Assembly: GCA_964523615.1 (NCBI GenBank)
Contig: CAZFZU010000004.1
Coordinates: forward strand, 9,575-73,574
Source: an uncultured Eubacteriales bacterium
GTDB lineage: Bacteria > Acidobacteriota > Aminicenantia > Aminicenantales > Saccharicenantaceae
Length of the DNA stretch: 64,000 bases
Direction: 5' to 3'
Shown: piece after piece, positions 1-64,000 of the stretch
How the letters are laid out: every line of letters begins with the position of its first letter
Numbering within the stretch: position 1 is the stretch's first letter
The notes under the pieces: generated by a model
The model's database searches: none
What the model was told of the DNA's origin: nothing
The model's input: the letters and a program-made list of their open reading frames with translations, nothing else
Position numbers and translations under genes: made by a program

Positions 1-1
1 C

Positions 2-2278
2 GGCGACGTCTTCCGCGTCCCTACCGGCCCCGGCCCGGCCCTCAACCTGTCCCAGACCCCCGGCACGCGCGAGATGTCCCCCGCCCTCTCGCCCGACGGC
101 AAGACGGTGGCCTTCTTCAGCGACAAGAGCGGCGGCTATCAGCTCTACACCCAGCCGGCCGCCGGCGGCGACTGGACCCAGGTCACGACGGCCCTCGACC
201 GGACCGTCTACAAGCTCTTGTGGTCGCCCGACGGCAAGAAGATCCTCTTCGGCGACAAGGACTACGCCCTCTTCTGGGTCGACCTGGCGACGAAGAAGCT
301 GGTCAGGTTCGATTCCTCCAACCAGATGAAGAACGACGAGTTCACCTGGGAGATCGCCGACTACGTCTGGTCGCCCGACTCCCAGTGGATCGCCTACAGC
401 TTCGTCCAGGCCAACCGCAACAGCCAGATCTTCCTCTACAACGTCGAGACCGGCAGGAAGGTCGCCGCCACGACCGATTTCTACGACAACCTCTACCCGG
501 CCTTCGACGCCAACGGCGACTACCTCTACTACGTCTCGAGCCGCAACTTCGACCTGCTCATGGACTTCTACGAGGACAACCACGTCTATCAGACGCCGCA
601 GCAGGTCATGGCCGTCCAGCTCCGGGCCGGCGAGGCCCCGCCGTTCACGGGCGAGCCGGGGGAGAAGCCCGACCCGAAGGCCGCCCCGGTCCCGTTCCGG
701 GTCGACGCCGAAGGCCTCGTCGAGCGGACCTTCCCCCTGCCCGTGCCGCCCGGCAACTACTTCCACCTCAAGGCCGGCAAGGGCAAGGTCCTGTGGCTGG
801 CCGTCGACGCCTTCACCGAGGACGAGTACGAGGACATCTCCAAGCCCCAAGGCGCGACGAAGTGGTCGCTCCACGTCTTCGACACGGCCGCCCGCAAGGA
901 GGCCGTCGTCGAGGGCAAGGTCCGCGACTTCGGCCTCTCGCCCGACGGCGGGACCCTGCTCGTCCGCCGCGACGCCGACCTCTTCACCGCCGCCGTCGAC
1001 AAGGCCTTCGCCGCCAAGTCGGCCGGCGACAAGCTCGACCTCTCGGGCCTCGTCTACCGGGTCGAGCTCCAGAAGGAGTGGCGGCAGATCTTCGACGACG
1101 CCTGGCGCTGGTACCGCGACTTCTTCTACGATGCCGGCTTCCACGGCCGCGACTGGAAGGCCATGGGCGAGAAGTTCCGGGCCTACCTCCCCGAGCTGTC
1201 GTCGCGGGCCGAGCTGAACTGGGTCCTGTCCCAGATGGTCGGCGAGCTGTGCGTCTCCCACACCTACATCGGCGGCGGCGACATGGGCCCCGGCGCGGCG
1301 CCGTCCTCGCCCGTCTTCACAGGGCTGCTCGGGGCCGACCTCGTCCCCGACAAGGCCTCCGGGCTCTACAAGCTGGCCCGTATCTACGGCCCGACCGACG
1401 TCAACCGCAACCTCCGCGGGCCGCTCGTCCGGCCCGATATCGCCGTCAAGGAGGGGGACTTCCTCCTGGCCGTCAACGGCGCGCCGCTCAAGGCCGGCGA
1501 CGACTACTTCAAGCTCCTGCAGACGACGCCCGGCAAGAAGATCGCCGTCACGGTCAACGCGGCTCCCTCGATGACCGGGGCCCGGACCTACGAGGTCGAG
1601 CCCCTCCGGAGCGACCAGCCGCTCCGCTACTTCCGCTGGATCGACGGCAACATCAAGGCCATCGACAAGGCCACCGGCGGCCGCGTCGGCTACATGCACA
1701 TCAACGCCATGGGCGGCGGAGGCATCGGCGAGTTCGACAAGTACTGGCGCGCCTTCCGCTACAAGGAGGGCGTCATCATCGACGTCCGGCGCAATTCCGG
1801 CGGCTGGACGGAGTACTTCCTCATCGACAAGCTCGAGCGCCAGCTCGTGGCCTACAACAACCTCCGCAACATGGTCCCGTTCCGCTACCCCGGCTCGGCC
1901 GGCAACGGCAACTACGTCGTCGTCTCCAACGAGAACAACGGCTCGGACGGGGAGGCCTTCGTCGAGCACTTCAAGGCCCGCAAGCTGGGCACCGTCGTCG
2001 GCGTGCCGTCCTGGGGCGGCCTGGTCGGCATCCTCAACAACCAGCCGACCATCGACAACGGCTCCGTCCAGCAGTCCAACAACGCGTTCTACGGCCGGGA
2101 AGGGGCCTGGTGGGTCGAGAACCACGGCGCCGACCCGGACATCCTGGTCGACAACGACCCCGGATCGGCCGCGGCCGGACGGGACCTCCAGCTGGAGAAG
2201 GCCATCGCCGTCATCCTGGAGAAGGTCCAGGCCAACCCGCTGAAGTTCGCCCCCAAGCCGGCCTATCCCAAGAAATAA
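2..2278 (+). CDS. Tricorn-type (S41-like) protease, C-terminal ~760 aa; 5' end lies outside the window
   Basis: The frame is open from nt 2, with no stop before the first Met at 74. It has repeated SPDGK-type beta-propeller blades, a PDZ-like middle part and a C-terminal serine-peptidase core (..NENNGSDGEAF..). GC3 bias is strong. Confidence 0.8.
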   Translation, partial: GDVFRVPTGPGPALNLSQTPGTREMSPALSPDGKTVAFFSDKSGGYQLYTQPAAGGDWTQVTTALDRTVYKLLWSPDGKKILFGDKDYALFWVDLATKKLVRFDSSNQMKNDEFTWEIADYVWSPDSQWIAYSFVQANRNSQIFLYNVETGRKVAATTDFYDNLYPAFDANGDYLYYVSSRNFDLLMDFYEDNHVYQTPQQVMAVQLRAGEAPPFTGEPGEKPDPKAAPVPFRVDAEGLVERTFPLPVPPGNYFHLKAGKGKVLWLAVDAFTEDEYEDISKPQGATKWSLHVFDTAARKEAVVEGKVRDFGLSPDGGTLLVRRDADLFTAAVDKAFAAKSAGDKLDLSGLVYRVELQKEWRQIFDDAWRWYRDFFYDAGFHGRDWKAMGEKFRAYLPELSSRAELNWVLSQMVGELCVSHTYIGGGDMGPGAAPSSPVFTGLLGADLVPDKASGLYKLARIYGPTDVNRNLRGPLVRPDIAVKEGDFLLAVNGAPLKAGDDYFKLLQTTPGKKIAVTVNAAPSMTGARTYEVEPLRSDQPLRYFRWIDGNIKAIDKATGGRVGYMHINAMGGGGIGEFDKYWRAFRYKEGVIIDVRRNSGGWTEYFLIDKLERQLVAYNNLRNMVPFRYPGSAGNGNYVVVSNENNGSDGEAFVEHFKARKLGTVVGVPSWGGLVGILNNQPTIDNGSVQQSNNAFYGREGAWWVENHGADPDILVDNDPGSAAAGRDLQLEKAIAVILEKVQANPLKFAPKPAYPKK

Positions 2279-2302
2279 TAAAGGAACAAGGAGGGACATG
2301 AG

Positions 2303-2881
2303 ATGAGCAAATCGATCAAGGGCACCGAGACCGAGAAGAACCTGCTGAAGGCCTTCGCCGGCGAGTCGCAGGCCCGCAACCGCTACACCTACTTCGCCGG
2401 CGCGGCCCGCAAGGCGGGTTTCGAGCAGATCGCCGCGATCTTCCTGGAGACCGCGGAGAACGAAAAGGAGCACGCCAAGGTCTTCTTCAAGCACCTGGAG
2501 GGCGGCGATCTCGAGATCACGGCCGCCTACCCGGCCGGCGTCATCGGGGACACCAAGGCCAACCTCGAGGCCGCGGCCGACGGGGAGAAGATGGAGTGGA
2601 GCGACATCTACGCCAACTTCGAGAAGACGGCCCGGGCCGAGGGCTTCCCCGAGGTCGCGGCGTCCTTCAAGGAGATCGCCGAGGTCGAGGAGTCCCACGA
2701 GAAGCGCTACCGGAAGCTGGCCGCCAACGTCGAGAGCGGCCAGGTCTTCAAGCGCCCGGCCGCCGTCAAGTGGCATTGCCGGAACTGCGGCTACGTCCAC
2801 GAGGGCCCCGAGGCCCCGGCCGTCTGCCCGGCCTGCCAGCACCCCCGGGCCTATTACGAGATCCTGGCCGAGAACTACTGA
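2303..2881 (+). CDS. rbr: Rubrerythrin
   Basis: N-terminal ferritin-like diiron domain ([39 protein letters not shown]) plus a C-terminal rubredoxin-like CRNCGY...CPACQHP. An AAGGAGGG RBS lies upstream. Confidence 0.9.
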
Positions 2882-2884
2882 GCC

Positions 2885-3271
2885 GTGAGCTATTATTTCG
2901 CCAAGACTTTCGAGGCCCCGTTCGACGAGGCCGTCGAGCGGGTCAAGGCCGAGCTCAAGACGGAGGGATTCGGCGTCCTGACGGAGATCGACGTCCGCCG
3001 GACCCTCAAGGACAAGATCGGGGTCGACTTCCGGCCCTACCGGATCCTGGGGGCCTGCAACGCGCCCTTCGCCCACAAGGCCCTCCTGGCCGAGGACAAG
3101 ATCGGGACCATGCTGCCCTGCTCGGTCATCGTCCAGGAGCTGGCCCCCGGCCGGGTCGAGGCCGCGGCCATCGACCCCCTGGCCTCCATGGCCGCGGTCA
3201 GGAACGAGGACCTGGCCTCGATCGGCCTCGAGGTCCGGGAGAAGCTCCGGGCGGCCATCGGGCGCCTCTGA
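2885..3271 (+). CDS. DUF302 domain protein
   Basis: Typical DUF302 N-terminus (FEAPFDEAVERVKAELKTEGFGVLTEIDV) and length (128 aa). GTG start 4 nt after the rbr stop. Confidence 0.75.
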   Translation: MSYYFAKTFEAPFDEAVERVKAELKTEGFGVLTEIDVRRTLKDKIGVDFRPYRILGACNAPFAHKALLAEDKIGTMLPCSVIVQELAPGRVEAAAIDPLASMAAVRNEDLASIGLEVREKLRAAIGRL

Positions 3272-3290
3272 CGCGCCCGGTCCGGCGGCT

Positions 3291-3318
3291 TTGACATTTG
3301 GGCCCGCTTATCTATAAT
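3291..3318 (+). promoter_or_regulatory. Sigma70-type promoter, TTGACA-N16-TATAAT
   Basis: Exact consensus hexamers at 3291-3296 and 3313-3318 in a short AT-rich island, 54 nt upstream of acpS. Confidence 0.55.
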
Positions 3319-3371
3319 AAAGGTCCGTTTTTCGAGGTCTGACACTCTACCGACGAAAGGCTCATAAGCCG

Positions 3372-3755
3372 TTGATCTTCGGGGCGGGCACGGACATCAT
3401 CGAGGTCCAGCGGGTCGAGGACAAGCTCGTCCGCACGGAGAGCCTCAAGTCGAAGCTCTTCACCCCGATCGAGATCGCCTACTGCGAATCCAAGCACCGC
3501 CCGGCCCAGCACTTCGCGGCCCGGTTCGCCGCCAAAGAGGCCTTCCTCAAGGCCATGGGCACGGGCTGGACGGGCGGCCACAAGTTCTCCGACATCGAGA
3601 TCGTCAACAACGCCCAAGGCAAGCCCACCCTCGTCGTCCACGGCAAGGTCAAGGAGTTCTGCGAGGCCCATGGCATCGGCGCCATGGAGGTCTCGCTGAC
3701 CCATATCAAGGACGTCGCCTCCGCCGTCGTCGTCCTCGAGAGGAAAGCCCCCTAA
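3372..3755 (+). CDS. acpS: Holo-[acyl-carrier-protein] synthase (4'-phosphopantetheinyl transferase)
   Basis: MIFGAGTDIIEVQRV start, FAAKEAFLKA motif and ~125 aa length typical of AcpS. TTG start. Confidence 0.85.
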   Translation: MIFGAGTDIIEVQRVEDKLVRTESLKSKLFTPIEIAYCESKHRPAQHFAARFAAKEAFLKAMGTGWTGGHKFSDIEIVNNAQGKPTLVVHGKVKEFCEAHGIGAMEVSLTHIKDVASAVVVLERKAP

Positions 3756-3780
3756 TCCCCCGAACGGAGTGAGAACGCCC

Positions 3781-5484
<1,704 letters not shown>

Positions 5485-5553
5485 CGGGGACAGGAAAAAA
5501 GGGGACATGTACCCGGTACGTGTCCCCGATCTCGTGAATAAAGGAGACCTCCG

Positions 5554-5811
5554 ATGGCCGAAGACCTCAAAGACATCGTCCTGAACTACGTCACCAAGGA
5601 GTACCTCGAGGACGACAGCGAGCCGCTGACCTACGACACGCCCCTCATCTCGGGCGGCATCGTCGACTCGTTCTCGATGGTCTCGCTCAAGCGCTTCCTG
5701 GAGAACAGGTACCAGATCGCCATCCCCGACGAGGACGCCTCGCCCGAGGCCTTCGACTCGGTCAACAAGATCGTCTCGCTCGTCGAGCGCTTCGTGGCCA
5801 AGAAGGGATAA
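5554..5811 (+). CDS. Stand-alone acyl/aminoacyl carrier protein (ACP/DltC-like)
   Basis: 85-aa acidic protein with a carrier-protein serine motif (LISGGIVDSFSMVSL). It sits between the ligase and the oxoamine synthase. Confidence 0.75.
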   Translation: MAEDLKDIVLNYVTKEYLEDDSEPLTYDTPLISGGIVDSFSMVSLKRFLENRYQIAIPDEDASPEAFDSVNKIVSLVERFVAKKG

Positions 5812-5815
5812 GGCC

Positions 5816-7063
5816 GTGGCCTACAGCGACAAGATCCGCGGCACCTACCAGGCCCAGATCAAGGGCATCCAGGAAGCGGGGCTGTTCAAGCAGGAGCGCT
5901 TCATCCACTCGCCCCAGGCGGCCGACATCGAGGTCGAGTTCCCGACCGGCTCGCCCCTCAAGAAGGTCATCAACATGTGCGCCAACAACTACCTCGGGCT
6001 GTCCAGCCACCCCGACGTGGTCAAGGCCGCGCACGAGGGCCTCGAGAGCCGGGGCTACGGCATGTCGTCGGTCCGCTTCATCTGCGGCACCCAGGACATC
6101 CACCGCGAGCTCGAACAGCGCCTGACCGAGTTCCTGGGCACCGAGGACACGCTCCTGTTCCCCTCCTGCATGGACGCCAACGCCGGCGTCTTCGAGGCCA
6201 TCCTGACCAAGGACGACGTCATCATCTCCGACCGTCTCGTCCACGCCTCGCTCGTCGACGGCATCCGCCTCTGCAGCGCCATGCACGACACCATCAAGCA
6301 CTCGGACATGGGCCACCTCGAGGAGAAGCTCCAGCTCCACGCCGACAAGCGCCTCAAGCTCGTCGTCACCGACGGCGTCTTCTCGATGGACGGCGACACG
6401 GCCAAGCTCGACGAGATGGCCGCCGTCTGCGAGAAGTACGACGCCATGGTCCTCGTCGACGACTCCCACGCCTCGGGCTTCATCGGCAAGACCGGCCGGG
6501 GCACGCACGAGAAGTGCGGCGTCGTCGGCCAGATGGACGTCATCACGACGACCTTCGGCAAGGCCCTCGGCGGGGCCTCCGGGGGCTGCGTCAGCGGCCG
6601 GCGCGAGCTCGTCGAGCTCTGCCGCCAGCGGGCCCGGCCGTACCTGTTCTCCAACACCATCGCCCCCGTCGTCGTGTCCGGCGTCCTCAAGGTCATGGAC
6701 ATCATCACCCGCTCGACCGAGCGCCGCGACAAGCTCGAGCGCAACGCCGCCTACTGGCGCAAGGGCCTGACCGAGGCCGGCTTCGTCCTCAAGGAAGGGG
6801 ACACGCCCATCGTCCCGGTCATGCTCTTCAACGCCAAGCTGGCCCAGGACGTCTCCCGGGCCCTCTACGACGAGGGCATCTACGCCATCGGCTTCTTCTT
6901 CCCCGTCGTGCCCCAGAGCCAGGCCCGCATCCGGACCCAGATCTCGGCCGGCCACGAGATCCACCACCTGGACAAGGCCCTCGAGGCCTTCATCAAGGTC
7001 GGCAAGAAGTTCGACATCCTCGGCAAGACGAAGCAGGACATCGTCGCCAAGTACGGGATGTAG
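5816..7063 (+). CDS. PLP-dependent alpha-oxoamine synthase, Kbl-like (2-amino-3-ketobutyrate CoA ligase / serine palmitoyltransferase family)
   Basis: By eye roughly half the residues match E. coli Kbl as I recall it: CANNYLGL, SVRFICGTQD, ISD..HAS..DG, DDSHA, PLP-lysine TFGKALGG, RPYLFSN, QARIRTQ. Confidence 0.9.
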   Translation: MAYSDKIRGTYQAQIKGIQEAGLFKQERFIHSPQAADIEVEFPTGSPLKKVINMCANNYLGLSSHPDVVKAAHEGLESRGYGMSSVRFICGTQDIHRELEQRLTEFLGTEDTLLFPSCMDANAGVFEAILTKDDVIISDRLVHASLVDGIRLCSAMHDTIKHSDMGHLEEKLQLHADKRLKLVVTDGVFSMDGDTAKLDEMAAVCEKYDAMVLVDDSHASGFIGKTGRGTHEKCGVVGQMDVITTTFGKALGGASGGCVSGRRELVELCRQRARPYLFSNTIAPVVVSGVLKVMDIITRSTERRDKLERNAAYWRKGLTEAGFVLKEGDTPIVPVMLFNAKLAQDVSRALYDEGIYAIGFFFPVVPQSQARIRTQISAGHEIHHLDKALEAFIKVGKKFDILGKTKQDIVAKYGM

Positions 7064-7080
7064 GATCGTTCGAAAAGCGT

Positions 7081-7119
7081 AAAAGGGGCCGTCCCGGCGC
7101 CGGGACGGCCCCTTTTTTT
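7081..7119. terminator. Bidirectional intrinsic terminator between convergent genes
   Basis: Perfect 13-bp GC stem (GGGGCCGTCCCGG / CCGGGACGGCCCC, 7085-7112), flanked by A4 on the left and T7 on the right. Confidence 0.75.
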
Positions 7120-7127
7120 GGCGTGGA

Positions 7128-9053
7128 TCAGGCGGCCGGGGCCTCTTGCGCCGCGGCCTTCTTGCGGGTCAGCAGGGACACGACGACGAGCGTCAGGAAG
7201 CTCAGCGGGATGGACACGATGCCCGGGTTCTTCAGGGGGAAGGGGGCCGTCAGCGGGTCCTTGCCGTAGAGCTCGAACATCGTCGGCGAGAACAGGATCA
7301 GGCCGATCGAGGAGAAGACCCCGACGAAGATCGAGGCCGTGATGCCCCGGGCCGTCGTCCCCTTCCAGAACAGCATCATGACGATCGACGGCAGGTTGGC
7401 CGAGGCGGCCACGGCGAAGGCCAGGCCGACCAGGAAGGTGACGTTGACGCCCTTGAAGATGATCCCCAGGACGATGGCCAGCGCGCCCACGGCGAAGGCC
7501 ACGATCTTGCCCGCGGCGACCTTCTGTTTCTCCGTCTTGATGACCTGTCCGAAGCGGTCGAGGAGGTCGTGGGCCACCGCGCCGGAGGCGGCGATGATCA
7601 GCCCGCTGACCGTGCCCAGCACGGTGGCGAAGGCGATGGCCGAGATCATCGAGAACAGGAAGGTCCCGAACGAGCGGGCCAGGAGCGGGGCCGACATGTT
7701 GTCGTCGAGGAGGTTGACGGTCCCGTTGGTCATCGCGCCCAGGCCCATGAACAGGGTCAGGATGTAGAAGAAGCCGATGGCGGCGATGGCCACGATGGTC
7801 GATTTCCGGGCCGCGGCCGGGCTGGGCACGGTGTAGTAGCGGATGAGGATGTGGGGCAGGGCGGCCGTGCCCAGGAACAGGGCCAGCATGAGCGACAGGA
7901 AGTCGATGCGGTCGGTCGCCGTGCCCTCGACCTTGAAGCGCTGGCCGGGGCGGAGGATCTTGTTCCCGGAGACCAGGACGGGATAGTAGACCGTGACCCG
8001 GCCGCCGTTGTCGTCGAACGAGGCGTTCTTCCAGAGCTTGACCTTGCTCCGGGCGTCGCCCATGAGCGACAGGAACCGGAAGGGGTTGAGCGGTCCGGTC
8101 GCCGCGCCGTCGCCGGTCTTGCCGGCGACGACCTCCATGTTGCCGACCGTGGCCAGCGTGTTCTCCTTCGAGGCCGGCGCGCCGTTGACGATCGGAGCGC
8201 CGTCGGCGAGACGGGCGACGAACTGGGACTCGATCAGGGCGACCGCGCCGGTCGCGGCGTCCTTCTCGGCCTTCCACCAGCTCTCCCGGCCGTCCTGGAG
8301 AAGCTTGACGAAGCGCAGGCCCTTGACCTCGCGGACGGCGGCGATCCGCCAGGCGGGGTCGTCGAGGGCGAGCGTGCCGCCCGTCTCGAGCGCGGCCAGG
8401 GCCCGGTACTGCCGGAACGGCACGCGGCCGCCCTGGTCGGGCTCGGTCGACAGCCCCCGGATGAGGACCACGGTCACCAAGACGAAGGAGAAGACGAGCA
8501 GCAGGGCGCCCTTGATGAACTGGACGTAGGTCGTCGAGGTCATGCCGGCGGTGGCCACGATGGTGATGACGATCAGGCCCACCAGGACGACCCCGACGGC
8601 GTGGGGCAGCCCGAGCAGCGGCGTGACCAGGACCCCCGCGCCGACCATCTGCGGGATGAGGTAGCAGATGGAGACGAGCAGGGTGCTGACGGCCGCCATC
8701 AACTTGATGCCGCGATGGTTGTAATTGGCGTCGAGGGCGTCGGTGAAGGTGTACTTGCCCAGCCGCTTGAGGGGCTCGGCGACGATGAACAGGGCCACGA
8801 TCCAGCCGGCCAGATAGCCGATGGAGTACAGGAAGCCGTCGTAGCCGGCCGTGGCGATCATGCCGCAGATGCCCAGGAAGGAGGCGGCCGACAGGTAGTC
8901 GCCGGCGAAGGCGATGCCGTTGACGCTCCAATGGATCCGGCCGCCGGCGGCGTAGTAGCCGCTGGCCGACTTGGCCCTCCCGGCGAAATAGAAGGAGATG
9001 GCCAGGACGAAGCCGACGAACAGGACGAACAGGACGATGGACAGGACGTTCAT
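7128..9053 (-). CDS. actP: Cation/acetate symporter ActP (SSS family) with an enlarged hydrophilic loop
   Basis: SSS/ActP motifs (YYAAGG, GDYLSAASFLG, GTAALPHILIRYYT). ATGA overlap with the upstream DUF485 gene, which is the canonical yjcH-actP arrangement. Confidence 0.9.
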   Translation of the reverse strand: MNVLSIVLFVLFVGFVLAISFYFAGRAKSASGYYAAGGRIHWSVNGIAFAGDYLSAASFLGICGMIATAGYDGFLYSIGYLAGWIVALFIVAEPLKRLGKYTFTDALDANYNHRGIKLMAAVSTLLVSICYLIPQMVGAGVLVTPLLGLPHAVGVVLVGLIVITIVATAGMTSTTYVQFIKGALLLVFSFVLVTVVLIRGLSTEPDQGGRVPFRQYRALAALETGGTLALDDPAWRIAAVREVKGLRFVKLLQDGRESWWKAEKDAATGAVALIESQFVARLADGAPIVNGAPASKENTLATVGNMEVVAGKTGDGAATGPLNPFRFLSLMGDARSKVKLWKNASFDDNGGRVTVYYPVLVSGNKILRPGQRFKVEGTATDRIDFLSLMLALFLGTAALPHILIRYYTVPSPAAARKSTIVAIAAIGFFYILTLFMGLGAMTNGTVNLLDDNMSAPLLARSFGTFLFSMISAIAFATVLGTVSGLIIAASGAVAHDLLDRFGQVIKTEKQKVAAGKIVAFAVGALAIVLGIIFKGVNVTFLVGLAFAVAASANLPSIVMMLFWKGTTARGITASIFVGVFSSIGLILFSPTMFELYGKDPLTAPFPLKNPGIVSIPLSFLTLVVVSLLTRKKAAAQEAPAA

Positions 9054-9343
9054 GTCCGCCCTCCCTGGGGCTCGGCCCGATGGAGGCGCTTCTCCATCCG
9101 GCCGCAGGCCCGGCTATAGATCAGGGCCAGGACCAGGGCGAAAACGATCAGGCCGAAGCCGTAGACGACGGCCAGGTTCAGGCCGCCGAACAGGACGGCC
9201 TCCATGGCTCCCGGCCGGACCAGGTTGACGACGACGAACCCGGCGTAGACGAGGGCGTAAAGGATGAACATCCCGGCGCCGAGGCGCCTCTTGTACTGGA
9301 AGGCGGGATCCGGTCCCGACTTCGCGGCTGGCTCGTGCAACAT
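9050..9343 (-). CDS. yjcH: DUF485 (YjcH-like) small inner-membrane protein
   Basis: 97 aa, two predicted TM helices, F.YKRR motif, translationally coupled to actP. Confidence 0.8.
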   Translation of the reverse strand: MLHEPAAKSGPDPAFQYKRRLGAGMFILYALVYAGFVVVNLVRPGAMEAVLFGGLNLAVVYGFGLIVFALVLALIYSRACGRMEKRLHRAEPQGGRT

Positions 9344-9423
9344 GGGTACGGGCCTCCTTGTTCTGCGTTAATGCCCGCTTTTATCTCACACTCTCCCCTG
9401 AAAATCAAGGTCTTTCCGGGCTA

Positions 9424-9453
9424 TTGACAGTCCTTCGCGCCGGGTGCTATGGT
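9424..9453 (+). promoter_or_regulatory. Candidate promoter TTGACA-N18-TATGGT for the sensor gene
   Basis: TTGACA at 9424-9429 and TATGGT at 9448-9453. Its position argues that translation starts at GTG 9486, preceded by GGGGAGGA, rather than at 9444. Confidence 0.35.
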
Positions 9454-9485
9454 GGGGCGGCCCCGGGGAGGGGAGGACGAGCCCC

Positions 9486-12400
9486 GTGACCGATCTCTTC
9501 CGCGTCAACCTGCACGGCCATTCCCTGTTCAGCGATGGGGAGCTGGCGCCGGCCGCCCTGGCCGAACGTTTCGCCGCGGCCGGGGTCCGGGCCGTCGCCC
9601 TGACCGACCACGACGCCGTGGACGGCCTGCCGGCTTTCCGGGAGGCGGCGCGGCGCCGGGGGATCGGGGTCATCTCGGGCGTCGAGCTGACCGTCGCCGA
9701 CCACGAGGCGGGCGAGAAGCACATCCTCGGCTACGGCTTCGATCCGGACCACCCCCCGCTGAAGGCCCTGCTGGCCCGGGCCTCCCAGGGCCCGGTCCCC
9801 CCGGCCGAGGCCATCCGGGCCCTCCACGACGCCGGCGGCCTGGCCGTCCTGGCCCATCCCGTGATGCCGGGGGAGAAGCCCGATCTCGCCGCCCTCGAGA
9901 CCCTGGTCGGACGGTACCGGGATTGGGGGCTGGACGGGCTCGAGGCCTTCTACGCCGGCTACTCCGAAGGATTGAGCCGGGACCTGGTCGCGCTGGCCTC
10001 CCGGCACGGCCTCGTCGTCAGCGCCGGGACCGATTTCCACGGCCAAGGGCTGCCGGGCTCGACCGAAACGGCCGCGGAGATGCCTCTCCCCCTCTGGCGC
10101 GAGTTTCGCGACGCCCTCCTCAGACGGAGCGCGGGCGCGGCCGCGGTGACGCTTCCCCCGGAGCCGCCCGGGCACCGCACGGTGCCGCGGCCGGGCCGGC
10201 GGGCCTTCCTGCTGCGCATCCTCCTGCCGACGGCCCTGGCCGTCGCCCTGTTCACCGTCTCCCTCTTCCGCGTCCTCATCCCGGCCTTCGAGCAGCGCCT
10301 CCTCGAGCGCAAGCGGGACACCATCCGCGAGCTGACCAACGTCGCCATGGGCATTCTGGCCGAATACGACTCCGACGTCCGGGACGGCCGGCTGACGCTG
10401 GCCGAGGCGCAACGGACGGCCGCCGAGCGCGTCCGCGACCTCCGCTACGGCAACGAGGGCAAGGACTATTTCTGGATCACCGACCTCGACGTTCGGATGA
10501 TCATGCATCCCTACCGGACGGACCTCAACGGCCGGGACGTCTCCGACTTCCAGGACCCCCGCGGCGTCCGCATCTTCGTCGAGTTCGCCAACATCCTCCG
10601 CGACCGGACGGACGCCTACGTCGAATACGTCTGGCAGTGGAAGGACGACCCGGACCGCCTCGAGCCGAAGCAATCCTACATCCAGAAGTTCGCCCCTTGG
10701 GGCTGGATCCTGGGCACCGGGCTGTACATCGAGGACGTGCAGGCCGAGATCCGGGCCATGGCCGGGCGGCTCGTCCGGATCTCCCTCGGCATCACCGTGC
10801 TCTGCGCCCTGCTCCTCCTGTTCGTGGCCGCCCAGAGCGCCCGCCTCGAGCGCCGGCGGGCCAAGGCCGAGGACGAGCTCCGCGAGTCCCACGAGAAGTA
10901 CCGGACGCTCGTCGAGTCGGCGACCGAGGGCACCCTGATGGTGCTCGAGGGCCGCCCGGCCTTCGCCAACCCGACCATGCTGGCGCTCCTCGACGTCCCC
11001 GAGAGCGGCCTGAGCCTGCTCGACCTCGACGAGATCCTGGCCGCGGACGCGGCCGTGCGGGTCCAGGAGCCGGCCGGCCTGAACGCCGAGGAGACCGTCC
11101 TCCGGCGCCGCGACGGGAGCGCCGTCGACGTCGTCCTGTCGTCGAGCCGCATCTCGTTCGCCGGGCGGGAGGGCCTGGTCCTCGTGGCCCGGCCGCTGCG
11201 CTCGGGGGAGCGCGGCCGGACCGCGTCGCGGCGGGACCGTGACCGGGAGGGCCTCATCGCCGACCTCCAGGCCTCGCTGATGTTCCTTCACGAGCCCGTC
11301 GGACCGCTGGCCGGCCCGCCCGTTTTCTGCGATATGCGGGACACCGCGGCCAAAGGGGCGGCGCTGATGACGGCCCGGGGGGCCAGCGCCGTCGTCGTCA
11401 CGGCCCAGAACGAGCCGGTCGGCTTGGTGACCGATTCCGACATCCGGGCCCGCCTCGTGGCCGAGGGCCGCGGCGGGGAGGTCCCGCTCCGGGAGATCAT
11501 GAGCGCCCCGCTCGTCTCGATCGAGGGCCAGGCCCTGGTCTACGAGGCCATCCTGGCCATGCGCGAGCGCGACGTCGACCACCTCCTCGTTCGCGACGAG
11601 AAGGGCGCCGTTTCGGGCCTCGTCCGCAACCGCGACCTCCTCCTCTTCCACCGCTACTCGCTGGCCGTCCTGACCCAGGAGATCCGGCACGCCGCCTCGC
11701 CGGAGGTCATCGCCGCCGCCCGCCGCGGCCTGCCGCGGCTGGTCAAGGTCCTGGTCGAGGGCGGGGCCAAGGCCCGCAACATCACCCGGGCCGTGACGGC
11801 CGTGACGGACGCCGCCGTCCACCGGCTCATCGAGCTGGCCGTGGCCGACCTGGGCCCCCCGCCGGCCAAGTTCGCCTTCCTGGCCCTGGGGAGCGAGGGC
11901 CGCGAGGAGCAGACCCTGGCCAGCGACCAGGACCACGCCATCGTCTTCGAGGACGTCCCCGGGGAGCGCGAAGAGGCCGTCCAGGCCTATTTCCTGGAGA
12001 TGGGGCGCCGCGTCTCGGACGGGCTGGCCCTGGCCGGATACCCCTTGTGTCTCGGCGGCATCATGGCCTCGAACCCGCGTTGGTGCCAGCCGCTCCGGAC
12101 CTGGCGCGGCTACTTCGCGGACTGGCTGCGGACGGCCGAGCCCGAGGACATCCTCGACCTCAAGATCTTCTTCGACTTCCGGGCCGTTCACGGCGACGCC
12201 GAATTCGCCGCGGCGCTCCGCCGGAGCGTCGACGAGGACCTGGCCCAGGAGCCGCCCTTCCTCCTCCACTACGCCCAGTACACGCTCCAGTACAAGGCCC
12301 CCCTGAGCTTCTTCGGCCACATCGTCCTCGAGGAGGGCAAGGAGGGGGCCAAGACCTTCAACATCAAGGACGCCCTGATGCCGGTCAACAACTTCGCCCG

Positions 12401-12698
12401 GCTGTACGCCTTCCGCCACGGCGTCGCCGAGGTCAACACGCTCGACCGGCTTCACGCCCTGCTCGAGATCGGGGCCCTGCGGGAGGGCCTCCACGACGAA
12501 GCGGTCAAGGTCTACGACTACCTCATGCAGCTGCGGCTGGCCCACCAGGTCAAAGCCATCGACCGGGACGAGAGCCCGGGGAACGACATCGACCCGCGTG
12601 GCCTGACCCACATCGAGGTTTCGCTCCTCAAGCAGGCCTTCGCCCAGATCGCCGATATCCAGAAGAAGATCAGCTACGACTTCCTGGGCTCGGCCTGA
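9486..12698 (+). CDS. Multidomain membrane sensor: PHP phosphoesterase - TM - sCache - TM - PAS - CBS pair - DUF294 nucleotidyltransferase - DUF294_C
   Basis: PHP motifs (NLHGHSLFSDG, LTDHD, GVE, LAHP, GTDFHG). Two hydrophobic helices flank a Cache-like block (KDYFWITD..MIMHPY..YVEYVWQW..GWILGTGLY). A PAS-like segment follows a coiled coil, then a CBS pair. NTase motif LALGSEGREEQTLASDQDHAIVF, then a C-terminal helical substrate-binding domain. Confidence 0.8.
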   Translation: MTDLFRVNLHGHSLFSDGELAPAALAERFAAAGVRAVALTDHDAVDGLPAFREAARRRGIGVISGVELTVADHEAGEKHILGYGFDPDHPPLKALLARASQGPVPPAEAIRALHDAGGLAVLAHPVMPGEKPDLAALETLVGRYRDWGLDGLEAFYAGYSEGLSRDLVALASRHGLVVSAGTDFHGQGLPGSTETAAEMPLPLWREFRDALLRRSAGAAAVTLPPEPPGHRTVPRPGRRAFLLRILLPTALAVALFTVSLFRVLIPAFEQRLLERKRDTIRELTNVAMGILAEYDSDVRDGRLTLAEAQRTAAERVRDLRYGNEGKDYFWITDLDVRMIMHPYRTDLNGRDVSDFQDPRGVRIFVEFANILRDRTDAYVEYVWQWKDDPDRLEPKQSYIQKFAPWGWILGTGLYIEDVQAEIRAMAGRLVRISLGITVLCALLLLFVAAQSARLERRRAKAEDELRESHEKYRTLVESATEGTLMVLEGRPAFANPTMLALLDVPESGLSLLDLDEILAADAAVRVQEPAGLNAEETVLRRRDGSAVDVVLSSSRISFAGREGLVLVARPLRSGERGRTASRRDRDREGLIADLQASLMFLHEPVGPLAGPPVFCDMRDTAAKGAALMTARGASAVVVTAQNEPVGLVTDSDIRARLVAEGRGGEVPLREIMSAPLVSIEGQALVYEAILAMRERDVDHLLVRDEKGAVSGLVRNRDLLLFHRYSLAVLTQEIRHAASPEVIAAARRGLPRLVKVLVEGGAKARNITRAVTAVTDAAVHRLIELAVADLGPPPAKFAFLALGSEGREEQTLASDQDHAIVFEDVPGEREEAVQAYFLEMGRRVSDGLALAGYPLCLGGIMASNPRWCQPLRTWRGYFADWLRTAEPEDILDLKIFFDFRAVHGDAEFAAALRRSVDEDLAQEPPFLLHYAQYTLQYKAPLSFFGHIVLEEGKEGAKTFNIKDALMPVNNFARLYAFRHGVAEVNTLDRLHALLEIGALREGLHDEAVKVYDYLMQLRLAHQVKAIDRDESPGNDIDPRGLTHIEVSLLKQAFAQIADIQKKISYDFLGSA

Positions 12699-12706
12699 GC
12701 CCCGCC

Positions 12707-14305
12707 TCAGCGGAACAGGGAGGCGGCCTTCCCGACCGTCTGCAGGATGCCCCACCCGAGGGGGATGCCGACGAGCGCCCAGGCCGCGGCCACCTCGACC
12801 CACGAGCCCCGGCTCGCCCGCCAGCCCGACGCCGGGACGGGGGCGTCCGCCTTGGCCGCCTCGAGGGCCCCCTTGGCGTGGCCGAGGGCCCGCTCCCGGG
12901 CCAGGTCCTCGTCGGACATGAAGTGCTTGGCGGCGACGGGGCGGACCAGGAGATTGGCCAGGAAGCCGAGCAGGAGCAGCCCGGCCAGGATGTACAGGGT
13001 CGTGTTATAGGCCGATTCGTTGGGGACGCCGCGCTTGAGCTGGAACTCGCGGATGTAGTTGACCAGGACAGGGCCCAGGATGCCGGCCGTCGACCAGGCG
13101 GTCAGGAGGCGGCCGTGGATGGCCCCGACGAATTGGGTGCCGAAGAGGTCCGCCAGGTAGGCCGGGATGGTGGCGAAGCCGCCGCCGTACATGGTCAGGA
13201 TGAGGCAGAACAGGGCCACGAACAGGGCCACGCTCTTGGTGTCGCCGGCGAACGGGGCGGCGGCGTAGAGGACCGCGCCCAGGGCGAAGAAGATGACGTA
13301 GGTCCGTTTGCGGCCGATGTAGTCGGACAGGGAAGCCCAGAAGAACCGCCCGGCGATGTTGAACAGGCTCAGGAGGCCGGCGAAGCCGGCCCCGATGGTC
13401 GCCGTCAGGGCCTTCTCCTCGATCGACAGCTCGGTGAAGGCCTTGGCCAGCCCGATGAGCCGGCCGCCGAAGACCTCCTGGAGCATGGGCGAGGCCATGC
13501 CGATGATGCCGATGCCGGCGCTGACGTTCAGGCACAGGACGGCCCAGAGCAGCCAGAACTGGGGGATCTTGTGGACGGCGTCGATGTGGACGTGGCCGTG
13601 GGTGATCATGCCGTCGGCCTTCTTGGCCGGCGGGGCCCAGCCGGGCGGCGCCCAGCCCGCGGGCGGGATGCGGTAGAGGAAGGCCCCGGCCAGCATGGCC
13701 GCGAAGTAGATGGCCCCCATGGTCAGGAAGGTCTCCTTGACCCCGACCGAGGTCGAGGTCGCGTAGAGCTTGATGAGCCGGTCGGCCAGGGGGGCGCCGA
13801 TCATGGCCCCGCCGCCGAAGCCCATGATGGCCATGCCCGTGGCCATGCCGCGCTTGTCGGGGAACCACTTGATGAGCGTCGACACCGGCGAGATGTAGCC
13901 GAGGCCGAGCCCGCAGCCGCCGATGACCCCCGAGCCGATCCAGAGCAGGGCGATCTGGTGGAGGTGGACGCCCAGGGCCGAGATGAAGAAGCCGCCGCCC
14001 CAGCAGAACGCGGCCGCGACGCCCGCCTTGCGCGGCCCGTTGCGCTCGAGCCAGCGGCCGAAAACGGCGGCCGAGCCGCCGAGGAAGACGAAGAACAGGG
14101 TGTACATCCAGCCGAGCGTGCTGATCTTCCAATCGCCCGGGACGGGCCCGGTCACGCCGAGGGCCCGGCTGAGGGGGAGCCAGAAGACGCTGAAGCCGTA
14201 GGCCATGCCGATCGAGAGATGGATGGCCAGGGCCGCCGGCGGTACGAGCCAGCGGTTGAACCCCGGCTTGGCGATGGTCCGTTCCTTGTCGAGAAGACCG
14301 CTCAT
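12707..14305 (-). CDS. MFS transporter, oxalate/formate antiporter (OFA)-like, with a C-terminal extension
   Basis: OFA-type N-terminus (NRWLVPPAALAIHLSIGMAYGFSVFWLPL) and about 12 TM helices. An extra ~80 aa tail ends in one more hydrophobic helix. Confidence 0.8.
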   Translation of the reverse strand: MSGLLDKERTIAKPGFNRWLVPPAALAIHLSIGMAYGFSVFWLPLSRALGVTGPVPGDWKISTLGWMYTLFFVFLGGSAAVFGRWLERNGPRKAGVAAAFCWGGGFFISALGVHLHQIALLWIGSGVIGGCGLGLGYISPVSTLIKWFPDKRGMATGMAIMGFGGGAMIGAPLADRLIKLYATSTSVGVKETFLTMGAIYFAAMLAGAFLYRIPPAGWAPPGWAPPAKKADGMITHGHVHIDAVHKIPQFWLLWAVLCLNVSAGIGIIGMASPMLQEVFGGRLIGLAKAFTELSIEEKALTATIGAGFAGLLSLFNIAGRFFWASLSDYIGRKRTYVIFFALGAVLYAAAPFAGDTKSVALFVALFCLILTMYGGGFATIPAYLADLFGTQFVGAIHGRLLTAWSTAGILGPVLVNYIREFQLKRGVPNESAYNTTLYILAGLLLLGFLANLLVRPVAAKHFMSDEDLARERALGHAKGALEAAKADAPVPASGWRASRGSWVEVAAAWALVGIPLGWGILQTVGKAASLFR

Positions 14306-14387
14306 GGATCCCTCCGTCGTCCGCCGTCCGTCAGGTCACGGCGCCGATGGTATGCGGAACGGCCCCAAATGTCCAGCCCCCGCCCGT

Positions 14388-14415
14388 TTGACCGCCCGGC
14401 CGTCTTTGATATATA
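14388..14415 (+). promoter_or_regulatory. Candidate promoter TTGACC-N16-TATATA
   Basis: The hexamers lie ~70 nt upstream of the M28 peptidase ATG, in the divergent intergenic region. Confidence 0.3.
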
Positions 14416-14484
14416 ACCTCTGCTCATGATCCGGTCCGCGCCCTTCTTTTCCGGAGGGCCGGTCCTTCCCGAGAGGAGTTCCCC

Positions 14485-16662
14485 ATGACCAAGAAGCTCG
14501 CCCTCGCGGCCGTCTGCCTCCTGGCCCTGGCCGCGGCGGTCCCCGCCCAGTATTCCCCCTGGCTCTACTGGACGTTCCTGCCCAAGGCCCAGATGGACGA
14601 GATCGTCGGCGAGGCCTCGGGCGAGGCCGCCTGGAACACCGTCGCCGAGATCAACGCCTTCAACCGCCAGCGGTTCCCCGAGGAGTGGACCGGCCATTTC
14701 TTCGAGACCCAGGTCGTCGCCCGCAAGCTCAAAGACTACGGCTTGGCGGGCGTCGAGGTCGTCACATACCCGGGCGGCCCCGCCTGGGTCCCCGTCAAGG
14801 GCGAGCTCTGGGAGACCAAGCCCGAGCGCCAGAAGATCGCCTCCATCGACGACATGCTGCCCATGCTGGCCTCGGGCAGCGCCGACGCCGACGTCACGGC
14901 CGAACTCGCCTGGGTCGGGCGGGGCGCGCAGAAAGAGATCGCCGACGCCGCGCTCGCAGGCAAGATCGCCGTCACCGAGGGCTCGCTGATGATGGTTTAC
15001 AACGCCGCCATGGCCAAGGGCGCCTTGGGCGTCGTGGCCATCAGTCAGTCCCGTCCCTACTTCGATCCGCTCCAGATGCCCTGGACGGGCGTCATGTCGC
15101 GCCGCCGCCCCGGCGGCCAGGCCCAGGGCGGTCAGCCTGGGCAGCCCGGCCAGGTCCCCGCGCCCGCCGCCGCGACCCCGCCACCCGCCCCGGGCTTCGC
15201 CTTCCAACTGCCCGTCCGCGAGGGCGACATCCTCAAGCGGCGGCTGCTGGCGAACGAGAAGATCACCGTCCGGGCCGAGGTCCGGGTCAAGTCCGTCGAG
15301 GCCGACCTCGAGAACGTCGTCTGCGCCATCCCCGGCGCCGACCCCTCGGCCGGCGAGGTCATCCTCTCGGCCCATCTCTTCGAAGGGATGCAGAAGCAGG
15401 GCGCCAACGACAACGTCTCGGGCAGCGCCACCGTCCTCGAGGTCGCCCGGGTCCTCCAGACGCTCGTCTCGGAGGGCCGCCTGCCCCGGCCCAAGCGGAC
15501 CATCCGCTTCATCTGGGGGCCGGAGTTCTCCGGTATCGGCGCCTGGGTCAAGGCCAATCCCGGGATCATGGACCGGACCCTCTGCAACATCAACATGGAC
15601 ATGGTCGGGGAGTGGCTGTCGAAGAACAAATCGTTCTTCAACCTCATGCGCACGACCTACGGCAATCCCCATTACATCAACGACGTCATGGAGAATTACT
15701 ACCGCTTCCTCGGCGAGGGCAGCCGGGAGCGCATCCAGAACCGGGCCACGGCCTCGGGCGTGCCCGTGCGCGTCGTGGCCCCGACGGGGGCCGACGAGCC
15801 CTTCTATTACTCCATCGAGACCCACTACGGCGCCTCCGACCACGAGGTCTTCAACGACTGGGCCGTCCGGGTGCCCGGCATCATGATGATCGCCTGGCCC
15901 GACCAGTGGTACCACACTTCGGGGGACACGGCCGACAAGGCCGATCCGACCCAGCTCCGGCGGGCGGCCGTGATCGGGGCGGCCGGCGCCTACACGGTGG
16001 CCTCGGCCGACGCGGTCATGGCTTCGGCCATCGCCGCCGAGACGGCCGCCAACGGGGCCCGGCGGCTCGGCCACCAGCTCACGGTCGCCCTCGAGTCCCT
16101 GAACGCCTCGACGGCCGCTTCGTTCGACGAGGACAGTCGCTATGCCCGGGGACTCATCGAGGCCGCGGTCGCGAACGAGAAAGAGACCTTGGCCACGGTC
16201 GTCGAGCTGGCCCCCGGCGACGCCGGCCTGGCGTCCGACGCGGCCCGGCTGGCCAAGGCCGCGGACGGCCTGGGCGCCTCGAACCTCGCCGTTCTCGAGG
16301 CCCGCCGGGAGGCCGTGGCCCGCCGCCTGGGCGTCAAGGCGGCGTCCCTCGTCCCGACCGAGCTCGAGAAGAGAGCCGCCCGGGTCGTCCCCCGGCCGAC
16401 GGCCAAGGTCTGCGAGGGCGGCTACCGCGAGTATCAGAAATACCTGTCCGCCGTCCCCGGCGCGGAGCGGCTCAAGTACCCCGTCGCCGGCAAGGACCTG
16501 TCCCTGGCCAACCAGGGCGAGCTGCAGCTGCTCGTCGACGGTCGCCACAGCGCCCTCGACATCAAGAAGATGCTCGACGCCCAGCACGAGCGGCGCTCGA
16601 GCCTGCAGGCCGTCCTCAACTACCTCGAGATCCTCAAGCTGGCCGGCCTGGTCGAATGGTGA
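14485..16662 (+). CDS. Secreted M28-family aminopeptidase with PA domain
   Basis: Signal peptide (MTKKLALAAVCLLALAAAVPAQ). M28 metal-ligand blocks (SAHLFE.., NDNVSGSATVLEVAR, NINMDMVG, SDHEVF). Confidence 0.8.
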   Translation: MTKKLALAAVCLLALAAAVPAQYSPWLYWTFLPKAQMDEIVGEASGEAAWNTVAEINAFNRQRFPEEWTGHFFETQVVARKLKDYGLAGVEVVTYPGGPAWVPVKGELWETKPERQKIASIDDMLPMLASGSADADVTAELAWVGRGAQKEIADAALAGKIAVTEGSLMMVYNAAMAKGALGVVAISQSRPYFDPLQMPWTGVMSRRRPGGQAQGGQPGQPGQVPAPAAATPPPAPGFAFQLPVREGDILKRRLLANEKITVRAEVRVKSVEADLENVVCAIPGADPSAGEVILSAHLFEGMQKQGANDNVSGSATVLEVARVLQTLVSEGRLPRPKRTIRFIWGPEFSGIGAWVKANPGIMDRTLCNINMDMVGEWLSKNKSFFNLMRTTYGNPHYINDVMENYYRFLGEGSRERIQNRATASGVPVRVVAPTGADEPFYYSIETHYGASDHEVFNDWAVRVPGIMMIAWPDQWYHTSGDTADKADPTQLRRAAVIGAAGAYTVASADAVMASAIAAETAANGARRLGHQLTVALESLNASTAASFDEDSRYARGLIEAAVANEKETLATVVELAPGDAGLASDAARLAKAADGLGASNLAVLEARREAVARRLGVKAASLVPTELEKRAARVVPRPTAKVCEGGYREYQKYLSAVPGAERLKYPVAGKDLSLANQGELQLLVDGRHSALDIKKMLDAQHERRSSLQAVLNYLEILKLAGLVEW

Positions 16663-16691
16663 GGGGGGATTTGCCGGCCGCGATATAATGG

Positions 16692-18281
16692 ATGTCCATG
16701 AGCGCGCTTAGGGGAGGGGACCGGAGGGCGGCTTGGGCCGCCGCGTCGGCCCTTCTCCTCCTCGCCGCCGCCCTCCTTCTCGTCCCCGGCTGCGGCCGGC
16801 GGGTCCCGGACCTCAAGCACGTCATCCTGTTCATCGGCGACGGCATGTCGGCCCAGACGGAGGTCGCGGCCAGCCGCTATCTCACCGGCCGGGACGACGG
16901 CCTGTCCTGGCACGCGCTCCCGGCCAAGGCCTACGTGGCGACCTGGGACGTCAACGTCTACAACGCCCGGGCCCGGCGGGCCGGCCGGCCGCCCTACGCC
17001 CGCGGCGCCTTCACGCCGCTCCTCGGCTACGACGTCCGGACCGACGGACCCCGTCCTCGGGTCGGGCCCGGCGCCCTGCACCGGTTCCCTCCCGGCCCGG
17101 CCACGGATTCGGCCTCGGCCGCGACGGCCATGGCCACCGGACACAAGACCGATTCGGGCAACATCTCCTGGCTCCCCGGCGATCCTCCCGACGGCGCCCT
17201 GCCGACTATCGCCGAGGACCTCCGGGCCCGCCAGGGAGCGGCCATCGGCGTGGTCAGCACGGTCCCGTTCGACCACGCCACGCCGGCCGCCTTCGTGAGC
17301 CACAATCCCAGCCGCAGCAACTACTACACCGGGCTGAAGGGCTATAAAGGCCTGGGCCTGGCCGACGAGATCGCCCTGCGGACCAGGCCCGACGTCGTCG
17401 TCGCCGGCGGTTCGCCGCTCCTCGACAATCCCGCGTTCGATCCCAAGAAGGGCTATATCTCGGAGACCCTCTACAGGACGCTCCAGGCCTCGGCCGAATA
17501 CGTGTTCGTCGAGCGCCGGGCCGGGCGCGACGGGGGCCAGGCCTTGGCCGAAGCCGCGGCCCGGGCCGCCCGCGAAGGGCGCCGGCTGTTCGGCCTGTTC
17601 GGCGGCAAGGGCGGCAACTTCGACGTGCCCCGGGTCGAGGACGCCCCCGGCCGTCCCACCATCGTCCCGTCGACCGGCGAGAATCCCACCCTGGCCGAAG
17701 CCGCGGTGGCCGCGCTGGACGTCCTCGGCCGGGACCCCGACGGCTTTTTCCTGGCCGTCGAGCAGGGCGACATCGACTGGGCCAACCACGACAACGACTT
17801 CGCGGCCATGATCGGCGCCGTGGCCGACCTCGACGCGGCGGTACGGGCCGTCCTGGCCTACGTCGACCGGCCCGGGGACGCTCTGGACTGGTCGAACACG
17901 GCCCTCATCGTCACGGCCGACCACGCCACGGGCGGCCTCTGGCTGGACCCGGCCCAGCCGCTCGGCCTCGGCGATCTGCCGGCCCAGGAGCCGCGGATCG
18001 AGACCGAGGAGCCGCCGTCCCGGACCGGGAGCGATCGCGGCAACGGCGAGAAGGGGGCCGCCCTGAAATCGCCGGAGTACGCCTCGCCCTTCGTCTATCC
18101 GGGAGGGGAAGTGTCCTACGGCACGGCCGGCCACACCAACGAGCTCGTCAACCTGGCCGCCGTCGGGGCCGCCTCGCGCGACCTGCTGCGGCTCCGGGGC
18201 ACCTGGTACCCCGGGCTCGTCATCGACAACACCCAGATCAACGCCGCCCTGCGGCGGGCCCTGGGCCTGCCCCCCCTATAA
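16692..18281 (+). CDS. Alkaline phosphatase (PhoA family), secreted or lipoprotein
   Basis: ILFIGDGMS, TDSASAATAMATGHKT (active-site Ser), EQGDIDWANHDND, TADHATG, GHTNE. The N-terminal hydrophobic signal ends in PGCG. Confidence 0.85.
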   Translation: MSMSALRGGDRRAAWAAASALLLLAAALLLVPGCGRRVPDLKHVILFIGDGMSAQTEVAASRYLTGRDDGLSWHALPAKAYVATWDVNVYNARARRAGRPPYARGAFTPLLGYDVRTDGPRPRVGPGALHRFPPGPATDSASAATAMATGHKTDSGNISWLPGDPPDGALPTIAEDLRARQGAAIGVVSTVPFDHATPAAFVSHNPSRSNYYTGLKGYKGLGLADEIALRTRPDVVVAGGSPLLDNPAFDPKKGYISETLYRTLQASAEYVFVERRAGRDGGQALAEAAARAAREGRRLFGLFGGKGGNFDVPRVEDAPGRPTIVPSTGENPTLAEAAVAALDVLGRDPDGFFLAVEQGDIDWANHDNDFAAMIGAVADLDAAVRAVLAYVDRPGDALDWSNTALIVTADHATGGLWLDPAQPLGLGDLPAQEPRIETEEPPSRTGSDRGNGEKGAALKSPEYASPFVYPGGEVSYGTAGHTNELVNLAAVGAASRDLLRLRGTWYPGLVIDNTQINAALRRALGLPPL

Positions 18282-18303
18282 TGGGGGACATGATACCTAT
18301 TTC

Positions 18304-21300
18304 CTATTTTTCGGGCCGGAGTTCCTTCAGCCGGATGTTCCGGAACTCGAGGACCGCGCCGTGGCCGAGGAACCCGATGTGGCCGCTCGCCCGCTTCAGG
18401 CCAGGGTGCTCGTTGCCGTCGATCGTGCCGCCGGCCGAGGCCTGATCGAGGTCGGCGTCGACGATGGTCACGCCGTTGACCGCGACCGTGACCCGCCGGC
18501 CCTCGACCGTGACCTCCTCGGCGTTCCATTCGCCGGCCGGGCGCAGAACGCCGCGGCGGGCCGGGACGACGCCATAGACCGAGCCGTGGTACTGGTACGG
18601 CCGGAGGCCCCAGTAGACGGGCGAGCCGTCCTCGAGGATCTGGAGCTCCAGGCCGGCGTAGGCGGCGTCGCCCTCGAGCGGAGCCCGGACGCCAAGACCG
18701 TTGTTGGCCGCCGGCGTCAGCTTGAACTCGAACCGCAGCGTGAAGTCGGCGTACTCCTTGGCCGTGTAGAGGTTGCCGCTGGCGAGCTCGGGGCGGATGA
18801 CGATCTTGCCGTTCTCCGCGGCGTAGCCCTTGGTGTCGCCCGTCCAGCCGTCGAGGTCGCGGCCGTTGAAGAGCGGGACGAAGCCCTCGTCGAGCTCGGC
18901 CGCCGTGATCGACGGCGCGGCCCCGTCGCGGGGGATCTCGCGGATGTAGACGTTCTTGAACCAGAGGGGATTGCCGTGGGCCTGGAGCTCGATCTGACCC
19001 GTCGGATAGATGGGCTTGTCCCGCTCCCAATAGTTCTCCAGGACGACGTTGTCGACGACGAATTTGTCGTTGAGGTAGACCGAGACGCGCTCGCCGATCA
19101 TGACGACCCGGAAGCTGTTCCACTCGCCGACGGGGCGGTCGGCCTTTTCCGAGGGCTTGCCGGGGCCTTTCTGATTGTTGTAGAGGCCGCCCGAGCCGAC
19201 GGGATTGGCGGCCGGGTCCCAGATCTGGACCTGGGGCGAGCCCCGCAGGTAAAGACCGCTGTCGCCGCCTTTGTCGATCTTCCAATCGACGAGGAGCTCG
19301 AAGTCGCCGTAATCGGCGACCGTGCACAGGCTCTCGCCCCCGCCGTCGAAGACGAGGGCGCCGTCGACGACCCGCCAATGGGCCCGCATGCGCTCGTCGG
19401 CCGCGGCCTGGGCGGCCGCCAGCTCCTGGGCCGTCATCTTGGCCCGCGCCGGCGGGTCGGCCACGAGCCCCTTCCACCCGGCGAGCGAGCGGCCGTCGAA
19501 GAGCGGCACGAAGCCGCCCTGGCGCAGGCGCTCGGCGATGAGCGCGTCGATGCGGCCGTGCTCGGCCGGGTCCGAGGCGGCCTTGGCCTGGACGCGGCGC
19601 AGCAGGGAATAGGCCTCGTGGCCCGAGAGCCAGCGCTCGTGCGCGTCCTGCTCCGAGGCCAGCTCGAGGAGCCCGGCCGCGGCCGTCTCGCCCAGGACCG
19701 GGTGGTCGATGAAGCGGCCGACGAGGCGCAGGGCCTCGGGCTCGCGGACGGCCGCCGCTCCGGCGACGGCGAGCTTTTTATCGGCGTCGTCGAACGGCTG
19801 GGCCAGGAGGTCCTCGAACAGGGCGACCTTGCGGGCGCCGGTCATGTTGGCCCGGCCGACGAGGCGGACGTAGCCCTCGACGGCCATCAGGCGGAAGCGC
19901 TTGCTGCCGGTCGTCACGGCGATGCGCCGGAGGTCCGCGGCCGCCCCGTAGTCGGGCCACTGCGAGAGGGCGTAGACGGCCGCCGTCTGGACCTGGCCGT
20001 CGGCGTTCTCCGTTTCGGCCAGGGCCGCGCTCAGGGCCTTCGCGCCTCCGACCTTGGGGAGGACGCGCAGGATGACGGCCTTGCGGGCCGGTCCGGCGGC
20101 TTTCAGGAGCTCGACCAGGGCGGCGCCCCGCAGGGCCGGGTCGGGGTTCGAGCGGGCCGCGGCGGCGACCGCGTTCTGGAGGTTGACGACGTCGTCGGCT
20201 TCGGCCGCCTTTTCGAGCAAACCCACGAGGTCCGCGAGGTCGCCCTCGCCGGAGAGCGCGGCCAGCGCGGCCGTGGCCGCGGCCCGCGTGGCCGGGTCCG
20301 GGTCGCCGGCCAGGGCGAGGACGCGGCCGAACTCGCCCCGGGCGCCCTTTTCGGCCAACAGGTCGATCAGGACGGCTTTGCCGGGGTGGGAGATCGAATA
20401 GAGAAGCCGGGCCGCCTCGGGGACGACCTCGTCGTTCCGGCATTGCAGTAAGGCCGCCTTCAGGGCCGCGGCCTCCTCGGCGTCGGCGGCGCCGAGGAGC
20501 GGGAAGAGAAGCCGGGCGGGGCATGGAGAGACGGTCCGGATGGCGGCCAGCCGGACGCTCTTGTCCGGATCCTGCAGGCCTTCATCAACGATGGACCGAA
20601 AGCGGAGGTCCTTCCCGAGGACGGAGATGATCGCGGCCCGGATCTCGGGCGAAGCCGTCTTCGCCTTCTCGATCCATGGCCCGATCGGCAGGGACTCGTC
20701 TCGATCTATGCCATCGGGGCCCATGATACGGTAAAACCAGGGACCGCTCCCAGCCAAACGCAAAGCGACCGCCCGAAGGGCCGGCGACGGGCCGTCCACG
20801 GCCTTGACGAGGTCGGGGACGGCCCTTGGGCCGAGGATCGAGACGATCAGTGTCAATGCTTCCGCCCCGACTTGGCTGTCTTCCGGCCTGTTGTAAGCGG
20901 CGAGAACGGCCCGCGCGGCCTCGAGGGCCTCGGCGTTCCGTCCGGCCTCCTTCAGGCGCCGGGCGAAGCGGAGATAGAGCCCCGGGGCCTCGGTCCGTTC
21001 GTTCCACGCCGCGGCGACGCGGACCTTGGCCAGCGCCGGCCCGGCGGCGGGATCGCCGATCTCGGCCAGGGCCGCCCGCGCGGCCCGGCGAAGGCTTTCT
21101 TCGGGGCTGTCGGTCAGAGGCAGGAGCTTCCTGAGGGCCTCGCGGACGCGCAGGGCGCCGAGAGCGTCGACGATGGACGTCTTGGCGGGGGGAGGCGCCG
21201 TGTCGAGCGCCTTGAGAAGGACGCGACCCGCTTCGGGCCCGCCGACGGCCTGCAGGACCGCGGCGGCGGGCGCGGCCAATTCCGCGTCCGTCACGTATCG

Positions 21301-21750
21301 CGCGAGCGGCTTGACGGCCTCGGCCCGGCCGCAGAGTTGGATCTGGGCCAGGAAGAACGCCGTAACGTTCTTGTCCACGCTTCCGGCGACGGCGGCGAGA
21401 AGGACCTTGCTGAGCATCAGCCGCTCGGCTTCGGCGCCCGCCCGGGTGACATGGACGGCCAGGCCGTTCACGGCGAACCGAGGCTTCGCGTCGTTCCCGC
21501 CGCCCGGCGGCCGGACGAGCCCGCAGACCCGGGCTAGGCCGGCCGGGCCGAGGGCGACGAGCTCGGCCGCGAGAGCGGTCGTGGCGGCCGCGGTCTCGCC
21601 GGGGAAGCGATCGACGATCGAGGCGACCCGGGCCTGGAGGTCGGCGGCCGCCGGAGAGGCGGCGCTCTGACCGAGGGCCGGCCGGGCGGCGGATGCGGAT
21701 GGACCGAAGAACATGACCGCGAGGGCGAGGGTTGCGATGAGTTTTTTCAT
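18304..21750 (-). CDS. Secreted HEAT-repeat protein with two C-terminal DUF1080 (3-keto-disaccharide hydrolase-like) domains
   Basis: Signal peptide, ~700 aa of Ala/Leu-rich HEAT-like repeats, then two copies of the DUF1080 pattern (F.PLF[ND]GR.L.GW.. / EL[QL]..D / F[KR]N[IV].[IL][KR]E[IL]). Confidence 0.7.
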   Translation of the reverse strand: MKKLIATLALAVMFFGPSASAARPALGQSAASPAAADLQARVASIVDRFPGETAAATTALAAELVALGPAGLARVCGLVRPPGGGNDAKPRFAVNGLAVHVTRAGAEAERLMLSKVLLAAVAGSVDKNVTAFFLAQIQLCGRAEAVKPLARYVTDAELAAPAAAVLQAVGGPEAGRVLLKALDTAPPPAKTSIVDALGALRVREALRKLLPLTDSPEESLRRAARAALAEIGDPAAGPALAKVRVAAAWNERTEAPGLYLRFARRLKEAGRNAEALEAARAVLAAYNRPEDSQVGAEALTLIVSILGPRAVPDLVKAVDGPSPALRAVALRLAGSGPWFYRIMGPDGIDRDESLPIGPWIEKAKTASPEIRAAIISVLGKDLRFRSIVDEGLQDPDKSVRLAAIRTVSPCPARLLFPLLGAADAEEAAALKAALLQCRNDEVVPEAARLLYSISHPGKAVLIDLLAEKGARGEFGRVLALAGDPDPATRAAATAALAALSGEGDLADLVGLLEKAAEADDVVNLQNAVAAAARSNPDPALRGAALVELLKAAGPARKAVILRVLPKVGGAKALSAALAETENADGQVQTAAVYALSQWPDYGAAADLRRIAVTTGSKRFRLMAVEGYVRLVGRANMTGARKVALFEDLLAQPFDDADKKLAVAGAAAVREPEALRLVGRFIDHPVLGETAAAGLLELASEQDAHERWLSGHEAYSLLRRVQAKAASDPAEHGRIDALIAERLRQGGFVPLFDGRSLAGWKGLVADPPARAKMTAQELAAAQAAADERMRAHWRVVDGALVFDGGGESLCTVADYGDFELLVDWKIDKGGDSGLYLRGSPQVQIWDPAANPVGSGGLYNNQKGPGKPSEKADRPVGEWNSFRVVMIGERVSVYLNDKFVVDNVVLENYWERDKPIYPTGQIELQAHGNPLWFKNVYIREIPRDGAAPSITAAELDEGFVPLFNGRDLDGWTGDTKGYAAENGKIVIRPELASGNLYTAKEYADFTLRFEFKLTPAANNGLGVRAPLEGDAAYAGLELQILEDGSPVYWGLRPYQYHGSVYGVVPARRGVLRPAGEWNAEEVTVEGRRVTVAVNGVTIVDADLDQASAGGTIDGNEHPGLKRASGHIGFLGHGAVLEFRNIRLKELRPEK

Positions 21751-21773
21751 AGGCGTCTCCTCACGGCCCTTTC

Positions 21774-23069
21774 TTATAGGTGCCAGGGGGCGCGCATAGG
21801 CTGGCTCACGAGGCGGTTAGCGGCCTCGTCCCCGGGGAAGGTCTCGGTCTCCGGGTCGAATTTCAGGGACCGCCCGAGCTGGACGGCGATCTTGGCCAAG
21901 TTGACCAGGGTGCACGAGCGGTGGCCGTTCGTTTCGTTGAGGGCGAAAGGGGTCCGGGTCCGGACGGCCTCGGAGAAGTCCGTGACCTGGGGCGGCGGGT
22001 CGGGCAGGGTGGCCAGCGTCCGACGCAGGTCGGGGATGTCCGATACGAAGCCCCTGTAAAGCTTGCCTTCGGGCCCCTCGAGGAAGGGCGCCGACTTGTC
22101 CCGGTTCTCGCCGTCGAGGACGATGACGCAGCCGTCGGCGTACTTGAGCTCGATGCGCCGCCAGGCGCCGCAGGCGTCGGGATGCTGTTGGGGGCAATCG
22201 GCGAAGATCTCGACGGGCGACTCGCCGTCCTTGTCGAGGATGTACTGGACGGGGTCGAGGTAGTGCATGCCCATGTCGCCGAGGCCGCCGCCGTCGTAGT
22301 CCCAGTAACCGCGGAAGGTGCCGTGGACGCGATGGGGATGGTAGGGCTTCCAGGGCGCCGGGCCGAGCCAGAAGTCGTAGTCGAGCTCGGGCGGCGACGG
22401 CTCGGGCTTGGCGTAGGTCAGGCCGCTCCAGTAGAACTTCCAGTCGAAGCCGGTCGTGGCGCTGACGGTGGCCTTGATCGGCCAGCCGAGCAGGCCGTTC
22501 CGGACGGCCTTCTTGATGGGCTTGACGTCGGTGCCGAAGCCGTAAAAGCGGTCCGTGAAGCGGAACCAGGTGTTGACGCGGAAGACGCGCCCGGTGCGCC
22601 TCACGGTGTCGACCAGGGCCCGGCCCTCGGCGATGGTCCGGGTCAGGGGCTTCTCGCACCAGACGTCCTTGCCGGCCTCGGCCGCGGCGATGGCGATGAG
22701 GGCGTGCCAGTGCGGCGGCGTGGCGATGTGGACGATGTCGATGTCGGGCCGGGCCAGGACCTCGCGGAAGTCCGTGTGACCGGAAACGCCGGGGCCGGCC
22801 GTCTCCAGGGCCGCGGCCAGGTGCCCGCGGTCGACGTCGCAGACGGCCCGCAGCACGGAGCCGGGGTAGCCGAGATGGCCGCGGCCCATGCCCCCGACGC
22901 CGATGACGGCCTTGGTCAGGGTGTCGCTCGGGGCGACGTAGCCCTGGCCGCCGAGGACGCGGCGGGGGACGATCGTCACGGCGGCCGCGGCGGCGGCGCC
23001 GGCGCGGATGAACTGGCGGCGGTTCATGAAGGGTGATCGCGGCATGGGTCGATCCTCTCGCGGGGACAT
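21774..23069 (-). CDS. Tat-exported Gfo/Idh/MocA-family oxidoreductase
   Basis: Twin-arginine signal (MNRRQFIRAGAAAAAA) and Rossmann GVGGMG; typical EKP motif (WCEKPL). The start could be any of three in-frame Mets (23069, 23045 or 23027). It ends 23 nt upstream of the HEAT/DUF1080 gene. Confidence 0.85.
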   Translation of the reverse strand: MSPREDRPMPRSPFMNRRQFIRAGAAAAAAVTIVPRRVLGGQGYVAPSDTLTKAVIGVGGMGRGHLGYPGSVLRAVCDVDRGHLAAALETAGPGVSGHTDFREVLARPDIDIVHIATPPHWHALIAIAAAEAGKDVWCEKPLTRTIAEGRALVDTVRRTGRVFRVNTWFRFTDRFYGFGTDVKPIKKAVRNGLLGWPIKATVSATTGFDWKFYWSGLTYAKPEPSPPELDYDFWLGPAPWKPYHPHRVHGTFRGYWDYDGGGLGDMGMHYLDPVQYILDKDGESPVEIFADCPQQHPDACGAWRRIELKYADGCVIVLDGENRDKSAPFLEGPEGKLYRGFVSDIPDLRRTLATLPDPPPQVTDFSEAVRTRTPFALNETNGHRSCTLVNLAKIAVQLGRSLKFDPETETFPGDEAANRLVSQPMRAPWHL

Positions 23070-23221
23070 TCCGGGACATTATATTACAATTCGCCGGAAG
23101 ATTCGGCGGCGGCCGCAGTCTAATGAAGTGAATGGCCGGACCCTGCCCGATCGTCCGTCACGGCGCTCCCGCCCCGGGGGCGCTTCGCGCGCCGGCCTTT
23201 CGCACCGACAAGGAGGTCCCC

Positions 23222-25300
23222 ATGAGTCCTTCCTCCCACGGCCCCGTCCGCCCGGCGTCCGCCGCGGCGGCGCTCCTGGGCCTCATCCTCGTTCTCTCGT
23301 CCGGCGCCGGACCCGCGGCCGCGCAGGACAAGTCCGGCTACCGCGACGGCGCCGCCCTCGCCAAGGCCGTCCAGGCCCTGGCCGCGGCCAACAAAGCCGT
23401 CGTCCGGGTCGCGTCCTTCGGCAAGACCAGGGGCGGCCGCGACCTCTGGGCCCTCGAGATCGCCAAGCCCGGCCCCGTGCCGCCGGGCGAGCGCCCGGCC
23501 CTGCTCGTCGCGGCGGGCTTCGAAGGCGACCACCTCGCCGGGACGGAGATCGCCCTGGCGGTGGCCGAAGCCCTGGCCAGGGACCCGTCCACGGAAGCCA
23601 CGGTCTACGTCCTGCCGCGCCTCAATCCCGACGGCGCCGAGGGATTCTTCGCCCCGCTCAAGACGGGGGCCAGGACCAACCTCGAGCCGTACGACGACGA
23701 CAACGACGGCCGCGTCGACGAGGACGGTCCCGAGGACCTCGACGGCGACGGATTCGTCACGGTCATGCGGGTCCCCACGGCCGGCGGCGAGTTCATGGTC
23801 GATCCCGAGGACGCCCGGCTGATGAAACGGGCCGACCCGAAGAAGGGCGAGACCGGGGCCTACCGGCTGTTCACGGAAGGGGTCGACAACGACGGCGACG
23901 GCTTCGTCGACGAGGACCCGCCCGGCGGGACCGACCTCGGACGCAATTTCGCCCACGACTATCCCTATTACAAACCCGGCGCCGGACCCCACATGGTCAG
24001 CGCCGCCGAGGCCCGGGCCCTGATGGCCTGGATCGTCGCCCACCGCAACGTCGCGGCCATCCTGACCTTCGGGGAGAGCGACAACCTCATCGTCCCGCCG
24101 ACGGGCGCCGGCCGCCTGGGCCCGGCCCGCGAGCTGGACCTGGTCCGCTTCGCGGATACGGCCGTCGCGGCCGCCCGCGCGGCCGGGTTCGTCCAGACCG
24201 GCGGGGCCATGGGCTTCGGCCGCGGCGGCCGGATGATGATGGGCGAGTTCTCCATGGACATGCTCATGGGCGGCGGGGGGCGGGCCTCCCAGCGCGGCGC
24301 CCCCGCTCAGGGCGGCGCGGAGTCCTTCCGGTCCATGATGCCCGACCGCAAGCCGGCGACCACGGTCGCGGCGGCCGACGTCGACTACTTCCGATCCGTT
24401 TCGGACAAGTACATCGAGCTCACCGGCATCCGCCAGCCGCTCCGTGCGCGCGAGCCGCAGGGGGCCTTCTTCCAGTACGGCTACTTCCAGTTCGGCGTGC
24501 CCTCGTTCTCCACGCCCGGGTTCGGCCTGACGACGGCCGAGCCGGGGCGCCGGACGATGGGCGGAGGGGCACCGGGCGCGGGCGAAGCCGGCCCGCCGGC
24601 CGGGTCCGGCCGGGCCTCCTCCGGCGGCGGCGCCGTCACTATCGTCGCCGCCTCGGGCGGGCCCGAGGGATTCACCGCGATGACGATGGGCCCGGGCGGC
24701 GCGATGGGCGGCTTCGGCCAGGGTCCGGCCGCGGGCGGCGGTCCGGCCGCCGCGGCGGCGCCCGGCGTCGACCGCCAGGTCCTCAAATGGCTCGACGGCG
24801 AGAAGATCGACGGCTTCGCCAAGTGGACCAAGGTCAAGCACGCCGAGTTCGGCGAGGTCGAGATCGGCGGCTTCAAGCCCTACGCCACGGCCAATCCGCC
24901 GGCGGCCAAGCTCGAGGCGCTCGGGGCCGCCCACGCCAAGTTCGCCGCCTACCTCCTGACGCTCTTCCCGCGGGTCCGAGTGGCCGCCCTCGAAGCGGCC
25001 GCCCTGGGCGGCGGCCTCTACCGCGTCAAGGCCGAGGTCGAGAACGCCGGTTTCTGGCCCACGGCGCTGGCCCAGGCCGTGACGGCCCGGTCGGTCAAGC
25101 CGGTCATGGTCCAGCTCGGCGTCGACCCCGGCGCGATCGTCTCCGGGAGCGCCAAGACGTCCTTCGTTCCGACCCTGGCCGGCTCGGGCGGCCGGGCTAA
25201 ATACGAGTGGCTCGTCAAGGGCAAGGCCGGCCAAGCCGTGGAGATCCTGGTCCGGTCGGAGAAAGGCGGGTCGGCCACGGCCCGGGTCACCTTGAAGTGA
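23222..25300 (+). CDS. M14 carboxypeptidase-like protein with degenerate zinc site and Gly/Ala/Met-rich insert (probable pseudopeptidase)
   Basis: Paralogous to the next gene (NPDG, DDDNDG..DEDGPEDLDGDG, VDNDGDGFVDED, DLGRNF). The position of HxxE reads EGDH (23522-23533) and the third ligand His aligns with Gly. Start set at ATG 23222, ahead of the signal peptide. Confidence 0.7.
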   Translation: MSPSSHGPVRPASAAAALLGLILVLSSGAGPAAAQDKSGYRDGAALAKAVQALAAANKAVVRVASFGKTRGGRDLWALEIAKPGPVPPGERPALLVAAGFEGDHLAGTEIALAVAEALARDPSTEATVYVLPRLNPDGAEGFFAPLKTGARTNLEPYDDDNDGRVDEDGPEDLDGDGFVTVMRVPTAGGEFMVDPEDARLMKRADPKKGETGAYRLFTEGVDNDGDGFVDEDPPGGTDLGRNFAHDYPYYKPGAGPHMVSAAEARALMAWIVAHRNVAAILTFGESDNLIVPPTGAGRLGPARELDLVRFADTAVAAARAAGFVQTGGAMGFGRGGRMMMGEFSMDMLMGGGGRASQRGAPAQGGAESFRSMMPDRKPATTVAAADVDYFRSVSDKYIELTGIRQPLRAREPQGAFFQYGYFQFGVPSFSTPGFGLTTAEPGRRTMGGGAPGAGEAGPPAGSGRASSGGGAVTIVAASGGPEGFTAMTMGPGGAMGGFGQGPAAGGGPAAAAAPGVDRQVLKWLDGEKIDGFAKWTKVKHAEFGEVEIGGFKPYATANPPAAKLEALGAAHAKFAAYLLTLFPRVRVAALEAAALGGGLYRVKAEVENAGFWPTALAQAVTARSVKPVMVQLGVDPGAIVSGSAKTSFVPTLAGSGGRAKYEWLVKGKAGQAVEILVRSEKGGSATARVTLK

Positions 25301-25311
25301 AGGAGGCGAAC

Positions 25312-27096
25312 ATGAGAACGCGCAAGACCCCGATCCTGGCTCTGGCCGCGGCGGCCGGGCTCCTGCTCCTGGCCCCCTTCGCCCCGGCCCAGAAGGCCTC
25401 CGATCCGGCCTTCAAGGTCAAGCTCGACTTCAACCGCTGGCACGATACGGGCGAGCTCTACGCCGATATGGCCCGCCTCCGGGACGCCTTCCCCAAGTTC
25501 CTCAAGCTCGAGTCCATCGGGAAGAGCCACGACGGGCGGGATCTGATGCTCATGACCGTCAACAACCCGGCCACGGGGCCCGAGTCCGGTAAAGCCGGCA
25601 TGTACATCGAGGCCAACGTCCACGGCAACGAGATCCAGGGCGGCGAGGTCTGCCTGTACACCATTTGGTACCTCATGGAGAATTACGGCCGCATCCCGGA
25701 CGTGACCCGGATGGTCGACGAGCGGGTCTTCTACATCATCCCGACCGTCAATCCCGACGGGCGGCAGTACTTCATGGAGGCCCCGGGCGGCAACGCCCGC
25801 TCCGGGCACGTCCCCGTCGACGACGACAACGACGGCCTGTTCGACGAGGACCCGCCCGAGGACGTCAACGGCAACGGCGTCGTCGAGCAGATCCGCATGC
25901 GCGTCCCCGGCCAAGGCAATTACCGCGTCAGCCGGACCAACCCCGACACCCTCGAGCCGGTGCCCTTCGGCGAGACCGGCGATTACATCCTCCTCGGCCA
26001 GGAGGGCGTCGACAACGACGGCGACGGGATGGTCAACGAGGACGGTCCCGGCAGCTACGACGGCAACCGCAACTGGCCCAGCGACTGGCAGCCCAACTAC
26101 GTCCAGAGCGGGGCCATGGACTATCCCTTCCAGCTGCCCGAAGCCAAGGCCGTCGGCGACTTCCTCAAGGCCCACCCCAACATCGCCGGCGTCCAGTCCT
26201 ACCACAACAGCGGCGGCATGATCCTGCGCGGGCCGGGGGCCGAGGCGGTCGGGGAATACCCGATGACCGACGTCCGGTTCTACGACGAGCTCGGCCGCAA
26301 CGGCGAGCGCATCCTGCCCTTCTACCGCTACATCGTCCTCTGGAGCGGCCTCTACACCGTGCACGGCGGCTTCATCGATTACACCAACGACGGCCTGGGC
26401 ATCGTCTCCTTCTCCAACGAGCTCTGGAGCAGCGACCAGTATTTCACCAGCCCGGCCCTCAAGGAGCAGCAGCAGGACCCCTCGAGCCCCATCGCCCCGG
26501 CCCAGTCGCGCTACTACTTCGACCGCTATCTCGAGTTCGGCGACCAGTTCGTCGAGTGGGCGCCCTTCGACCATCCCCAGTTCGGGCCGGTCGAGATGGG
26601 CGGCGTCTGGAAGAAGACCCAGGGCCGCGTCCCGCCCCGGTTCATGAACGAGGAGCTCTGCCACCGCAACATGGCCTTCTCCCTCTACCAGGCCGACCAG
26701 ATGCCCCTCGTCGGCCTCGGCGCGACCGAGGTCGAGCGGATCGGCGGCGACGTCTACCGCGTTTCCGTCGACCTCGTCAACTCGCGGGTCGCTCCGACGA
26801 TCATGGCCCGGGCGGCGCAGAACGGCACGGTCCGGCCCGACCTGCTCCTCTTCGAGGGCAAGGGGGCCGAGGTCCTGGCGGCCAGCTTCGTCGACAACAA
26901 GACGGTCTACAAGGCCAATCCGTCGGTGACCCCTCTCGTCGACCAGAAGGACCTCGGGCGGATCATCGTCCGCAACGGCCTGCCGGGCAAGACGACCCGC
27001 ACGGCGATCCTCATCGTCAAGGGGTCCGGGGCGGTCAAGGTGACCTACGACAGCGTCAAAGGCGGTCGGCCGAGCAAGGCGGTCACCCTGAAGTGA
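25312..27096 (+). CDS. Secreted M14-family zinc carboxypeptidase
   Basis: AGGAGG RBS and signal peptide. HGNE zinc motif at 25621-25632, plus NPDG, GNRNW and SYHNSGG. Confidence 0.8.
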   Translation: MRTRKTPILALAAAAGLLLLAPFAPAQKASDPAFKVKLDFNRWHDTGELYADMARLRDAFPKFLKLESIGKSHDGRDLMLMTVNNPATGPESGKAGMYIEANVHGNEIQGGEVCLYTIWYLMENYGRIPDVTRMVDERVFYIIPTVNPDGRQYFMEAPGGNARSGHVPVDDDNDGLFDEDPPEDVNGNGVVEQIRMRVPGQGNYRVSRTNPDTLEPVPFGETGDYILLGQEGVDNDGDGMVNEDGPGSYDGNRNWPSDWQPNYVQSGAMDYPFQLPEAKAVGDFLKAHPNIAGVQSYHNSGGMILRGPGAEAVGEYPMTDVRFYDELGRNGERILPFYRYIVLWSGLYTVHGGFIDYTNDGLGIVSFSNELWSSDQYFTSPALKEQQQDPSSPIAPAQSRYYFDRYLEFGDQFVEWAPFDHPQFGPVEMGGVWKKTQGRVPPRFMNEELCHRNMAFSLYQADQMPLVGLGATEVERIGGDVYRVSVDLVNSRVAPTIMARAAQNGTVRPDLLLFEGKGAEVLAASFVDNKTVYKANPSVTPLVDQKDLGRIIVRNGLPGKTTRTAILIVKGSGAVKVTYDSVKGGRPSKAVTLK

Positions 27097-27211
27097 CGGT
27101 CCCCCGGGGGAGACGTCCCCGCGCGGGCCGTCTCCCCCGTCCTCTTCCTTTCGCTCCCGGGGAACTTCCCGGCCTCGCGCTTCGTCATTATGGATAATGA
27201 CGGAGGTTCCT

Positions 27212-27919
27212 ATGAAAAAAACCGCGTTTTTGGCTCTCTCCATCCTGCTCGCCTGCGGCTCCCTAGCCGCCCTGGACACCACCAAGACCCTGACCCTTCC
27301 GGCGGAGGGCCTCAAGACGTTGGAGGTCCGGGCCGGAGCCGGCACCCTCGAAGTGATCGGACACGACGGCGCGGCCGCGATCGAGGTCCGGGCGGAGATC
27401 GTCGCCAAGGGCGTCGACGACGAGGACCTGGAAGCGTTCCTGAAGGACCGGGTCGAGCTGACCCTGGAGAAGAAGGGGGATCGAGCGGTCCTGGTCGGCC
27501 ATATCAGGGAGAGTTTCCGGATCTTCAGTTTCGAGAGCGCCGTCATCAACCTGACGGTCTCGGTCCCTAAAGCCCTGCTCCTCGACGTCGACGACGGCTC
27601 GGGCGGCCTGATCATCGAGGACGTGGCCGCGGTCCGGCTCGAGGACGGTTCCGGATCGGTCCGGATCGGCCGCGTCGCCGGATCGGTCGAGATCGACGAC
27701 GGCTCCGGGGGGATCGAGATCGCCGACGTCGGCGGGGACGTCTCGATCGAGGACGGCTCGGGCGAGATCGACATCCGCCGGGTCGGCGGGACGGTGACGG
27801 TCGACGACGGCTCGGGGTCCATCTCGATCGACGGCGTGGAGAAGGACGTCCGGATCGTCAGCGCCGGAAGCGGCGGCGTCGACGTCACCGGCGTCAAGGG
27901 CAGGGTCATCCGCGGCTGA
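27212..27919 (+). CDS. DUF4097-like beta-helical repeat protein (putative lipoprotein/adhesin)
   Basis: GGAGG RBS; signal peptide with Cys (SILLAC). Six or more tandem ~20-aa units of the type DDGSG.I.I..V.G.V. Confidence 0.7.
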   Translation: MKKTAFLALSILLACGSLAALDTTKTLTLPAEGLKTLEVRAGAGTLEVIGHDGAAAIEVRAEIVAKGVDDEDLEAFLKDRVELTLEKKGDRAVLVGHIRESFRIFSFESAVINLTVSVPKALLLDVDDGSGGLIIEDVAAVRLEDGSGSVRIGRVAGSVEIDDGSGGIEIADVGGDVSIEDGSGEIDIRRVGGTVTVDDGSGSISIDGVEKDVRIVSAGSGGVDVTGVKGRVIRG

Positions 27920-28122
27920 GCGGGGCGCTCAGCCCTGAACGGGTCCTGTCCGGCCGGCCTACCCGGAGCGTAGCGGAGGACCAGATGCGCCGCGGAGCGG
28001 CTCGGAGCGGCGCGTCTGGGAAGTATCTTAAGGAAGCTGGGGAACCCCTTCCGCCTCCAGGCGAACGGGGACTATCCCCCGGCCACCCGTTCCGGGCAAT
28101 TCGCGCCCCTCTTAGGGAAGCG

Positions 28123-30012
28123 TTAGAACAGCCCGGTGACCTTACCGGTCTCGAGGTCGAGGTCGACGTCGAAGTAGACCGGCCGGGTCGGCAGGCCGGG
28201 CATGGTCCTCATGTCGCCGCAGAGAGGGTATAGGAATCCCGCTCCCACGCTGGCCTTGATATCGCGGACCGGCAGGATGAAGTTGCGGGGCACGCCTTTC
28301 AGGTTCGGATCGTGGCTCAGGCTGAGGTGCGTCTTGGCCATGCAGATGGGCAGCTTGTCGAAGCCGAGCCGGGTGTAGAGGGCGATCTTGGCCTCGGCCT
28401 CCGGAGCGTACTCGACGCCGTCGGCGCCGTAGATCTGGGTGGCGATGGCCTCGATCTTCCTCTTGATGTCCCACTCGAGCGGGTAGAGGAAGCGGAAGTC
28501 GCGCGGTTTGGCGCACGCGGCCATGACGGCCTCGGCCAGGGCCACGGCCCCGGCCCCGCCATCGGCCCAGTGGGTGCAGGGGACGGCGTCCTCGGCCCCG
28601 ACGGCCAGGGCGGCCTTGCGGATGAGCTCGATCTCGGCGTCGGTGTCCGCGGTGAAGCGGTTGACGGCCACGACGACGGGGACGCCGAAGAGCTTGGCGT
28701 TGCGGATGTGGGCGGTCAGGTTGGCCAGGCCCTTGGCCAGGAGATCGAGGTTCTCGTCGGTGTATTCGGGCGCCAGCGGCTTGCCGGCCACGACCTTGGG
28801 GCCGCCGCCGTGCATCTTGAGGGCCCGGACGGTGGCCACCAGGACGACGCAGCTGGGCTGGAGGCCGCTGGCCCGGCACTTGATGTTCATGAACTTCTCC
28901 ATGCCGCAGTCGGCCCCGAAGCCCGACTCCGTGACGACGAAGCCGTCGGCGCCGACGAGCCGCAGGGCGATCTGGTCGGCGATGATGGAGGAGTTGCCGT
29001 GGGCGATGTTGGCGAAGGGGCCGGCGTGGACGATGGCCGGCGTGTTCTCGACCGTCTGCATGAGGTTGGGCATGAGGGCGTCCTTCATCAGGACGGTCAG
29101 GGCCCCGCCCACGCCGAGGTCGTCGGCCGTGACGGGCTCACCCGCCTTGCTCGTGCCGATGACGATCCGGCCGAGGCGCTCGCGCATGTCGGCCAGGCCG
29201 TTGGTCAGGGCCAGGATGGCCATGATCTCGGAGGCCACGGTGATGTCGAAGCCGGTGTCCCGGACCTGGCCCTTCTCCTCGGGTCCGAGCCCGATCTTGA
29301 TCCCCCGGAGGAAGCGGTCGCTGATGTCGATGACCCGGTTCCAGGTGATGCTGGCCGGGTCGATGTCGAGGCGGAACACGCGCCGCTTCTCCTCGGGCGT
29401 CAGGTCGGCCGGGTCCGCCTTGTCGATGCCGAGCTTCCTCAGCCGGCGGAGCATGATCGGCGAGAAGCGCCGCTGGCCCTTCTTGTTGGCCGGGCAGAAG
29501 GCGTTGAAGAGCTTCTCGTCGTCCTGGCTCGACTCGTGGAGGATGCGGACGTCGATGGCCGCGGCCAGGAGGTTGTTGGCCGCCGTGATGGCGTGGATGT
29601 CGCCGGTCAGGTGGAGGTTGAAGTCCTCCATGGGCACGACCTGGGAATAGCCGCCCCCGGCCGCGCCGCCCTTGATGCCGAAGGTCGGGCCCATGCTGGG
29701 CTGGCGGACAACGGTGACGACCTTCTTTCCCAGGTGGGCGCCGAGGGCCTGGCTCAGGCCGACGGTCGTGGTCGTCTTGCCCTCGCCGAGCGGCGTCGGG
29801 GTGATGGCCGTCACGTCGACGTAATGCCCCAGGGGCATGTCCTTGAAACGGTCGAGGACGTCGAGGTGGATCTTGGCCTTGAACTTTCCGTAGAGGTCGA
29901 GGTCGTCCTCATTCAGGCCGAGCTGGGCGGCGACCTTGACGGCCGGGTCGAGGGTCGTCGCTTGGGCGATGTCGATGTCGCTCGGGACGGGCGTGACGAT
30001 CTTCACGGACAT
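28123..30012 (-). CDS. fhs: Formate--tetrahydrofolate ligase, long (eukaryote-like) form
   Basis: [16 protein letters not shown]-loop and [16 protein letters not shown]. 629 aa, including the ~60-70 aa segment (..[34 protein letters not shown]) that I recall from the eukaryotic C1-THF synthase domain. Confidence 0.95.
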
Positions 30013-30092
30013 GGGGGCCTCCCTTTTCTCGAGGTGGGGCTATGGTAAGGGGAAATCGGCCGGAAGGCAAGCCCCCCCCGCCGCCTCGGACG

Positions 30093-31391
30093 CTACATGC
30101 TGATCGAGATGCTCCGGCCGCCGTTGCCGAACCGCGGGTTGACGACGTTGCTGCGGGTCGAGCCGAAGGAGAAGTTGAAGCCGACCGAGAGCGAGTAGTC
30201 GTAGCCCGTGGCCAGCTGCTTTTGGCGGAGGAGGATCTCCTCCAGGGTCGCCCCCGCGGCCGACAGGGCCAGCTGGTCCCGGATCCGGGTATAGCTGCCG
30301 TCGACGGTGAAGCTCAGGCCGCGCCAGACGCGGAACTCCAGCTCGGCCTCGAGCTCGAGCCGGTTCTTGGAGAAGTCGTGGAAGAAATGGGACCCCTCGA
30401 GCTGGACGGAGGCCTTGCCCCAGGGCCGGACGACCTCGTAGGCGACGTTGAGGGCTCCCTGCGCGAGGGTCTCGGCGGTCTTGAAATAGATGGTCTCCTC
30501 ATTGTAGCGGACCCGCGTCAGGCCGAAGCGGTAGAGGACGCGCAGCTGGCGCTTGGTCGATTCGGAGTAGGGGAAGACGTCGAACTCGATCGCCGGTGCG
30601 GCGGTCAGGGCCAGCTTGAGATTGCCGTAGCTCGAGGACGAGGCTTCGACGAAGCCGCCGGCCGACCAGTGCTCGCCCAGGCTCTTGACGATCAGGGCCG
30701 AGCCGCCGTAGCCGTGCTGCGAGCTCTCGTAGGTCTCGCCGCCGCCGAGATCGAACCAGTTGTCGCTCCAGTTGCCGTAGACCTGGGTCCGGACCTTGAG
30801 GGCCGGAGTGACCCGGTTGGCCGAGACCGAGGCGTAATAGGACCCGCTCTTGTATTGGGTTTCGCCCATGAGGAAGGCGTTGCCGCTCACGCTGAAGACC
30901 CAGAAGTCCCACTTGTCGTTGACAGACGTCGGCTTGGCCTGGTCGAGGAACTTGACCGAGAGGTCCCTGGCGACCGGCGTCTTGGCCGCGTAGCGCAGCA
31001 GGCCGAGCTTGAGCGTCCCGGCCAGCCCTTTCCGGACCTCCTCGGGGGGCGCCCCGGCGGGAGGATCGAAGTGGAGGGTGTTGTCGTCGCCCAGGAACTC
31101 GCGCAGGCCGGCGAACTCGAGAAGGAAACCGCCGCGGCCGGGCGGCCCGGCGGGCGTGACCGTGACCCGGACCTGGGCGGCGGCGAGCTCGGGCACGAAT
31201 TCGACGAAGGCGATCTCCCCGGCCAGGAAGCCGAGGTCGAGCCCGGGGCCGTCGACGAAGACCTTGGGCCGGGGCGGTGGCCCGGTGGGCGGCCCGGCCG
31301 GTCCCGGCGGCGGGACCTGGGCCGCGGCGGCCGCGGCCAGGACGAGGACGGCCAGGAGCGGGAAGGCGATGCGGCGGCGTTCGTTGATCAT
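30093..31391 (-). CDS. Uncharacterised outer-membrane beta-barrel-like protein, paralog A
   Basis: AGGAGA RBS and signal peptide (MINERRRIAFPLLAVLVLAAAAAAQ). Alternating-hydrophobicity strands; clear paralogy to 31409-32746. The upstream part of the track ORF (to 32018) is out of context. Confidence 0.6.
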   Translation of the reverse strand: MINERRRIAFPLLAVLVLAAAAAAQVPPPGPAGPPTGPPPRPKVFVDGPGLDLGFLAGEIAFVEFVPELAAAQVRVTVTPAGPPGRGGFLLEFAGLREFLGDDNTLHFDPPAGAPPEEVRKGLAGTLKLGLLRYAAKTPVARDLSVKFLDQAKPTSVNDKWDFWVFSVSGNAFLMGETQYKSGSYYASVSANRVTPALKVRTQVYGNWSDNWFDLGGGETYESSQHGYGGSALIVKSLGEHWSAGGFVEASSSSYGNLKLALTAAPAIEFDVFPYSESTKRQLRVLYRFGLTRVRYNEETIYFKTAETLAQGALNVAYEVVRPWGKASVQLEGSHFFHDFSKNRLELEAELEFRVWRGLSFTVDGSYTRIRDQLALSAAGATLEEILLRQKQLATGYDYSLSVGFNFSFGSTRSNVVNPRFGNGGRSISISM

Positions 31392-31408
31392 GGCTGTCTC
31401 CTGTCCCT

Positions 31409-32746
31409 CTAGTGGATGCTGATGGACATGCCGCCGCCCCCGGACGAACCGAAGCGGGGATTGATGACGTTGGTGAAGATGGAGCCGAATTGGAACTGGA
31501 AGCCGACGGCCACGAAGTGGTTGCTGGTCATGGGCAGCTCGACCAGGCGCAGGAGGAGCTCCTCGTAGGTCGGTTCCCGCAGGCGCAGGGACAGCTGGGC
31601 GTCGTGCAGCCAGGAGTAGCCGCCGAGGACATAGACCGACAGCCCCTTGTACAGCCGCAGGTTGACGATGCCGAAGGTGTCGATCCGGTACCGGCCCAGG
31701 TCGCGGAGGTAGTTCGAGCCTTCGGCGCTGACGCTGATGGTGCCGAACTTCTCGCGCAGATCGAGGCTCACCGACAGCTCCTGCTTGAGCAGGGTCTCCC
31801 GGAGCTTGCCGAAGATCGTCTCCTCCCGGTAGCGCATGGGCTTCACCGACAGCGTGTAGAGGGCCCGGAGCTGGCGTCTCGTCGACTGGGAATACGGGAA
31901 GACGTTGTATTCGACGGCCGGAGCGAAACGCAGGCTGAGGTCGACGTTGGCGTAATACGACGATTCGGCTTCGAGATAGACGCCGGCCGACCAATGCTCG
32001 CCCAGGCTCTTGACCCACATGCCGCTGGCGTCCCAGCTCGCGGATTTGCCGGTGATGGTGGAGACGCCGCCCTCGCCGTCGTCGATCTCATAGCGCTGCT
32101 TTTCCCGGCCGGCGGACAGCCCGAGCCGGAGCTTCGACCCGGCGGTGACCCGGTTGGCCGAGAACGAGCCGTTGATCATGCCGGACCGGTAGGTCTCTTC
32201 GCCCGAGAACCAGCCGTCGCCCGACAGGCTGAAGACCCAGGACTTCCAGCGGTCCCGGGTCTCGGCCGTCCGCGCAGGGGGCGCGTAATCCACGGCGATC
32301 CGGCAGGCGATGGGGGTCCGGGCGACGAAACCCATCAGCCCCAGCTCGAGCGTCTTGACCAGGCCGCGGCGGACGTCGTCGTCCGTATCGGTCTTGACCG
32401 AGTAGTACTTCTGGACGTCCTTGGCGTCCCGGCAGTCGTTCTGTCCGATGAAGGCCAAGGTGTATTCGGTCCCGCCGCCGCCCGTGCCCTGGGTGCTGAT
32501 GAGGACGTGGACCTGGGCTTCGAGCCGGTCGCGGACGTAGTTGACGAAGGTGATCTCGGTCTTGATGTATTCGAGGTCGCAGGAATCGCAGTCGAGGAAG
32601 ACCTTGAGGGCGGTCTTTTTCATCTCGTCGATGCCGGTCTGTGGGGCCTGTCCCGGGGTGCTTTGGGCCGCGACCCGGGCCGGAGCGGCCAGGAGGAGGA
32701 TCGAGGCCAGGAGGACGACGGCGGCGGCCGGAACGATCTTGCGCAT
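31409..32746 (-). CDS. Uncharacterised outer-membrane beta-barrel-like protein, paralog B
   Basis: Signal peptide (MRKIVPAAAVVLLASILLLAAPARVAAQ). Shares SLGEHWSAG, FPYS.ST.RQLR.LY, EETI[YF] and the C-terminal NV[VI]NPRFG...SISI motif with paralog A. Confidence 0.6.
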   Translation of the reverse strand: MRKIVPAAAVVLLASILLLAAPARVAAQSTPGQAPQTGIDEMKKTALKVFLDCDSCDLEYIKTEITFVNYVRDRLEAQVHVLISTQGTGGGGTEYTLAFIGQNDCRDAKDVQKYYSVKTDTDDDVRRGLVKTLELGLMGFVARTPIACRIAVDYAPPARTAETRDRWKSWVFSLSGDGWFSGEETYRSGMINGSFSANRVTAGSKLRLGLSAGREKQRYEIDDGEGGVSTITGKSASWDASGMWVKSLGEHWSAGVYLEAESSYYANVDLSLRFAPAVEYNVFPYSQSTRRQLRALYTLSVKPMRYREETIFGKLRETLLKQELSVSLDLREKFGTISVSAEGSNYLRDLGRYRIDTFGIVNLRLYKGLSVYVLGGYSWLHDAQLSLRLREPTYEELLLRLVELPMTSNHFVAVGFQFQFGSIFTNVINPRFGSSGGGGMSISIH

Positions 32747-32830
32747 GAACGATCTCCTTGGCGGGGCCGTCGGCCGGGCCCGCCGCGGTCCGGGACTTTC
32801 TTTTAGGGAATCAGCAACTTATGTGCCATG

Positions 32831-32858
32831 AAAAAACCGCCTTCCAGGGGAGGGCGGC
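32831..32858 (-). terminator. Intrinsic terminator after the porin gene
   Basis: The minus strand reads GCCGCCCTCCCCTGGAAGGCGG followed by TTTTTT: a 9-bp stem with one mismatch, starting ~50 nt after the stop at 32908. Confidence 0.55.
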
Positions 32859-32907
32859 TAACGGCTCACACGATGTATACGGCCGGACGTAATGATATGT
32901 TACATAT

Positions 32908-34176
32908 CTAGAAGAAATAATAGGCCGCCAGCAGGAGCCGGAGGTTGTGGACGAAGCGGGCTTCGCGGACCTTGCCGAAGACGTCCGGGGTCCCGTAGGA
33001 GGCCGCCGTCCACTCGACCTCGCCGGAGAAACGCATCTTGCCGGCGTTGTGGACGAGCCGCGGCGCCAAGCGGTAGAGCTGGTCGATGTTGAAGCCGCGG
33101 GCGTAATTGGCCCCGGAGATCTCCTCGGAGGAGCCGAGATTCTTGGAGTATCCCCCGAAAAGTCCCGCCTGCCAGCGCGGCCCGTTGGTCATGATCTCCG
33201 TCCACATCGACAGCGTGCCGATGGGGGTATAGGCCCAATCCAGGCGGACCTCGTCGAGGACGTCGCGGACGGCGTAGCCGCCGAGCATGGTCAGGTGGTG
33301 GAGGTTCTGGCCCCAGACGGCCTCGGCCTTCCACGTCGCCTTGGCCCATTTCCGCTTGAAGAAGGCCATGGCCGCGACGCCGGTGACGGACTCGTCGGTC
33401 TCGTAGCCCGCGGCCGTGACGATGCGCGGCGCGAGCCGCATGACGTCGGCCCCGAGGCCGGCCACGGTCTCGGTCTTGCGGGCCTCGTTCCTGGCGGCGT
33501 ACTGGAGCTTGAGGTTGAACTCGGGCAGGGCGGCGTTGCGGAGGTAGGCCGAGGTCGTCCCGTCCGGCCCGTTGCTGAGGAAGTCGCGCTGGGCCAGGGC
33601 CGTGGCCGTCAGGCCGACGGCGCCGAGCTTGACGGTGTAGCGGACCTGGGGGCTGCGGTTGAAGGGCTGGAACGGCGCGCCGGTGTTGAAGGAGACGACG
33701 TCGGGGAAGCTCTCGACGACGAACATGGGGTGCCAGTACTGGCCGATCATGAGCTCGGACCGCTTCCACTCGAGCTTGAGGTAGCCGTGGCGTAACCGGA
33801 AGCCGTTGATGTCGGCGTCCGCGGTGCCGAAGAACTCGGCCTCGATGTAGGCCGAGGTCTTGGCCCCCAGGGCGTCCGGGCCGGTGATCTTCCCGGCCAG
33901 GCGGGTCTGGACCGAGAGGATGTTGAAGCTGCCGCGGTCGTTGACGTCGTCGCCGTCGGGGCCGGCCAGGAGGGCCTTGGGATAGAGGAGGTAATGGCCT
34001 TCGCGGATGCTGACGGTCTGGCGGGTGTCGTAGAAGATGTCCGTCTTGACGAAGCCCGAGAAAGCGATGCCGAAGGCGGGCTTCTTCTCCTCCGTCTGGG
34101 CCGCCGAGGGAACGGCCGAGAGGGTCGCGAAGAGGGCCAGGCCGAGGCTGACGACGATGACGCGGTTCTTCTTCAT
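32908..34176 (-). CDS. Outer-membrane porin-like beta-barrel protein
   Basis: Signal peptide starting at internal Met 34176 (MKKNRVIVVSLGLALFATLSAVPSAAQ). Amphipathic strand pattern and an aromatic C-terminus (..AAYYFF). Confidence 0.65.
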   Translation of the reverse strand: MKKNRVIVVSLGLALFATLSAVPSAAQTEEKKPAFGIAFSGFVKTDIFYDTRQTVSIREGHYLLYPKALLAGPDGDDVNDRGSFNILSVQTRLAGKITGPDALGAKTSAYIEAEFFGTADADINGFRLRHGYLKLEWKRSELMIGQYWHPMFVVESFPDVVSFNTGAPFQPFNRSPQVRYTVKLGAVGLTATALAQRDFLSNGPDGTTSAYLRNAALPEFNLKLQYAARNEARKTETVAGLGADVMRLAPRIVTAAGYETDESVTGVAAMAFFKRKWAKATWKAEAVWGQNLHHLTMLGGYAVRDVLDEVRLDWAYTPIGTLSMWTEIMTNGPRWQAGLFGGYSKNLGSSEEISGANYARGFNIDQLYRLAPRLVHNAGKMRFSGEVEWTAASYGTPDVFGKVREARFVHNLRLLLAAYYFF

Positions 34177-34267
34177 GGCGTTCTCCCCGCCGGCGGAGGC
34201 GGCCGCCGGCATGCCGGGAATTATAGCGGCCGGGCGGGGAATGTCAATTCTGTGCTAGAATCCGGCC

Positions 34268-36073
34268 ATGAGAGCCTCCCGACTCGCGACGATGGTCCTC
34301 CTCCTGGCCGCCCTGCCCGGCCTGGCCGCGCCCGCCCATACGTTCAAGCTGGGGCGCGACGAGTTCCTCCTCGACGGCAAGCCGTTCCGGATCATGGCCG
34401 GCGAGATCCACTACCAGCGCGTCCCGCGCGAGTACTGGGCCGACCGGCTGATGAAGGTCCGGGCGGCCGGGCTCAATACGGTCGGCACCTACGTCTTCTG
34501 GAACGCCCTCGAGCCCGAGCCCGGGCAATGGGACCTCGCCGGCGGGAACGACCTCGGGGCCTTCATCCGCACGGCCCAGCGGCTGGGCCTGTGGGTCGTC
34601 GTCCGGCCCGGCCCCTACGCTTGCGCCGAGTGGGACTTCGGCGGCCTGCCGGCCTGGCTCCTGCGGACGCCCGACATCAAGGTCCGCTGCTCCGACCCGC
34701 GCTACCTGGCCGCCTGCGAGGGCTACGTCGGGAAGATCGCCTCGGTCCTGCGCGACCTCCAGGTCCACAAGGGCGGCCCGGTGCTCATGGTCCAGGTCGA
34801 GAACGAGTACGGCAGCTACGGCAACGACCGCGACTACATGGCCGCCCTCAAGGGCTTCTGGGAGAGCGCGGGGATCGAGGTGCCGCTCTTCACCGCCGAC
34901 GGCGCCACCCCGCCCATGCTCGAGGCCGGCACCCTGCCCGGCTGCGCCATCGGGCTCGACCCCGGGACCTCGGAGAAGGACTTCGCCGAGGCCGCCCGCC
35001 TCGAGCGCGGCGTGCCGGTCTTCTGCAGCGAGCTCTATCCCGGCTGGCTGACCCACTGGGGCGAGGATTGGGCCCGGGTCAAGACCGAGGAGTTCCTGCC
35101 CGGCCTGCGCTGGCTCCTCGACCACGGCAAGTCCTTCAGCCTGTACATGTTCCACGGCGGGACGAACTTCGGCTTCTGGGCCGGGGCCAATTTCTCCGAC
35201 CGCTACCAGCCCGACGTGACGAGCTACGACTACGACGCGCCCCTCGACGAGGCCGGCCGGCCGACGCCGAAGTTCTTCGCCATCCGGGAGCTCGTGGCCC
35301 GATACCGGGCCGGCGGGGCCGACCCGCGCGGGCTGCCGGAGCCCATCCGGACGATCGCCGTCCCGCCCGTCGCCTTCGACGAGGCCGCCTCCGTCTTCGA
35401 CAACCTGCCGCCGGCCGTCCGGTCGGCCCAGCCCGGCCCCATGGAGTCCTACGGCCAGAACCACGGCTTCATCCTCTACCGGACGAAGCTCCTCGGCCAC
35501 CGCGGCGGCAGGCTCGCGGTGACCGACCTCCGCGACTACGCCACCGTCTTCGCCGACGGGCGCCACGTCGGGACCCTCGACCGGACCAAGGGGGAAGCGG
35601 CGGCGCTCGACCTGCCCAAGGGCCAGCCGGCCAACGAGACCCTCGACATCCTGGTCGAGGCCATGGGCCGGATCAACTACGGGCCGCGCCTTCTCGACCG
35701 CAAGGGCATCACGGAGCGGGTCACCCTCAACGCCATGACCCTCATGGGCTGGGACGTCCACCCGCTGCCCATGGACGGCGACTACCTGCGGCTCCTGCGC
35801 TACTCCCGGCGCCCGGTCGAGCGCCCGGGCAACTTCTTCCGCGGCGCGTTCGACCTGGGGACGGTCGGCGACACCTACCTCGACATGAGCGGCTGGCGGA
35901 AGGGGGTCGTCTGGGTCAACGGCCACAATCTCGGCCGGTACTGGGACGTCGGGCCGCAGAAGCGGCTCTACTGCCCGGGGACGTTCCTGCGGACGGGCGC
36001 GAACGAGATCGTCGTCTTCGACCTCCACGTCCTCGCGCCGGCGACGGTCGCCGGCTTCGCGGACCTAGACTAG
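34268..36073 (+). CDS. GH35 beta-galactosidase, secreted
   Basis: Signal peptide. GEIHYQRVPREYW, GLNTV.TYVFWN, catalytic QVENEYGSYG, and a C-terminal galactose-binding-like domain. Confidence 0.9.
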   Translation: MRASRLATMVLLLAALPGLAAPAHTFKLGRDEFLLDGKPFRIMAGEIHYQRVPREYWADRLMKVRAAGLNTVGTYVFWNALEPEPGQWDLAGGNDLGAFIRTAQRLGLWVVVRPGPYACAEWDFGGLPAWLLRTPDIKVRCSDPRYLAACEGYVGKIASVLRDLQVHKGGPVLMVQVENEYGSYGNDRDYMAALKGFWESAGIEVPLFTADGATPPMLEAGTLPGCAIGLDPGTSEKDFAEAARLERGVPVFCSELYPGWLTHWGEDWARVKTEEFLPGLRWLLDHGKSFSLYMFHGGTNFGFWAGANFSDRYQPDVTSYDYDAPLDEAGRPTPKFFAIRELVARYRAGGADPRGLPEPIRTIAVPPVAFDEAASVFDNLPPAVRSAQPGPMESYGQNHGFILYRTKLLGHRGGRLAVTDLRDYATVFADGRHVGTLDRTKGEAAALDLPKGQPANETLDILVEAMGRINYGPRLLDRKGITERVTLNAMTLMGWDVHPLPMDGDYLRLLRYSRRPVERPGNFFRGAFDLGTVGDTYLDMSGWRKGVVWVNGHNLGRYWDVGPQKRLYCPGTFLRTGANEIVVFDLHVLAPATVAGFADLD

Positions 36074-38752
36074 GTCCTTCGAGACCTCGACGAGCGAGGT
36101 GGCCAGGTCGTTGACGACCCGGAAGCCGCGCTTCTCGAACACGGCCACCATGCGCGGATTGTCCGTCGTCGTGATGGCCGTCAGCGCGCCGATGCCCCAC
36201 CGCCGGGCGATGTCCGTGCAGGTGTCGGTCAGGAGGCCGCCCAGGCCCCGGTCCTGCCAGGCGTCCTGGACGAGCACGGCGTACTCGGCCTTGGCGCGGC
36301 CGGGCTCGGCGACCAGGCGCCCCACACCGACGAGCTTGCGGCCGTCCCCTTCGCCCGTCTCGGCCACGATGGCCAGTTCCCGGTCGTAGTCGATGTAGCA
36401 GTAGCGGCTGGCCACGTCGTGGGACTGCCAGAAGAAGAAGTAGCGGAAACGGGAGTAGATCGACTCGCGCGAGCAGCTCGAGAGCAGGGCTAGCCAGAGA
36501 GGCTCGTCCTCCGGCCTGATGGGCCGCAGGGTGATCGGCGTGCCGTCCCGCATGCGGACCCGCCGGACGAACTCCTCGGGATAAGGGCGCAGGGCCAGGT
36601 GGGCGTACGGGCGCCGGGGGTCCTCGGCCGCGCCCGGGTCGCCGACGATCCGGGCGTCGAGGGCCGTCACTCCCTGGGGCGTGACGAGCAGGGGATTGAT
36701 GTCGAGCTCGGCCACCTCGGGCAGGTCGGCGGCCAGGTAGGACAGGCGGACCAGGGTCTCGACGAGCTTGTCGACGGCGGCCCGGGGGCGGCCCCGGAAG
36801 CCCTCGAGGAGGGGCTTCATCCGCAGGCCGTCCAGCATGCGCCGGGCCAGCCGCTCATTGAGGGGCGGGAAGCCGATGGAGCGGTCGCGGTAGATCTCGG
36901 CCGCCGTGCCACCCATGCCGGCCATGACGACCGTGCCGAAGGTCGGGTCCTTCTTGACCCCGAGGATCATCTCGACGCCGTCGCGGGCCCGGACCATCCT
37001 CTGCACGGTGACTCCCTCGAGGCGCGCGCCGGGGGCCCGGCGGGCCACGGTCTCCATCATGGCCCCGAAGGCGGCCCGGACCGCGTCCGCGCCGTCGAGG
37101 TCGAGGGCCACGCCGCCGACGTCCGTCTTGTGGGTGATGTCGGGGGACAGGACCTTGAGGACGACGGGATAGCCGGCCTCTTCCGCCGCCCGGACGGCCT
37201 CTTCGGCCGTGGCCGCGGGTACGGGCCGCGTGACCGGTATGCCGTAGGAAGCCAGGACTTCCTTGGACAGCGTTTCGGCGAGCGGCCCGGCGGCCGCCGC
37301 GAGCGGGCCGGCGTAGCGGGCGCGGATCTCGGCCCGGTCGACGGGGAAATCCACGGAGATGTCCTTGGGCGTCTCGTAGAGGGCCCCGAGGTCGCGGGAG
37401 TACGAGACCAGGGTCATGAAGGCGTTGACGGCCTGTTCGGGCGTCGGGTAGGTGGGGACGCCGGCCTCGTTGAGGAGGTTCGTGCCTTCGCGCATGGCCG
37501 CCCCGCCGAGCCAGGCGGCCAGGACGGGCTTGGGCGTCGCCGCGGCCAGGGACGCGACCTCCTTGGCGATGGCCGTGGGGTTGGTCATGGCCTGGGGCGT
37601 GACGATGACGAGGAGGGCGTCGACGCCGGGGTCCTCGAGGACGATGCGGGCGGCCTTGGCCACGAGCTTGGATTTGGCGTCGCCGAGGACGTCCACGGGG
37701 TTGCGCGGCGAGCCCTGCGGCGGGATGTTCTCCTTCAGCGCGGCGACGGTGGCTTCGGCCAGACGGGCCAGCGCTCCGCCGGCCGCGATCAGGGCGTCGG
37801 TGGCCATGACGGCGGGGCCGCCGGCGTTGGTCAGGACGGCCAGGCGCGGCCCCTGCGGCACCTTGGAGCGGCCGAGGAGGTCGACGCAGTCGAAGATCTC
37901 GCCGATGTCGTTGACCCGGGCCAGCCCCATGCGCCGGAAGGCCGCGTCGTAGACGGCGTCCTCGCCGGCCAGGGCTCCTGTATGGGAGGCGGCCGCGGCG
38001 GCCGACTCGGCGAAGCGGCCGGCCTTGTAGACGACGATGGGCTTCATCCGGGCGAAGGCCCGGCCCGCGGTCATGAACTTGCGGGCGTCCCGGACGGATT
38101 CGATATAGAGGATGATGGACTTGGTCTCCTCGTCCTCGCCCAGGTAGTCGATGAGGTCGCCGAAGTCGACGTCGATCATGTTGCCGGTCGAGACGAAATG
38201 GGAGAAGCCGATCTTCTCTTCGGCCGCCCAGTCGAGGACCGAGGTGCACAGGGCGCCCGACTGGGAGACGAAGGCGACGTGGCCCGGCCGCGGCATGGCC
38301 CCGGCGAAGCTGGCGTTGAGGGAGCGGCCGGGCGAGATGAGCCCGAGGCAGTTGGGACCGAGGACCCGCAGGCCCTCGAAGCGCCGGGCCTCGGCGAGCA
38401 GGGCCTCCTCGAGGGCCAGGCCGGCCGGGCCGGTCTCGCGGAAGCCGGCCGAGACGACGACGAGGCCGCGCAGGCCGGCCTCGCCGCACTCCTTGACCAG
38501 CCCGGGAACCTGGGCGGCCGGGGCGCACAGGATGCCGAGGTCGGCCGGCTTGGGCAGCGCGCGGACGTCGGGGAAGCAGGGGATGCCCATGACGGCCTCG
38601 GTCGAGGGGCTGACCGGGTAGACGACGCCGCGGAAGCCGCCGCCGACGAGGTTGGCCAGGATCTTGGCGCTGACGCTCTTCGGGTTCGGGCTGACGCCGA
38701 CGAGAGCGATGCGCTGGGGCTTGAAGATCGCGTCGAGCGAGAGAATGTCCAT
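36065..38752 (-). CDS. Pat/PatZ-like protein acetyltransferase (ADP-forming acyl-CoA synthetase-like domains fused to C-terminal GNAT)
   Basis: 895 aa. N-terminal CoA-binding domain (PQRIALVGVS), succinyl-CoA-synthetase-like and ATP-grasp segments. C-terminal GNAT (IRPIRPEDEP..., QDRGLGG). Confidence 0.85.
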   Translation of the reverse strand: MDILSLDAIFKPQRIALVGVSPNPKSVSAKILANLVGGGFRGVVYPVSPSTEAVMGIPCFPDVRALPKPADLGILCAPAAQVPGLVKECGEAGLRGLVVVSAGFRETGPAGLALEEALLAEARRFEGLRVLGPNCLGLISPGRSLNASFAGAMPRPGHVAFVSQSGALCTSVLDWAAEEKIGFSHFVSTGNMIDVDFGDLIDYLGEDEETKSIILYIESVRDARKFMTAGRAFARMKPIVVYKAGRFAESAAAAASHTGALAGEDAVYDAAFRRMGLARVNDIGEIFDCVDLLGRSKVPQGPRLAVLTNAGGPAVMATDALIAAGGALARLAEATVAALKENIPPQGSPRNPVDVLGDAKSKLVAKAARIVLEDPGVDALLVIVTPQAMTNPTAIAKEVASLAAATPKPVLAAWLGGAAMREGTNLLNEAGVPTYPTPEQAVNAFMTLVSYSRDLGALYETPKDISVDFPVDRAEIRARYAGPLAAAAGPLAETLSKEVLASYGIPVTRPVPAATAEEAVRAAEEAGYPVVLKVLSPDITHKTDVGGVALDLDGADAVRAAFGAMMETVARRAPGARLEGVTVQRMVRARDGVEMILGVKKDPTFGTVVMAGMGGTAAEIYRDRSIGFPPLNERLARRMLDGLRMKPLLEGFRGRPRAAVDKLVETLVRLSYLAADLPEVAELDINPLLVTPQGVTALDARIVGDPGAAEDPRRPYAHLALRPYPEEFVRRVRMRDGTPITLRPIRPEDEPLWLALLSSCSRESIYSRFRYFFFWQSHDVASRYCYIDYDRELAIVAETGEGDGRKLVGVGRLVAEPGRAKAEYAVLVQDAWQDRGLGGLLTDTCTDIARRWGIGALTAITTTDNPRMVAVFEKRGFRVVNDLATSLVEVSKDLV

Positions 38753-38826
38753 GGGGCCTCCGGGGCGTTCGGATCAGCCCCCTATTGTCCTCCCGGGGAC
38801 CGATGTTTTCAAGAGGCCGTCGGGGC

Positions 38827-40800
38827 TCAGAGGGCCAGGCGCAGGCCGGCCCGGACCGCGCGGCCCGGCGTGCCGTAGCCCCAGACCGTCTCGTAGCGGG
38901 CGTCGAGGATGTTGGAGACGCGGGCGAAGACCGTGAAGCGCGGGCCGGCCGGGGCCGAGACGACGGCGTCGAGCAGGAGGTAGGGCGCCAGGGCCACGGT
39001 CGCGGCGGGATAGGCGCTGTAGTCGCGGTCGAGGCGGCGCCCCGTCCAGACGCCCGAGACGGTGAGGTCGACGGAGCGGAAAAGGCTCAAGCCGAGGTCG
39101 GCCGAGACCCGGTCGCGCGGCCGGCGGACGAGCGCCGTCCCGGCGTCGAGGTCGCGGGCGGAAAGGCGGGTATAGGCGGCGGCCAGGCGCAGGCCCGGGG
39201 CTGGGCGGGCTTCGAGCGAGGCCTCGAGCCCGCTCGTCCGGGCCCGGCCGATGTTGACGTAGCCGGCCATGGTATCGAAGTCGACGAGGTCGCGGAAACC
39301 GTTCCCGAAAGCGGTCAAGCCGAGAACGACGCGGCCGGCGGCGAAGCGCTGCTCGACCCCGGCGTCCCAGCCGGCGGCCCGCTCGGGACGGAGCCCCGGG
39401 TTGCCGATGGGCCCCCAGGACGTGGCCGGAGCGTGGAGCTGGTAGAGCGACGGCGACTTGAAGCCGGTGCCGAACGAGGCCTTGAGCCGGGTCCCTGTGG
39501 CCGGGAAGAGAAAGGCCGGCGCGACGCGGAAGGTCAGGGCGGCGCCGGACAGGCTGTGGCTTTCGGCCCGAACGCCGGCGGTGACGAAGAAGCGTCCGCC
39601 GGCTTCCCAGTGATCGAGGACGTAAGCGCCGGCCGAGCGGGCCCGGGCCGCGGGGAAGGCCGACTCGGACGGGCCCCAGGCGCTCTCGGAGACGTACTCG
39701 GAGCGGCCGCGTTCCTCCTCGATCTCGAGCCCTGCCGTCAGCGTGTGGGCCGGGCTGAGGAAGAGGTTGTTCTGCCAGTCGAGCTTGACCAGGCCGCCGC
39801 GGAAGGCGCCTTCCTCGCGGTCGGCGGGATGGGCCTCGTCGACCGGATTGAGGCTGTCGCGGGCCGATCCGAGCCAGGAGACCGAAAGGAGGCGCTCCCA
39901 GCGCCCGGCCGCGGCCAGGCCGCGGTATTGGCCGCGGACGAGGAGCGAGCCGTAGTCCTGGACGTTGTTGGGATCGTCGCCGCCGGGCCCGCCGAAGTTG
40001 TCGAGATCGGTCCGGTCCCGGATGGCCCGGACGGTCAGGGTCAGGGAATCCGAGGGCCGGGGCGTCCAGCCGAAGCGGGCGGCCAGGGTCAAGTTGCGGT
40101 AGCCGTCCCTCTCGGTGTTTCCCGCGTAGGCCGCGGAGGCGGCCGACAGCCCGGCCGTCCGCTCGTGGACGAGGGACAGGGCGTAATCGATCCGTTCGCC
40201 CGATCCGGAGAGCGAAAGGTCGGCGCCGAGGGAGCGGAGCGAGCCCGCCGAGGCGCCCAGGCTCAGCCGAGGCCGGCCGCGGCCGGCGCGGGTGATGATG
40301 TTGACGACCCCGCCGAGGGCGTCCGAGCCATAAAGCAGGCCCTGAGGGCCGCGCAGGACCTCGACGCGGTCGACGTCGACGAGGGCCAGGTGGGCGAGGT
40401 CGCAGGAGCGGGACGGATTGATGGGATCGTTGAGCTCGAGCCCGTCGAGCAGGACGAGGGTGTGCTCGCTCCCGGCGCCGCGGACGAACACGGCCGAGGC
40501 GGCCCCCGGTCCGCCGTTGCGGACGGTCGACAGGCCGAGGACGGATTCCAAAGCTTCGAGAACGAAGGCCTTGCCGGCGCGGCGGAGCTCCTCGCCGGAG
40601 ACGACGGTCAGGGAGCTGCCGACCTTGCGCTCCGGCGTCTCCAGCCGGGTGGCCGTGACGACGACGTCGTGCTTGAGGACGGTCGGGGCGCCCTCGCGAG
40701 CGTCTTGGGCCGGGAGCACGGCAGGAACGAGGGCGAGGAGGGCGACGAGGACGGGAAGACCGGCGCCGAAGGCCGCCGGAGAGGGCGTGCGCGCGTTCAT
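38827..40800 (-). CDS. btuB: TonB-dependent receptor, BtuB-like (cobalamin uptake)
   Basis: Start at internal ATG 40800, ahead of the signal peptide. TonB box/plug (VVVTATRLE, GGPGAASAVFVRG) and a C-terminal barrel. Directly preceded by a cobalamin riboswitch. Confidence 0.85.
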   Translation of the reverse strand: MNARTPSPAAFGAGLPVLVALLALVPAVLPAQDAREGAPTVLKHDVVVTATRLETPERKVGSSLTVVSGEELRRAGKAFVLEALESVLGLSTVRNGGPGAASAVFVRGAGSEHTLVLLDGLELNDPINPSRSCDLAHLALVDVDRVEVLRGPQGLLYGSDALGGVVNIITRAGRGRPRLSLGASAGSLRSLGADLSLSGSGERIDYALSLVHERTAGLSAASAAYAGNTERDGYRNLTLAARFGWTPRPSDSLTLTVRAIRDRTDLDNFGGPGGDDPNNVQDYGSLLVRGQYRGLAAAGRWERLLSVSWLGSARDSLNPVDEAHPADREEGAFRGGLVKLDWQNNLFLSPAHTLTAGLEIEEERGRSEYVSESAWGPSESAFPAARARSAGAYVLDHWEAGGRFFVTAGVRAESHSLSGAALTFRVAPAFLFPATGTRLKASFGTGFKSPSLYQLHAPATSWGPIGNPGLRPERAAGWDAGVEQRFAAGRVVLGLTAFGNGFRDLVDFDTMAGYVNIGRARTSGLEASLEARPAPGLRLAAAYTRLSARDLDAGTALVRRPRDRVSADLGLSLFRSVDLTVSGVWTGRRLDRDYSAYPAATVALAPYLLLDAVVSAPAGPRFTVFARVSNILDARYETVWGYGTPGRAVRAGLRLAL

Positions 40801-40834
40801 GGCAGGGGCTTCGCCTCCGCCCCCGCCGTATTCG

Positions 40835-41010
40835 TTCGCCGTCTTCCACCCGAAGACCGGCCGAGCGCGGCTCGCGGAAGGTATCCTGACTCCCGGATCG
40901 TCCTCCTCCCGAGCCTTCCAGCCTCGCGGCCGTGGCGTCCCTCGGGATTCGTCCCCGGTTACAGTAGCGGGGGCTGTGTCCGTTTCTAACGGACTTCCCT
41001 TCAAGTCAAG
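40835..41010 (-). promoter_or_regulatory. Cobalamin (B12) riboswitch
   Basis: The minus strand reads AAGGGAAGTCCGTTAGAAACGGACACAGCCCCCGCTACTGTAACCGGGGACGA ... GCCACGGCC ... GGCTGGAAGGC ... GGGAGTCAGGATACCTTCC. These are the conserved core, GCCAC[UG]G, GGGAAGGC-like and B12-box elements, in the canonical order. Confidence 0.85.
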
Positions 41011-41018
41011 CCGGGACG

Positions 41019-41024
41019 ATTATA
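41019..41024 (-). promoter_or_regulatory. Candidate -10 box (TATAAT) for the riboswitch-btuB transcript
   Basis: Exact TATAAT ~10 nt upstream of the first conserved riboswitch nucleotides. The -35 region is poor (TAGCCC). Confidence 0.35.
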
Positions 41025-41541
41025 GCAAAAGGCGGCGGGTCGGGCTAGGGGAGACCGCCCCGGCCGGGCATCAGGCCGGAGCGGTCTCGGAGGGGGAATG
41101 GGGTCTATCGGCGATATCGAAAAGGAGGTCTTGGCCGGCCATTCTCGTCTCTCATCCCTATAAACGGACTTCCCCCGCCCCCCGTTGCATGTCTCTCTGT
41201 CACAGGACAAATCGGTTCTGCACCTTTTCCCGATTGTCCCTCTCGAGGCGGGTGAGCGGCAGGGAGCGAATTCTTCGGAGCGACCATCAGCCCCGCTTCG
41301 GAGTGACTCGAAGGAGCGGGGCTGGGGAATATCCTAAGTAAGTGCTTTCTCCCGATATTTCGCAGGATCGGGACTCCGGGTGCTCCGTCCCGATCCTGCC
41401 TGGTCCGCTCACCGGGATTCGCTCCCCGTTCCCCGGGGGGCCGGGGAGCCAGAGGATATCCCCGAGCTAACGCCGTGAGAGACTTCTAGCTCTGGGAGAA
41501 GAACCGAATTTTTTCGAACCCCCGTTCGATGACCAATACGA

Positions 41542-41571
41542 ATTATACCACAACTCCGGCCCCGGGTTCAA
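41542..41571 (-). promoter_or_regulatory. Candidate promoter TTGAAC-N18-TATAAT pointing into a gene-free region
   Basis: Minus-strand TTGAAC (41571-41566) and TATAAT (41547-41542). There is no convincing ORF downstream for ~480 nt, up to the hairpin at 41051-41088. Confidence 0.3.
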
Positions 41572-41767
41572 GGGTTTTCGGCGACTTTCGATAAATCGCC
41601 CCTAACATCCTCGTAGGCACGCTCTTCTCCCCATAAAAAGGCCCTTTTGGCGCTTTTCCGGCGATCGGGCCTTTTCCCGCCTTCGCCCCTGGCGGGGAGC
41701 CCCGAGAATGGGTTATATTGAATAGGCCGTTCGAGCCCGAAAATGGGCTCCGCACGAGGAGAAAAGC

Positions 41768-43180
41768 ATGAAAAACGAGGAATTCCGGCGCCACGGACAC
41801 CGGTTCGTGGACTGGATCGCCGATTATTTCGAGAACATCGAGAAATTCCCCGTCCGGTCCCGGGTCGAGCCGGGCCAGATCAAAGCCCTCGTCCCTGCCG
41901 TGCCCCCGTCCCGGGGAGAGGACATGGAGGTCCTCTTCGCGGATTTCGAGCGCGTGGTCATGCCCGGCATCACCCACTGGCAGCACCCGGGCTGGTTCGC
42001 TTACTTCCCGGCCAACAACAGCCCGGCCTCCGTCCTGGCCGAGCTCCTGACCGCCGGGCTGGGCGCCCAATGCATGAGCTGGCAGACCTCGCCGGCCGCG
42101 ACCGAGCTCGAGGAGGTCGTCTGCGACTGGCTGCGGCAGATGATCGGTCTGCCCGAGGGTTTCACCGGCGTCATCCAGGACTCGGCCTCCTCGGCCACGC
42201 TGTGCGCCCTGCTCTCGGCCCGCGAGCGGGCCACCGGCTTCGAGGCCAACGAGTCGGGCGCTCGGGCGCCCCTCACCGTATACGCTTCGAACGAGGTCCA
42301 CTCGAGCGCCGAGAAGGGCGTCAAGATCGCCGGCTACGGCCGCCGCAACCTCCGGCGCGTCCCCACCGACGCCCGCTTCGCCATGGTCGCGGACAAGCTC
42401 GAGGAGGCCATCCTCGAGGACAAGGCGGCCGGCCTGGTCCCGGCCCTGGTCATGGGTACGGCCGGCACGACCTCGTCCGGGGCCGTCGATCCCTTGCGCG
42501 CGATCGGCGAGATCTGCCGGCGGCACGGCGTCTGGTTCCACGTCGACGCCGCCTGGGCCGGCACGGCCGCCCTGCTGCCCGAGGCGCGGTGGGTGCTCGA
42601 CGGGGCCGAGCTGGCCGACTCCCTCGTCTTCAATCCCCACAAGTGGATGCTGACCAACTTCGACTGTTCGGCCTACTTCGTCCGCGACCCCGGGGCGCTC
42701 GTGCGGGCCCTCGAGATCAACCCCGAATACCTCAAGACCGGCGCCGACGCCAAGGCCAAGAACCTCCGCGACTGGGGGATCCCTCTCGGCCGGCGCTTCC
42801 GGGCCCTCAAGCTCTGGTTCGTCATCCGCGGCTACGGCGTCGAAGGCCTGCAAGCCATGGTCCGCGAGCACCTCCGGCTGGCGGCCCTGGTCAAGGAATG
42901 GGTCGAGGCCGATCCCCGGTTCGAGCTCATGGCCCCCGCGGACCTGGCCCTGGTCTGCTTCCGGCTGAACGACGGCCGCGACGAGGCCGGGCTCGACGAG
43001 CTCAACCGGCGCTTCCTCGAGCGCGTCAACGCGGCCGGTCCCGTCCACCTGACCCACACGTCCCTGGGCGGGAAGTTCACGGTCCGGCTGGTCGTCGGCC
43101 AGCGGACGACCGAGGAGCGCCACGTCCGCGGCGCCTGGGACATCCTCAGCGCCGCGGCCGGCGAGGTCCTGAAGGGCTGA
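41768..43180 (+). CDS. Pyridoxal-dependent aromatic-L-amino-acid/tyrosine decarboxylase (group II)
   Basis: AGGAG RBS. FR..GH..VDWIADY, HWQHP.WFAYFP, and the PLP-lysine motif NPHKW. Confidence 0.9.
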   Translation: MKNEEFRRHGHRFVDWIADYFENIEKFPVRSRVEPGQIKALVPAVPPSRGEDMEVLFADFERVVMPGITHWQHPGWFAYFPANNSPASVLAELLTAGLGAQCMSWQTSPAATELEEVVCDWLRQMIGLPEGFTGVIQDSASSATLCALLSARERATGFEANESGARAPLTVYASNEVHSSAEKGVKIAGYGRRNLRRVPTDARFAMVADKLEEAILEDKAAGLVPALVMGTAGTTSSGAVDPLRAIGEICRRHGVWFHVDAAWAGTAALLPEARWVLDGAELADSLVFNPHKWMLTNFDCSAYFVRDPGALVRALEINPEYLKTGADAKAKNLRDWGIPLGRRFRALKLWFVIRGYGVEGLQAMVREHLRLAALVKEWVEADPRFELMAPADLALVCFRLNDGRDEAGLDELNRRFLERVNAAGPVHLTHTSLGGKFTVRLVVGQRTTEERHVRGAWDILSAAAGEVLKG

Positions 43181-43190
43181 GGGGTTTCCG

Positions 43191-45191
43191 TCAGTCCGGT
43201 CCGAGCGCGTAGCGCAGGACGCCGTCCGGGTCGGCGAAGCGGACGAAGTAGCCCCAGCCGCCGGCGCCCTGCAGGACCTTGATGAGGACCCGGTTCCAGC
43301 CCTTCCTCAGCCGGACCGCGACACGGTCGAGGTCCGGTTCGGCCGCCCGGTAGGCCGGGTTCGTATGGACGAGTACGCCGTTGATCCACACTCTCACGCC
43401 GTCGTCGCTGCCGAGGAGGAGGTCGGCCTCCCGGTCGTCGGGGGACAGGACGTAGGCGGCCGCGTAGACGACGGCCTTCTCGTCGGGCTTGACGAGGCCG
43501 TCGAGCCGGACGTAGCCGGAGGCGTCGGCCCGCACGGTCCGCCAGCCGACCGTCGCTCCGCCCTTGCCCTTGTAGCTTTTGGCCGGCGCCGTCTCGGTCT
43601 CCGGCGGATAAACCGTCGGCAGGTCGTCCATGTCGGCCGCCTCGAACGGCCCGGCCAGGCGCCATTCCTCGACGAAGCGGCGGGCGGCCGGCCGGAGGGA
43701 ATAGCCGACGAAGAAGAGGTCGCTTCCCGCGCTCCTCCGGTCCTTGTCTTCGGCCTCGAAGACGACGGCGTTCGGGCCGGCTTCGAGGAGCTTCTTATCC
43801 AGGACGATCGAGGCCAACGCCGCTTCCGGAGCGTAGCCCTCGAGAGGCCGGCCCAGGACGCGAAAATTCCCCGCCGCGGGCCCCTTGAGGAAATGGACCT
43901 CGATGTCGTAGAGGTCGCGGACCCCGACGGGGAAGCGGAGCTCGGCCTTGTCCCCGGCCGCCGCGCCGTCCGTCCGCAGGACGGGGTAGCGGGCTCCCGA
44001 CGCGCCGTAGAACGAGGACAACGTCGAGGCCAGCCGCGGCCCGGTCATGGCCAGGCCCGCCGCGGCGTCGACGAAGCGGTCGAAGCGGCCCTCGGCCGCC
44101 GGCGCCCAGCGCGGCTGGATGAAATTCTCCGGCGGCTCGAAGGCGAAAGGCAGCCGCTCCGCGGCCGGCGGCAGGTCGGGGAACGGCCGGTGGGGCTCGG
44201 TCTGGTACCAGTAAGCGACCGAGGACAGGAAGTCGGCCCGGTCGTTGGCGTGGCCGTGCTCGATCGTGGCCTCGATCTTCCTCGCGAACGGGATGGGATC
44301 GGGGACGTGGAAGCGGTAGACCGTGGCCTTGGCCCCGGCCTGGAAATCCTCCTCTTGGAGGGGGCAGCCGTAGAAGGGGCTCTGGCCCTCGCGCATGCCC
44401 CAGGCGTCCGAATAGTAATCCTCCGAGCCCGTGCCGTGGAGGGACGGCCGGCTCTCGCCGTCGACGCGGATCATGTCGTCGCCCTCGCCCCACCAGCCCA
44501 GGGCCCGCTGGAGGACGCTGAGGTTGGTGCCGACGAGGTGCCCGGCGCCCTCGGCCGCGAGCAGGAGGTAGTTCCGCCCGGGCGCGGGCGGGAACTCCTG
44601 GCGGTACTGGGCGTGGAAATAGGGCGTGTCCGCGGCGAGGTCCGGGAGCTCCCGGTAATCGATGTAGTAATAGAACGCGTCGACCGGCCGGGCGCCCTCG
44701 TTCTTGACCGTGACGCGGCAAGACCGGCGGAAGGGCATGAACCAGTAGCAGTTCCGGGCCCGCCCTTCCGACGAGCAGACGACCGGCAGGGAGACGAAGT
44801 CCCGGTTCAGGCCGTGGCCGACGCCGAAGAAGTCGCCGATGGGGGCCTCGACCGAAGGCGACTTCTCGTTGTCCCAGTAGACGCGCAGGACGAGCTTGCG
44901 GCCGTAGAAGGGCTCGGCCGCGATCGTCGTCCAGATGTGGTGGATGGCGGCCGGGCCCTCGATCTCGGCCAGGACGGCCGTCTTGCCCGGAGCGATGACG
45001 ATCGAGTCGCGGTTGCCGCCGGATCTGTCGTAGGACGAGACACGGCGGCTCCGGTAATCCTGTTCCCGGCCGAGGCCTTGAAGAAGGTCCTGGCCGGCGA
45101 CGAGCGCGGCCGCGCCGATGAGGAGCGCGGCCGGGACGAGCCACGCCCGGGGACGGAGAGCGGCCCTGCGGCGGGATGTGACGGGCAGCAT
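43191..45191 (-). CDS. DUF2961 (GH172-like) glycoside hydrolase with C-terminal beta-sandwich domain, secreted
   Basis: Signal peptide. DUF2961 hallmarks (SSYDRSGGN.D, IHHIWTT, YWDNE, GTGSEDYY). Confidence 0.75.
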   Translation of the reverse strand: MLPVTSRRRAALRPRAWLVPAALLIGAAALVAGQDLLQGLGREQDYRSRRVSSYDRSGGNRDSIVIAPGKTAVLAEIEGPAAIHHIWTTIAAEPFYGRKLVLRVYWDNEKSPSVEAPIGDFFGVGHGLNRDFVSLPVVCSSEGRARNCYWFMPFRRSCRVTVKNEGARPVDAFYYYIDYRELPDLAADTPYFHAQYRQEFPPAPGRNYLLLAAEGAGHLVGTNLSVLQRALGWWGEGDDMIRVDGESRPSLHGTGSEDYYSDAWGMREGQSPFYGCPLQEEDFQAGAKATVYRFHVPDPIPFARKIEATIEHGHANDRADFLSSVAYWYQTEPHRPFPDLPPAAERLPFAFEPPENFIQPRWAPAAEGRFDRFVDAAAGLAMTGPRLASTLSSFYGASGARYPVLRTDGAAAGDKAELRFPVGVRDLYDIEVHFLKGPAAGNFRVLGRPLEGYAPEAALASIVLDKKLLEAGPNAVVFEAEDKDRRSAGSDLFFVGYSLRPAARRFVEEWRLAGPFEAADMDDLPTVYPPETETAPAKSYKGKGGATVGWRTVRADASGYVRLDGLVKPDEKAVVYAAAYVLSPDDREADLLLGSDDGVRVWINGVLVHTNPAYRAAEPDLDRVAVRLRKGWNRVLIKVLQGAGGWGYFVRFADPDGVLRYALGPD

Positions 45192-45227
45192 CGGGACCTC
45201 CTGGTGACGGGCCGGCCCCGCCGCGGC

Positions 45228-45695
45228 CTAGCGCGCGGGGCGCCCGGAATTCGGGCCGCCGGGGGTGCGGATGCGCGACTTGCGGTCCCGGCGGGTGTAG
45301 GGCTTGATGTCGAGGACGGGCGTGCCGTCGACGAGGTCGAGGCCGGAGACCTCGAGGATGGCGCCGTCGCGGCGGAGGAGCCGCAGGACGGTCATCCCGA
45401 CCGGATTGGGCCGGTGGGGCGAGCGGGTGGCGAAGATGCCCCGCTCCCGCGTCTCCCCCGGCGGCACGGCCTTGAGCTTGGCCGGGCCGGCCTTGTGGAA
45501 ATGGAAGAGGACGACGATGTGGGAGTACTCCTCGAGGCGGTCCAGGGCCGGGGCGTACTCGGGCCGGACTTCGATCGTCCCCGTCGAACGCTCGAAGAAG
45601 CCCCGGGGAGCGAAGGCCGGGGGCGGCAGGTCGGCCGGCTCCTTATAGGGCGAGCGGACGACGCCGACGGGCGTCAGACGGAGAGAGCCCGTCAT
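45228..45695 (-). CDS. trmO: tRNA (t6A37-N6)-methyltransferase TrmO/TsaA family
   Basis: L.PVG.V.SPY, GIFATRSP.RPNP[VI]G and VLDIKPY motifs. The ATG at 45695 overlaps the ilvE stop (ATGA). Confidence 0.85.
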   Translation of the reverse strand: MTGSLRLTPVGVVRSPYKEPADLPPPAFAPRGFFERSTGTIEVRPEYAPALDRLEEYSHIVVLFHFHKAGPAKLKAVPPGETRERGIFATRSPHRPNPVGMTVLRLLRRDGAILEVSGLDLVDGTPVLDIKPYTRRDRKSRIRTPGGPNSGRPAR

Positions 45696-46672
45696 TTGCC
45701 GACGTAGGTCAGCCACTTCGCGTAGCGGGGGTCGCGGCCGCCGACGGCGTCGGCGAAGGCCTTGATGAGGCGCTGGACGACGGGGCCGGGCTTGCCCGTG
45801 CCGATGGCGTGCGCCGCGCGCGGGCCGGCCGGATCGGAGCCGTCGGTGACGGAGACGATGGGGATGACCTCGACGGCCGTGCCGCAGTAGAAGGCCTCGT
45901 CGGCCCCGAAGAGGTCGTCCTTGGTGATCGGGCCGACGACCGTCTTGTAGCCGAGGCCCGCGCCGATCTCGAGGACGCTCGTCCGGGTGATGCCTTCGAG
46001 GGCCGATTCGGTCCGGCCGTTGGTGACGAGGGTGTCGCCCTTGACGATGAACACGTTCTGTCCCGGGCCTTCGGCGACGCGGCCCTCCATGTTCAGGAAG
46101 ATGGCCTCGTCGAAGCCCTGCTCGCGGGCCTCCATGCCGCAGATCGTCGACTGGACGTAGACGCCGCCGAGCTTGGCCGACATGTTGAACTGGGTGTGGT
46201 GGACCCGGCGCCAGGGCACGATCAGGGCGTTGACGCCGCGGGCGGCGTTCTCGCCGAGGTAGGCCGCCCACTCCCAGGCGCTGACGGCCATCTCGACCGG
46301 GCAGGCCTTGGGCACCAGGCCGAGGTTGCCGTAGGAGTAGAAGAGAAGGGGACGGATGTAACAGCTGTCGAGGCCGTTCTCCCGGACGGTGCTCTTGACG
46401 GCCTCGTCGATCTCGTTCTTGGTATAGGGGACCTTCATCTTGATGACCCCGGCCGACAGGAGGAATCGGTCGGTGTGTTCCGGCAGGCGGAAGATGGCCG
46501 GGCCTTTGTCGGTCTTGTAGGCGCGGATGCCCTCGAAGACGCAGGTGCCGTAATGGAGGGCGTGCATCATGGGGTGGAAATCGGCGGCGGACCAATCGTA
46601 GAACTTGCCCTGATACCAGTATTTCGCGGCCTTGGGGAAGTGGGTGTTGAGGAACATGGCAGGCTCCTTCAT
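45692..46672 (-). CDS. ilvE: Branched-chain amino acid aminotransferase
   Basis: Class IV aminotransferase motifs (LHYG..VFEG.RAY, YIRP, EG.G.N.F, GITR, E.F..GTA.E..P). The start may be the internal Met at 46657. Confidence 0.9.
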   Translation of the reverse strand: MKEPAMFLNTHFPKAAKYWYQGKFYDWSAADFHPMMHALHYGTCVFEGIRAYKTDKGPAIFRLPEHTDRFLLSAGVIKMKVPYTKNEIDEAVKSTVRENGLDSCYIRPLLFYSYGNLGLVPKACPVEMAVSAWEWAAYLGENAARGVNALIVPWRRVHHTQFNMSAKLGGVYVQSTICGMEAREQGFDEAIFLNMEGRVAEGPGQNVFIVKGDTLVTNGRTESALEGITRTSVLEIGAGLGYKTVVGPITKDDLFGADEAFYCGTAVEVIPIVSVTDGSDPAGPRAAHAIGTGKPGPVVQRLIKAFADAVGGRDPRYAKWLTYVGK

Positions 46673-46835
46673 GTATTTGGGGAGGGACGGTCGGCGGGAA
46701 TCGGGTATAAGGGACCGTCCGCTCCGGCGCTGAACCGACTCAGCTTATAGAAGGCACGACCTCTCGGGGCGATCGGGCTGGATTCTCCGGCTTCGGAGAG
46801 AGGCCATCCTATCACACGGCGGGGGACAAGTAAAG

Positions 46836-47771
46836 CTAAGACGGGCGCCTTGAGAAGTAGGTCCGGCCGTCGTGGACGAGGCGGCGCACGCGGCCCCGGG
46901 CTTCCAGGGCGGAAACGGTCTTGAGGACCTCGTCGTGGTGGCGGCCGAGGGCGACGGCGATGTCGGCGACCGTTTGGGGGCGCCGGCCGACGGTGGCCAG
47001 GACCTTCCGGTCGAGGGCGCCGGCCGCGGCCGGCCGTTCCCGTTCGGCGAAGGAGGCCACGATCTCGGCTTTGGGCCCGAGGGCGGCCCGGACGCGGCGC
47101 AGGTCGGCCGGGCCCAGGGCCCCCGTCCCGGCCTCGGCCGGCGGGCGGACGACCGTGTTGAGCTCGACGCGGTCGGGCCGGATGCGGGCGATGGCCTTCT
47201 TGAGAGCGGTCAAGGCCGCGGGGGAATCGTTGACGCCCTTGACCAGCATGACCTCCAGCCGGATCTCGCCCTCGAACTCGTCGCGGAAGCGGGCCAGGCC
47301 CTCGATGACGCGGCGGTTGTCGAGCCCGGCGTGGGGGCGGTTGACGCGCCGGAAGAGGGCCGCCGGCACGGCGTCGAGCGACGGCACGACGACGTCGGCC
47401 GCCCGCAGGTCCCGCCGGACGTCGGCCCGGGTGAGGAGCGTCCCGTTGGTCAGGACGGCCACGGGGCGGCCCGTCTCGCGCTTGATGTCGCGGATGAGGC
47501 GCCCGATGTCCCTGCTCAGGGTCGGCTCGCCGGACCCGGAGAAGGTGACGAAGTCGATGCGGGGCTCGGCGGCGACGGCGGCCTTGACCTGGGCCAGGAT
47601 ATCTTCCGGCGGGAACCACGACCCCCGGCGCAGCCGGGTCTTGCCGGTCGAGCCGAGCTGGCAATACGTGCAGTCCAGGGTGCAGGTCTTGAAGGGGATG
47701 ATATCGACGCCGAGCGAGAAGCCCAGGCGCCGGGAGGCCACCGGTCCGTAGACGTGCCTGCGGGGGGCCAT
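46836..47771 (-). CDS. Radical SAM enzyme with C-terminal winged-helix-like domain
   Basis: YGPVASRRLGFSLGVD..FKTCTLDCTYCQLG (CX3CX2C). The C-terminal ~60 aa look like a wHTH (QTVADIAVALG..VLKTVSALEARGRV). I place the start at ATG 47771, which shares one nt with the stop of the upstream miniprotein (TGATG). Confidence 0.8.
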   Translation of the reverse strand: MAPRRHVYGPVASRRLGFSLGVDIIPFKTCTLDCTYCQLGSTGKTRLRRGSWFPPEDILAQVKAAVAAEPRIDFVTFSGSGEPTLSRDIGRLIRDIKRETGRPVAVLTNGTLLTRADVRRDLRAADVVVPSLDAVPAALFRRVNRPHAGLDNRRVIEGLARFRDEFEGEIRLEVMLVKGVNDSPAALTALKKAIARIRPDRVELNTVVRPPAEAGTGALGPADLRRVRAALGPKAEIVASFAERERPAAAGALDRKVLATVGRRPQTVADIAVALGRHHDEVLKTVSALEARGRVRRLVHDGRTYFSRRPS

Positions 47772-47974
47772 CAGGCGGCGTCCTTGTAGATCTCGATGAA
47801 GCGCTTGAGGGACCGGTCGTAGGTCCGCTCGACGGCATCGGGGAACAGGCAGGCCGGCAGCTCCCGGTTCCGCCAATGGTAGGCCAGGCAGTCGCAACAG
47901 ACGCCCTTCCGGCCGCAGGGCTCGTAGCTGCAGTTGCAATGGGCTTCGTTCTTGGCGCTCTTGCATTCGCTCAT
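47771..47974 (-). CDS. Cysteine-rich 67-aa protein (8 Cys, 2 His in the first 42 residues)
   Basis: GGAGAGG RBS 5-6 nt upstream of the ATG. Sequence: [44 protein letters not shown]... Translationally coupled to the radical SAM gene. Confidence 0.6.
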
Positions 47975-48093
47975 GGGGACCTCTCCGCCCGGGATGGGCT
48001 TCCTTATTATATAGGTTCCCCCGGCCGCGGGGAATGGACGGCCGGGGGCGATTCGGGTATCATAGGCGCCATCAAGGAGTTAGTGAGGACGCC

Positions 48094-48492
48094 ATGCCCG
48101 GCTACACGGACCGCGAAGCCAAGGCCGGCCTCGGGACGAAACTGCCGTCCCTGGAGACCTTCGCCAACCAGTTCCCCGACTACGAGATCACCGTCGAGGT
48201 CCCCGAGTTCACTTCGGTCTGCCCCAAGACGGGTCTGCCCGATTTCGGCCGCCTGACCCTGACCTACGCTCCCGTCAAGCGGGTCCTCGAGCTCAAGTCC
48301 CTCAAGGAGTACTTCCTGGCCTACCGGAACCTGGGCATCTTCTACGAGAACGTCGTCAACCGCGTCCTCGAGGACGTCGTGGCCGCCTGCCGGCCGTCGC
48401 GGGCCGCCGTCCGGGGCGAGTTCAATCCCCGCGGCGGGCTGAGCTCGATCGTCGAGGCCCGCTACCCGCGGACCCGGAAGCGGCGGCCCTGA
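48094..48492 (+). CDS. queF: NADPH-dependent 7-cyano-7-deazaguanine (preQ0) reductase, short type
   Basis: E..SVCP.TG.PDF catalytic Cys motif and the LELKSLK.Y QueF motif. Start at ATG 48094. Confidence 0.9.
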   Translation: MPGYTDREAKAGLGTKLPSLETFANQFPDYEITVEVPEFTSVCPKTGLPDFGRLTLTYAPVKRVLELKSLKEYFLAYRNLGIFYENVVNRVLEDVVAACRPSRAAVRGEFNPRGGLSSIVEARYPRTRKRRP

Positions 48493-48546
48493 CCGGGGGC
48501 CGCTTCCCCCCCCGGCACTCCGAACGGACCCTCTCCCCGCGCCCCG

Positions 48547-49497
48547 ATGAACCCTTTCCGCCCCGCGCCGACGGCCAACGGCCCCCGCCTCTGCTGCACC
48601 GACCTGCTCATCGTCCTGGTCGTCGTTCTCTGGGCCGTCAACCTCTCGGTCATCAAGATCGGACTGCGCGTCCTCACGCCCCACGCCTTCAACGCCGTCC
48701 GGCTGGGATTGGCCGCGCTGGCCTACCTGGCGGTCCTGCTGGTCCGCCGGCCGCGGTTCCGGCCCGGGCGCCGCGGCGACGGTTGGAAAGCCGCCGGCCT
48801 CGGCCTGCTCGGCATCACCTTCTACCAGGTCTTCTTCATCCGGGGCGTCGACACGATGAACGCCTCGACGGCCTCCGTGGTCATGGGCACGAGCCCCATC
48901 TTCATCGCCCTGCTGGCCACGGCCGTCGGCGAAGAGCGCGTGACCTGGGCCGGTTGGGCCGGCATCGCCATCTCCTTCGGCGGCTTCCTCCTCGTCCTGT
49001 CGGGCGAGAACGGCGGGCTGGTCTTCACTTGGGAGGCCTGGCGGGGCGCCCTCCTCATCCTGCTCGCCAACGCCTGCTGGGCGGGTTACACGGTGTTCTC
49101 GAAGCCCGTCCTCGACCGCAACGCCGCCTTCGACCTCGCGGCGATCGGGACGGTGGCCGGGACCGCGGTCTACCTGCCGTTCGCCGCCGGCGACCTGGTC
49201 AGGACCGACTGGGCGGCCGTGCCCTGGCAGGGTTGGGCGGCCATCGCCTACGCCGGCCTGGTGGCCATCTTCCTCTGTTTCGTCCTCTGGTACCAGTCGG
49301 TCAAGAAGGTCGGGGCCGCCAAGACCGGCGTCTACGGCAACCTGACCCCCATCCTGGCCATCCTCTTCGCCGGCCGGATCCTGGGCGAGCGCCTCACGGC
49401 GGTCCAGGCCGCCGGCGCGGCCGTCACGCTGGCGGGCGTCTATCTGACGCGGTCCGGCTACCGGTTCTTCGAGCGCCGCGGTCAGCGGATCCCGTAG
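48547..49497 (+). CDS. EamA/DMT-family transporter
   Basis: Ten predicted TM helices in two EamA repeats. The 3' end overlaps the convergent queE by 16 nt. Confidence 0.8.
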   Translation: MNPFRPAPTANGPRLCCTDLLIVLVVVLWAVNLSVIKIGLRVLTPHAFNAVRLGLAALAYLAVLLVRRPRFRPGRRGDGWKAAGLGLLGITFYQVFFIRGVDTMNASTASVVMGTSPIFIALLATAVGEERVTWAGWAGIAISFGGFLLVLSGENGGLVFTWEAWRGALLILLANACWAGYTVFSKPVLDRNAAFDLAAIGTVAGTAVYLPFAAGDLVRTDWAAVPWQGWAAIAYAGLVAIFLCFVLWYQSVKKVGAAKTGVYGNLTPILAILFAGRILGERLTAVQAAGAAVTLAGVYLTRSGYRFFERRGQRIP

Positions 49498-50111
49498 ACC
49501 TTGTGGAGCTGGACCGAGAGGCGGATGCCGCCGAGCCCCGCCAGCGAGGCCCGTTCGAGGAGCGCCGCGGCCTTCCTCAAGCTCCAGCCGGCGTTGGACT
49601 GCGGCTGGAGGAAGACCGGCGTCGCGGCCGGGAAGGCGGCCCGGACCGTCCGGACCGCGTCGAGCGTGAGCGAGCGGCAGACGACGAGCTTGACCTCGCG
49701 GGCCCGCCGGGCGAAGGCGGGGTGGACCGCGTAGTCCGGCGGCTTGGGCGAGACCGTGTGCCAGTCGGCCCGCGGCTCCGGCGGGAAGGTGCCGTTGGTC
49801 TCGACCTGGACGAGGTAGCCCTCGGCGTGGAGGCGGTCGACGAGCGGGCCGACGTCCTGGGCCAGCGGTTCGCCGCCGGTCAGAGCGACCCAGGCCGCGG
49901 GCAGGGGGGCGCCGAGCCGCACGACCTCGGCGACGACGGCTTCGACGGCGAGCTCGCGGCCGCCGCGCCAGGCCGTCTTGGTGTCGCAGAAGCCGCAGCG
50001 GAGGTTGCAGCCGGCCAGGCGGACGAAGACGGTCGGCTCGCCCTGGCGCAGGCCCTCGCCCTGGACCGAGGCGAAGATCTCAGTCGTTTTCAGAGTAGGT
50101 GGCCGACGCAT
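49482..50111 (-). CDS. queE: 7-carboxy-7-deazaguanine synthase (radical SAM)
   Basis: EIFASVQGEG..G.P.VFVRLAGCNLRCGFCDTK. The annotated start overlaps the queD 3' end by 32 nt, so the true start may be slightly downstream. Confidence 0.85.
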   Translation of the reverse strand: MRRPPTLKTTEIFASVQGEGLRQGEPTVFVRLAGCNLRCGFCDTKTAWRGGRELAVEAVVAEVVRLGAPLPAAWVALTGGEPLAQDVGPLVDRLHAEGYLVQVETNGTFPPEPRADWHTVSPKPPDYAVHPAFARRAREVKLVVCRSLTLDAVRTVRAAFPAATPVFLQPQSNAGWSLRKAAALLERASLAGLGGIRLSVQLHKVYGIR

Positions 50112-50427
50112 CCTCGGATTCCCAGACCGTGACGGAGTCGACGGGATAGGTCTTCTTGAGCTCGCCGTAGAGGTGGCGGGCGATGTTCTCCGCGGACGGG
50201 TTGAAGGGGAAGGCCTCGTTGAGCAGGGTGTGATCGGGCAGGAGCGCGGCCAGGTTCCGCTTGATCTCGGTGAAGTCGAAGCCGATGCCCGCGGCGTCGA
50301 GCGTCCGGGCCCGCACGGCCACCTCGACGTGGAAGGTGTGGCCGTGGACCTTTTCGCACTTCCCCTTGTATCCCTCGAGATAGTGGGCGGCCGAGAACTT
50401 GTCCCGGACCTTGAGCGTCCAGCTCAT
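50080..50427 (-). CDS. queD: 6-carboxy-5,6,7,8-tetrahydropterin synthase
   Basis: F.AAH.L..Y.GKCE..HGH.F.VEV motifs. The ATG at 50427 overlaps the queC stop (ATGA). Confidence 0.9.
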   Translation of the reverse strand: MSWTLKVRDKFSAAHYLEGYKGKCEKVHGHTFHVEVAVRARTLDAAGIGFDFTEIKRNLAALLPDHTLLNEAFPFNPSAENIARHLYGELKKTYPVDSVTVWESEDASATYSEND

Positions 50428-51128
50428 CGGTGACCTCTCTTTCGCAGGCGGGCGAGCAGCGGGTCCTCGCGGCCGACGGCCCGCCAGGCCTCGGCCCGGA
50501 AGCGGCAGGACGAGCACGCGCCGCAGGGGCGCTCGCCTCCGGCGTAGCAGGAGACGGAGCGGGCGTAGTCGGCCCCGAGGCGGAGCCCCAGGCGGATGAT
50601 GCCGGGCTTGTCCAGGCCGAGGAGCGGCGCGAGGATGCGGGTCGGCGGGCCGCCGAAGGCCGCTTTCGTCCCGGCCCGGACGGCCCGCTCCATGGCCCGG
50701 ACGAAGGCCCGGGTCGTGTCGGGGTAGTCGGGCGAGTCGGCGACGTGGAAGCCGCAGACGAGGTCGCGGATGCCGCGGGCCTCGGCCCAGGCCGCGGCCA
50801 AGGCCAGGAAGACGCCGTTGCGGAAGGGCACGTATGTCGCCGGCGGCCCGGCCGGCTTGACGGCGCGGCGGCGGATCGGGGCCCGGGGGAGGGCGATCGC
50901 GGCGTCCGTCAGGGCCGAACCGCCTATGGGCCGCAGGTCGACCTCGAGGACGGCGTGGGGCACGCCGAGGCGGCGGGCGGCCCGCCGGGCCAGGGCGATC
51001 TCGACCCGGTGGCGCTGGCCGTAGTCGAACGTCAGCGCCTGGACCCGGTCGTAGCGCGCGAGGGCCCAGGCCAGGGCCGTCGTCGAATCGAGCCCGCCGG
51101 AGAACAGGACCACACAGGATGTCGACAA
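50424..51128 (-). CDS. queC: 7-cyano-7-deazaguanine synthase
   Basis: VVLFSGGLDSTT PP-loop and a C-terminal Cys cluster (C..C..C..C). Start proposed at TTG 51128, 4 nt after GGAGGA. The rest of the 1024-aa track ORF is antisense to plus-strand genes. Confidence 0.9.
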   Translation of the reverse strand: MSTSCVVLFSGGLDSTTALAWALARYDRVQALTFDYGQRHRVEIALARRAARRLGVPHAVLEVDLRPIGGSALTDAAIALPRAPIRRRAVKPAGPPATYVPFRNGVFLALAAAWAEARGIRDLVCGFHVADSPDYPDTTRAFVRAMERAVRAGTKAAFGGPPTRILAPLLGLDKPGIIRLGLRLGADYARSVSCYAGGERPCGACSSCRFRAEAWRAVGREDPLLARLRKRGHR

Positions 51129-51239
51129 GCGATCCTCCCGCCGTTGATGATAATGGACGCGTCGGAGATAAGCAAGCCGGCCGTCCCCGCCGGCGTTTGA
51201 CACCTCGGGGCCCGGATGGTATATCTTGAGATTCCGAAC

Positions 51240-52076
51240 ATGAGCGAAAAGTCCATCGTCGCCGGCATCGGCGGCGTCGTCCGCACCTACGAGCTCATGG
51301 ACCGCGTCCGGACGCGGCAGGACCTGGTCATCCGCGACGACCAGTTCGACCACGAAGCCCTGCTCGACGCCGCCCGCTACGCCGGCCGCCGGGGCATCCG
51401 GCTGAGCCTGCTCGACACCGGGCGGTTCGACCTCGTCCGCCTCGAGGCGCTGGCCGAAGCCGGCAGCCGCGTCCTGACCTCGGACGAGGCCCGTCCGCGG
51501 GCCGGCGAGTGGGAGGTCCTGCTCGAGGCCTGCCGCCGGGGCGGCACCCGGCCGGCCGCCTTCTGGCACGGCCCGCTGCCGGCGGCGGACGCGACCGAGG
51601 GCTTCACCCGTCTGGCCCTGACCGACCTGCTCGGCGGGGGCCTCGACCTCCACGTCTCCGACCGGGTTCACGCCCGCGACCCCGAGGACCTGGCCGGGTT
51701 GGCCGCCGCGGCGAAGAAGGGCCGCGGCTATTTCGTCGTCTACCACGCCGGCACTCTCCCGGCGGAACTGGCGGCGCCCGCCGCCCGTCGGGCCTGGGTC
51801 CACTTCTCGGACCGCGGCGCCGCCGTCGAGGGCTGGGCGGACCGGGCCCTGGCCGTGGCCCGGGCCGCGGCCGCGGCCGGATCGCGGGCCGTCGTCCACG
51901 TCGAGACCGGCCTGACCCTCGAGACCTTCGCCGCGCTCTGGGACGCGGGCGCCGCGCTCGTCGTCCTGACGCCGCCGAGCGACGACCGCTCCCTCCTCCG
52001 GCCGTACGAAGAGAAGGCCGCCCGGCGCAAGGTCCCGGCCCGGGCCTTCTACCTGTCCACGGCTTTCCTGCCGTGA
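51240..52076 (+). CDS. Hypothetical protein with four ~60-aa internal beta/alpha-like repeats
   Basis: Strong GC3 bias and no recognisable family. It contains repeating blocks ending in ..V[LH].[ST][DP]. A candidate TTGACA-N17-TATATC promoter (51197-51225) would leave almost no leader. Confidence 0.55.
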   Translation: MSEKSIVAGIGGVVRTYELMDRVRTRQDLVIRDDQFDHEALLDAARYAGRRGIRLSLLDTGRFDLVRLEALAEAGSRVLTSDEARPRAGEWEVLLEACRRGGTRPAAFWHGPLPAADATEGFTRLALTDLLGGGLDLHVSDRVHARDPEDLAGLAAAAKKGRGYFVVYHAGTLPAELAAPAARRAWVHFSDRGAAVEGWADRALAVARAAAAAGSRAVVHVETGLTLETFAALWDAGAALVVLTPPSDDRSLLRPYEEKAARRKVPARAFYLSTAFLP

Positions 52077-52091
52077 TATAATCGACGTCTT

Positions 52092-53342
52092 ATGGAAGCG
52101 CACAACCTCGGTCAGACGCTCTCGCTGTGGACGGTCGTCCCGTTCGTCGGGCTCCTTCTGTCCATCGCCCTGCTGCCGCTCAAGGCTCCGCATTTCTGGG
52201 AGAGCCACAAGAACAAGGGCCTGGTCGCTTTCCTGTGGTCCCTGCCGATCGCGGCGTACTTCCTGATGCGCGCCCCGCACGAGCTGGTCCTGTCGATGAA
52301 GGACTACGCCTCGTTCCTCATCCTGCTGACGGCCCTGTTCATCATCTCCGGCGGCATCGTCCTCAAGGGCGACCTCAAGGCCACGCCCGAGGTCAACACG
52401 CTCTTCCTGCTCGTCGGCGCCGTGCTGGCCAACTTCATCGGCACGACCGGCGCCAGCATGCTCCTCATCCGGCCGCTCCTGAAGACGAACTCCGAGCGCA
52501 AGCACACGCTCCACATCCCCATCTTCTTCATCTTCGTCGTCTCCAACATCGGCGGCCTGCTGACGCCGCTCGGCGACCCTCCGCTGTTCATGGGCTTCAT
52601 CAAGGGCGTGCCCTTCTTCTGGACCCTGCGGCTCCTGCCGCTCTGGGCCGTCATGGTCGGCGGCGTCCTGGCCATCTTCTATCTTTACGACGGCTTCCAG
52701 TACCGCAAGGAGGAGTGCCGGGACCTCATCCGCGACCGGCGCCGCGTCGTGCCCTTGCACATGACGGGGACGATCAACTTCCTCTGGCTGGCCGGCGTCA
52801 TCGCCGGCATCTTCCTGCCCTTCCCGCGCCGCGAGGGCGTGCTCGTCCTCATGACCGTGATGTCGCTGCTGACGACCAAGCGGGAGTGCCGCGTCGACAA
52901 CCGCTTCACCTACAATCCGATCATCGAGGTGGCCGTCCTGTTCGCCGGCATCTTCGTGACCATGGTCCCGGCCCTGCTCATCCTCAGCTCGCGGGCCGCC
53001 GAGATGGGCATCGGCAAGCCCTGGCAGTTCTTCTGGATGACGGGCTCCCTGTCCTCCTTCCTCGACAACACGCCGACCTACCTGGCCTTCCTGTCCATGT
53101 CCCAGGGGCTCGGCCTCAACGGGCCGGTCGTCGGCGTGCCCAACCTGTTCCTCATGGCCATCAGCGCCGGGGCCGTGTTCATGGGCGCCAACTCCTACAT
53201 CGGCAACGGCCCCAACTTCATGGTCAAGGTCATCGCCGAGGAGCACAAGCTGAAGATGCCCTCGTTCTTCGGCTACATGCTCTACTCGTTCGTGGTCCTC
53301 GTACCGCTCTACGTCGTCGTCACGCTGCTGTTCTTCAGGTAG
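52092..53342 (+). CDS. ArsB/NhaD-superfamily permease (annotated in relatives as sodium:proton antiporter)
   Basis: About 11-12 TM helices and an N-terminus (WTVVPFVGLLLSIALLPL..HFWE.HKNK) typical of this permease family. Confidence 0.75.
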   Translation: MEAHNLGQTLSLWTVVPFVGLLLSIALLPLKAPHFWESHKNKGLVAFLWSLPIAAYFLMRAPHELVLSMKDYASFLILLTALFIISGGIVLKGDLKATPEVNTLFLLVGAVLANFIGTTGASMLLIRPLLKTNSERKHTLHIPIFFIFVVSNIGGLLTPLGDPPLFMGFIKGVPFFWTLRLLPLWAVMVGGVLAIFYLYDGFQYRKEECRDLIRDRRRVVPLHMTGTINFLWLAGVIAGIFLPFPRREGVLVLMTVMSLLTTKRECRVDNRFTYNPIIEVAVLFAGIFVTMVPALLILSSRAAEMGIGKPWQFFWMTGSLSSFLDNTPTYLAFLSMSQGLGLNGPVVGVPNLFLMAISAGAVFMGANSYIGNGPNFMVKVIAEEHKLKMPSFFGYMLYSFVVLVPLYVVVTLLFFR

Positions 53343-53526
53343 AGACCGTCCGGACACGCGCCATGAACTCCCCGTACGCGTCCCGCCTGGAGCCCTGCGC
53401 CGCGGCGGCGGCTTCGCCGCAGAGGGCTCGCCCGATGGGCCAAACTGAAGGCCCCGAACCGGCCCCACTAATGGTGGTTCGGCCGCGCCGCGGTACAAAA
53501 AAAAGCGGTCGGAAACCAGAAAACGC

Positions 53527-53554
53527 TTGACAATCGGTTAGAATGGTCTATAAA
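53527..53554 (+). promoter_or_regulatory. Sigma70-type promoter TTGACA-N16-TATAAA
   Basis: The hexamers sit in a conspicuously AT-rich island, ~70 nt upstream of the first ATP-grasp gene. Confidence 0.5.
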
Positions 53555-53621
53555 TGAAAATGAAAAAATGGAACTCGAGAGAGATCTCCGCGTAAGAGAA
53601 GGCTGAGAGAAGGAACACGAG

Positions 53622-54731
53622 ATGAAGATCGCTTTGGTCTATAGCTCGAAAGCGGGCATGGAGGCGACGCTCGATCGCCGGCCCGACGAGCCGAAGGGCG
53701 AGGAGGACGAGCCTCCACTTCCGCCCGACATGCTCGCCGAGTGCGATTCCGACGAGACGATCGCCGCGGTCGGGCAGGCCCTCCGGGAAAAGCACCAGGT
53801 CGTTTTCGTCGAGTCCGACGACAAGGCCTACGGCCGCCTCAAGCGCCAGCGCCCCCAGCTCGTCTTCAACATCGCCGAGCGCGTCGTCGGCCCCAACCGC
53901 GAGTCCCACATCCCGACGGTCTGCGAGATGCTGGACATCCCCTACACGGGGTCCGATCCGCTGACCCTCGGCATCTGCCTCGACAAGTCGCGGGCCAAGG
54001 AGATCCTGTCCTACCACCGCATCCCTAACCCGGCCTTCTGGATCGTCGAGTCGGCCGCGGCCATCCCGGCCGGCGTGCGCCTGCCGGCCATCGTCAAGCC
54101 GCTGACCGAGGGCTCGAGCAAGGGCATCAAGAACAACTCCCTCGTCCACAGCTTGGGCGAGCTCTACGAGCGGGTCGACGAGGTCGTCGGGACCTACAAG
54201 CAGCCGGTCATCGTCGAGCGCTTCCTCGGGGGGCGCGAGTTCACCGTCGGCGTCCTCGGCAACGAGCCGAACTACGAGGTCCTGCCCATCGTCGAGATCG
54301 ACCACGGCCAGCTGCCGGCCGGGGCGGCGCCCATCTACTCGTACGAGGCCAAGTGGCTCTGGGACACGCGCGAGAAGCCGCTGGACATCTTCAAGTGCCC
54401 GGCCCCCGTCCCGCCGGTCCTGGCGGCCAAGATCGAGAGCCTCGTCGTGCGGACCTGCCGGGTCCTGCGCATCCGGGACTGGGCCCGGATCGACGTCCGG
54501 CTCGACGACAAGGGCGAGCCCAACATCCTCGAGATCAATCCCCTGCCGGGCATCCTGCCCCGGCCCGAGGACAACTCCTGCCTGCCCAAGGCGGCCCGGA
54601 CCGCCGGCTATTCCTATTCGGACCTGATCCACAGAGTGGTCGAGGAGGCCAGCAAGCGCTACGGCCTCCGTCCGACGCGCATCCGGCCCGCGGCGAGCGA
54701 ACGGCCGGCGGTCCTCGCGGATCGTGCATGA
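53622..54731 (+). CDS. ATP-grasp ligase, D-Ala-D-Ala-ligase-like (paralog 1)
   Basis: KIALVY start, E.DS.ETI, NIAE...RE..IP...E.L.IPYTGS, DK...K, PAIVKP..EGSS.GI, REF.VG, and C-terminal E[IV]NPLPG. Confidence 0.85.
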   Translation: MKIALVYSSKAGMEATLDRRPDEPKGEEDEPPLPPDMLAECDSDETIAAVGQALREKHQVVFVESDDKAYGRLKRQRPQLVFNIAERVVGPNRESHIPTVCEMLDIPYTGSDPLTLGICLDKSRAKEILSYHRIPNPAFWIVESAAAIPAGVRLPAIVKPLTEGSSKGIKNNSLVHSLGELYERVDEVVGTYKQPVIVERFLGGREFTVGVLGNEPNYEVLPIVEIDHGQLPAGAAPIYSYEAKWLWDTREKPLDIFKCPAPVPPVLAAKIESLVVRTCRVLRIRDWARIDVRLDDKGEPNILEINPLPGILPRPEDNSCLPKAARTAGYSYSDLIHRVVEEASKRYGLRPTRIRPAASERPAVLADRA

Positions 54732-55762
54732 CCGCTTCCCCCCACATCGCCATCGTCTACAACGCCTACGAACCCCGGCCGACGGCGACGGGCGAGCGTC
54801 TGTCCGAGGAGTCCGTGGCCGAGATGGCCAAGCAGGCCCAGGAGGCCGTCCAGAGCCTGGGCGTGGCGACGACGCTCGTGCCGCTCCAGAAGAGCCTGTT
54901 CAACTTCCTGGGACGGGTCCGCGAGCTCGATCCCGACGGCCTCATCAACCTCTGCGAGGGCTATTACGGCCGGCCGCAGTGGGAGTCCAACGTCGCCGGG
55001 ATCTTCGAGCTCCTCGGGCTGACCTTCACCGGTTCGCCGGCCAAGACGCTGGCCTTCTGCCAGGACAAGTTCAAGGCCAAGGCCGTGCTCAAGGCGGCCG
55101 GGCTGCCGACGGCGCCGGCCCAGCTCATGCTGACGGGAGAAGAGCCGCTCGAGCTGCGGTTCCCCCTCATCGTCAAGCCGAACGCGGAGGACGCCAGCCT
55201 GGGGGTCTATCCCGATTCGGTCGTCCGCGACGAGGAAGCCCTGCGGCGGCAGGTCCGGCGCTGCCTCGAGAACTACAAGCAGCCGGCCCTGGTCGAGGCC
55301 TTCATCGACGGGCGCGAGTTCAACGTGGCCGTCCTGGAGAACGGCGCGGTCCGGGCCCTGCCGGTCTCCGAGATCGATTTCTCGGCCCTGCCCAAGGACA
55401 CGCCGCGCATCCTCGGCTACGACGCCAAGTGGTTCGAGGACCATCCCTTCTACCAGAAGACGCCGCCGGTCTGCCCGGCCCCGATCGACGACGAGCTGCG
55501 TGGGCGGCTCCAGGGCCTGGCCGAGGCGGCCTTCCGGACCCTGGGCTGCCGCGACTACGCCCGGGTCGATTTCCGGATGGACGCCAAGGGCCGGCCGTTC
55601 ATCCTCGAGGTCAATCCCAATCCCGACATCAGCAACAACGCCGGCTACGCCCGGGCCCTGGCCGCGGCCGGCATCGGCTACGCCGCTTTCTGGGGCCTGA
55701 TGATCGACAACGCCATGGCGAGGAGGGCCGCCCATGATCCGGCCGATGGCGCCGCGCGATAA
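54728..55762 (+). CDS. ATP-grasp ligase, D-Ala-D-Ala-ligase-like (paralog 2)
   Basis: The ATG at 54728 overlaps the upstream stop (ATGA). IAIVYNAY, NLCEG, FTGS, DKFKAK, LIVKPN.EDAS.G, REFNVAV, DYARVDFR, ILEVNPNPD. Confidence 0.85.
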   Translation: MTASPHIAIVYNAYEPRPTATGERLSEESVAEMAKQAQEAVQSLGVATTLVPLQKSLFNFLGRVRELDPDGLINLCEGYYGRPQWESNVAGIFELLGLTFTGSPAKTLAFCQDKFKAKAVLKAAGLPTAPAQLMLTGEEPLELRFPLIVKPNAEDASLGVYPDSVVRDEEALRRQVRRCLENYKQPALVEAFIDGREFNVAVLENGAVRALPVSEIDFSALPKDTPRILGYDAKWFEDHPFYQKTPPVCPAPIDDELRGRLQGLAEAAFRTLGCRDYARVDFRMDAKGRPFILEVNPNPDISNNAGYARALAAAGIGYAAFWGLMIDNAMARRAAHDPADGAAR

Positions 55763-56207
55763 GGCCGACGTGCTCGGCCTGGTCCGGGCCACGGGCTTCT
55801 TCACCGAGGCCGAGGTCGGTGTGGCCGAGGAGCTCGTCGACATCTACCTCGGCCAGCCGGACCAGAAGGACTACGGCGTCGTCGTCGTCGAGGGCGAGGG
55901 CGGCGGCGTGGCCGGCTACATGACCTGGGGCCCGACGCCCCTGGCCGAGGGCGCCTACGACCTCTATTGGATGGCCGTGGCGCCGTCCGAGCAGGGGAAG
56001 GGGAGGGGCAAGGAGCTCGTCCGCTGGCTCGAGGACGAGGTCCGGAAGAGGGACGGGCGGGTCATCATCATCGAGACCTCGTCCCAGCCCAAATACCACG
56101 GCACGAGACGGTTCTACATCGATCTCGACTATAAAGAGGTCGCCCGGGTCCCGGATTTCTACCGGGCCGGCGACGATCGCGTCATCTACGCGAAGTATTT
56201 CCGTTAG
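55734..56207 (+). CDS. GNAT-family N-acetyltransferase
   Basis: 157 aa with the acetyl-CoA-binding motif V.PSEQGKGRGKELV. Overlaps the upstream gene by 29 nt. Confidence 0.8.
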   Translation: MIRPMAPRDKADVLGLVRATGFFTEAEVGVAEELVDIYLGQPDQKDYGVVVVEGEGGGVAGYMTWGPTPLAEGAYDLYWMAVAPSEQGKGRGKELVRWLEDEVRKRDGRVIIIETSSQPKYHGTRRFYIDLDYKEVARVPDFYRAGDDRVIYAKYFR

Positions 56208-56217
56208 GAGTTCGGAG

Positions 56218-57330
56218 ATGGACGACTGGCAACGCTTGCTCAAAGGGGCTCTCCGCAAGCCCGAAGAGATCGCGGCGAAATTCGGCCTGGACCTCGAGGA
56301 GGTCCGCCGCATCGCCAAGGTCTTCAAGATCCAGATCACGCCGTATTATGCCGGCCTGATCAAGGAGCGCGGGGACGCCATGTGGCGCCAGATGGTGCCC
56401 GACCCGGCCGAGCTCAAGGCCGACACGGGCGTGGCCGACCCGCTCGAGGAGGACCACGACTCGCCGGTGCCGAGCGTCGTCCACCGCTACCCCGACCGCT
56501 GCCTGTTCCTGGTCTCTCACAGCTGCGCCTCGTACTGCCGCTTCTGCACGCGGAAGCGGAAGGTCGGGGACCCGTCGAAGATCCACCCCCGCTACATCGA
56601 GGACGGGCTGGCCTACATCCGGAGCCACCCGGAGATCCGCGACGTCGTCATCTCGGGCGGCGACCCGCTCATGCTCGGCGACCGCCGGCTCGAGGCCATC
56701 GTCAAGGGCGTCCGGGCCATCCCCCACGTCGAGATCATCCGCATCGGCACGCGGGTGCCGTGCGTCCTGCCGCAGCGGGTCACCGAGAAGCTCGCGGCCA
56801 TGCTCAAGAAGTACCACCCGCTCTACGTCAACGTCCACTTCAACCACCCCGACGAGATCACGCCGGAGTCGTCGCTGGCGCTGGGGCGGCTGGCCGACGC
56901 CGGCATCCCGCTCGGCAACCAGACCGTCCTGCTCAAGGGCGTCAACGACGACCCGCTGGTCATGCGGCGGCTCATGCAGAAGCTGCTGTCGGTGCGGGTC
57001 CGGCCGTACTACATCTACCAGGCCGACTATGTCAGCGGCACGGAGCACCTGCGGACGACGGTCGAGAAGGGGCTCGAGGTCATGGAGAACCTGCGGGGCT
57101 GGACGTCCGGCCTGGCGGTGCCCTACTACTGCATCGACGCGCCCGGGGGCGGCGGCAAGATCCCGGTCCTGCCGAAGTACCTCCAGTCGATCAGCGAGGA
57201 GCAGGTCGTGCTGCGGAACTACGCCGGGGAGCTGTTCGTCTACCCGCAGGTCAAGGGCAAGCCGAAGCGCAAGCCACGCCCGTCCGAGCCCCCCTGCTAC
57301 AGCTTCGACGGCGCCCCCCCCATGCCCTAA
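56218..57330 (+). CDS. kamA: KamA-family radical SAM aminomutase (lysine 2,3-aminomutase-like)
   Basis: CASYCRFCTRKRKVG (CX3CX2C), SGGDPL, VRPYYIYQADYVSG, and IDAPGGGGKIPV with the PLP lysine. Confidence 0.9.
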   Translation: MDDWQRLLKGALRKPEEIAAKFGLDLEEVRRIAKVFKIQITPYYAGLIKERGDAMWRQMVPDPAELKADTGVADPLEEDHDSPVPSVVHRYPDRCLFLVSHSCASYCRFCTRKRKVGDPSKIHPRYIEDGLAYIRSHPEIRDVVISGGDPLMLGDRRLEAIVKGVRAIPHVEIIRIGTRVPCVLPQRVTEKLAAMLKKYHPLYVNVHFNHPDEITPESSLALGRLADAGIPLGNQTVLLKGVNDDPLVMRRLMQKLLSVRVRPYYIYQADYVSGTEHLRTTVEKGLEVMENLRGWTSGLAVPYYCIDAPGGGGKIPVLPKYLQSISEEQVVLRNYAGELFVYPQVKGKPKRKPRPSEPPCYSFDGAPPMP

Positions 57331-57333
57331 GAC

Positions 57334-57368
57334 GGGGTCAAACCTACTTTTTATCACTTTCCGACAAT
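57334..57368. repeat. Left terminal inverted repeat (35 bp)
   Basis: Exact reverse complement of 58409-58443. It extends to 41 bp (57328-57368) with one mismatch. An adjacent 6-bp hairpin CCGACA-ATAA-TGTCGG lies at 57361-57376. Confidence 0.9.
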
Positions 57369-58336
57369 AATGTCGGATCGACGGGTTCGGTCGGTTTCTT
57401 CAAGCCGATAGAAAGGACCTCGAAAGCGCGCTTGAGCGCTAAATTGTGCTCGAGTTCCTTCAGGATCCTCTTTTTCGCTCCAGAAACCCCGGACACACTC
57501 ATTTTAAGAAAGGACCCGATCTCTTCCAGAGAATAGTGCCCTATCCGTTTGCAGATCAAGATCGTCATCTCTTTGGTATGCCGGTTGAGCGTACCCAATT
57601 CTTTTTCTGTTGCTTCGAGGATCTCGAGCATCTCCGGCCGCTTCATGTAATAGCGGAGCTGCGGTCTCTCCCGATCTCTCGAGAGGGCTTGCTCCTGGAG
57701 GTGGTCAGCGCTTATCCGATCGATGAACGATGGCGTGCCGAGGATCCCAGATCTTCTCGATGCCTCGAAATCGGGATGGGGTTCGAGGCCTATCCCCGCG
57801 AGAACGAATTTCTCGAATAGTTCCCGGTCTTCCGTGCGCGTGCGATCATGACGTCCCAATATAACGGACGAGCATAGCCAGGGTTGTTTTTGCTTCGCGC
57901 CGACATATTCCTGATGGCTGGACCAGTGGTACTGTTCTGGCCTGCTCACGAGACCTGCCCGAACCGGATTCAAATGGATGTATCTCACGAGTTCCCAGGC
58001 ATAGGTCTCGGCCTCGACGAGTATGGACTTGAAACGGCCTTGAAAAAGGTGCCCACAACGGTCGTTCTTCTTGTTGAAATAGACCGTATAGCGCGTGTTG
58101 ATCGCATGCAGAGCTTTCGATAGCGCGCCATAGAGATCCTCGATCAAAAGATGATAGTGATTCGGCATCAGGCAATAGGCGTGGAATCGGATGCCGAAGT
58201 CCAGGGCCGCTTCTCCGAGGATCTTTAGGAAGAAAAAGCGGTCATCATCGGAAAGAAAGATCTCCTGTTTCCGATTCCCTCTGGAAAAGACATGGAAGAA
58301 GGCGCCTGGGTAATCGATCCGCAACTGGCGAGACAT
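57344..58336 (-). CDS. REP-associated/IS200-like tyrosine (HUH) transposase with C-terminal DnaA-C-like HTH domain
   Basis: FFHVFSRGN, HUH motif MPNHYHLLI, GHLFQGRFKS, catalytic-Tyr region RYIHLNPVRAGL, and a C-terminal HTH-like tail. The last 8 codons and the stop lie inside the left IR. Confidence 0.85.
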   Translation of the reverse strand: MSRQLRIDYPGAFFHVFSRGNRKQEIFLSDDDRFFFLKILGEAALDFGIRFHAYCLMPNHYHLLIEDLYGALSKALHAINTRYTVYFNKKNDRCGHLFQGRFKSILVEAETYAWELVRYIHLNPVRAGLVSRPEQYHWSSHQEYVGAKQKQPWLCSSVILGRHDRTRTEDRELFEKFVLAGIGLEPHPDFEASRRSGILGTPSFIDRISADHLQEQALSRDRERPQLRYYMKRPEMLEILEATEKELGTLNRHTKEMTILICKRIGHYSLEEIGSFLKMSVSGVSGAKKRILKELEHNLALKRAFEVLSIGLKKPTEPVDPTLLSESDKK

Positions 58337-58408
58337 GGGTTCTGATTCACTAGACGCACGCGGGCCGAACTTATTCTCATGGGGCAGGACGGAAGGAATG
58401 GCTACAAA

Positions 58409-58443
58409 ATTGTCGGAAAGTGATAAAAAGTAGGTTTGACCCC
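58409..58443. repeat. Right terminal inverted repeat (35 bp)
   Basis: Exact reverse complement of 57334-57368. It extends to 58449 with one mismatch. Confidence 0.9.
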
Positions 58444-58446
58444 TTC

Positions 58447-60627
58447 TTATCTGAGGCTCGAGAGGTAGGGGCTGAGGCCGGGGGAGTTGACAAGGGACAG
58501 GACCTCGTCTCTCGGGACGCCGCGCTTCTGACGCAGCGATTCGAGGATGCGGATGATCGAGAAGGCCACCTCGGCCGTCTGCCCCGCCCCGGCCGGCTTG
58601 TCGCGCAGATAGGCGATGGCGTCGTACAGCACGGCGTTGGCCTCGCCGTACGTCACCGGCTCCCTCCGCCCGTGCGCCTTCACCCAAGCCGCCGTCCCCA
58701 ACGCGTCGTTGACGTGCGACTGGATGAGGAACGTGGCCCGCCCGACGAGCTTGAGGTTGCTCGGGCTGACGTTGGTCATGGTGTTGCCGACGACCTTGCC
58801 CAGCTTGGCCATGACCGCCGTCGAGTGGGCGTTGAGGAGCATCTTGGCCGCCATCTGCTGCCGGACGCCGAAAGCGTCGCCCTCGGCCGCCACCGCCACG
58901 GGCACCACGACGAGCCGCCCGTAGCGGCCCTTCCAGCCGCTCCTGACCCGCTCGACGAGCTCCAGGACCGCCTTTCCCGTCCGGTCCGTGACGAGCACGA
59001 CGGCCGCGTCGGCCCCGCCTTCGCCGGCCAGGTCCAGGACCTTGGCGAACGACGATCCCGCCCGCCCGATCTCGCCTTCCTCCGGCGTCAGCGCCACGAG
59101 CACGACGAGGTCGCCCTTCTTCGGCCCCCGCTTCACGGTATTGGCCGCCCCGAGCGAGAAATCGTAGAGCTCCGCCTGCTCGTCTCCCGCTTTCTTCAGG
59201 CTCTCCAGGGCCGCCCGCCTCAGATAGGGGTCCTCGACCTCGGTCTCGAACGGCCCCCGGTACTTCTCCGCCCCCAGTCCCCGGAACGGCCGTCCCAAGA
59301 ACGCCCGCCACGCCTCCTCGGCCGTCCCCGCCTTCGTCCAGACCTGGATCCAGCACTTCCGCGCCGGCTCCCTGACCGTGTCGAGCGGGAACAGCCGGAA
59401 GGTCGGGCTGCGCTCGGTGCTGTCGATGAAGACCGTGATAAGCCCCCGTTCGGCGTAATACGTGGAGAACCGTCCCCCCGCGTATGCCGCCGCTTCGATG
59501 TCCGTGAGCGCCGCGAGCTCCGGCAGGGCCGCCTTGACCCCGTCGAGCGTCTCGCCGAAGCGCCTCAGCCGCGCCGCCACTCCCGCCGCCCCCGTCCCGC
59601 CTGCCGCGAAACCCAGCCGTTCCATGTCCCGCGGCCCGAGCGCCTTCGCCAGCGCCCGCTCCACGGCCGTCTCGACGACCGAGGCCACGACGAAGGTCTC
59701 GATCGTCGTCGCCTGCATCCGCGTCGACCCGGTGATGGCCTGCGGCCCGGTCGTCAGGTTGATCTTGGTGAGGCCCGGCTCGTCGATGACCCTCCGGCTG
59801 CGCTCGAACGGCAGCAGCCGGTCGTCCGGGTTGTTATAGACGAAGAACAGGCTCTCGCGGCTCTCCGCCGGATCGTACCCGGGATCGGCCTTCCACGCGT
59901 CCAGGGCCGCCAGCGCGGTGCCGATGACCGACGACGTCTCGCCGCCCTCGGTGACGCAGATGACGACGTCGCCCTTCCGGACGCCCCGGTCCTCGAGCTG
60001 GAGCTTCCCGATGAGCAGCAGGTCCTCGAAGCCCTCGAGCGAGCTGATGAGGGCCCGGTCGGCCCCGGTCATCTCGCCGACGAGGGCGTCCTCGATCCCC
60101 GTCCCGACCCGCCCTTCGACCTTGCGCCACACCCGCCCGTCCGCCTTGACCCGGCGCCAGAACGGCCGCCAGAACGCGCTCTCCATCTGCTTGGCCAGCC
60201 GGCCCGTCGCGCCGCATCCGTAGACGTAGATCTTCCGCCCGCTCCGGATGGCCGTCTCGACCGCCCGGGCCGCCCGCTCGAGCTCGCCGGGCGCCGCCGC
60301 GAGCTCGTCGACCTTGGCCCGGACGTCCTCGTCGACCGCGGACAGCATCTTCAGTCCGGCCAGCGTATCCTCGCGGACGCGTTCGCCGAGCGGCCAGGTC
60401 TTCGGATGGCGCTGCTCCGTGAGCAGGGTGTGGAGCTGGAACTGCGTCTTCGTCAGGACGTAGTCGACCGATTCCGCCGCCGGCTCGATCCCCAGGAGCT
60501 TGAGCAGTCCCGTCCCCGCCCCCGCCTCCGGCCCGGCCGGGGCTTGCGGGCCCTGGCCGCAGAACGCCAGCGCCATCGCCACCGTCGCCAGCGCCCCCGC
60601 CGCGACCGCGCCCGCCCGCCGCGCCAT
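58447..60627 (-). CDS. GCKR/MurQ-like double-SIS-domain protein with N-terminal signal-like extension
   Basis: LLTEQRHP.T, IYVYGCGATGRLA, VTEGGETSSVIG, ITGSTRMQATT and the C-terminal AAKMLLNAHSTAVMAKLGKVVGNTMTNVSPSNLKLVGRA match the MurQ / glucokinase-regulator family. The first ~30 aa are hydrophobic (AVAAGALATVAMALAFC). Confidence 0.7.
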   Translation of the reverse strand: MARRAGAVAAGALATVAMALAFCGQGPQAPAGPEAGAGTGLLKLLGIEPAAESVDYVLTKTQFQLHTLLTEQRHPKTWPLGERVREDTLAGLKMLSAVDEDVRAKVDELAAAPGELERAARAVETAIRSGRKIYVYGCGATGRLAKQMESAFWRPFWRRVKADGRVWRKVEGRVGTGIEDALVGEMTGADRALISSLEGFEDLLLIGKLQLEDRGVRKGDVVICVTEGGETSSVIGTALAALDAWKADPGYDPAESRESLFFVYNNPDDRLLPFERSRRVIDEPGLTKINLTTGPQAITGSTRMQATTIETFVVASVVETAVERALAKALGPRDMERLGFAAGGTGAAGVAARLRRFGETLDGVKAALPELAALTDIEAAAYAGGRFSTYYAERGLITVFIDSTERSPTFRLFPLDTVREPARKCWIQVWTKAGTAEEAWRAFLGRPFRGLGAEKYRGPFETEVEDPYLRRAALESLKKAGDEQAELYDFSLGAANTVKRGPKKGDLVVLVALTPEEGEIGRAGSSFAKVLDLAGEGGADAAVVLVTDRTGKAVLELVERVRSGWKGRYGRLVVVPVAVAAEGDAFGVRQQMAAKMLLNAHSTAVMAKLGKVVGNTMTNVSPSNLKLVGRATFLIQSHVNDALGTAAWVKAHGRREPVTYGEANAVLYDAIAYLRDKPAGAGQTAEVAFSIIRILESLRQKRGVPRDEVLSLVNSPGLSPYLSSLR

Positions 60628-60630
60628 GGC

Positions 60631-61149
60631 CTACTTGTCCTTCCCGTACTGGTGCTCGTCGTCGAGGATGTCCCGCTCGTGCCAGTCCCGGATCCAGTCG
60701 TCGACCCGGAAGATCATGGCCCCGCCATCGGCCGTCGAGCAGACCACCCGGACGAGCCCGCAGTTGATGAGCATCTTCTTGCAGATGTAGCAGGGGAAGG
60801 CGTTGATCGGCGCGTCGCCTTCCGGCGCGCTGCCGTAGATGTACATGTCGCCGCCGAGCAGGCTGACCCCGGCCCGGGCGGCGTTGATGATGGCGTTCTG
60901 CTCGGCGTGGACGCTCCGGCAGAGCTCGTAGCGCTGGCCGTGGGGGATGCCCAGACGGTCCCTCAGGCAGAAGCCGTGCTCCAGGCTGTCCCGCGTCTTC
61001 CGCGGCGCGCCGACGTAGCCCGTCGAGATGATCTGGTCGTCCCGGACGATGATGGCCCCGATGGCCCGGCGGAAGCAGGTGCTCCGCTTCGAGACCTCGC
61101 GGGCGATGTCCAGGTAGTAGAGGTCCTTGGATTTTCTCGCCGCCGTCAT
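60631..61149 (-). CDS. dCMP deaminase (ComEB/deoxycytidylate deaminase family)
   Basis: Zinc motifs HAEQNAI and PCYICKKMLINCG. 172 aa. The ATG overlaps the upstream stop (ATGA). Confidence 0.9.
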   Translation of the reverse strand: MTAARKSKDLYYLDIAREVSKRSTCFRRAIGAIIVRDDQIISTGYVGAPRKTRDSLEHGFCLRDRLGIPHGQRYELCRSVHAEQNAIINAARAGVSLLGGDMYIYGSAPEGDAPINAFPCYICKKMLINCGLVRVVCSTADGGAMIFRVDDWIRDWHERDILDDEHQYGKDK

Positions 61150-61703
61150 GCGACCTCCTCGAGCTTGCGATGGAATTCCTCGAGCGTCCCGTCGTTGACG
61201 ACGAGCCGGTCGGCCGCGGCCAGGCAGGCCTCGAGCTGCTGGGCCGCCGCCCCGCCCCGCCGCTCCTCGTCCTCTTTCCTCTTGAAGGCCTCGAGGTCGC
61301 CGGCCGACTCGTCCCGCCCCCGCGCGGCCGTCCGGGAGAACCGGGTTTCGACGGGGGCATCGACGGCCAGGAGCGTGAACCCGCCCTGCGCCCTCAAGAA
61401 CGCGATCTCGGCCAGGTTGCGGACGCTGTCGATGACGGCCCGCTCGTCCGGCCCGACCTTGGCCATCGTCCGCCGGGCCAGGACGTCGGCCCCGAACCTT
61501 TCGCGCAGCTCGTTGCCCGTCCGGATGAGGGCGTCGCGGCTCTCGGCCTCGCCCCGCGCCCGCAGCTCGTCTCGGATGACGTCGGAGAGCGAGTAGTAGG
61601 CGTAGCCGCGCTCCTTGAAGTAGAGCGCCGCCTCGCCTTTGCCGGCCCCGTTGGTCCCGGTCAACCCGATGAGCCGCGGCGGCGGCGCGCCCTTCCCCGT
61701 CAT
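61146..61703 (-). CDS. P-loop nucleoside/nucleotide kinase-like protein (UPF0200 / dephospho-CoA-kinase-like)
   Basis: Walker A LIGLTGTNGAGKGE, ~185 aa, overall pattern like small NMP kinases. Start at ATG 61703, which overlaps the aldehyde dehydrogenase stop (ATGA). Confidence 0.7.
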   Translation of the reverse strand: MTGKGAPPPRLIGLTGTNGAGKGEAALYFKERGYAYYSLSDVIRDELRARGEAESRDALIRTGNELRERFGADVLARRTMAKVGPDERAVIDSVRNLAEIAFLRAQGGFTLLAVDAPVETRFSRTAARGRDESAGDLEAFKRKEDEERRGGAAAQQLEACLAAADRLVVNDGTLEEFHRKLEEVA

Positions 61704-63343
61704 TTCTTCAGGATCCTCGGCAGGGCCCGGACGTAGTTCCAGAGCGGCGCCGTGGCCAGGATGCGGCGCCACTCCGTCCGCAGCCCCCATAGGGCCTTCA
61801 GCCGCGCCCCGAGCCCGGCGCCGTGGAAGGCGGCGATGGCCTTTTCCATGATGCCCTCGAGGCTGCGGTCGTAGGGGAACCACCAGGTCTGGGCCTTCTT
61901 GCGGAAGAAGTCCATGCCGACGTACTTGATGTCGACCTGCTCGAGCAGGCCGTAGGGCCCGTGGGACCTCCCCATGCCGGTCTGCTTGATGCCGCCCCAG
62001 ATGGCCCGGGGCTCGACGAACGAATACATGTGGTCGTTGACCGTGACCGAGCCGGCCTCGAGCCGCTCGGCGAACCAGGCCGCCCGCCGCCGGTCGCGCG
62101 TCCAGACCGAGGCCGTCAGCCCGTAAACGCTGTCGTTGGCCAGCCGCACGGCCTCCTCGTCGGTGTCGAAGACCATGATGGGCAGGGTCGGCCCGAACGT
62201 CTCCTCGGTCATGCACAGCATCGAGTGGTCGATCCCGGTGAGGACGGTCGGTTCGATGAAGTACCCCGGCCGTCCGGCCACCCGACCGCCGCCGACCGGC
62301 ACGCCCGCCCCCCTGGCCCGGGCGTCGGCGATGTGCTCCTCGACGACCTTGAGCTGGCCGGCCGTGGCCATCGGCCCCATGTCGATGCCCGGCTCGAGCG
62401 GGTCCCCGACCCGGACCGCGCGGGTCAGCTCGACGACGCGGGCCGTGAAGGCCTTCTCGACGGGCCTCGCCACGTACACCCGCTCGATCGAGCCGCAGCT
62501 CTGGCCGCAGTTCATGAAAGCCGTCCAAACGGCCCCGCGCGCGGCCTTCTCGAGGTCGGCGTCCTCGAGGACGATCATCGGGTCCTTGCCGCCCAGCTCG
62601 AGGGTGACGTTGGTCAGGTTCCGGCTGCACAGCTCGACGACCCGCTTGCCGATGCCGACGCTGCCCGTGAACATGACGCTCTGGACGTCGGGATGGACGA
62701 TCATGCCCTCGGCCTCCGGGACGCGGCAGACGACGACGTTGAGGACGCCCGGCGGCAGGCCGGCCTCGAGGAAGACCTCGCCGATGAGCAGGGCCACGAG
62801 CGGCGTCGACGACGACGGCCGCAGGACGACCGTATTGCCCGCGGTCAGGGCGCTGAGGGTGTCGCAGAAGGGGATGAGGAAGGGGAAGTTCCAGGGCGAG
62901 ACGATGAGCGTCGGGCCGAGCGGGTGGAAATGGAACTCGCCCGACTTGTTGAGGAAGAGCGGCGTGTGGTGGCCGGCCCGCTTGGGGCGCAGCAGGCGCC
63001 CCTGGTTGTGCCCGTAGTAGTTGAGCGATTGCAGGGCCCCGAAGACCTCGACGGCCAGGGATTCGGGATAGGGGGAGCCCTTTTCCGCGGCGATGAGCCG
63101 GCCGGCCTCCTCCGCCCGCCGGGCCAGCACGACTTCGGCCCGCCGGAAGATGTCGCGCTTGGCCCGCGGCTCGAGCCAGCGCCAGCCCGGGTAGGCCGCC
63201 TTGGCCGCCGCGATGGCCCGGTCGCACAGCTCCTGGGAGGCCAGCGAGACCTCGCCGACCGGGCCGAGCGTGGCCGGGTTCTCGGAGACGAGCTTCGCGC
63301 CGGTCTCGACGCGTTCGCCATCGACGATCAGGCGTCCGTCCAT
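61700..63343 (-). CDS. Aldehyde dehydrogenase family protein (547 aa, with C-terminal extension)
   Basis: SPWNFP, FTGS...G, catalytic ELGGKDP and NCGQSCGS. GGAG RBS before ATG 63343. The upstream part of the track ORF is out of frame context. Confidence 0.9.
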   Translation of the reverse strand: MDGRLIVDGERVETGAKLVSENPATLGPVGEVSLASQELCDRAIAAAKAAYPGWRWLEPRAKRDIFRRAEVVLARRAEEAGRLIAAEKGSPYPESLAVEVFGALQSLNYYGHNQGRLLRPKRAGHHTPLFLNKSGEFHFHPLGPTLIVSPWNFPFLIPFCDTLSALTAGNTVVLRPSSSTPLVALLIGEVFLEAGLPPGVLNVVVCRVPEAEGMIVHPDVQSVMFTGSVGIGKRVVELCSRNLTNVTLELGGKDPMIVLEDADLEKAARGAVWTAFMNCGQSCGSIERVYVARPVEKAFTARVVELTRAVRVGDPLEPGIDMGPMATAGQLKVVEEHIADARARGAGVPVGGGRVAGRPGYFIEPTVLTGIDHSMLCMTEETFGPTLPIMVFDTDEEAVRLANDSVYGLTASVWTRDRRRAAWFAERLEAGSVTVNDHMYSFVEPRAIWGGIKQTGMGRSHGPYGLLEQVDIKYVGMDFFRKKAQTWWFPYDRSLEGIMEKAIAAFHGAGLGARLKALWGLRTEWRRILATAPLWNYVRALPRILKK

Positions 63344-63369
63344 GGGCGGCACACTCCTTCGCGCCGGTC

Positions 63370-64000
63370 TCAACCGGCCGGGCTTTCTTCGGAGCGCCGC
63401 CTCTTCTCCTTGCCCCGCCCGACGGCCAGGGCGATGAGGATGCTCAGGCCGTAGAGGAGCAGCATGGGAATGGCCACGATGCTCTGCGTGACGATGTCGG
63501 GCGTGGGCGTGATGACGGCGGCGACGACGAACACGGCCAGAACGGCGTACTTGAAGTTGCGGATCATCCAGCGGGCCGTGACGACCCCCATCTTGGCCAG
63601 GAAGAAGATGAGCGTCGGCAGCTCGAAGACGAGGGCGATGCCGAGCAGGACCTTGAGGGCGAAGCCGAAGTACTGGTCGACGGTGATGACGGCCTGGAAG
63701 TCCTGGCCCATCTGCAGGAAGAAGCGGCAGGCCCAGGGAAAGACGATGAAGTAGCCGAACAGGGCCCCCAGCGAGAAGAAGAAGGTCGTCATCAGGACGA
63801 AGGGGACGACGTACTTCTTCTCCTTCTGGTAGAGCCCGGGGGCGATGAAGTACCACAGCTGGAGGAAGACGAAGGGAGACATGAAGAAGATCGAGGCCAG
63901 GAAGGCCGTCTTCATGTAGAGCATGAACGGCGCGGTCAGCGTGGTGAAGGCCAGCTTCGTCCCCTCGGGCAGGTACTGCGTCACCGGCCGGGCCAGGATG
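63370..64000 (-). CDS. tatC: Twin-arginine translocase subunit TatC (N-terminus outside the window)
   Basis: PF....K.....A.....P....Q.W.F..P.LY..E.. and TP.PD..TQ motifs. The frame stays open to nt 64000, so the GTG at 63984 is internal. Confidence 0.9.
   Translation of the reverse strand, partial: ILARPVTQYLPEGTKLAFTTLTAPFMLYMKTAFLASIFFMSPFVFLQLWYFIAPGLYQKEKKYVVPFVLMTTFFFSLGALFGYFIVFPWACRFFLQMGQDFQAVITVDQYFGFALKVLLGIALVFELPTLIFFLAKMGVVTARWMIRNFKYAVLAVFVVAAVITPTPDIVTQSIVAIPMLLLYGLSILIALAVGRGKEKRRRSEESPAG

Follow-up and report, generated by a model that had tools for sequence, protein, structure and literature searches.

Signalling through GlnD, GlnK and AmtB ends in the control of a transporter. 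In Legionella, the gene for the writer DrrA/SidM is linked to that for its metal-dependent eraser, SidD. Within the PHP phosphoesterases, RNase AM and Cv1693 contain an insertion domain, which clamps the 5'-phosphate nucleotide. On the sensory side, PscD displays a ligand pocket for acetate and propionate (PMC5062169).

For DUF294 proteins, no biochemistry was found in the literature. With propionate, the genes PA3232-PA3235 are induced together by a factor of about 16 (PMC9765439). Furthermore, SSF/DUF4212 mutants of Shewanella amazonensis and Pseudomonas stutzeri are cofit with a nearby "COG2905 (RNase T domain protein)", which Price et al. read as an effect on symporter expression (10.1101/072470).

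Here, a receptor combining a PHP phosphoesterase with a DUF294 nucleotidyltransferase is described from a window of 64,000 nucleotides, the whole stretch of DNA that was analysed. It is a member of a widespread family with acetate transporter genes adjoining. We propose, tentatively and at a little below an even chance, that it acts as a GlnD-like writer/eraser receptor, which would reversibly nucleotidylylate a protein that controls monocarboxylate uptake.

Receptor gene, transporters and sensor

The receptor and its neighbors are arranged as follows:

7128..9053, minus strand: ActP/MctC-type cation/monocarboxylate SSF symporter (annotation, homologous loci)
9050..9343, minus strand: small membrane protein of the DUF485 family, yjcH-like, its gene divergent from that of the receptor (annotation, homologous loci)
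9424..9453, plus strand: sigma-70-type promoter-like site for the receptor gene, TTGACA, 18 nt, TG-TATGGT (consensus scan)
9486..12698, plus strand, stop codon included: receptor CDS PHP-Cache-PAS-CBS-DUF294, 1070 aa (ORF, start context, Pfam, full-length homologues)
12707..14305, minus strand: MFS transporter of L-lactate type, OFA/SfMCT-like, its gene convergent with that of the receptor (annotation)

One uninterrupted ORF spans 9444..12698 on the plus strand, and within it 9486-12698 is a single real membrane receptor of 1070 residues. The most likely start is the GTG at 9486, which is preceded by the ribosome-binding stretch GGGGAGGGGAGG. Homologues of 1070-1120 aa align over 100% of the receptor beginning at residue 1, and therefore a start downstream of the PHP region, named beforehand as a possible refutation, is excluded. 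The sequence-only reading was right about a fusion protein, which is encoded in one ORF and conserved among relatives. Its start at 9424, on the other hand, falls on the -35 hexamer of the promoter-like site, of which both hexamers, TTGACA and TATGGT, are invariant in six related loci. The domain coordinates given there agree within about 30 nt, except that the PHP domain reaches ~10130 and DUF294 starts at ~11730. The domain order is PHP, TM, sCache_2, TM, PAS-like, CBS pair, DUF294 and DUF294_C (Pfam; TMs by hydropathy), and the catalytic residues are all intact.

At least 583 relatives are present among the GTDB species genomes, and the loci of the best 80 of these were surveyed. Counting only loci flanked by 3 kb or more on each side, a carboxylate SSF symporter lies next door in 26 of 27 PHP-fused and 17 of 24 PHP-less loci, and the yjcH-actP linkage proposed earlier holds across phyla. 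In the PHP-fused loci this neighbor is usually ActP with YjcH; some relatives have a VC_2705-type SSF with DUF4212 as transporter, and two loci carry SatP-type channels in place of the SSF. The orientation of the SSF gene relative to the receptor gene varies (divergent, convergent or co-directional). An OFA carboxylate transporter had also been placed on the other side, where it is indeed present at 12707-14305 on the minus strand; this OFA/L-lactate-type MFS neighbor is conserved in the closest relatives only.

The sensory and membrane part comprises:

10200..10292, plus strand: TM segment 1, residues 239-269 (hydropathy scan)
10305..10760, plus strand: extracytoplasmic sCache_2, residues 274-425, with a C2/C3-carboxylate pocket (Pfam, alignment)
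10755..10850, plus strand: TM segment 2, residues 424-455 (hydropathy scan)
10878..11210, plus strand: cytoplasmic PAS-like region, residues ~465-575 (weak PAS_8 match)
11298..11651, plus strand: CBS pair, residues ~605-722 (Pfam)

Both TM segments carry Arg-rich cytoplasmic flanks. The sCache_2 domain (E=4e-37) is 40-45% identical over the domain to Adeh_3718 and PscD, and all seven residues of the acetate/propionate pocket of PscD are identical in the receptor and invariant across the family, the pocket consisting of Y328, W330, H341, F364, Y381, W383 and K395. This backs the earlier idea of an external carboxylate readout, and the receptor is probably a sensor of extracellular acetate-like acids; the domain would bind a C2/C3 monocarboxylate, e.g., acetate, propionate, pyruvate, glycolate or lactate. 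From here, the signal may run via TM2 to the PAS-like domain, the CBS pair and the GlnE/DrrA-type nucleotidyltransferase. The PAS_8 match (residues 470-518, E=0.008) lies below the cutoff, and homologues give proper PAS, PAS_9 and PAS_8 matches at this region. The CBS pair (two repeats, E=1.5e-13) probably reads adenine nucleotides.

Interchangeable partner phosphoesterases

9498..10130, plus strand: cytoplasmic PHP phosphoesterase, residues ~5-215, TrpH/RNase AM type without insertion domain (Pfam, NCBIfam, AF2, Foldseek)

The PHP domain is matched by Pfam at residues 9-80 (E=2.8e-12), and the nearest NCBIfam models are those for 3',5'-bisphosphate phosphatase and RNase RNM. Its AF2 model (pLDDT 94.9) has 7ug9, 3e0f and 2yb1 as best Foldseek matches. 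The trinuclear metal site is kept: all nine ligands (H10, H12, D17, H42, E67, H79, H124, D183 and H185) are invariant in an alignment of 20 members of 46-95% identity, and the His/Asp residues are thus intact and not degenerate. [quoted passage not shown] Owing to this, the PHP domain is unlikely to retain specificity for pAp or 5'-P-RNA.

Among the best 80 relatives, the PHP domain is fused in 45, which are spread over roughly ten phyla, and the fusion is kept down to about 43% identity. A Metallophos gene is close by in 26 of the 35 PHP-less relatives, directly adjacent and co-directional in 24 and just after ActP in two. It encodes a separate calcineurin-like metallophosphoesterase, in which all Metallophos motifs are invariant. 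Near the 45 PHP-fused loci no metallophosphoesterase is present. One further PHP-less locus has an RNase_T/DnaQ-type exonuclease nearby.

In the cNMP-type relatives from Pseudomonas aeruginosa, Paracoccus and Vibrio, an RNase_T exonuclease is part of the cluster in all three cases and directly adjacent in two: in loci L083 and L081 its gene overlaps the DUF294 gene or is separated from it by 2 nt, and in L082 it lies two genes downstream. The gene order of L083, the Pseudomonas record (DUF485, acetate symporter, cNMP/CBS-DUF294 protein, 3'-5' exonuclease), matches the context that the sequence-only reading gave for Pseudomonas and Vibrio.

The partner phosphoesterases are therefore interchangeable, the fused PHP and the adjacent metallophosphoesterase being mutually exclusive, and the association of a nuclease/phosphoesterase with the nucleotidyltransferase is stronger than first proposed, since PHP-less relatives carry a separate metallophosphoesterase instead. 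A fortuitous fusion, in which PHP would be a housekeeping pAp phosphatase/RNase AM without a functional tie to the nucleotidyltransferase, could draw on the fact that stand-alone housekeeping TrpH-type PHP enzymes are common. However, this disfavoured explanation is barely credible in view of the phylogenetic spread of the fusion, the mutual exclusivity and the missing insertion domain, which the housekeeping substrates require.

Nucleotidyltransferase and candidate substrate

11730..12146, plus strand: DUF294 pol-beta-type nucleotidyltransferase core, residues 749-887 (Pfam E=1e-48, alignment, AF2/Foldseek)
12255..12683, plus strand: DUF294_C helical substrate-binding domain, residues 924-1066 (Pfam E=1e-36, AF2/Foldseek)

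The core contains the motif G802-X11-D814-X-D816, with a spacing which we take to be that of GlnE and DrrA, and D897 follows just past the core; G802, S803, D814, D816 and D897 are invariant in the same 20 members. For the AF2 model of both domains (pLDDT 92), Foldseek against the PDB returned only four matches at E<1e-3, all of them DrrA or GlnE. Here, DrrA (6yx5_B) is the best structural match (E=8e-9, TM 0.66), the others being the GlnE N-terminal domain (1v4a, TM 0.70) and C-terminal domain (3k7d, two chains, TM 0.65); these similarities, at 12-15% identity and TM 0.65-0.70, are those of a predicted model. On sequence level, the GlnE model gives a marginal match (E=4.8e-5), far below its cutoff.

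A small molecule could be the substrate, a metabolite being adenylylated as by aminoglycoside or lincosamide nucleotidyltransferases and then recycled by the phosphoesterase. The second-tier fold matches are indeed aminoglycoside nucleotidyltransferases with a KNTase_C-type helical domain (PMC3710099). These reach, however, a TM of about 0.3 at E>1e-3, no biosynthetic or resistance context lies beside the genes, and the constant neighbors are carboxylate transporters, which makes this option very improbable.

Alternatively, DUF294 might produce a diffusible messenger, either a nucleotide or a short (cyclic) oligonucleotide, in response to the external carboxylate, with the PHP, metallophosphoesterase or DnaQ partner degrading it; the sequence-only reading had suggested such a signal that is made and broken. 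Second-messenger systems commonly have their synthase and hydrolase on the same polypeptide, and nanoRNases and cyclic-nucleotide phosphodiesterases are found among the DEDD exonucleases and metallophosphoesterases. In structure, the PHP domain comes nearest to RNase AM/Cv1693, enzymes hydrolysing pAp as well as short 5'-P oligonucleotides, and the displacement pattern of the partners fits equally well. Against this stand the GlnE/DrrA fold, with cGAS, OAS, CD-NTase and other messenger synthases absent from the top 50 PDB matches, and the lost 5'-phosphate clamp. Besides the transporters, the surveyed loci contain no conserved effector or receptor gene, and defence/CBASS models give no matches. 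Such a signal is thus rather unlikely, although it deserves some weight.

RNA-level control, to which we give a small chance, would mean that non-templated 3' nucleotides are added to an RNA, for instance a small regulatory RNA or the mRNA of the transporter, and trimmed by the partner nuclease, setting symporter expression. Of the three partner families, two (RNase AM-type PHP and RNase_T) consist of ribonucleases, and Price et al. offer the speculation that symporter expression depends on the RNase T-domain partner (10.1101/072470). Many DUF4212-SSF operons are preceded by a conserved structured RNA candidate, the TIGR03647 motif (PMC6429828), which would fit an RNA-level mechanism and speak against a protein-NMP substrate. 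This motif was not detected in the seven related loci tested, no Rfam family reached threshold near yjcH-actP in the window and seven related loci, and only promoter-like blocks are conserved in the yjcH 5' region. Furthermore, TUTases and poly(A) polymerases show TM values below 0.2 versus 0.65-0.70 for GlnE/DrrA, RNase AM (5' to 3') and DnaQ (3' to 5') could not obviously stand in for each other at the end of an RNA, and a membrane-anchored enzyme is an unusual site for RNA tailing.

Since the fold matches only DrrA/GlnE and the PHP domain has no 5'-phosphate clamp, a nucleotidylylated protein appears a more likely shared substrate than a nucleotide or RNA-like one. The earlier idea of a common nucleotide or RNA-like substrate thus keeps its tie between writer and phosphoesterase, while the nature of the substrate probably has to be revised.

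In the preferred writer/eraser mechanism, the nucleotidyltransferase would modify a target protein by placing NMP on one of its hydroxyl groups, and PHP, tethered via a flexible linker of ~17 residues, may be the opposing metal-dependent phosphodiesterase which removes it. This logic would be that of GlnD, with a nucleotidyltransferase and an HD hydrolase in one protein. The switch would govern the uptake of small carboxylates via the adjacent ActP/YjcH symporter, the transporter or its small subunit being the candidate target; in relatives, the controlled transporter would be the VC_2705-type SSF with DUF4212 or the SatP-type channel.

Several observations point away from a protein-NMP substrate. 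For two partner types, the closest relatives that have been characterised (RNase AM/Cv1693 for PHP, RNase_T for the exonuclease) have RNA or oligonucleotides as substrates, and no known protein de-NMPylase is among them. Eight of the 35 PHP-less loci have no phosphoesterase nearby, and the alignment of YjcH homologues contains no clearly conserved cytoplasmic hydroxyl residue.

Comparison with known systems

The COG2905/DUF294 proteins (e.g., PA3233/PA3232) have the CBS pair, the DUF294 nucleotidyltransferase and DUF294_C in common with the receptor, as well as the linkage to DUF485-ActP or DUF4212-SSF genes and the need for a partner phosphoesterase. The nucleotidyltransferase part is 26-34% identical to proteobacterial and Cytobacillus plasmid-borne members (31-34% in alignment). 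In line with the sequence-only reading, the comparison reveals a fused PHP in place of the separate RNase_T exonuclease, and extracytoplasmic sCache_2 plus PAS input to a membrane-anchored protein in place of the cytoplasmic cNMP-binding domain.

Among the sCache_2 C2/C3-carboxylate sensors PscD, McpP and Adeh_3718, the seven ligand-contacting residues of PscD recur in the receptor. Such sensors signal through an MCP domain or, as in MctS, through a histidine kinase, in contrast to the nucleotidyltransferase/phosphoesterase found here. The TrpH/YciV enzymes RNase AM and Cv1693, the best sequence and fold matches of the PHP domain, share with it the distorted barrel as well as the full set of nine ligands at the trinuclear metal site. 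They are soluble proteins of about 290 aa with the ~70-residue insertion domain and Arg201, whereas the receptor PHP has neither and is fused to a membrane receptor.

The AMPylase DrrA/SidM resembles the receptor nucleotidyltransferase plus helical domain, yet it is secreted as an effector and modifies Rab1 of the host; the fold of SidD is PP2C-like, and unlike the receptor both are devoid of sensor domains and transporter context. GlnD and GlnE, like the receptor, unite metabolite sensors on one polypeptide with a nucleotidyltransferase of pol-beta type, which has a KNTase_C-type helical domain, and with an opposing removal activity, a proposed one in the case of the receptor. Here, GlnE is closest to the predicted fold and also has the G-X11-D-X-D motif. 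The proposed eraser would be PHP in the receptor, compared to an HD domain in GlnD and a second nucleotidyltransferase domain in GlnE, and the sensors are Cache, PAS and CBS instead of ACT. In contrast to GlnD/GlnE, the receptor is membrane-bound and lies outside a PII or glutamine synthetase context.

The receptor gene, its relatives and the adjoining transporters

The receptor, a 1070-aa protein with the order PHP-TM-sCache_2-TM-PAS-CBS-DUF294-DUF294_C, is encoded between transporter genes in a GC-rich window (~62-73%). The features relevant here are the following.

Features of the receptor locus (genes of the neighbours assigned by profile matches)
7131-9053, minus strand, ActP/MctC-type SSF symporter
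9053-9343, minus strand, DUF485/YjcH gene, divergent from the receptor gene
9424-9453, promoter-like site of the receptor gene, TTGACA-18-TG-TATGGT, invariant in six related loci
9444-12698, plus strand, receptor open reading frame, a single ORF in the ORF listing
12710-14305, minus strand, OFA-family MFS transporter, convergent with the receptor gene, best model the L-lactate transporter SfMCT

Within this ORF, an in-frame GTG at 9486, preceded by a GGGGAGGGGAGG stretch, gives the 1070-aa product. Homologues of 1070-1120 aa found by protein search cover 100% of this product from its first residues onward, and therefore the PHP region belongs to the same protein as the receptor. The continuous ORF together with these full-length homologues rules out a start downstream of PHP, which would have left a separate PHP gene, and the fusion of PHP to DUF294 claimed in the sequence-only reading is borne out. 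The domain order is confirmed as well: matches to PHP, sCache_2, the two CBS stretches, DUF294 and DUF294_C all exceed the curated Pfam cutoffs, and PAS_8 is weak. Here, the CBS pair (PF00571, two stretches, E=1.5e-13) lies directly upstream of the nucleotidyltransferase (PF03445, E=1.2e-48), which is followed by the helical substrate-binding domain DUF294_C (PF10335, E=1.1e-36). The sCache_2 domain lies between two hydrophobic stretches (residues 239-269 and 424-455) with Arg-rich cytoplasmic flanks, an extracytoplasmic placement as in C2/C3 monocarboxylate sensors. The predicted topology has the Cache domain outside, and PHP as well as everything from PAS to the nucleotidyltransferase is cytoplasmic. 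Blocks resembling a promoter of the divergent yjcH gene are likewise invariant in the six related loci, and the conserved yjcH/receptor intergenic blocks look like two divergent promoters.

The receptor is a member of a conserved family and not a one-off. More than 120 clusters share its Pfam set including PHP, down to 43% identity, and at least 583 relatives are present in GTDB species genomes. Among the matches listed, an uncultured bacterium (80% identity) is the nearest species representative, followed by Candidatus Aminicenantes (72-74%), and the window probably belongs to that lineage. Considering the best 80 of these at least 583 relatives, PHP is fused in 45, and the other 35 begin at TM1 without PHP. 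The PHP-fused proteins of this set occur in Aminicenantes, Holophagaceae, Anaerolineae/Chloroflexota, Spirochaetota, Planctomycetota, Latescibacterota, Verrucomicrobiota, Armatimonadota, Hydrogenedentota and others. Where family members are named at all, it is only as "cache domain-containing protein" or [quoted passage not shown]. The receptor is a new architectural variant of a catalogued yet uncharacterised DUF294 family, and no activity has been assigned to DUF294 in any publication found.

The neighbouring genes are those given in the sequence-only reading, and the linkage to yjcH-actP noted there extends through the family. Strong ActP/YjcH matches lie beside 36 of the 45 PHP-fused genes (tblastn), the rest being mostly on contigs that end early. 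Counting only loci with both flanks of at least 3 kb within the best 80 of at least 583 relatives, an SSF symporter adjoins the receptor gene in 26 of 27 PHP-fused loci (24 ActP-type with YjcH, two VC_2705-type) and in 17 of 24 PHP-less loci (ActP-type or VC_2705-type). Aminicenantes have the two genes in divergent orientation, Spirochaetota and Anaerolineae have them convergent, and in Chloroflexota, Planctomycetota and Verrucomicrobiota both point the same way; since the orientation differs among phyla, the linkage survives rearrangement. A GPR1/FUN34/YaaH (SatP-type) acetate channel replaces the SSF symporter in two loci, and clustering of all flanking ORFs revealed no other widely shared neighbour.

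Several further observations were made on these neighbourhoods (related loci carry L-numbers). The window symporter has 641 aa, and the ActP/MctC models match it at ~1-198 and 362-637, two separate stretches that imply an insert of ~160 residues. In three MAG loci, the ActP homologue beside the receptor gene is broken into several tblastn matches or reduced to a short fragment (L003 7389-7517, L006 5640-7568, L076 6020-7852), which could reflect frameshifts, pseudogenes or assembly errors. The MFS transporter scores just under the SfMCT cutoff (313 bits vs 320), has an "MFS transporter small subunit" tail fused to it (residues 503-531) and holds this position in no relatives other than the closest ones, L002-L004 and L006. 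The SatP-type channel, a third linked transporter family, adjoins Cache-DUF294 genes in L051 (5048-11234), where it is flanked by two paralogous receptor genes, and in L037 (5547-7109). In Bacteroidota and relatives (L036, L039, L042, L048, L063, L064, L067, L069, L074), a recurrent set stands beside Cache-DUF294: a 250-275-aa DUF4212-ending protein, a VC_2705-type SSF symporter, a 255-aa TPR-like membrane protein, a 420-aa porin-like protein and a metallophosphoesterase. On the far side of actP in the window, four co-directional genes (3321-7063, plus strand) encode a 4'-phosphopantetheinyl transferase, an AMP-binding ligase, an ACP-sized 85-aa ORF with no Pfam match and a class I/II aminotransferase resembling KBL/serine palmitoyltransferase. 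Judged from these gene products, the set looks like long-chain-base or sphingolipid-type biosynthesis; the same aminotransferase adjoins ActP in L002.

The Cache pocket and the fold of the nucleotidyltransferase

Among solved structures, the Cache domain is closest to Adeh_3718, with acetate in the crystal, and to PscD, and its nearest NCBIfam models are MctS and CtpM. In PscD, propionate is contacted by Y90, W92, H103, F126, Y143, W145 and K156, and McpP and Adeh_3718 have the same seven residues (PMC5062169). By alignment mapping, all seven are also identical in the window protein (Y328, W330, H341, F364, Y381, W383, K395), and they are invariant in the family alignment of 20 members. This strongly predicts a C2/C3 monocarboxylate as the Cache ligand and backs the sensing of external carboxylates that had been proposed earlier.

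For the nucleotidyltransferase, G802, S803, D814, D816 and D897 are invariant among 20 aligned members with 46-95% identity to the window protein. The catalytic motif reads G802-X11-D814-X-D816, with the spacing of GlnE and DrrA. A sequence-profile search against PDB sequences revealed no solved nucleotidyltransferase relative, the best matches being designed repeat proteins (E=0.13), and the GlnE sequence model matches weakly (NCBIfam, E=4.8e-5, 21.6 bits vs a cutoff of 625). The AF2 model of residues 725-1070 (pLDDT 92, pTM 0.90) was therefore compared by fold.

Foldseek matches of the AF2 model in the PDB
GlnE N-terminal domain (1v4a): TM 0.70, E 6e-8
DrrA AMPylation domain (6yx5_B): TM 0.66, E 8e-9
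GlnE C-terminal domain (3k7d, two chains): TM 0.65, E 3e-7 to 5e-7
Aminoglycoside nucleotidyltransferases: TM ~0.3, E >1e-3
TUTases and poly(A) polymerases: TM <0.2, E >1e-3

Resemblance of the model to DrrA and GlnE narrows the likely chemistry to protein NMPylation. DUF294_C has previously been grouped with the C-terminal domains of GlnD and GlnE (PMC3710099). The same comparison bears on other products. A nucleotide messenger, made by the nucleotidyltransferase and degraded by its partner phosphoesterase, appears unlikely, as no cGAS, OAS or CD-NTase is found in the top 50 Foldseek matches. Nucleotidylylation of a small molecule is very improbable in view of the values for the aminoglycoside enzymes.

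Another explanation would be that transporter expression is set by the tailing and trimming of RNA 3' ends. Genetic studies showed that DUF4212/SSF lactate and D-alanine transporters of S. amazonensis and P. stutzeri are cofit with a nearby "COG2905 (RNase T domain protein)", and Price et al. speculate that the latter is needed for symporter expression (10.1101/072470). PA3232-PA3235 are co-induced ~16-fold on propionate (PMC9765439). In favor of an RNA substrate, the riboswitch candidate TIGR03647 has 770 examples, always upstream of DUF4212-SSF operons (PMC6429828), and this motif may be connected to the DUF294/exonuclease pair. However, it stays under the Rfam gathering score in all seven related loci scanned (L025, L027, L039, L048, L061, L071, L082), no Rfam family reaches threshold around yjcH-actP in the window, and the fold is far from TUTases and poly(A) polymerases. 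Tailing and trimming is thus considered quite improbable. Just past the actP stop (7072-7137, minus strand), sub-threshold Rfam matches to sX6 (E=0.0096) and ftsZ-DE (E=0.014) may represent a terminator-like hairpin rather than an sRNA.

The PHP domain and the enzymes found in its place

All nine ligands of the trinuclear metal site of PHP (H10, H12, D17, H42, E67, H79, H124, D183, H185) are invariant in the 20-member alignment (46-95% identity to the window protein), which rules out the degenerate metal site considered in the sequence-only reading. They match H13, D20, H45, E72, H83, H198, D255 and H257 of RNase AM, whose metal ligands are listed in PMC9410882. By sequence and predicted fold (pLDDT 94.9), the closest relatives are RNase AM, BAD_1165 and Cv1693. 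The nearest NCBIfam models, 3',5'-nucleoside bisphosphate phosphatase and RNase RNM (RNase AM), stay far under their cutoffs (NF041577, 115 bits vs 400; NF047791, 93 bits vs 375).

In RNase AM and Cv1693, an insertion domain supplies Arg107, Arg110, Arg141 and Phe161, by which the 5'-phosphate is buried and the base stacked (PMC9410882). This domain is missing from the window PHP, as alignments skip residues ~106-161 of RNase AM, whose insertion domain lies at ~107-176, and ~118-175 of Cv1693. In other family members, an insert of ~40 residues, variable in sequence and poorly conserved, stands here instead. Furthermore, Arg201 of RNase AM is replaced (AHPVM in the window PHP vs AHPGR). With invariant metal ligands and without insertion domain and Arg201, the hydrolytic machinery appears to be kept and the clamp for pAp or 5'-P-RNA substrates lost. 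Since ~17 poorly ordered residues separate PHP from TM1 in the AF2 model, PHP looks membrane-tethered rather than rigidly coupled to the sensor.

PHP-less loci harbor a different enzyme. Here, a gene for a 210-257-aa protein directly adjoins the receptor gene in the same direction, downstream in Acidobacteriota, Verrucomicrobiota, Planctomycetota and Oligoflexia and upstream in Bacteroidota. All 19 of these proteins tested are calcineurin-like metallophosphoesterases (Metallophos) with every catalytic motif invariant. By tblastn, 26 of 35 PHP-less loci contain a Metallophos gene (24 strong matches; two weak, after ActP), as against none of the 45 PHP-fused loci, and PHP matches are confined to the fused class. 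Nine PHP-less loci gave no Metallophos match. One of them, L034 from Desulfobacter latus, has an RNase_T-type exonuclease domain nearby; for the other eight, two of which are short contigs, a search of the flanks gave no partner phosphoesterase. Neighbours in L027, L048, L064 and L066 matched unrelated Pfam families or none.

Exonucleases also stand beside the cNMP-type DUF294 proteins. The Pseudomonas arrangement with a DnaQ-like exonuclease given in the sequence-only reading proved correct on annotated records: in P. aeruginosa, DUF485, the acetate symporter, cNMP/CBS-DUF294 and a 3'-5' exonuclease follow each other, the last two overlapping by 4 nt. Likewise, the order in Paracoccus denitrificans is acs, DUF4212, SSF and DUF294, with a 3'-5' exonuclease two genes on, and in Vibrio pelagius a gap of 2 nt separates DUF294 from the exonuclease. 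The RNase_T domain was confirmed in all three partners (L081-L083), and in the window no RNase_T-like gene was found among the flanking genes scanned with Pfam (1-30039). L034 (4040-13087) contains two convergent Cache-DUF294 paralogues, one with an N-terminal cytoplasmic extension of ~150 aa without Pfam match, and, 1.9 kb upstream, a 681-aa membrane protein that ends in an RNase_T-like domain. The Paracoccus exonuclease resembles this protein in having a long N-terminal part without domain assignment.

Comparing these loci, three unrelated metal-dependent phosphodiester-cleaving folds occupy one partner position. The partner type is clade-specific in an NJ tree of nucleotidyltransferase domains, a crude tree from which displacement events are not countable. 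The survey confirms the association of DUF294 with a phosphoesterase or nuclease, PHP and Metallophos being mutually exclusive among the 80 loci. This fusion, together with the mutually exclusive Metallophos or DnaQ partners, indicates that the nucleotidyltransferase acts in concert with an enzyme that cleaves phosphodiesters; that PHP was fused fortuitously deserves almost no credence. An anti-phage defence function was rejected, as PADLOC gave no match for the receptor or its metallophosphoesterase partner.

A proposed circuit and its relation to known systems

Our preferred reading, held tentatively and with slightly less than even confidence, is carboxylate-gated protein NMPylation by DUF294, reversed by PHP and controlling carboxylate uptake. 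An external C2/C3 carboxylate would bind the Cache domain, and the signal would pass via TM2, PAS and the CBS pair to the GlnE/DrrA-like nucleotidyltransferase. The CBS pair probably reads adenine nucleotides too, as suggested by its G-h-h-T-x-x-D motif GLVTDSD. The nucleotidyltransferase would then NMPylate a protein, and the tethered PHP would hydrolyse the protein-O-P-O5'-nucleoside diester. All three partner folds could release 5'-NMP from an O-linked leaving group, which would explain why they are interchangeable and why PHP can do without the nucleotide-clamping insertion of RNase AM. Thus, the common substrate of PHP and nucleotidyltransferase proposed earlier fits the shared partner logic, and its description as nucleotide or RNA-like is revised, on account of the fold and the lost clamp, to probably a nucleotidylylated protein. 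Conserved candidates for the target are limited to the transporter and its small subunit; YjcH homologues aligned for an acceptor Tyr, Ser or Thr revealed no clearly conserved cytoplasmic hydroxyl residue.

A wider possibility, which we regard as rather doubtful, is a previously unrecognised class of transmembrane receptors. Their output would be reversible protein nucleotidylylation, not phosphorylation, methylation or a second messenger, with a DUF294 writer and an interchangeable eraser (PHP, Metallophos or DnaQ) on one polypeptide or in one operon. Transporters for acetate and other monocarboxylates would be gated post-translationally by external substrate and internal energy state.

DUF294/COG2905 is widespread, with at least 583 Cache-type relatives plus the cNMP-type proteins of Pseudomonas, Vibrio, Shewanella and Paracoccus, and its genes adjoin the main uptake systems for acetate, lactate and propionate. 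The PHP fusion, together with the partner displacement, represents a natural Rosetta stone for the whole family, and the likely class of ligand can be read from the Cache pocket. If the NMPylation model is right, it would add a new type of output to bacterial transmembrane signalling and a post-translational control layer on short-chain fatty acid uptake, relevant to gut, sediment and pathogen physiology.

With the TrpH/RNase AM/pAp-phosphatase subfamily, the window PHP has the nine metal ligands in common; in contrast, it lacks their insertion domain and stays under the family cutoffs. The receptor shares with the DUF294 (COG2905) family the nucleotidyltransferase with DxD and a third acidic residue, DUF294_C, the CBS pair and the genomic linkage to a carboxylate SSF symporter with its small subunit. 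However, the canonical N-terminal cNMP-binding domain has no match in the window protein, which carries PHP-TM-sCache_2-TM-PAS instead, and the fused PHP stands in place of the adjoining DnaQ/RNase_T exonuclease gene. The seven PscD pocket residues and the placement between two TM helices are features that the receptor shares with sCache_2 sensors of C2/C3 monocarboxylates. With the GlnE/DrrA protein adenylyltransferases, the predicted model shares the fold of nucleotidyltransferase plus helical domain as well as G-X11-D-X-D. If the receptor-class reading is true, the system would resemble an AmtB-GlnK-GlnD-like circuit, for carbon.

What the first reader, a model, noticed from the sequence alone, without database searches (positions are those of the whole stretch)
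53527..57330. Promoter-driven ATP-grasp x2 / GNAT / lysine-2,3-aminomutase operon: candidate pathway to a beta-lysine-derived product
Four tightly packed genes follow a TTGACA-N16-TATAAA promoter in an AT-rich island. The packing is an ATGA overlap at 54728-54731, a 29-nt overlap at 55734-55762 and a 10-nt gap before 56218. The genes are two divergent D-Ala-D-Ala-ligase-like ATP-grasp enzymes, a GNAT and a KamA-family radical-SAM aminomutase.

The aminomutase keeps CASYCRFC and the PLP lysine (GGGGK). It also keeps both acidic positions (YQAD.., ..IDAPGGGGK) that, as I recall from Clostridium lysine 2,3-aminomutase, bind the epsilon-amino group and are replaced in glutamate 2,3-aminomutase. 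That argues the substrate is lysine-like and the product beta-lysine.

KamA + GNAT is the ablA/ablB logic (N-epsilon-acetyl-beta-lysine osmolyte of methanogens; yodP-kamA in Bacillus). I know of no characterised beta-lysine pathway that adds two ATP-grasp ligases. Possible products are:
- an acetylated beta-lysine di- or tripeptide, or an oligo-beta-lysine, acting as a compatible solute or antibiotic-like molecule;
- ATP-grasp-mediated beta-lysylation of a protein or cell-wall target.

A NhaD-type permease immediately upstream would fit an osmoadaptation role.
Basis: partly seen in the sequence, partly recalled or inferred. Interest (0 to 1): 0.75.

Follow-up and report, generated by a model that had tools for sequence, protein, structure and literature searches.

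The report
Conserved beta-lysine ligase gene cluster
Four tightly packed genes (a lysine 2,3-aminomutase, two paired D-Ala-D-Ala-ligase-like enzymes and an acetyltransferase) form an uncharacterised module that recurs, sometimes as fused proteins, across many bacterial phyla and in archaea, and it most likely makes an unknown beta-lysine-containing small molecule.

Summary
A unique TTGACA-N16-TATAAA promoter (53527-53554) sits in a 40% GC island. It precedes four co-directional genes: AG1 (53622-54731), AG2 (54728-55762), a GNAT (55734-56207) and a KamA-family aminomutase (56218-57330).

The window comes from an Aminicenantes bacterium. All four genes are syntenic in 62 of the 68 related loci that are long enough to hold the whole cluster. 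These loci span Aminicenantes, KSB1, Calditrichia, Kryptonia, Ignavibacteriales, Bacteroidota, Verrucomicrobiota and other Acidobacteriota. The same components, in other gene orders, occur in Myxococcota, Desulfovibrio, Nitrososphaerales and Thermoplasmatota.

Natural fusions link the parts: KamA-AG1, AG1-AG2 and AG2-GNAT.

- KamA keeps the lysine-binding residues but misses the AblA, EpmB and glutamate-aminomutase cut-offs.
- Both ligases have the Ddl fold and keep every ATP, Mg and catalytic residue, but they miss the Ddl cut-offs and have altered substrate pockets.
- The GNAT is not AblB. Its orthologue is PDB 2R7H, whose function is unknown.

I found no paper that describes the system. The best reading is a beta-lysine-derived, amide-linked, usually N-acetylated small molecule. 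Its identity and role are unknown, and an osmolyte role is unproven.

The parts
53495..53510 (+). Conserved A-rich block (ACAAAAAAAAGCGGTC) just upstream of the -35 hexamer; possibly an UP-like element
   Evidence: Nearly invariant in 14 aligned Aminicenantes upstream regions while the flanks diverge. Sequence read. The function is inferred.
53527..53532 (+). -35 hexamer TTGACA
   Evidence: Invariant in alignment A2. Present upstream of AG1 in 68 of 80 loci. The full promoter pattern is unique in the window, with 0.00 matches expected by shuffling.
53549..53554 (+). -10 hexamer TATAAA, 16-nt spacer
   Evidence: Relatives carry TATAAA or TATATA at the same spacing.
53568..53606 (+). 12-codon upstream ORF (MELERDLRVREG*) in the leader; its stop lies 15 nt before the AG1 ATG, next to the AG1 ribosome-binding site
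   Evidence: It sits at the place where at least 24 other Aminicenantes loci have a conserved uORF, M-[IVL]-T-x-x-G-T-[YF]-x-x-L-S, with third-codon-position variation. The window copy lacks that motif, so its function here is doubtful.
53622..54731 (+). AG1: Ddl-fold ATP-grasp ligase, 369 aa
   Evidence: PF07478 at 117 bits. The best NCBIfam Ddl model gives 172.8 bits against a cut-off of 243. The AF2 model has pLDDT 93.7, and its top 50 PDB fold matches are all Ddl, with TM 0.75-0.84 on the target. All ATP, Mg and catalytic residues are kept in 80 of 80 family members; Y216 is W. This is the paralogue found fused to KamA.
54728..55762 (+). AG2: paralogous Ddl-fold ATP-grasp ligase, 344 aa
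   Evidence: PF07478 at 109 bits. It is 33% identical to AG1. Catalytic residues are kept in 73 of 73 members, but the positions of Ddl S150, G276, S281 and L282 are A, D, A and G. The family profile hits only Ddl/VanA strongly in the PDB. This is the paralogue found fused to a GNAT and to AG1.
55734..56207 (+). GNAT N-acyltransferase, 157 aa
   Evidence: PF00583 and PF13508; the acetyl-CoA motif QGKGRG is present. The family profile matches PDB 2R7H at E = 1.6e-48. It does not match AblB TIGR03827.
56218..57330 (+). KamA-family radical-SAM/PLP aminomutase, 370 aa; predicted lysine 2,3-aminomutase
   Evidence: TIGR00238 at 294 bits, above its cut-off of 199. AblA 464 against 525; glutamate 2,3-aminomutase 420 against 650; EpmB 228 against 369. 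It scores 376 bits against 2A5H, with the CxxxCxxC motif, R134, D293, D330 and K337 aligned. D270, D307 and K314 are kept in 69, 70 and 70 of 70 cluster-linked homologues.

Best explanation
The four genes are one transcription unit that encodes a conserved biosynthetic module for a beta-lysine-derived, amide-linked small molecule.

Proposed steps:
1. KamA converts L-lysine to beta-lysine. This is inferred from family membership and from conserved lysine-binding residues.
2. AG1 takes beta-lysine directly as one of its two substrates and forms a first amide bond through an acyl-phosphate, as Ddl does. AG1 is the ligase that nature repeatedly fuses to KamA, and it keeps a Ddl-like acceptor pocket.
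3. AG2 forms a second amide bond on that product. AG2 is its obligate paralogue, is sometimes fused to AG1 or to a GNAT, and probably pairs with AG1 the way Ddl subunits pair in a homodimer. Its acceptor pocket is remodelled.
4. The GNAT N-acetylates a remaining free amine. This step is frequent but not universal. In some lineages it is accompanied by a GNAT-deacetylase fusion that could remove or move the acetyl group.

The product would be a soluble cytoplasmic pseudo-di/tripeptide.

Shown: gene structure, promoter conservation, synteny, fusions, intact catalytic residues and non-membership in the named families. Inferred: the substrates, the order of steps, the hetero-oligomer, the product and its role. 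A role as compatible solute, stress metabolite or nitrogen-rich metabolite is only one possibility.
For: Synteny:
- All four genes are present in 62 of the 68 loci long enough to show them, across at least 7 bacterial phylum-level groups.
- The same set, rearranged, occurs in Myxococcota, Desulfovibrionaceae, Nitrososphaerales and Thermoplasmatota (which lacks the GNAT).

Fusions:
- KamA-AG1 (P0133, P0187), AG-KamA (P0217), AG1-AG2 (P0141) and AG2-GNAT (L082).
- AG1/AG2 orthology holds in distant loci.

Enzyme features:
- KamA keeps R134, D293, D330 and K337 of 2A5H.
- Both ligases keep K97, K144, E180, E187, K215, R255, D257, E270 and N272 (DdlB numbering) in 100% of members, so both should be active.
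- The fold is Ddl, a family that ligates small molecules.

Conservation and regulation:
- KamA and AG1 are as conserved as, or more conserved than, housekeeping neighbours. Median identity in the middle-distance loci is 77% and 68%, against 79% for dCMP deaminase and 59% for QueE.
- Regulation is dedicated. Aminicenantes have a conserved sigma-70-type promoter. KSB1/Calditrichia and Desulfovibrio have sigma-54 -24/-12 elements next to an enhancer-binding protein gene.
- There is no match to known defence systems.
Against: - There are no biochemical data for any member, and product identity cannot be derived from sequence.
- Some Aminicenantes loci (L024, L026, L028, L029) and an Acidobacteriota locus (L072) have AG1-AG2-GNAT with no adjacent KamA. 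The ligases may therefore not strictly need beta-lysine, or KamA may lie elsewhere in those genomes.
- The GNAT is missing in L088 and replaced by a different acyltransferase in L089, so acetylation is not core.
- The KamA-ATP-grasp fusion proteins are known from only one or two metagenomic sequences each and could in principle be assembly or gene-calling artefacts. The AG1-AG2 fusions have several independent members.
- Many hosts come from non-saline peat, soil and groundwater, which does not favour an osmolyte role.
- The N-terminal substrate-site equivalence to Ddl E15 could not be established by sequence.
Confidence: 0.55

Rival explanations
1. The module modifies a macromolecule rather than making a free metabolite. 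The ATP-grasp ligases would attach beta-lysine, and then a second residue, to a protein carboxylate or amine in the manner of RimK, LysX, TTL or EF-P modification. The GNAT would cap the adduct.
For: - ATP-grasp enzymes of other clades do modify proteins (established knowledge: RimK, LysX, TTL).
- The nearest named families for the GNAT are RimI-type, matched by 25 of 25 members, though weakly.
- The accessory GNAT-HDAC fusion resembles protein acetylation/deacetylation enzymes.
- Conservation is at housekeeping level.
Against: - Both ligases belong to the Ddl clade by sequence and fold. No RimK, LysX, TTL or MdnC structure matches at E < 1e-5 or 1e-6.
- No conserved small carrier or target gene lies in the variable flanks. 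The one adjacent Zn-ribbon protein (L089) has no acidic C-terminus.
- KamA scores below the EpmB cut-off.
- Presence in Nitrososphaerales and Thermoplasmatota rules out murein or EF-P as a universal target.
Confidence: 0.15
2. The two ligases build an oligomer or polymer: an oligo-beta-lysine, or a cyanophycin-like two-monomer polyamide used as a nitrogen reserve or polycation. The GNAT would cap the chain.
For: - Two different ligases could alternate in chain extension, as the two active sites of cyanophycin synthetase do (established knowledge).
- Sigma-54/NtrC-type control in several lineages is typical of nitrogen-related functions.
- A related AG-AG fusion lies next to an S58 (DmpA/BapA-type) peptidase.
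Against: - No primer-binding, membrane or export component is conserved.
- Ddl-fold enzymes are not known to be processive.
- The S58-linked fusion is not a clear AG1/AG2 orthologue pair.
- A cytoplasmic polycation would be toxic without export.
Confidence: 0.1
3. [quoted passage not shown]
For: - KamA's best-scoring model is AblA, at 464 bits.
- A GNAT is adjacent.
- Public annotations call AG1 'D-alanine--D-alanine ligase'.
Against: - The AblA cut-off (525) is not reached.
- The GNAT does not match AblB TIGR03827; only 1 of 25 relatives does, and only at 5e-4. It is 157 aa.
- The ligases are physically fused to KamA, to each other and to a GNAT in other organisms, so they are not bystanders.
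- The Ddl model cut-offs are missed by 70-100 bits and pocket residues differ.
- The pair occurs in archaea that lack murein.
Confidence: 0.05
4. The aminomutase serves lysine fermentation or catabolism, as kamA does in Clostridium and Bacillus.
For: KamA-family enzymes start lysine fermentation (established knowledge), and the closest solved structure is the Clostridium enzyme.
Against: - No kamDE, kdd, kce or other downstream catabolic genes appear in any of about 90 loci.
- The invariant partners are ATP-consuming ligases.
- D. alaskensis G20 is not believed to catabolise lysine (PMC4045070). The orthologous cluster was found in contigs that encode the 2R7H protein; their assignment to G20 rests on my memory.
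Confidence: 0.03

Closest known systems
AblA/AblB (N-epsilon-acetyl-beta-lysine synthesis in methanogens; yodP-kamA in Bacillus)
   Same: A KamA-family lysine 2,3-aminomutase is encoded next to a GNAT, and beta-lysine is the presumed intermediate. AblA is the best-scoring named model for the aminomutase.
   Different: - The aminomutase falls below the AblA equivalog cut-off (464 against 525).
- The GNAT belongs to a different family (the 2R7H family, about 160 aa) and does not match TIGR03827.
- Two ATP-grasp ligases are invariant partners and are fused to KamA and to GNAT elsewhere.
- No salt link is shown.
D-Ala-D-Ala / D-Ala-D-Lac ligases (Ddl, VanA)
   Same: The three-domain fold is the same over the whole length (TM 0.75-0.84). 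Every ATP, Mg and catalytic residue is kept. The expected chemistry is the same: an acyl-phosphate is formed and then attacked by an amine.
   Different: - Identity is only 25-33%.
- All NCBIfam Ddl cut-offs are missed.
- Y216 is W in both paralogues.
- AG2 changes S150, G276, S281 and L282 to A, D, A and G.
- The N-terminal region carries an insertion and does not align by sequence.
- The two always occur as an AG1+AG2 pair.
- They are present in archaea.
PylB/PylC of pyrrolysine biosynthesis
   Same: The logic is the same: a radical-SAM enzyme rearranges lysine, and a Ddl-like ATP-grasp ligase joins the rearranged amino acid to another amine. This rests on established knowledge and was not tested here.
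   Different: - PylB is not a KamA/PLP aminomutase.
- There is no PylD.
- PylC did not appear among sequence matches at the thresholds used.
- Here there are two ligases and an acetyltransferase.
N-acetylated peptide solutes made by a GNAT plus ATP-grasp ligases (NAGGN via Ngg/AsnO; NAAG via NAT8L + RIMKLA/B)
   Same: An acetyltransferase combined with ATP-grasp ligation gives a small N-acetyl di- or tripeptide. NAGGN is an osmolyte (PMC1224877).
   Different: Those ligases are RimK- or cyanophycin-synthetase-like, not Ddl-like. No aminomutase or beta-amino acid is involved.
Microviridin-type graspetide clusters (MdnA precursor, two ATP-grasp ligases MdnB/MdnC, GNAT MdnD)
   Same: The gene logic is two ATP-grasp ligases plus a GNAT. 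Many Aminicenantes loci also have a short conserved ORF just upstream.
   Different: - The ligases here are of the Ddl clade, with no match to graspetide ligases.
- The upstream peptide has no conserved acidic or lysine residue to cross-link; position 9 is E or V.
- The upstream peptide is absent outside Aminicenantes, whereas the enzymes are not.
PDB 2R7H, 'putative D-alanine N-acetyltransferase of GNAT family'
   Same: It is an orthologue of the cluster's GNAT (profile E = 1.6e-48). Its gene lies in the same KamA-AG1-AG2-GNAT cluster.
   Different: It is a structural-genomics entry with no demonstrated function. The name appears to be a guess from the neighbouring 'Ddl' genes.
EpmB/EpmA beta-lysylation of EF-P
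   Same: A KamA-family aminomutase supplies beta-lysine for an amide-forming step.
   Different: The score against EpmB is 228 bits with a cut-off of 369. The partners are ATP-grasp ligases, not the LysRS-like EpmA. The cluster is also found in archaea.

Membership tests
KamA family radical-SAM protein (TIGR00238) | Score at or above the curated cut-off; CxxxCxxC cluster motif; PLP-binding lysine | tested here: met
   The score is 294.5 bits against a cut-off of 199.2. CASYCRFC and GGGGK align to C125/C129/C132 and K337 of 2A5H.
Lysine 2,3-aminomutase (substrate specificity) | Acidic residues that bind the lysine epsilon-amino group (D293 and D330 of 2A5H) and R134 for the carboxylate | tested here: met
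   D270, D307 and R112 align to these residues. D270 and D307 are conserved in 69 and 70 of 70 cluster-linked homologues. The roles of the residues are taken from the published 2A5H structure, as I recall it.
AblA equivalog (TIGR03820) | Score at or above the equivalog cut-off of 525.4 | tested here: not met
   464.4 bits.
Glutamate 2,3-aminomutase (TIGR04368), arginine 2,3-aminomutase (TIGR04468) and EpmB (TIGR03821) | Score at or above the curated cut-offs (650, 600 and 369.3) | tested here: not met
   420.2, 342.4 and 228.2 bits.
AblB beta-lysine N-acetyltransferase (TIGR03827) | Match to the family model | tested here: not met
   The window GNAT has no hit. Only 1 of 25 orthologues reaches E = 5e-4.
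GNAT superfamily | Pfam Acetyltransf_1/_7 above the gathering score; acetyl-CoA motif Q/R-x-x-G-x-G/A | tested here: met
   PF00583 scores 37.0 against 20.7 and PF13508 scores 37.1 against 27. QGKGRG is present, and its G90 and G92 are invariant in the family.
D-alanine--D-alanine ligase (NF002378 / TIGR01205) | Score at or above the subfamily cut-offs (243 and 245.65) | tested here: not met
   AG1 scores 172.8 and 141.4 bits; AG2 scores 143.7 and 128.6 bits.
D-alanine--D-alanine ligase | Substrate-site residues Y216, S150, S281 and L282 (DdlB numbering) | tested here: not met
   Y216 is W in 100% of both families. AG2 has A, A and G at the positions of S150, S281 and L282. AG1 keeps S150 and S281 but has C at L282.
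ATP-grasp ligase, Ddl-like fold (catalytically competent) | ATP-binding, Mg-binding and catalytic residues K97, K144, E180, E187, K215, R255, D257, E270 and N272; three-domain Ddl fold | tested here: met
   These residues are kept in 99-100% of 80 AG1 and 73 AG2 sequences. The AG1 model has pLDDT 93.7, and its top 50 fold matches are all Ddl. The AG2 profile's best PDB matches are Ddl and VanA.
RimK / LysX / graspetide (MdnB/C) / cyanophycin-synthetase ATP-grasp clades | Significant match to these families or to their solved structures | tested here: not met
   There is no Pfam RimK hit for AG1 or AG2. None of these appear among the PDB sequence matches at E <= 1e-5 or 1e-6.
Known anti-phage defence systems (PADLOC) | Match to any PADLOC model | tested here: not met
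   No hits for the four proteins or for orf286.
Compatible-solute pathway | Salt-induced expression, and accumulation of the product under osmotic stress | not testable with these tools
   The evidence is only circumstantial. A permease is adjacent in the nearest relatives and Na+/H+ exchangers lie near L082. Many hosts come from non-saline habitats.

The most novel reading that the evidence does not exclude
KamA + AG1 + AG2 (with or without the GNAT) is an ancient module shared by both prokaryotic domains. It makes a previously unrecognised class of beta-lysine-containing pseudopeptide metabolite, assembled by a hetero-oligomeric pair of Ddl-fold ligases. In Aminicenantes its expression is additionally governed by a conserved leader peptide (M-I-T-x-x-G-T-Y/F-x-x-L-S) that may sense the pathway's substrate or product.
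Probability: 0.45. Interest if true: 0.85.

Novelty: new variant of a known kind. Interest (0 to 1): 0.7.

Why it matters
If the reading is right, a widespread beta-amino-acid metabolite has gone unnoticed because its ligases are auto-annotated as 'D-alanine--D-alanine ligase'. AG1 relatives were found at 593 or more places in a collection holding one genome per species, spanning many bacterial phyla and two archaeal phyla.

Identifying the product would:
- give a function to a large Ddl-like subfamily (1,036 clusters at 50% identity with E <= 1e-30);
- give a function to a solved structure of unknown role (2R7H);
- extend beta-lysine biology beyond acetyl-beta-lysine, EF-P and antibiotics;
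- correct a systematic mis-annotation that could mislead cell-wall and vancomycin-resistance surveys.

The question is directly testable, because the cluster occurs in cultured Desulfovibrio species. A barcoded transposon library exists for D. alaskensis G20 (PMC4045070). That G20 is the organism carrying the 2R7H-type cluster rests on my memory.

Tried and rejected
Literature:
- Only three open papers contain both 'aminomutase' and 'ATP-grasp', and none concerns this cluster.
- The Iyer et al. 2009 amidoligase survey (PMC3268129), which might mention it, is not held.
- The DvH sigma-54 regulome paper and the G20 library paper do not mention these genes.

Searches that found nothing:
- Rfam: no riboswitch or other RNA family in the leader.
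- PADLOC: no defence-system match.
- orf286 (51216-52076): nothing in Pfam, NCBIfam, PADLOC or the PDB. It is linked only within Aminicenantes and lies upstream of the promoter, so I did not count it as part of the module.

Modelling:
- The first AF2 model of AG1, built from a shallow alignment, was poor (pLDDT 62) and was discarded. A 119-sequence alignment gave pLDDT 93.7.

Ideas considered and rejected:
- A LysW-like carrier protein: no conserved small ORF with an acidic C-terminus was found.
- A graspetide/RiPP reading of the upstream peptide: it has no conserved acidic or lysine residues and is confined to one lineage.
- The permease as part of the system: it is linked only in the closest relatives.
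- Lysine fermentation: no downstream catabolic genes in any locus.

No cultured host was found among the closest AG1 relatives. Cultured hosts appeared only through the GNAT/2R7H route.

Full report
**What is in the window**

ORF listing and direct reading confirm four co-directional genes:
- AG1, 53622-54731 (369 aa)
- AG2, 54728-55762 (344 aa)
- a GNAT, 55734-56207 (157 aa)
- a KamA-family protein, 56218-57330 (370 aa)

They are joined by an ATGA overlap, a 29-nt overlap and a 10-nt gap.

Upstream, TTGACA-N16-TATAAA lies at 53527-53554. It is the only exact match to that pattern in the 64 kb, where shuffles expect 0.00. It sits in a stretch where GC drops to 0.40, against about 0.70 around it. 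The generic promoter scanner missed it only because it demands T at the last -10 position.

Pfam assigns PF07478 (Ddl C-terminal domain) to AG1 and AG2. It assigns PF00583/PF13508 to the GNAT and PF04055 + PF12544 to KamA. The upstream permease is CitMHS_2 (PF16980), and I could not confirm 'NhaD-type'. Homologue names place the window in Candidatus Aminicenantes, Acidobacteriota.

**The promoter is real**

In an alignment of 14 Aminicenantes upstream regions, TTGACA is invariant. The -10 box (TATAAA or TATATA), the 16-nt spacing and an upstream block (ACAAAAAAAAGYGGTC) are conserved while the surrounding sequence diverges. A TTGACA..TATA box precedes AG1 in 68 of 80 related loci.

KSB1/Calditrichia-type loci lack it. 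About 130 nt upstream of AG1 they instead have TGGCAY-N5-TTGT, a sigma-54 -24/-12 element, with a histidine kinase and an NtrC-type activator immediately upstream.

In Desulfovibrio mangrovi the cluster follows a sigma-54 activator gene. It has TGGCAT-N5-TTGC plus palindromic GCGGAACA..TGTTCCGC sites.

The module therefore has dedicated, lineage-specific transcriptional control.

**Synteny and fusions**

A scan of one genome per species found at least 593 AG1 relatives, of which the best 80 loci were kept. Of the 68 loci long enough to hold the cluster, 62 carry AG1-AG2-GNAT-KamA in that order. They come from Aminicenantes, KSB1, Calditrichia, Kryptonia, Ignavibacteriales, Bacteroidota, Verrucomicrobiota and other Acidobacteriota.

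The exceptions are four Aminicenantes loci and one Acidobacteriota locus without an adjacent KamA, and one locus with AG1-KamA only.

An exhaustive profile-free search found 1,036 clusters at 50% identity with E <= 1e-30. Many are 600-790 aa long. Pfam shows these to be fusions:
- KamA-ATP-grasp: P0133, P0187
- ATP-grasp-KamA: P0217
- ATP-grasp-ATP-grasp: P0125, P0128, P0141, P0145

Their contexts are telling:

| Locus | Source | Arrangement |
|---|---|---|
| L082 | metagenome contig | [KamA-AG1][AG2-GNAT] |
| L087 | NCBI MAG contig (GCA_936418525.1) | [KamA-AG1] AG2 GNAT |
| L085 | Myxococcota | KamA [AG1-AG2] GNAT |
| L086 | Nitrososphaerales | AG2 divergent, then KamA AG1 GNAT |
| L088 | Thermoplasmatota | KamA AG1 AG2 |
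| L089, L090 | uncultured bacterium; unassigned contig | AG1 AG2 KamA |

BLAST shows that the module fused to KamA is AG1-like and the one fused to the GNAT is AG2-like. The AG1/AG2 pair is orthologous in all these lineages.

The KamA fusions are each known from only one or two sequences. The AG1-AG2 fusions have several independent members.

Accessory genes recur. A GNAT-histone-deacetylase-family fusion of 585-596 aa follows the cluster in KSB1 and in D. mangrovi, and the two copies are 60% identical. A third, weakly RimK-like ATP-grasp occurs in L047 and L066.

**The enzymes**

*KamA*
- It passes the KamA family model (294 bits, cut-off 199).
- It fails every equivalog: AblA 464 against 525, glutamate 2,3-aminomutase 420 against 650, arginine 2,3-aminomutase 342 against 600, and EpmB 228 against 369.
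- Against Clostridium lysine 2,3-aminomutase (2A5H) it scores 376 bits. The Fe-S cysteines, R134, D293, D330 and K337 are all aligned.
- D293, D330 and K337 equivalents are kept in 69, 70 and 70 of 70 cluster-linked homologues, archaeal ones included. The single exception (Q at D293) is the AG-KamA fusion that sits next to an aminotransferase.
- Lysine is therefore the likely substrate.

*AG1 and AG2*
- They are 33% identical and score 149 bits against each other. That is closer than either is to any solved Ddl (about 90-100 bits).
- They miss the Ddl subfamily cut-offs by 70-100 bits.
- A deep-alignment AF2 model of AG1 (pLDDT 93.7) has only Ddl structures among its top 50 PDB neighbours, aligned over the full length.
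- An AG2 family profile finds Ddl and VanA (up to 135 bits). It then finds an L-amino-acid ligase (61 bits), then biotin carboxylase, GAR synthetase and CPS.
- No RimK, LysX, graspetide or cyanophycin ligase appears.
- In 80 AG1 and 73 AG2 sequences, all ATP, Mg and catalytic positions of DdlB are 99-100% conserved, so both should be active.
- Y216 is W in both. AG1 keeps S150, G276 and S281, which form the Ddl acceptor site. AG2 has A, D, A, and G at the position of L282. In a wider AG2 alignment that includes Desulfovibrio and archaea, the D is no longer invariant.

*GNAT*
- It has the acetyl-CoA motif and is not AblB.
- Its family profile hits PDB 2R7H, 'putative D-alanine N-acetyltransferase', at E = 1.6e-48.
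- The 2R7H protein (P0427) is encoded in a cluster of sigma-54 activator, KamA, AG1, AG2 and GNAT.
- Orthologues exist in cultured Desulfovibrio psychrotolerans and D. mangrovi.
- From memory, 2R7H comes from D. alaskensis G20. I could not verify this with the tools.

**How it most likely works**

Fusions, order-independent co-occurrence and intact active sites argue for one pathway:
1. KamA converts lysine to beta-lysine.
2. AG1 forms a first amide bond. I propose that it takes beta-lysine directly, because it is the paralogue fused to KamA.
3. AG2 forms a second amide bond. Its acceptor pocket is altered.
4. The GNAT caps a free amine with an acetyl group. It is the partner fused to AG2. This step is frequent but dispensable, because L088 lacks the GNAT and L089 has a PlsC-type acyltransferase instead.

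The Ddl fold and the absence of any conserved target or carrier gene favour a free small molecule. Presence in archaea excludes murein or EF-P as a general target.

KamA and AG1 are as conserved as housekeeping neighbours. That points to core physiology rather than a variable antibiotic.

The physiological role is open. The osmolyte idea has only weak support: a permease linked in the nearest relatives alone, Na+/H+ exchangers near one locus, and marine or saline Desulfovibrio hosts (this last point from my own knowledge). Many hosts live in peat, soil and groundwater.

Rivals, with my confidence in each:
- protein modification, 0.15
- an oligomer or polymer, 0.10
- a plain abl pathway or true Ddl enzymes, 0.05
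- lysine catabolism, 0.03

**Comparison with what is known**

The closest analogies are:
- ablAB, which shares the KamA + GNAT pairing but has a different GNAT family and no ligases;
- Ddl and VanA, which share the fold and chemistry, though membership is not met;
- PylB/PylC, a lysine-rearranging radical-SAM enzyme plus a Ddl-like ligase;
- NAGGN and NAAG synthesis, which pair a GNAT with ATP-grasp ligases to give N-acetyl peptides;
- microviridin clusters, which have two ATP-grasp ligases plus a GNAT but belong to a different ligase clade.

Ten full-text searches found no description of this module. Only three open papers mention 'aminomutase' and 'ATP-grasp' together, and all are unrelated. 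The Iyer et al. 2009 survey could not be read, so prior in-silico mention cannot be excluded. Public annotations are 'D-alanine--D-alanine ligase (family protein)' or 'ATP-grasp domain-containing protein'.

**An extra finding in the leader**

At least 24 Aminicenantes loci carry a short ORF that starts 52-57 nt upstream of AG1. It encodes M-[IVL]-T-x-x-G-T-[YF]-x-x-L-S, sometimes extended so that its stop overlaps the AG1 start.

Across 23 unique sequences, the mean entropy at codon positions 1, 2 and 3 is 0.62, 0.54 and 1.43 bits. Three codons were partly fixed by my search pattern, but the unconstrained codons show the same wobble signature. Selection therefore acts on the peptide.

The window has a 12-codon ORF at the same place (53568-53606, MELERDLRVREG*) but without the motif.

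I read it as a lineage-specific regulatory leader peptide. It is not a ligase substrate, for two reasons. It has no conserved acidic or lysine residue. The enzymes also occur without it in all other phyla.

**Verdict**

This is a real, widely conserved, uncharacterised module. I rate it a new variant of known beta-lysine and ATP-grasp/GNAT pathway logic. The product is unknown, and there is a clear experimental route through cultured Desulfovibrio. Interest: 0.7.

Noticed in passing
window 53568-53606; L006, L007, L017-L031, L034-L038, L041, L044, L046, L050 (52-57 nt upstream of AG1): A conserved upstream small ORF encodes M-[IVL]-T-x-x-G-T-[YF]-x-x-L-S in at least 24 Aminicenantes species. 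Its third-codon-position variation shows selection on the peptide. The window has a 12-codon ORF at the same position but with an unrelated peptide (MELERDLRVREG). It may be a regulatory leader peptide for the operon.
   Followed up: partly
window 57328-58449: A 1.1-kb insertion lies directly after the KamA stop codon. It carries a Y1/IS200-like transposase gene (PF01797) on the minus strand, at about 53% GC in a 70% GC genome, flanked by 46-nt inverted repeats (57328-57373 and 58404-58449, 93% complementary). The arms contain the stop codons of KamA and of the convergent 726-aa SIS-domain gene.
   Followed up: partly
L069-L071, L077, L080 (about 130 nt upstream of AG1); L093:4294-4571: In KSB1/Calditrichia-type loci and in Desulfovibrio mangrovi, a sigma-54 -24/-12 element precedes the cluster in place of the sigma-70-type promoter. 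An enhancer-binding-protein gene lies directly upstream. The palindromic upstream sites differ between lineages: TTCTCA-N3-TGAGAA against GCGGAACA..TGTTCCGC.
   Followed up: partly
L071:10720-12510, L080:10721-12511, L093:8629-10386: A GNAT fused to a histone-deacetylase-family amidohydrolase (585-596 aa) follows the cluster in KSB1 and in D. mangrovi. The copies from L093 (D. mangrovi) and L071 (KSB1) are 60% identical across phyla; L080 was not compared. It is a likely accessory enzyme for acetyl removal or transfer.
   Followed up: partly
L083:6001-9432: A related ATP-grasp-ATP-grasp fusion (724 aa) lies next to a Peptidase_S58 (DmpA/BapA-type aminopeptidase) gene, with no KamA or GNAT. This may be a sister system that handles another unusual peptide.
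   Followed up: no
L081:3852-8088: This variant locus encodes an unknown 305-aa protein, a class I/II aminotransferase and an ATP-grasp-KamA fusion. The aminomutase part has Q at the D293 position, which suggests a substrate other than lysine.
   Followed up: no
L023 (same MAG as L002): A second copy of the cluster, apparently degraded, with partial AG2, GNAT and KamA matches at 60-74% identity. It is either a pseudogenised duplicate or a binning artefact.
   Followed up: no
window 51216-52076: orf286 matches nothing in Pfam, NCBIfam, PADLOC or the PDB, and its sequence looks internally repetitive. A homologue lies directly upstream of the cluster's promoter in many Aminicenantes, even where the permease is absent. 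Its function is unknown.
   Followed up: partly
window 40859-41030 (-): A cobalamin riboswitch (RF00174, 86.5 bits), the only Rfam match in the window.
   Followed up: no
window 48034-51200: A group of 7-deazaguanine (queuosine precursor) genes lies upstream. By eye these are QueF-, QueE-, QueD- and QueC-like; the QueE-like ORF matches Radical_SAM. QueE- and QueD-like matches recur in many Aminicenantes loci; their position relative to the cluster there was not checked.
   Followed up: no
window 3291-3318 (+) and 34220-34247 (-): Two further near-consensus promoters (TTGACA-N16-TATAAT) in this GC-rich window, found while testing whether the operon promoter was unique.
   Followed up: no
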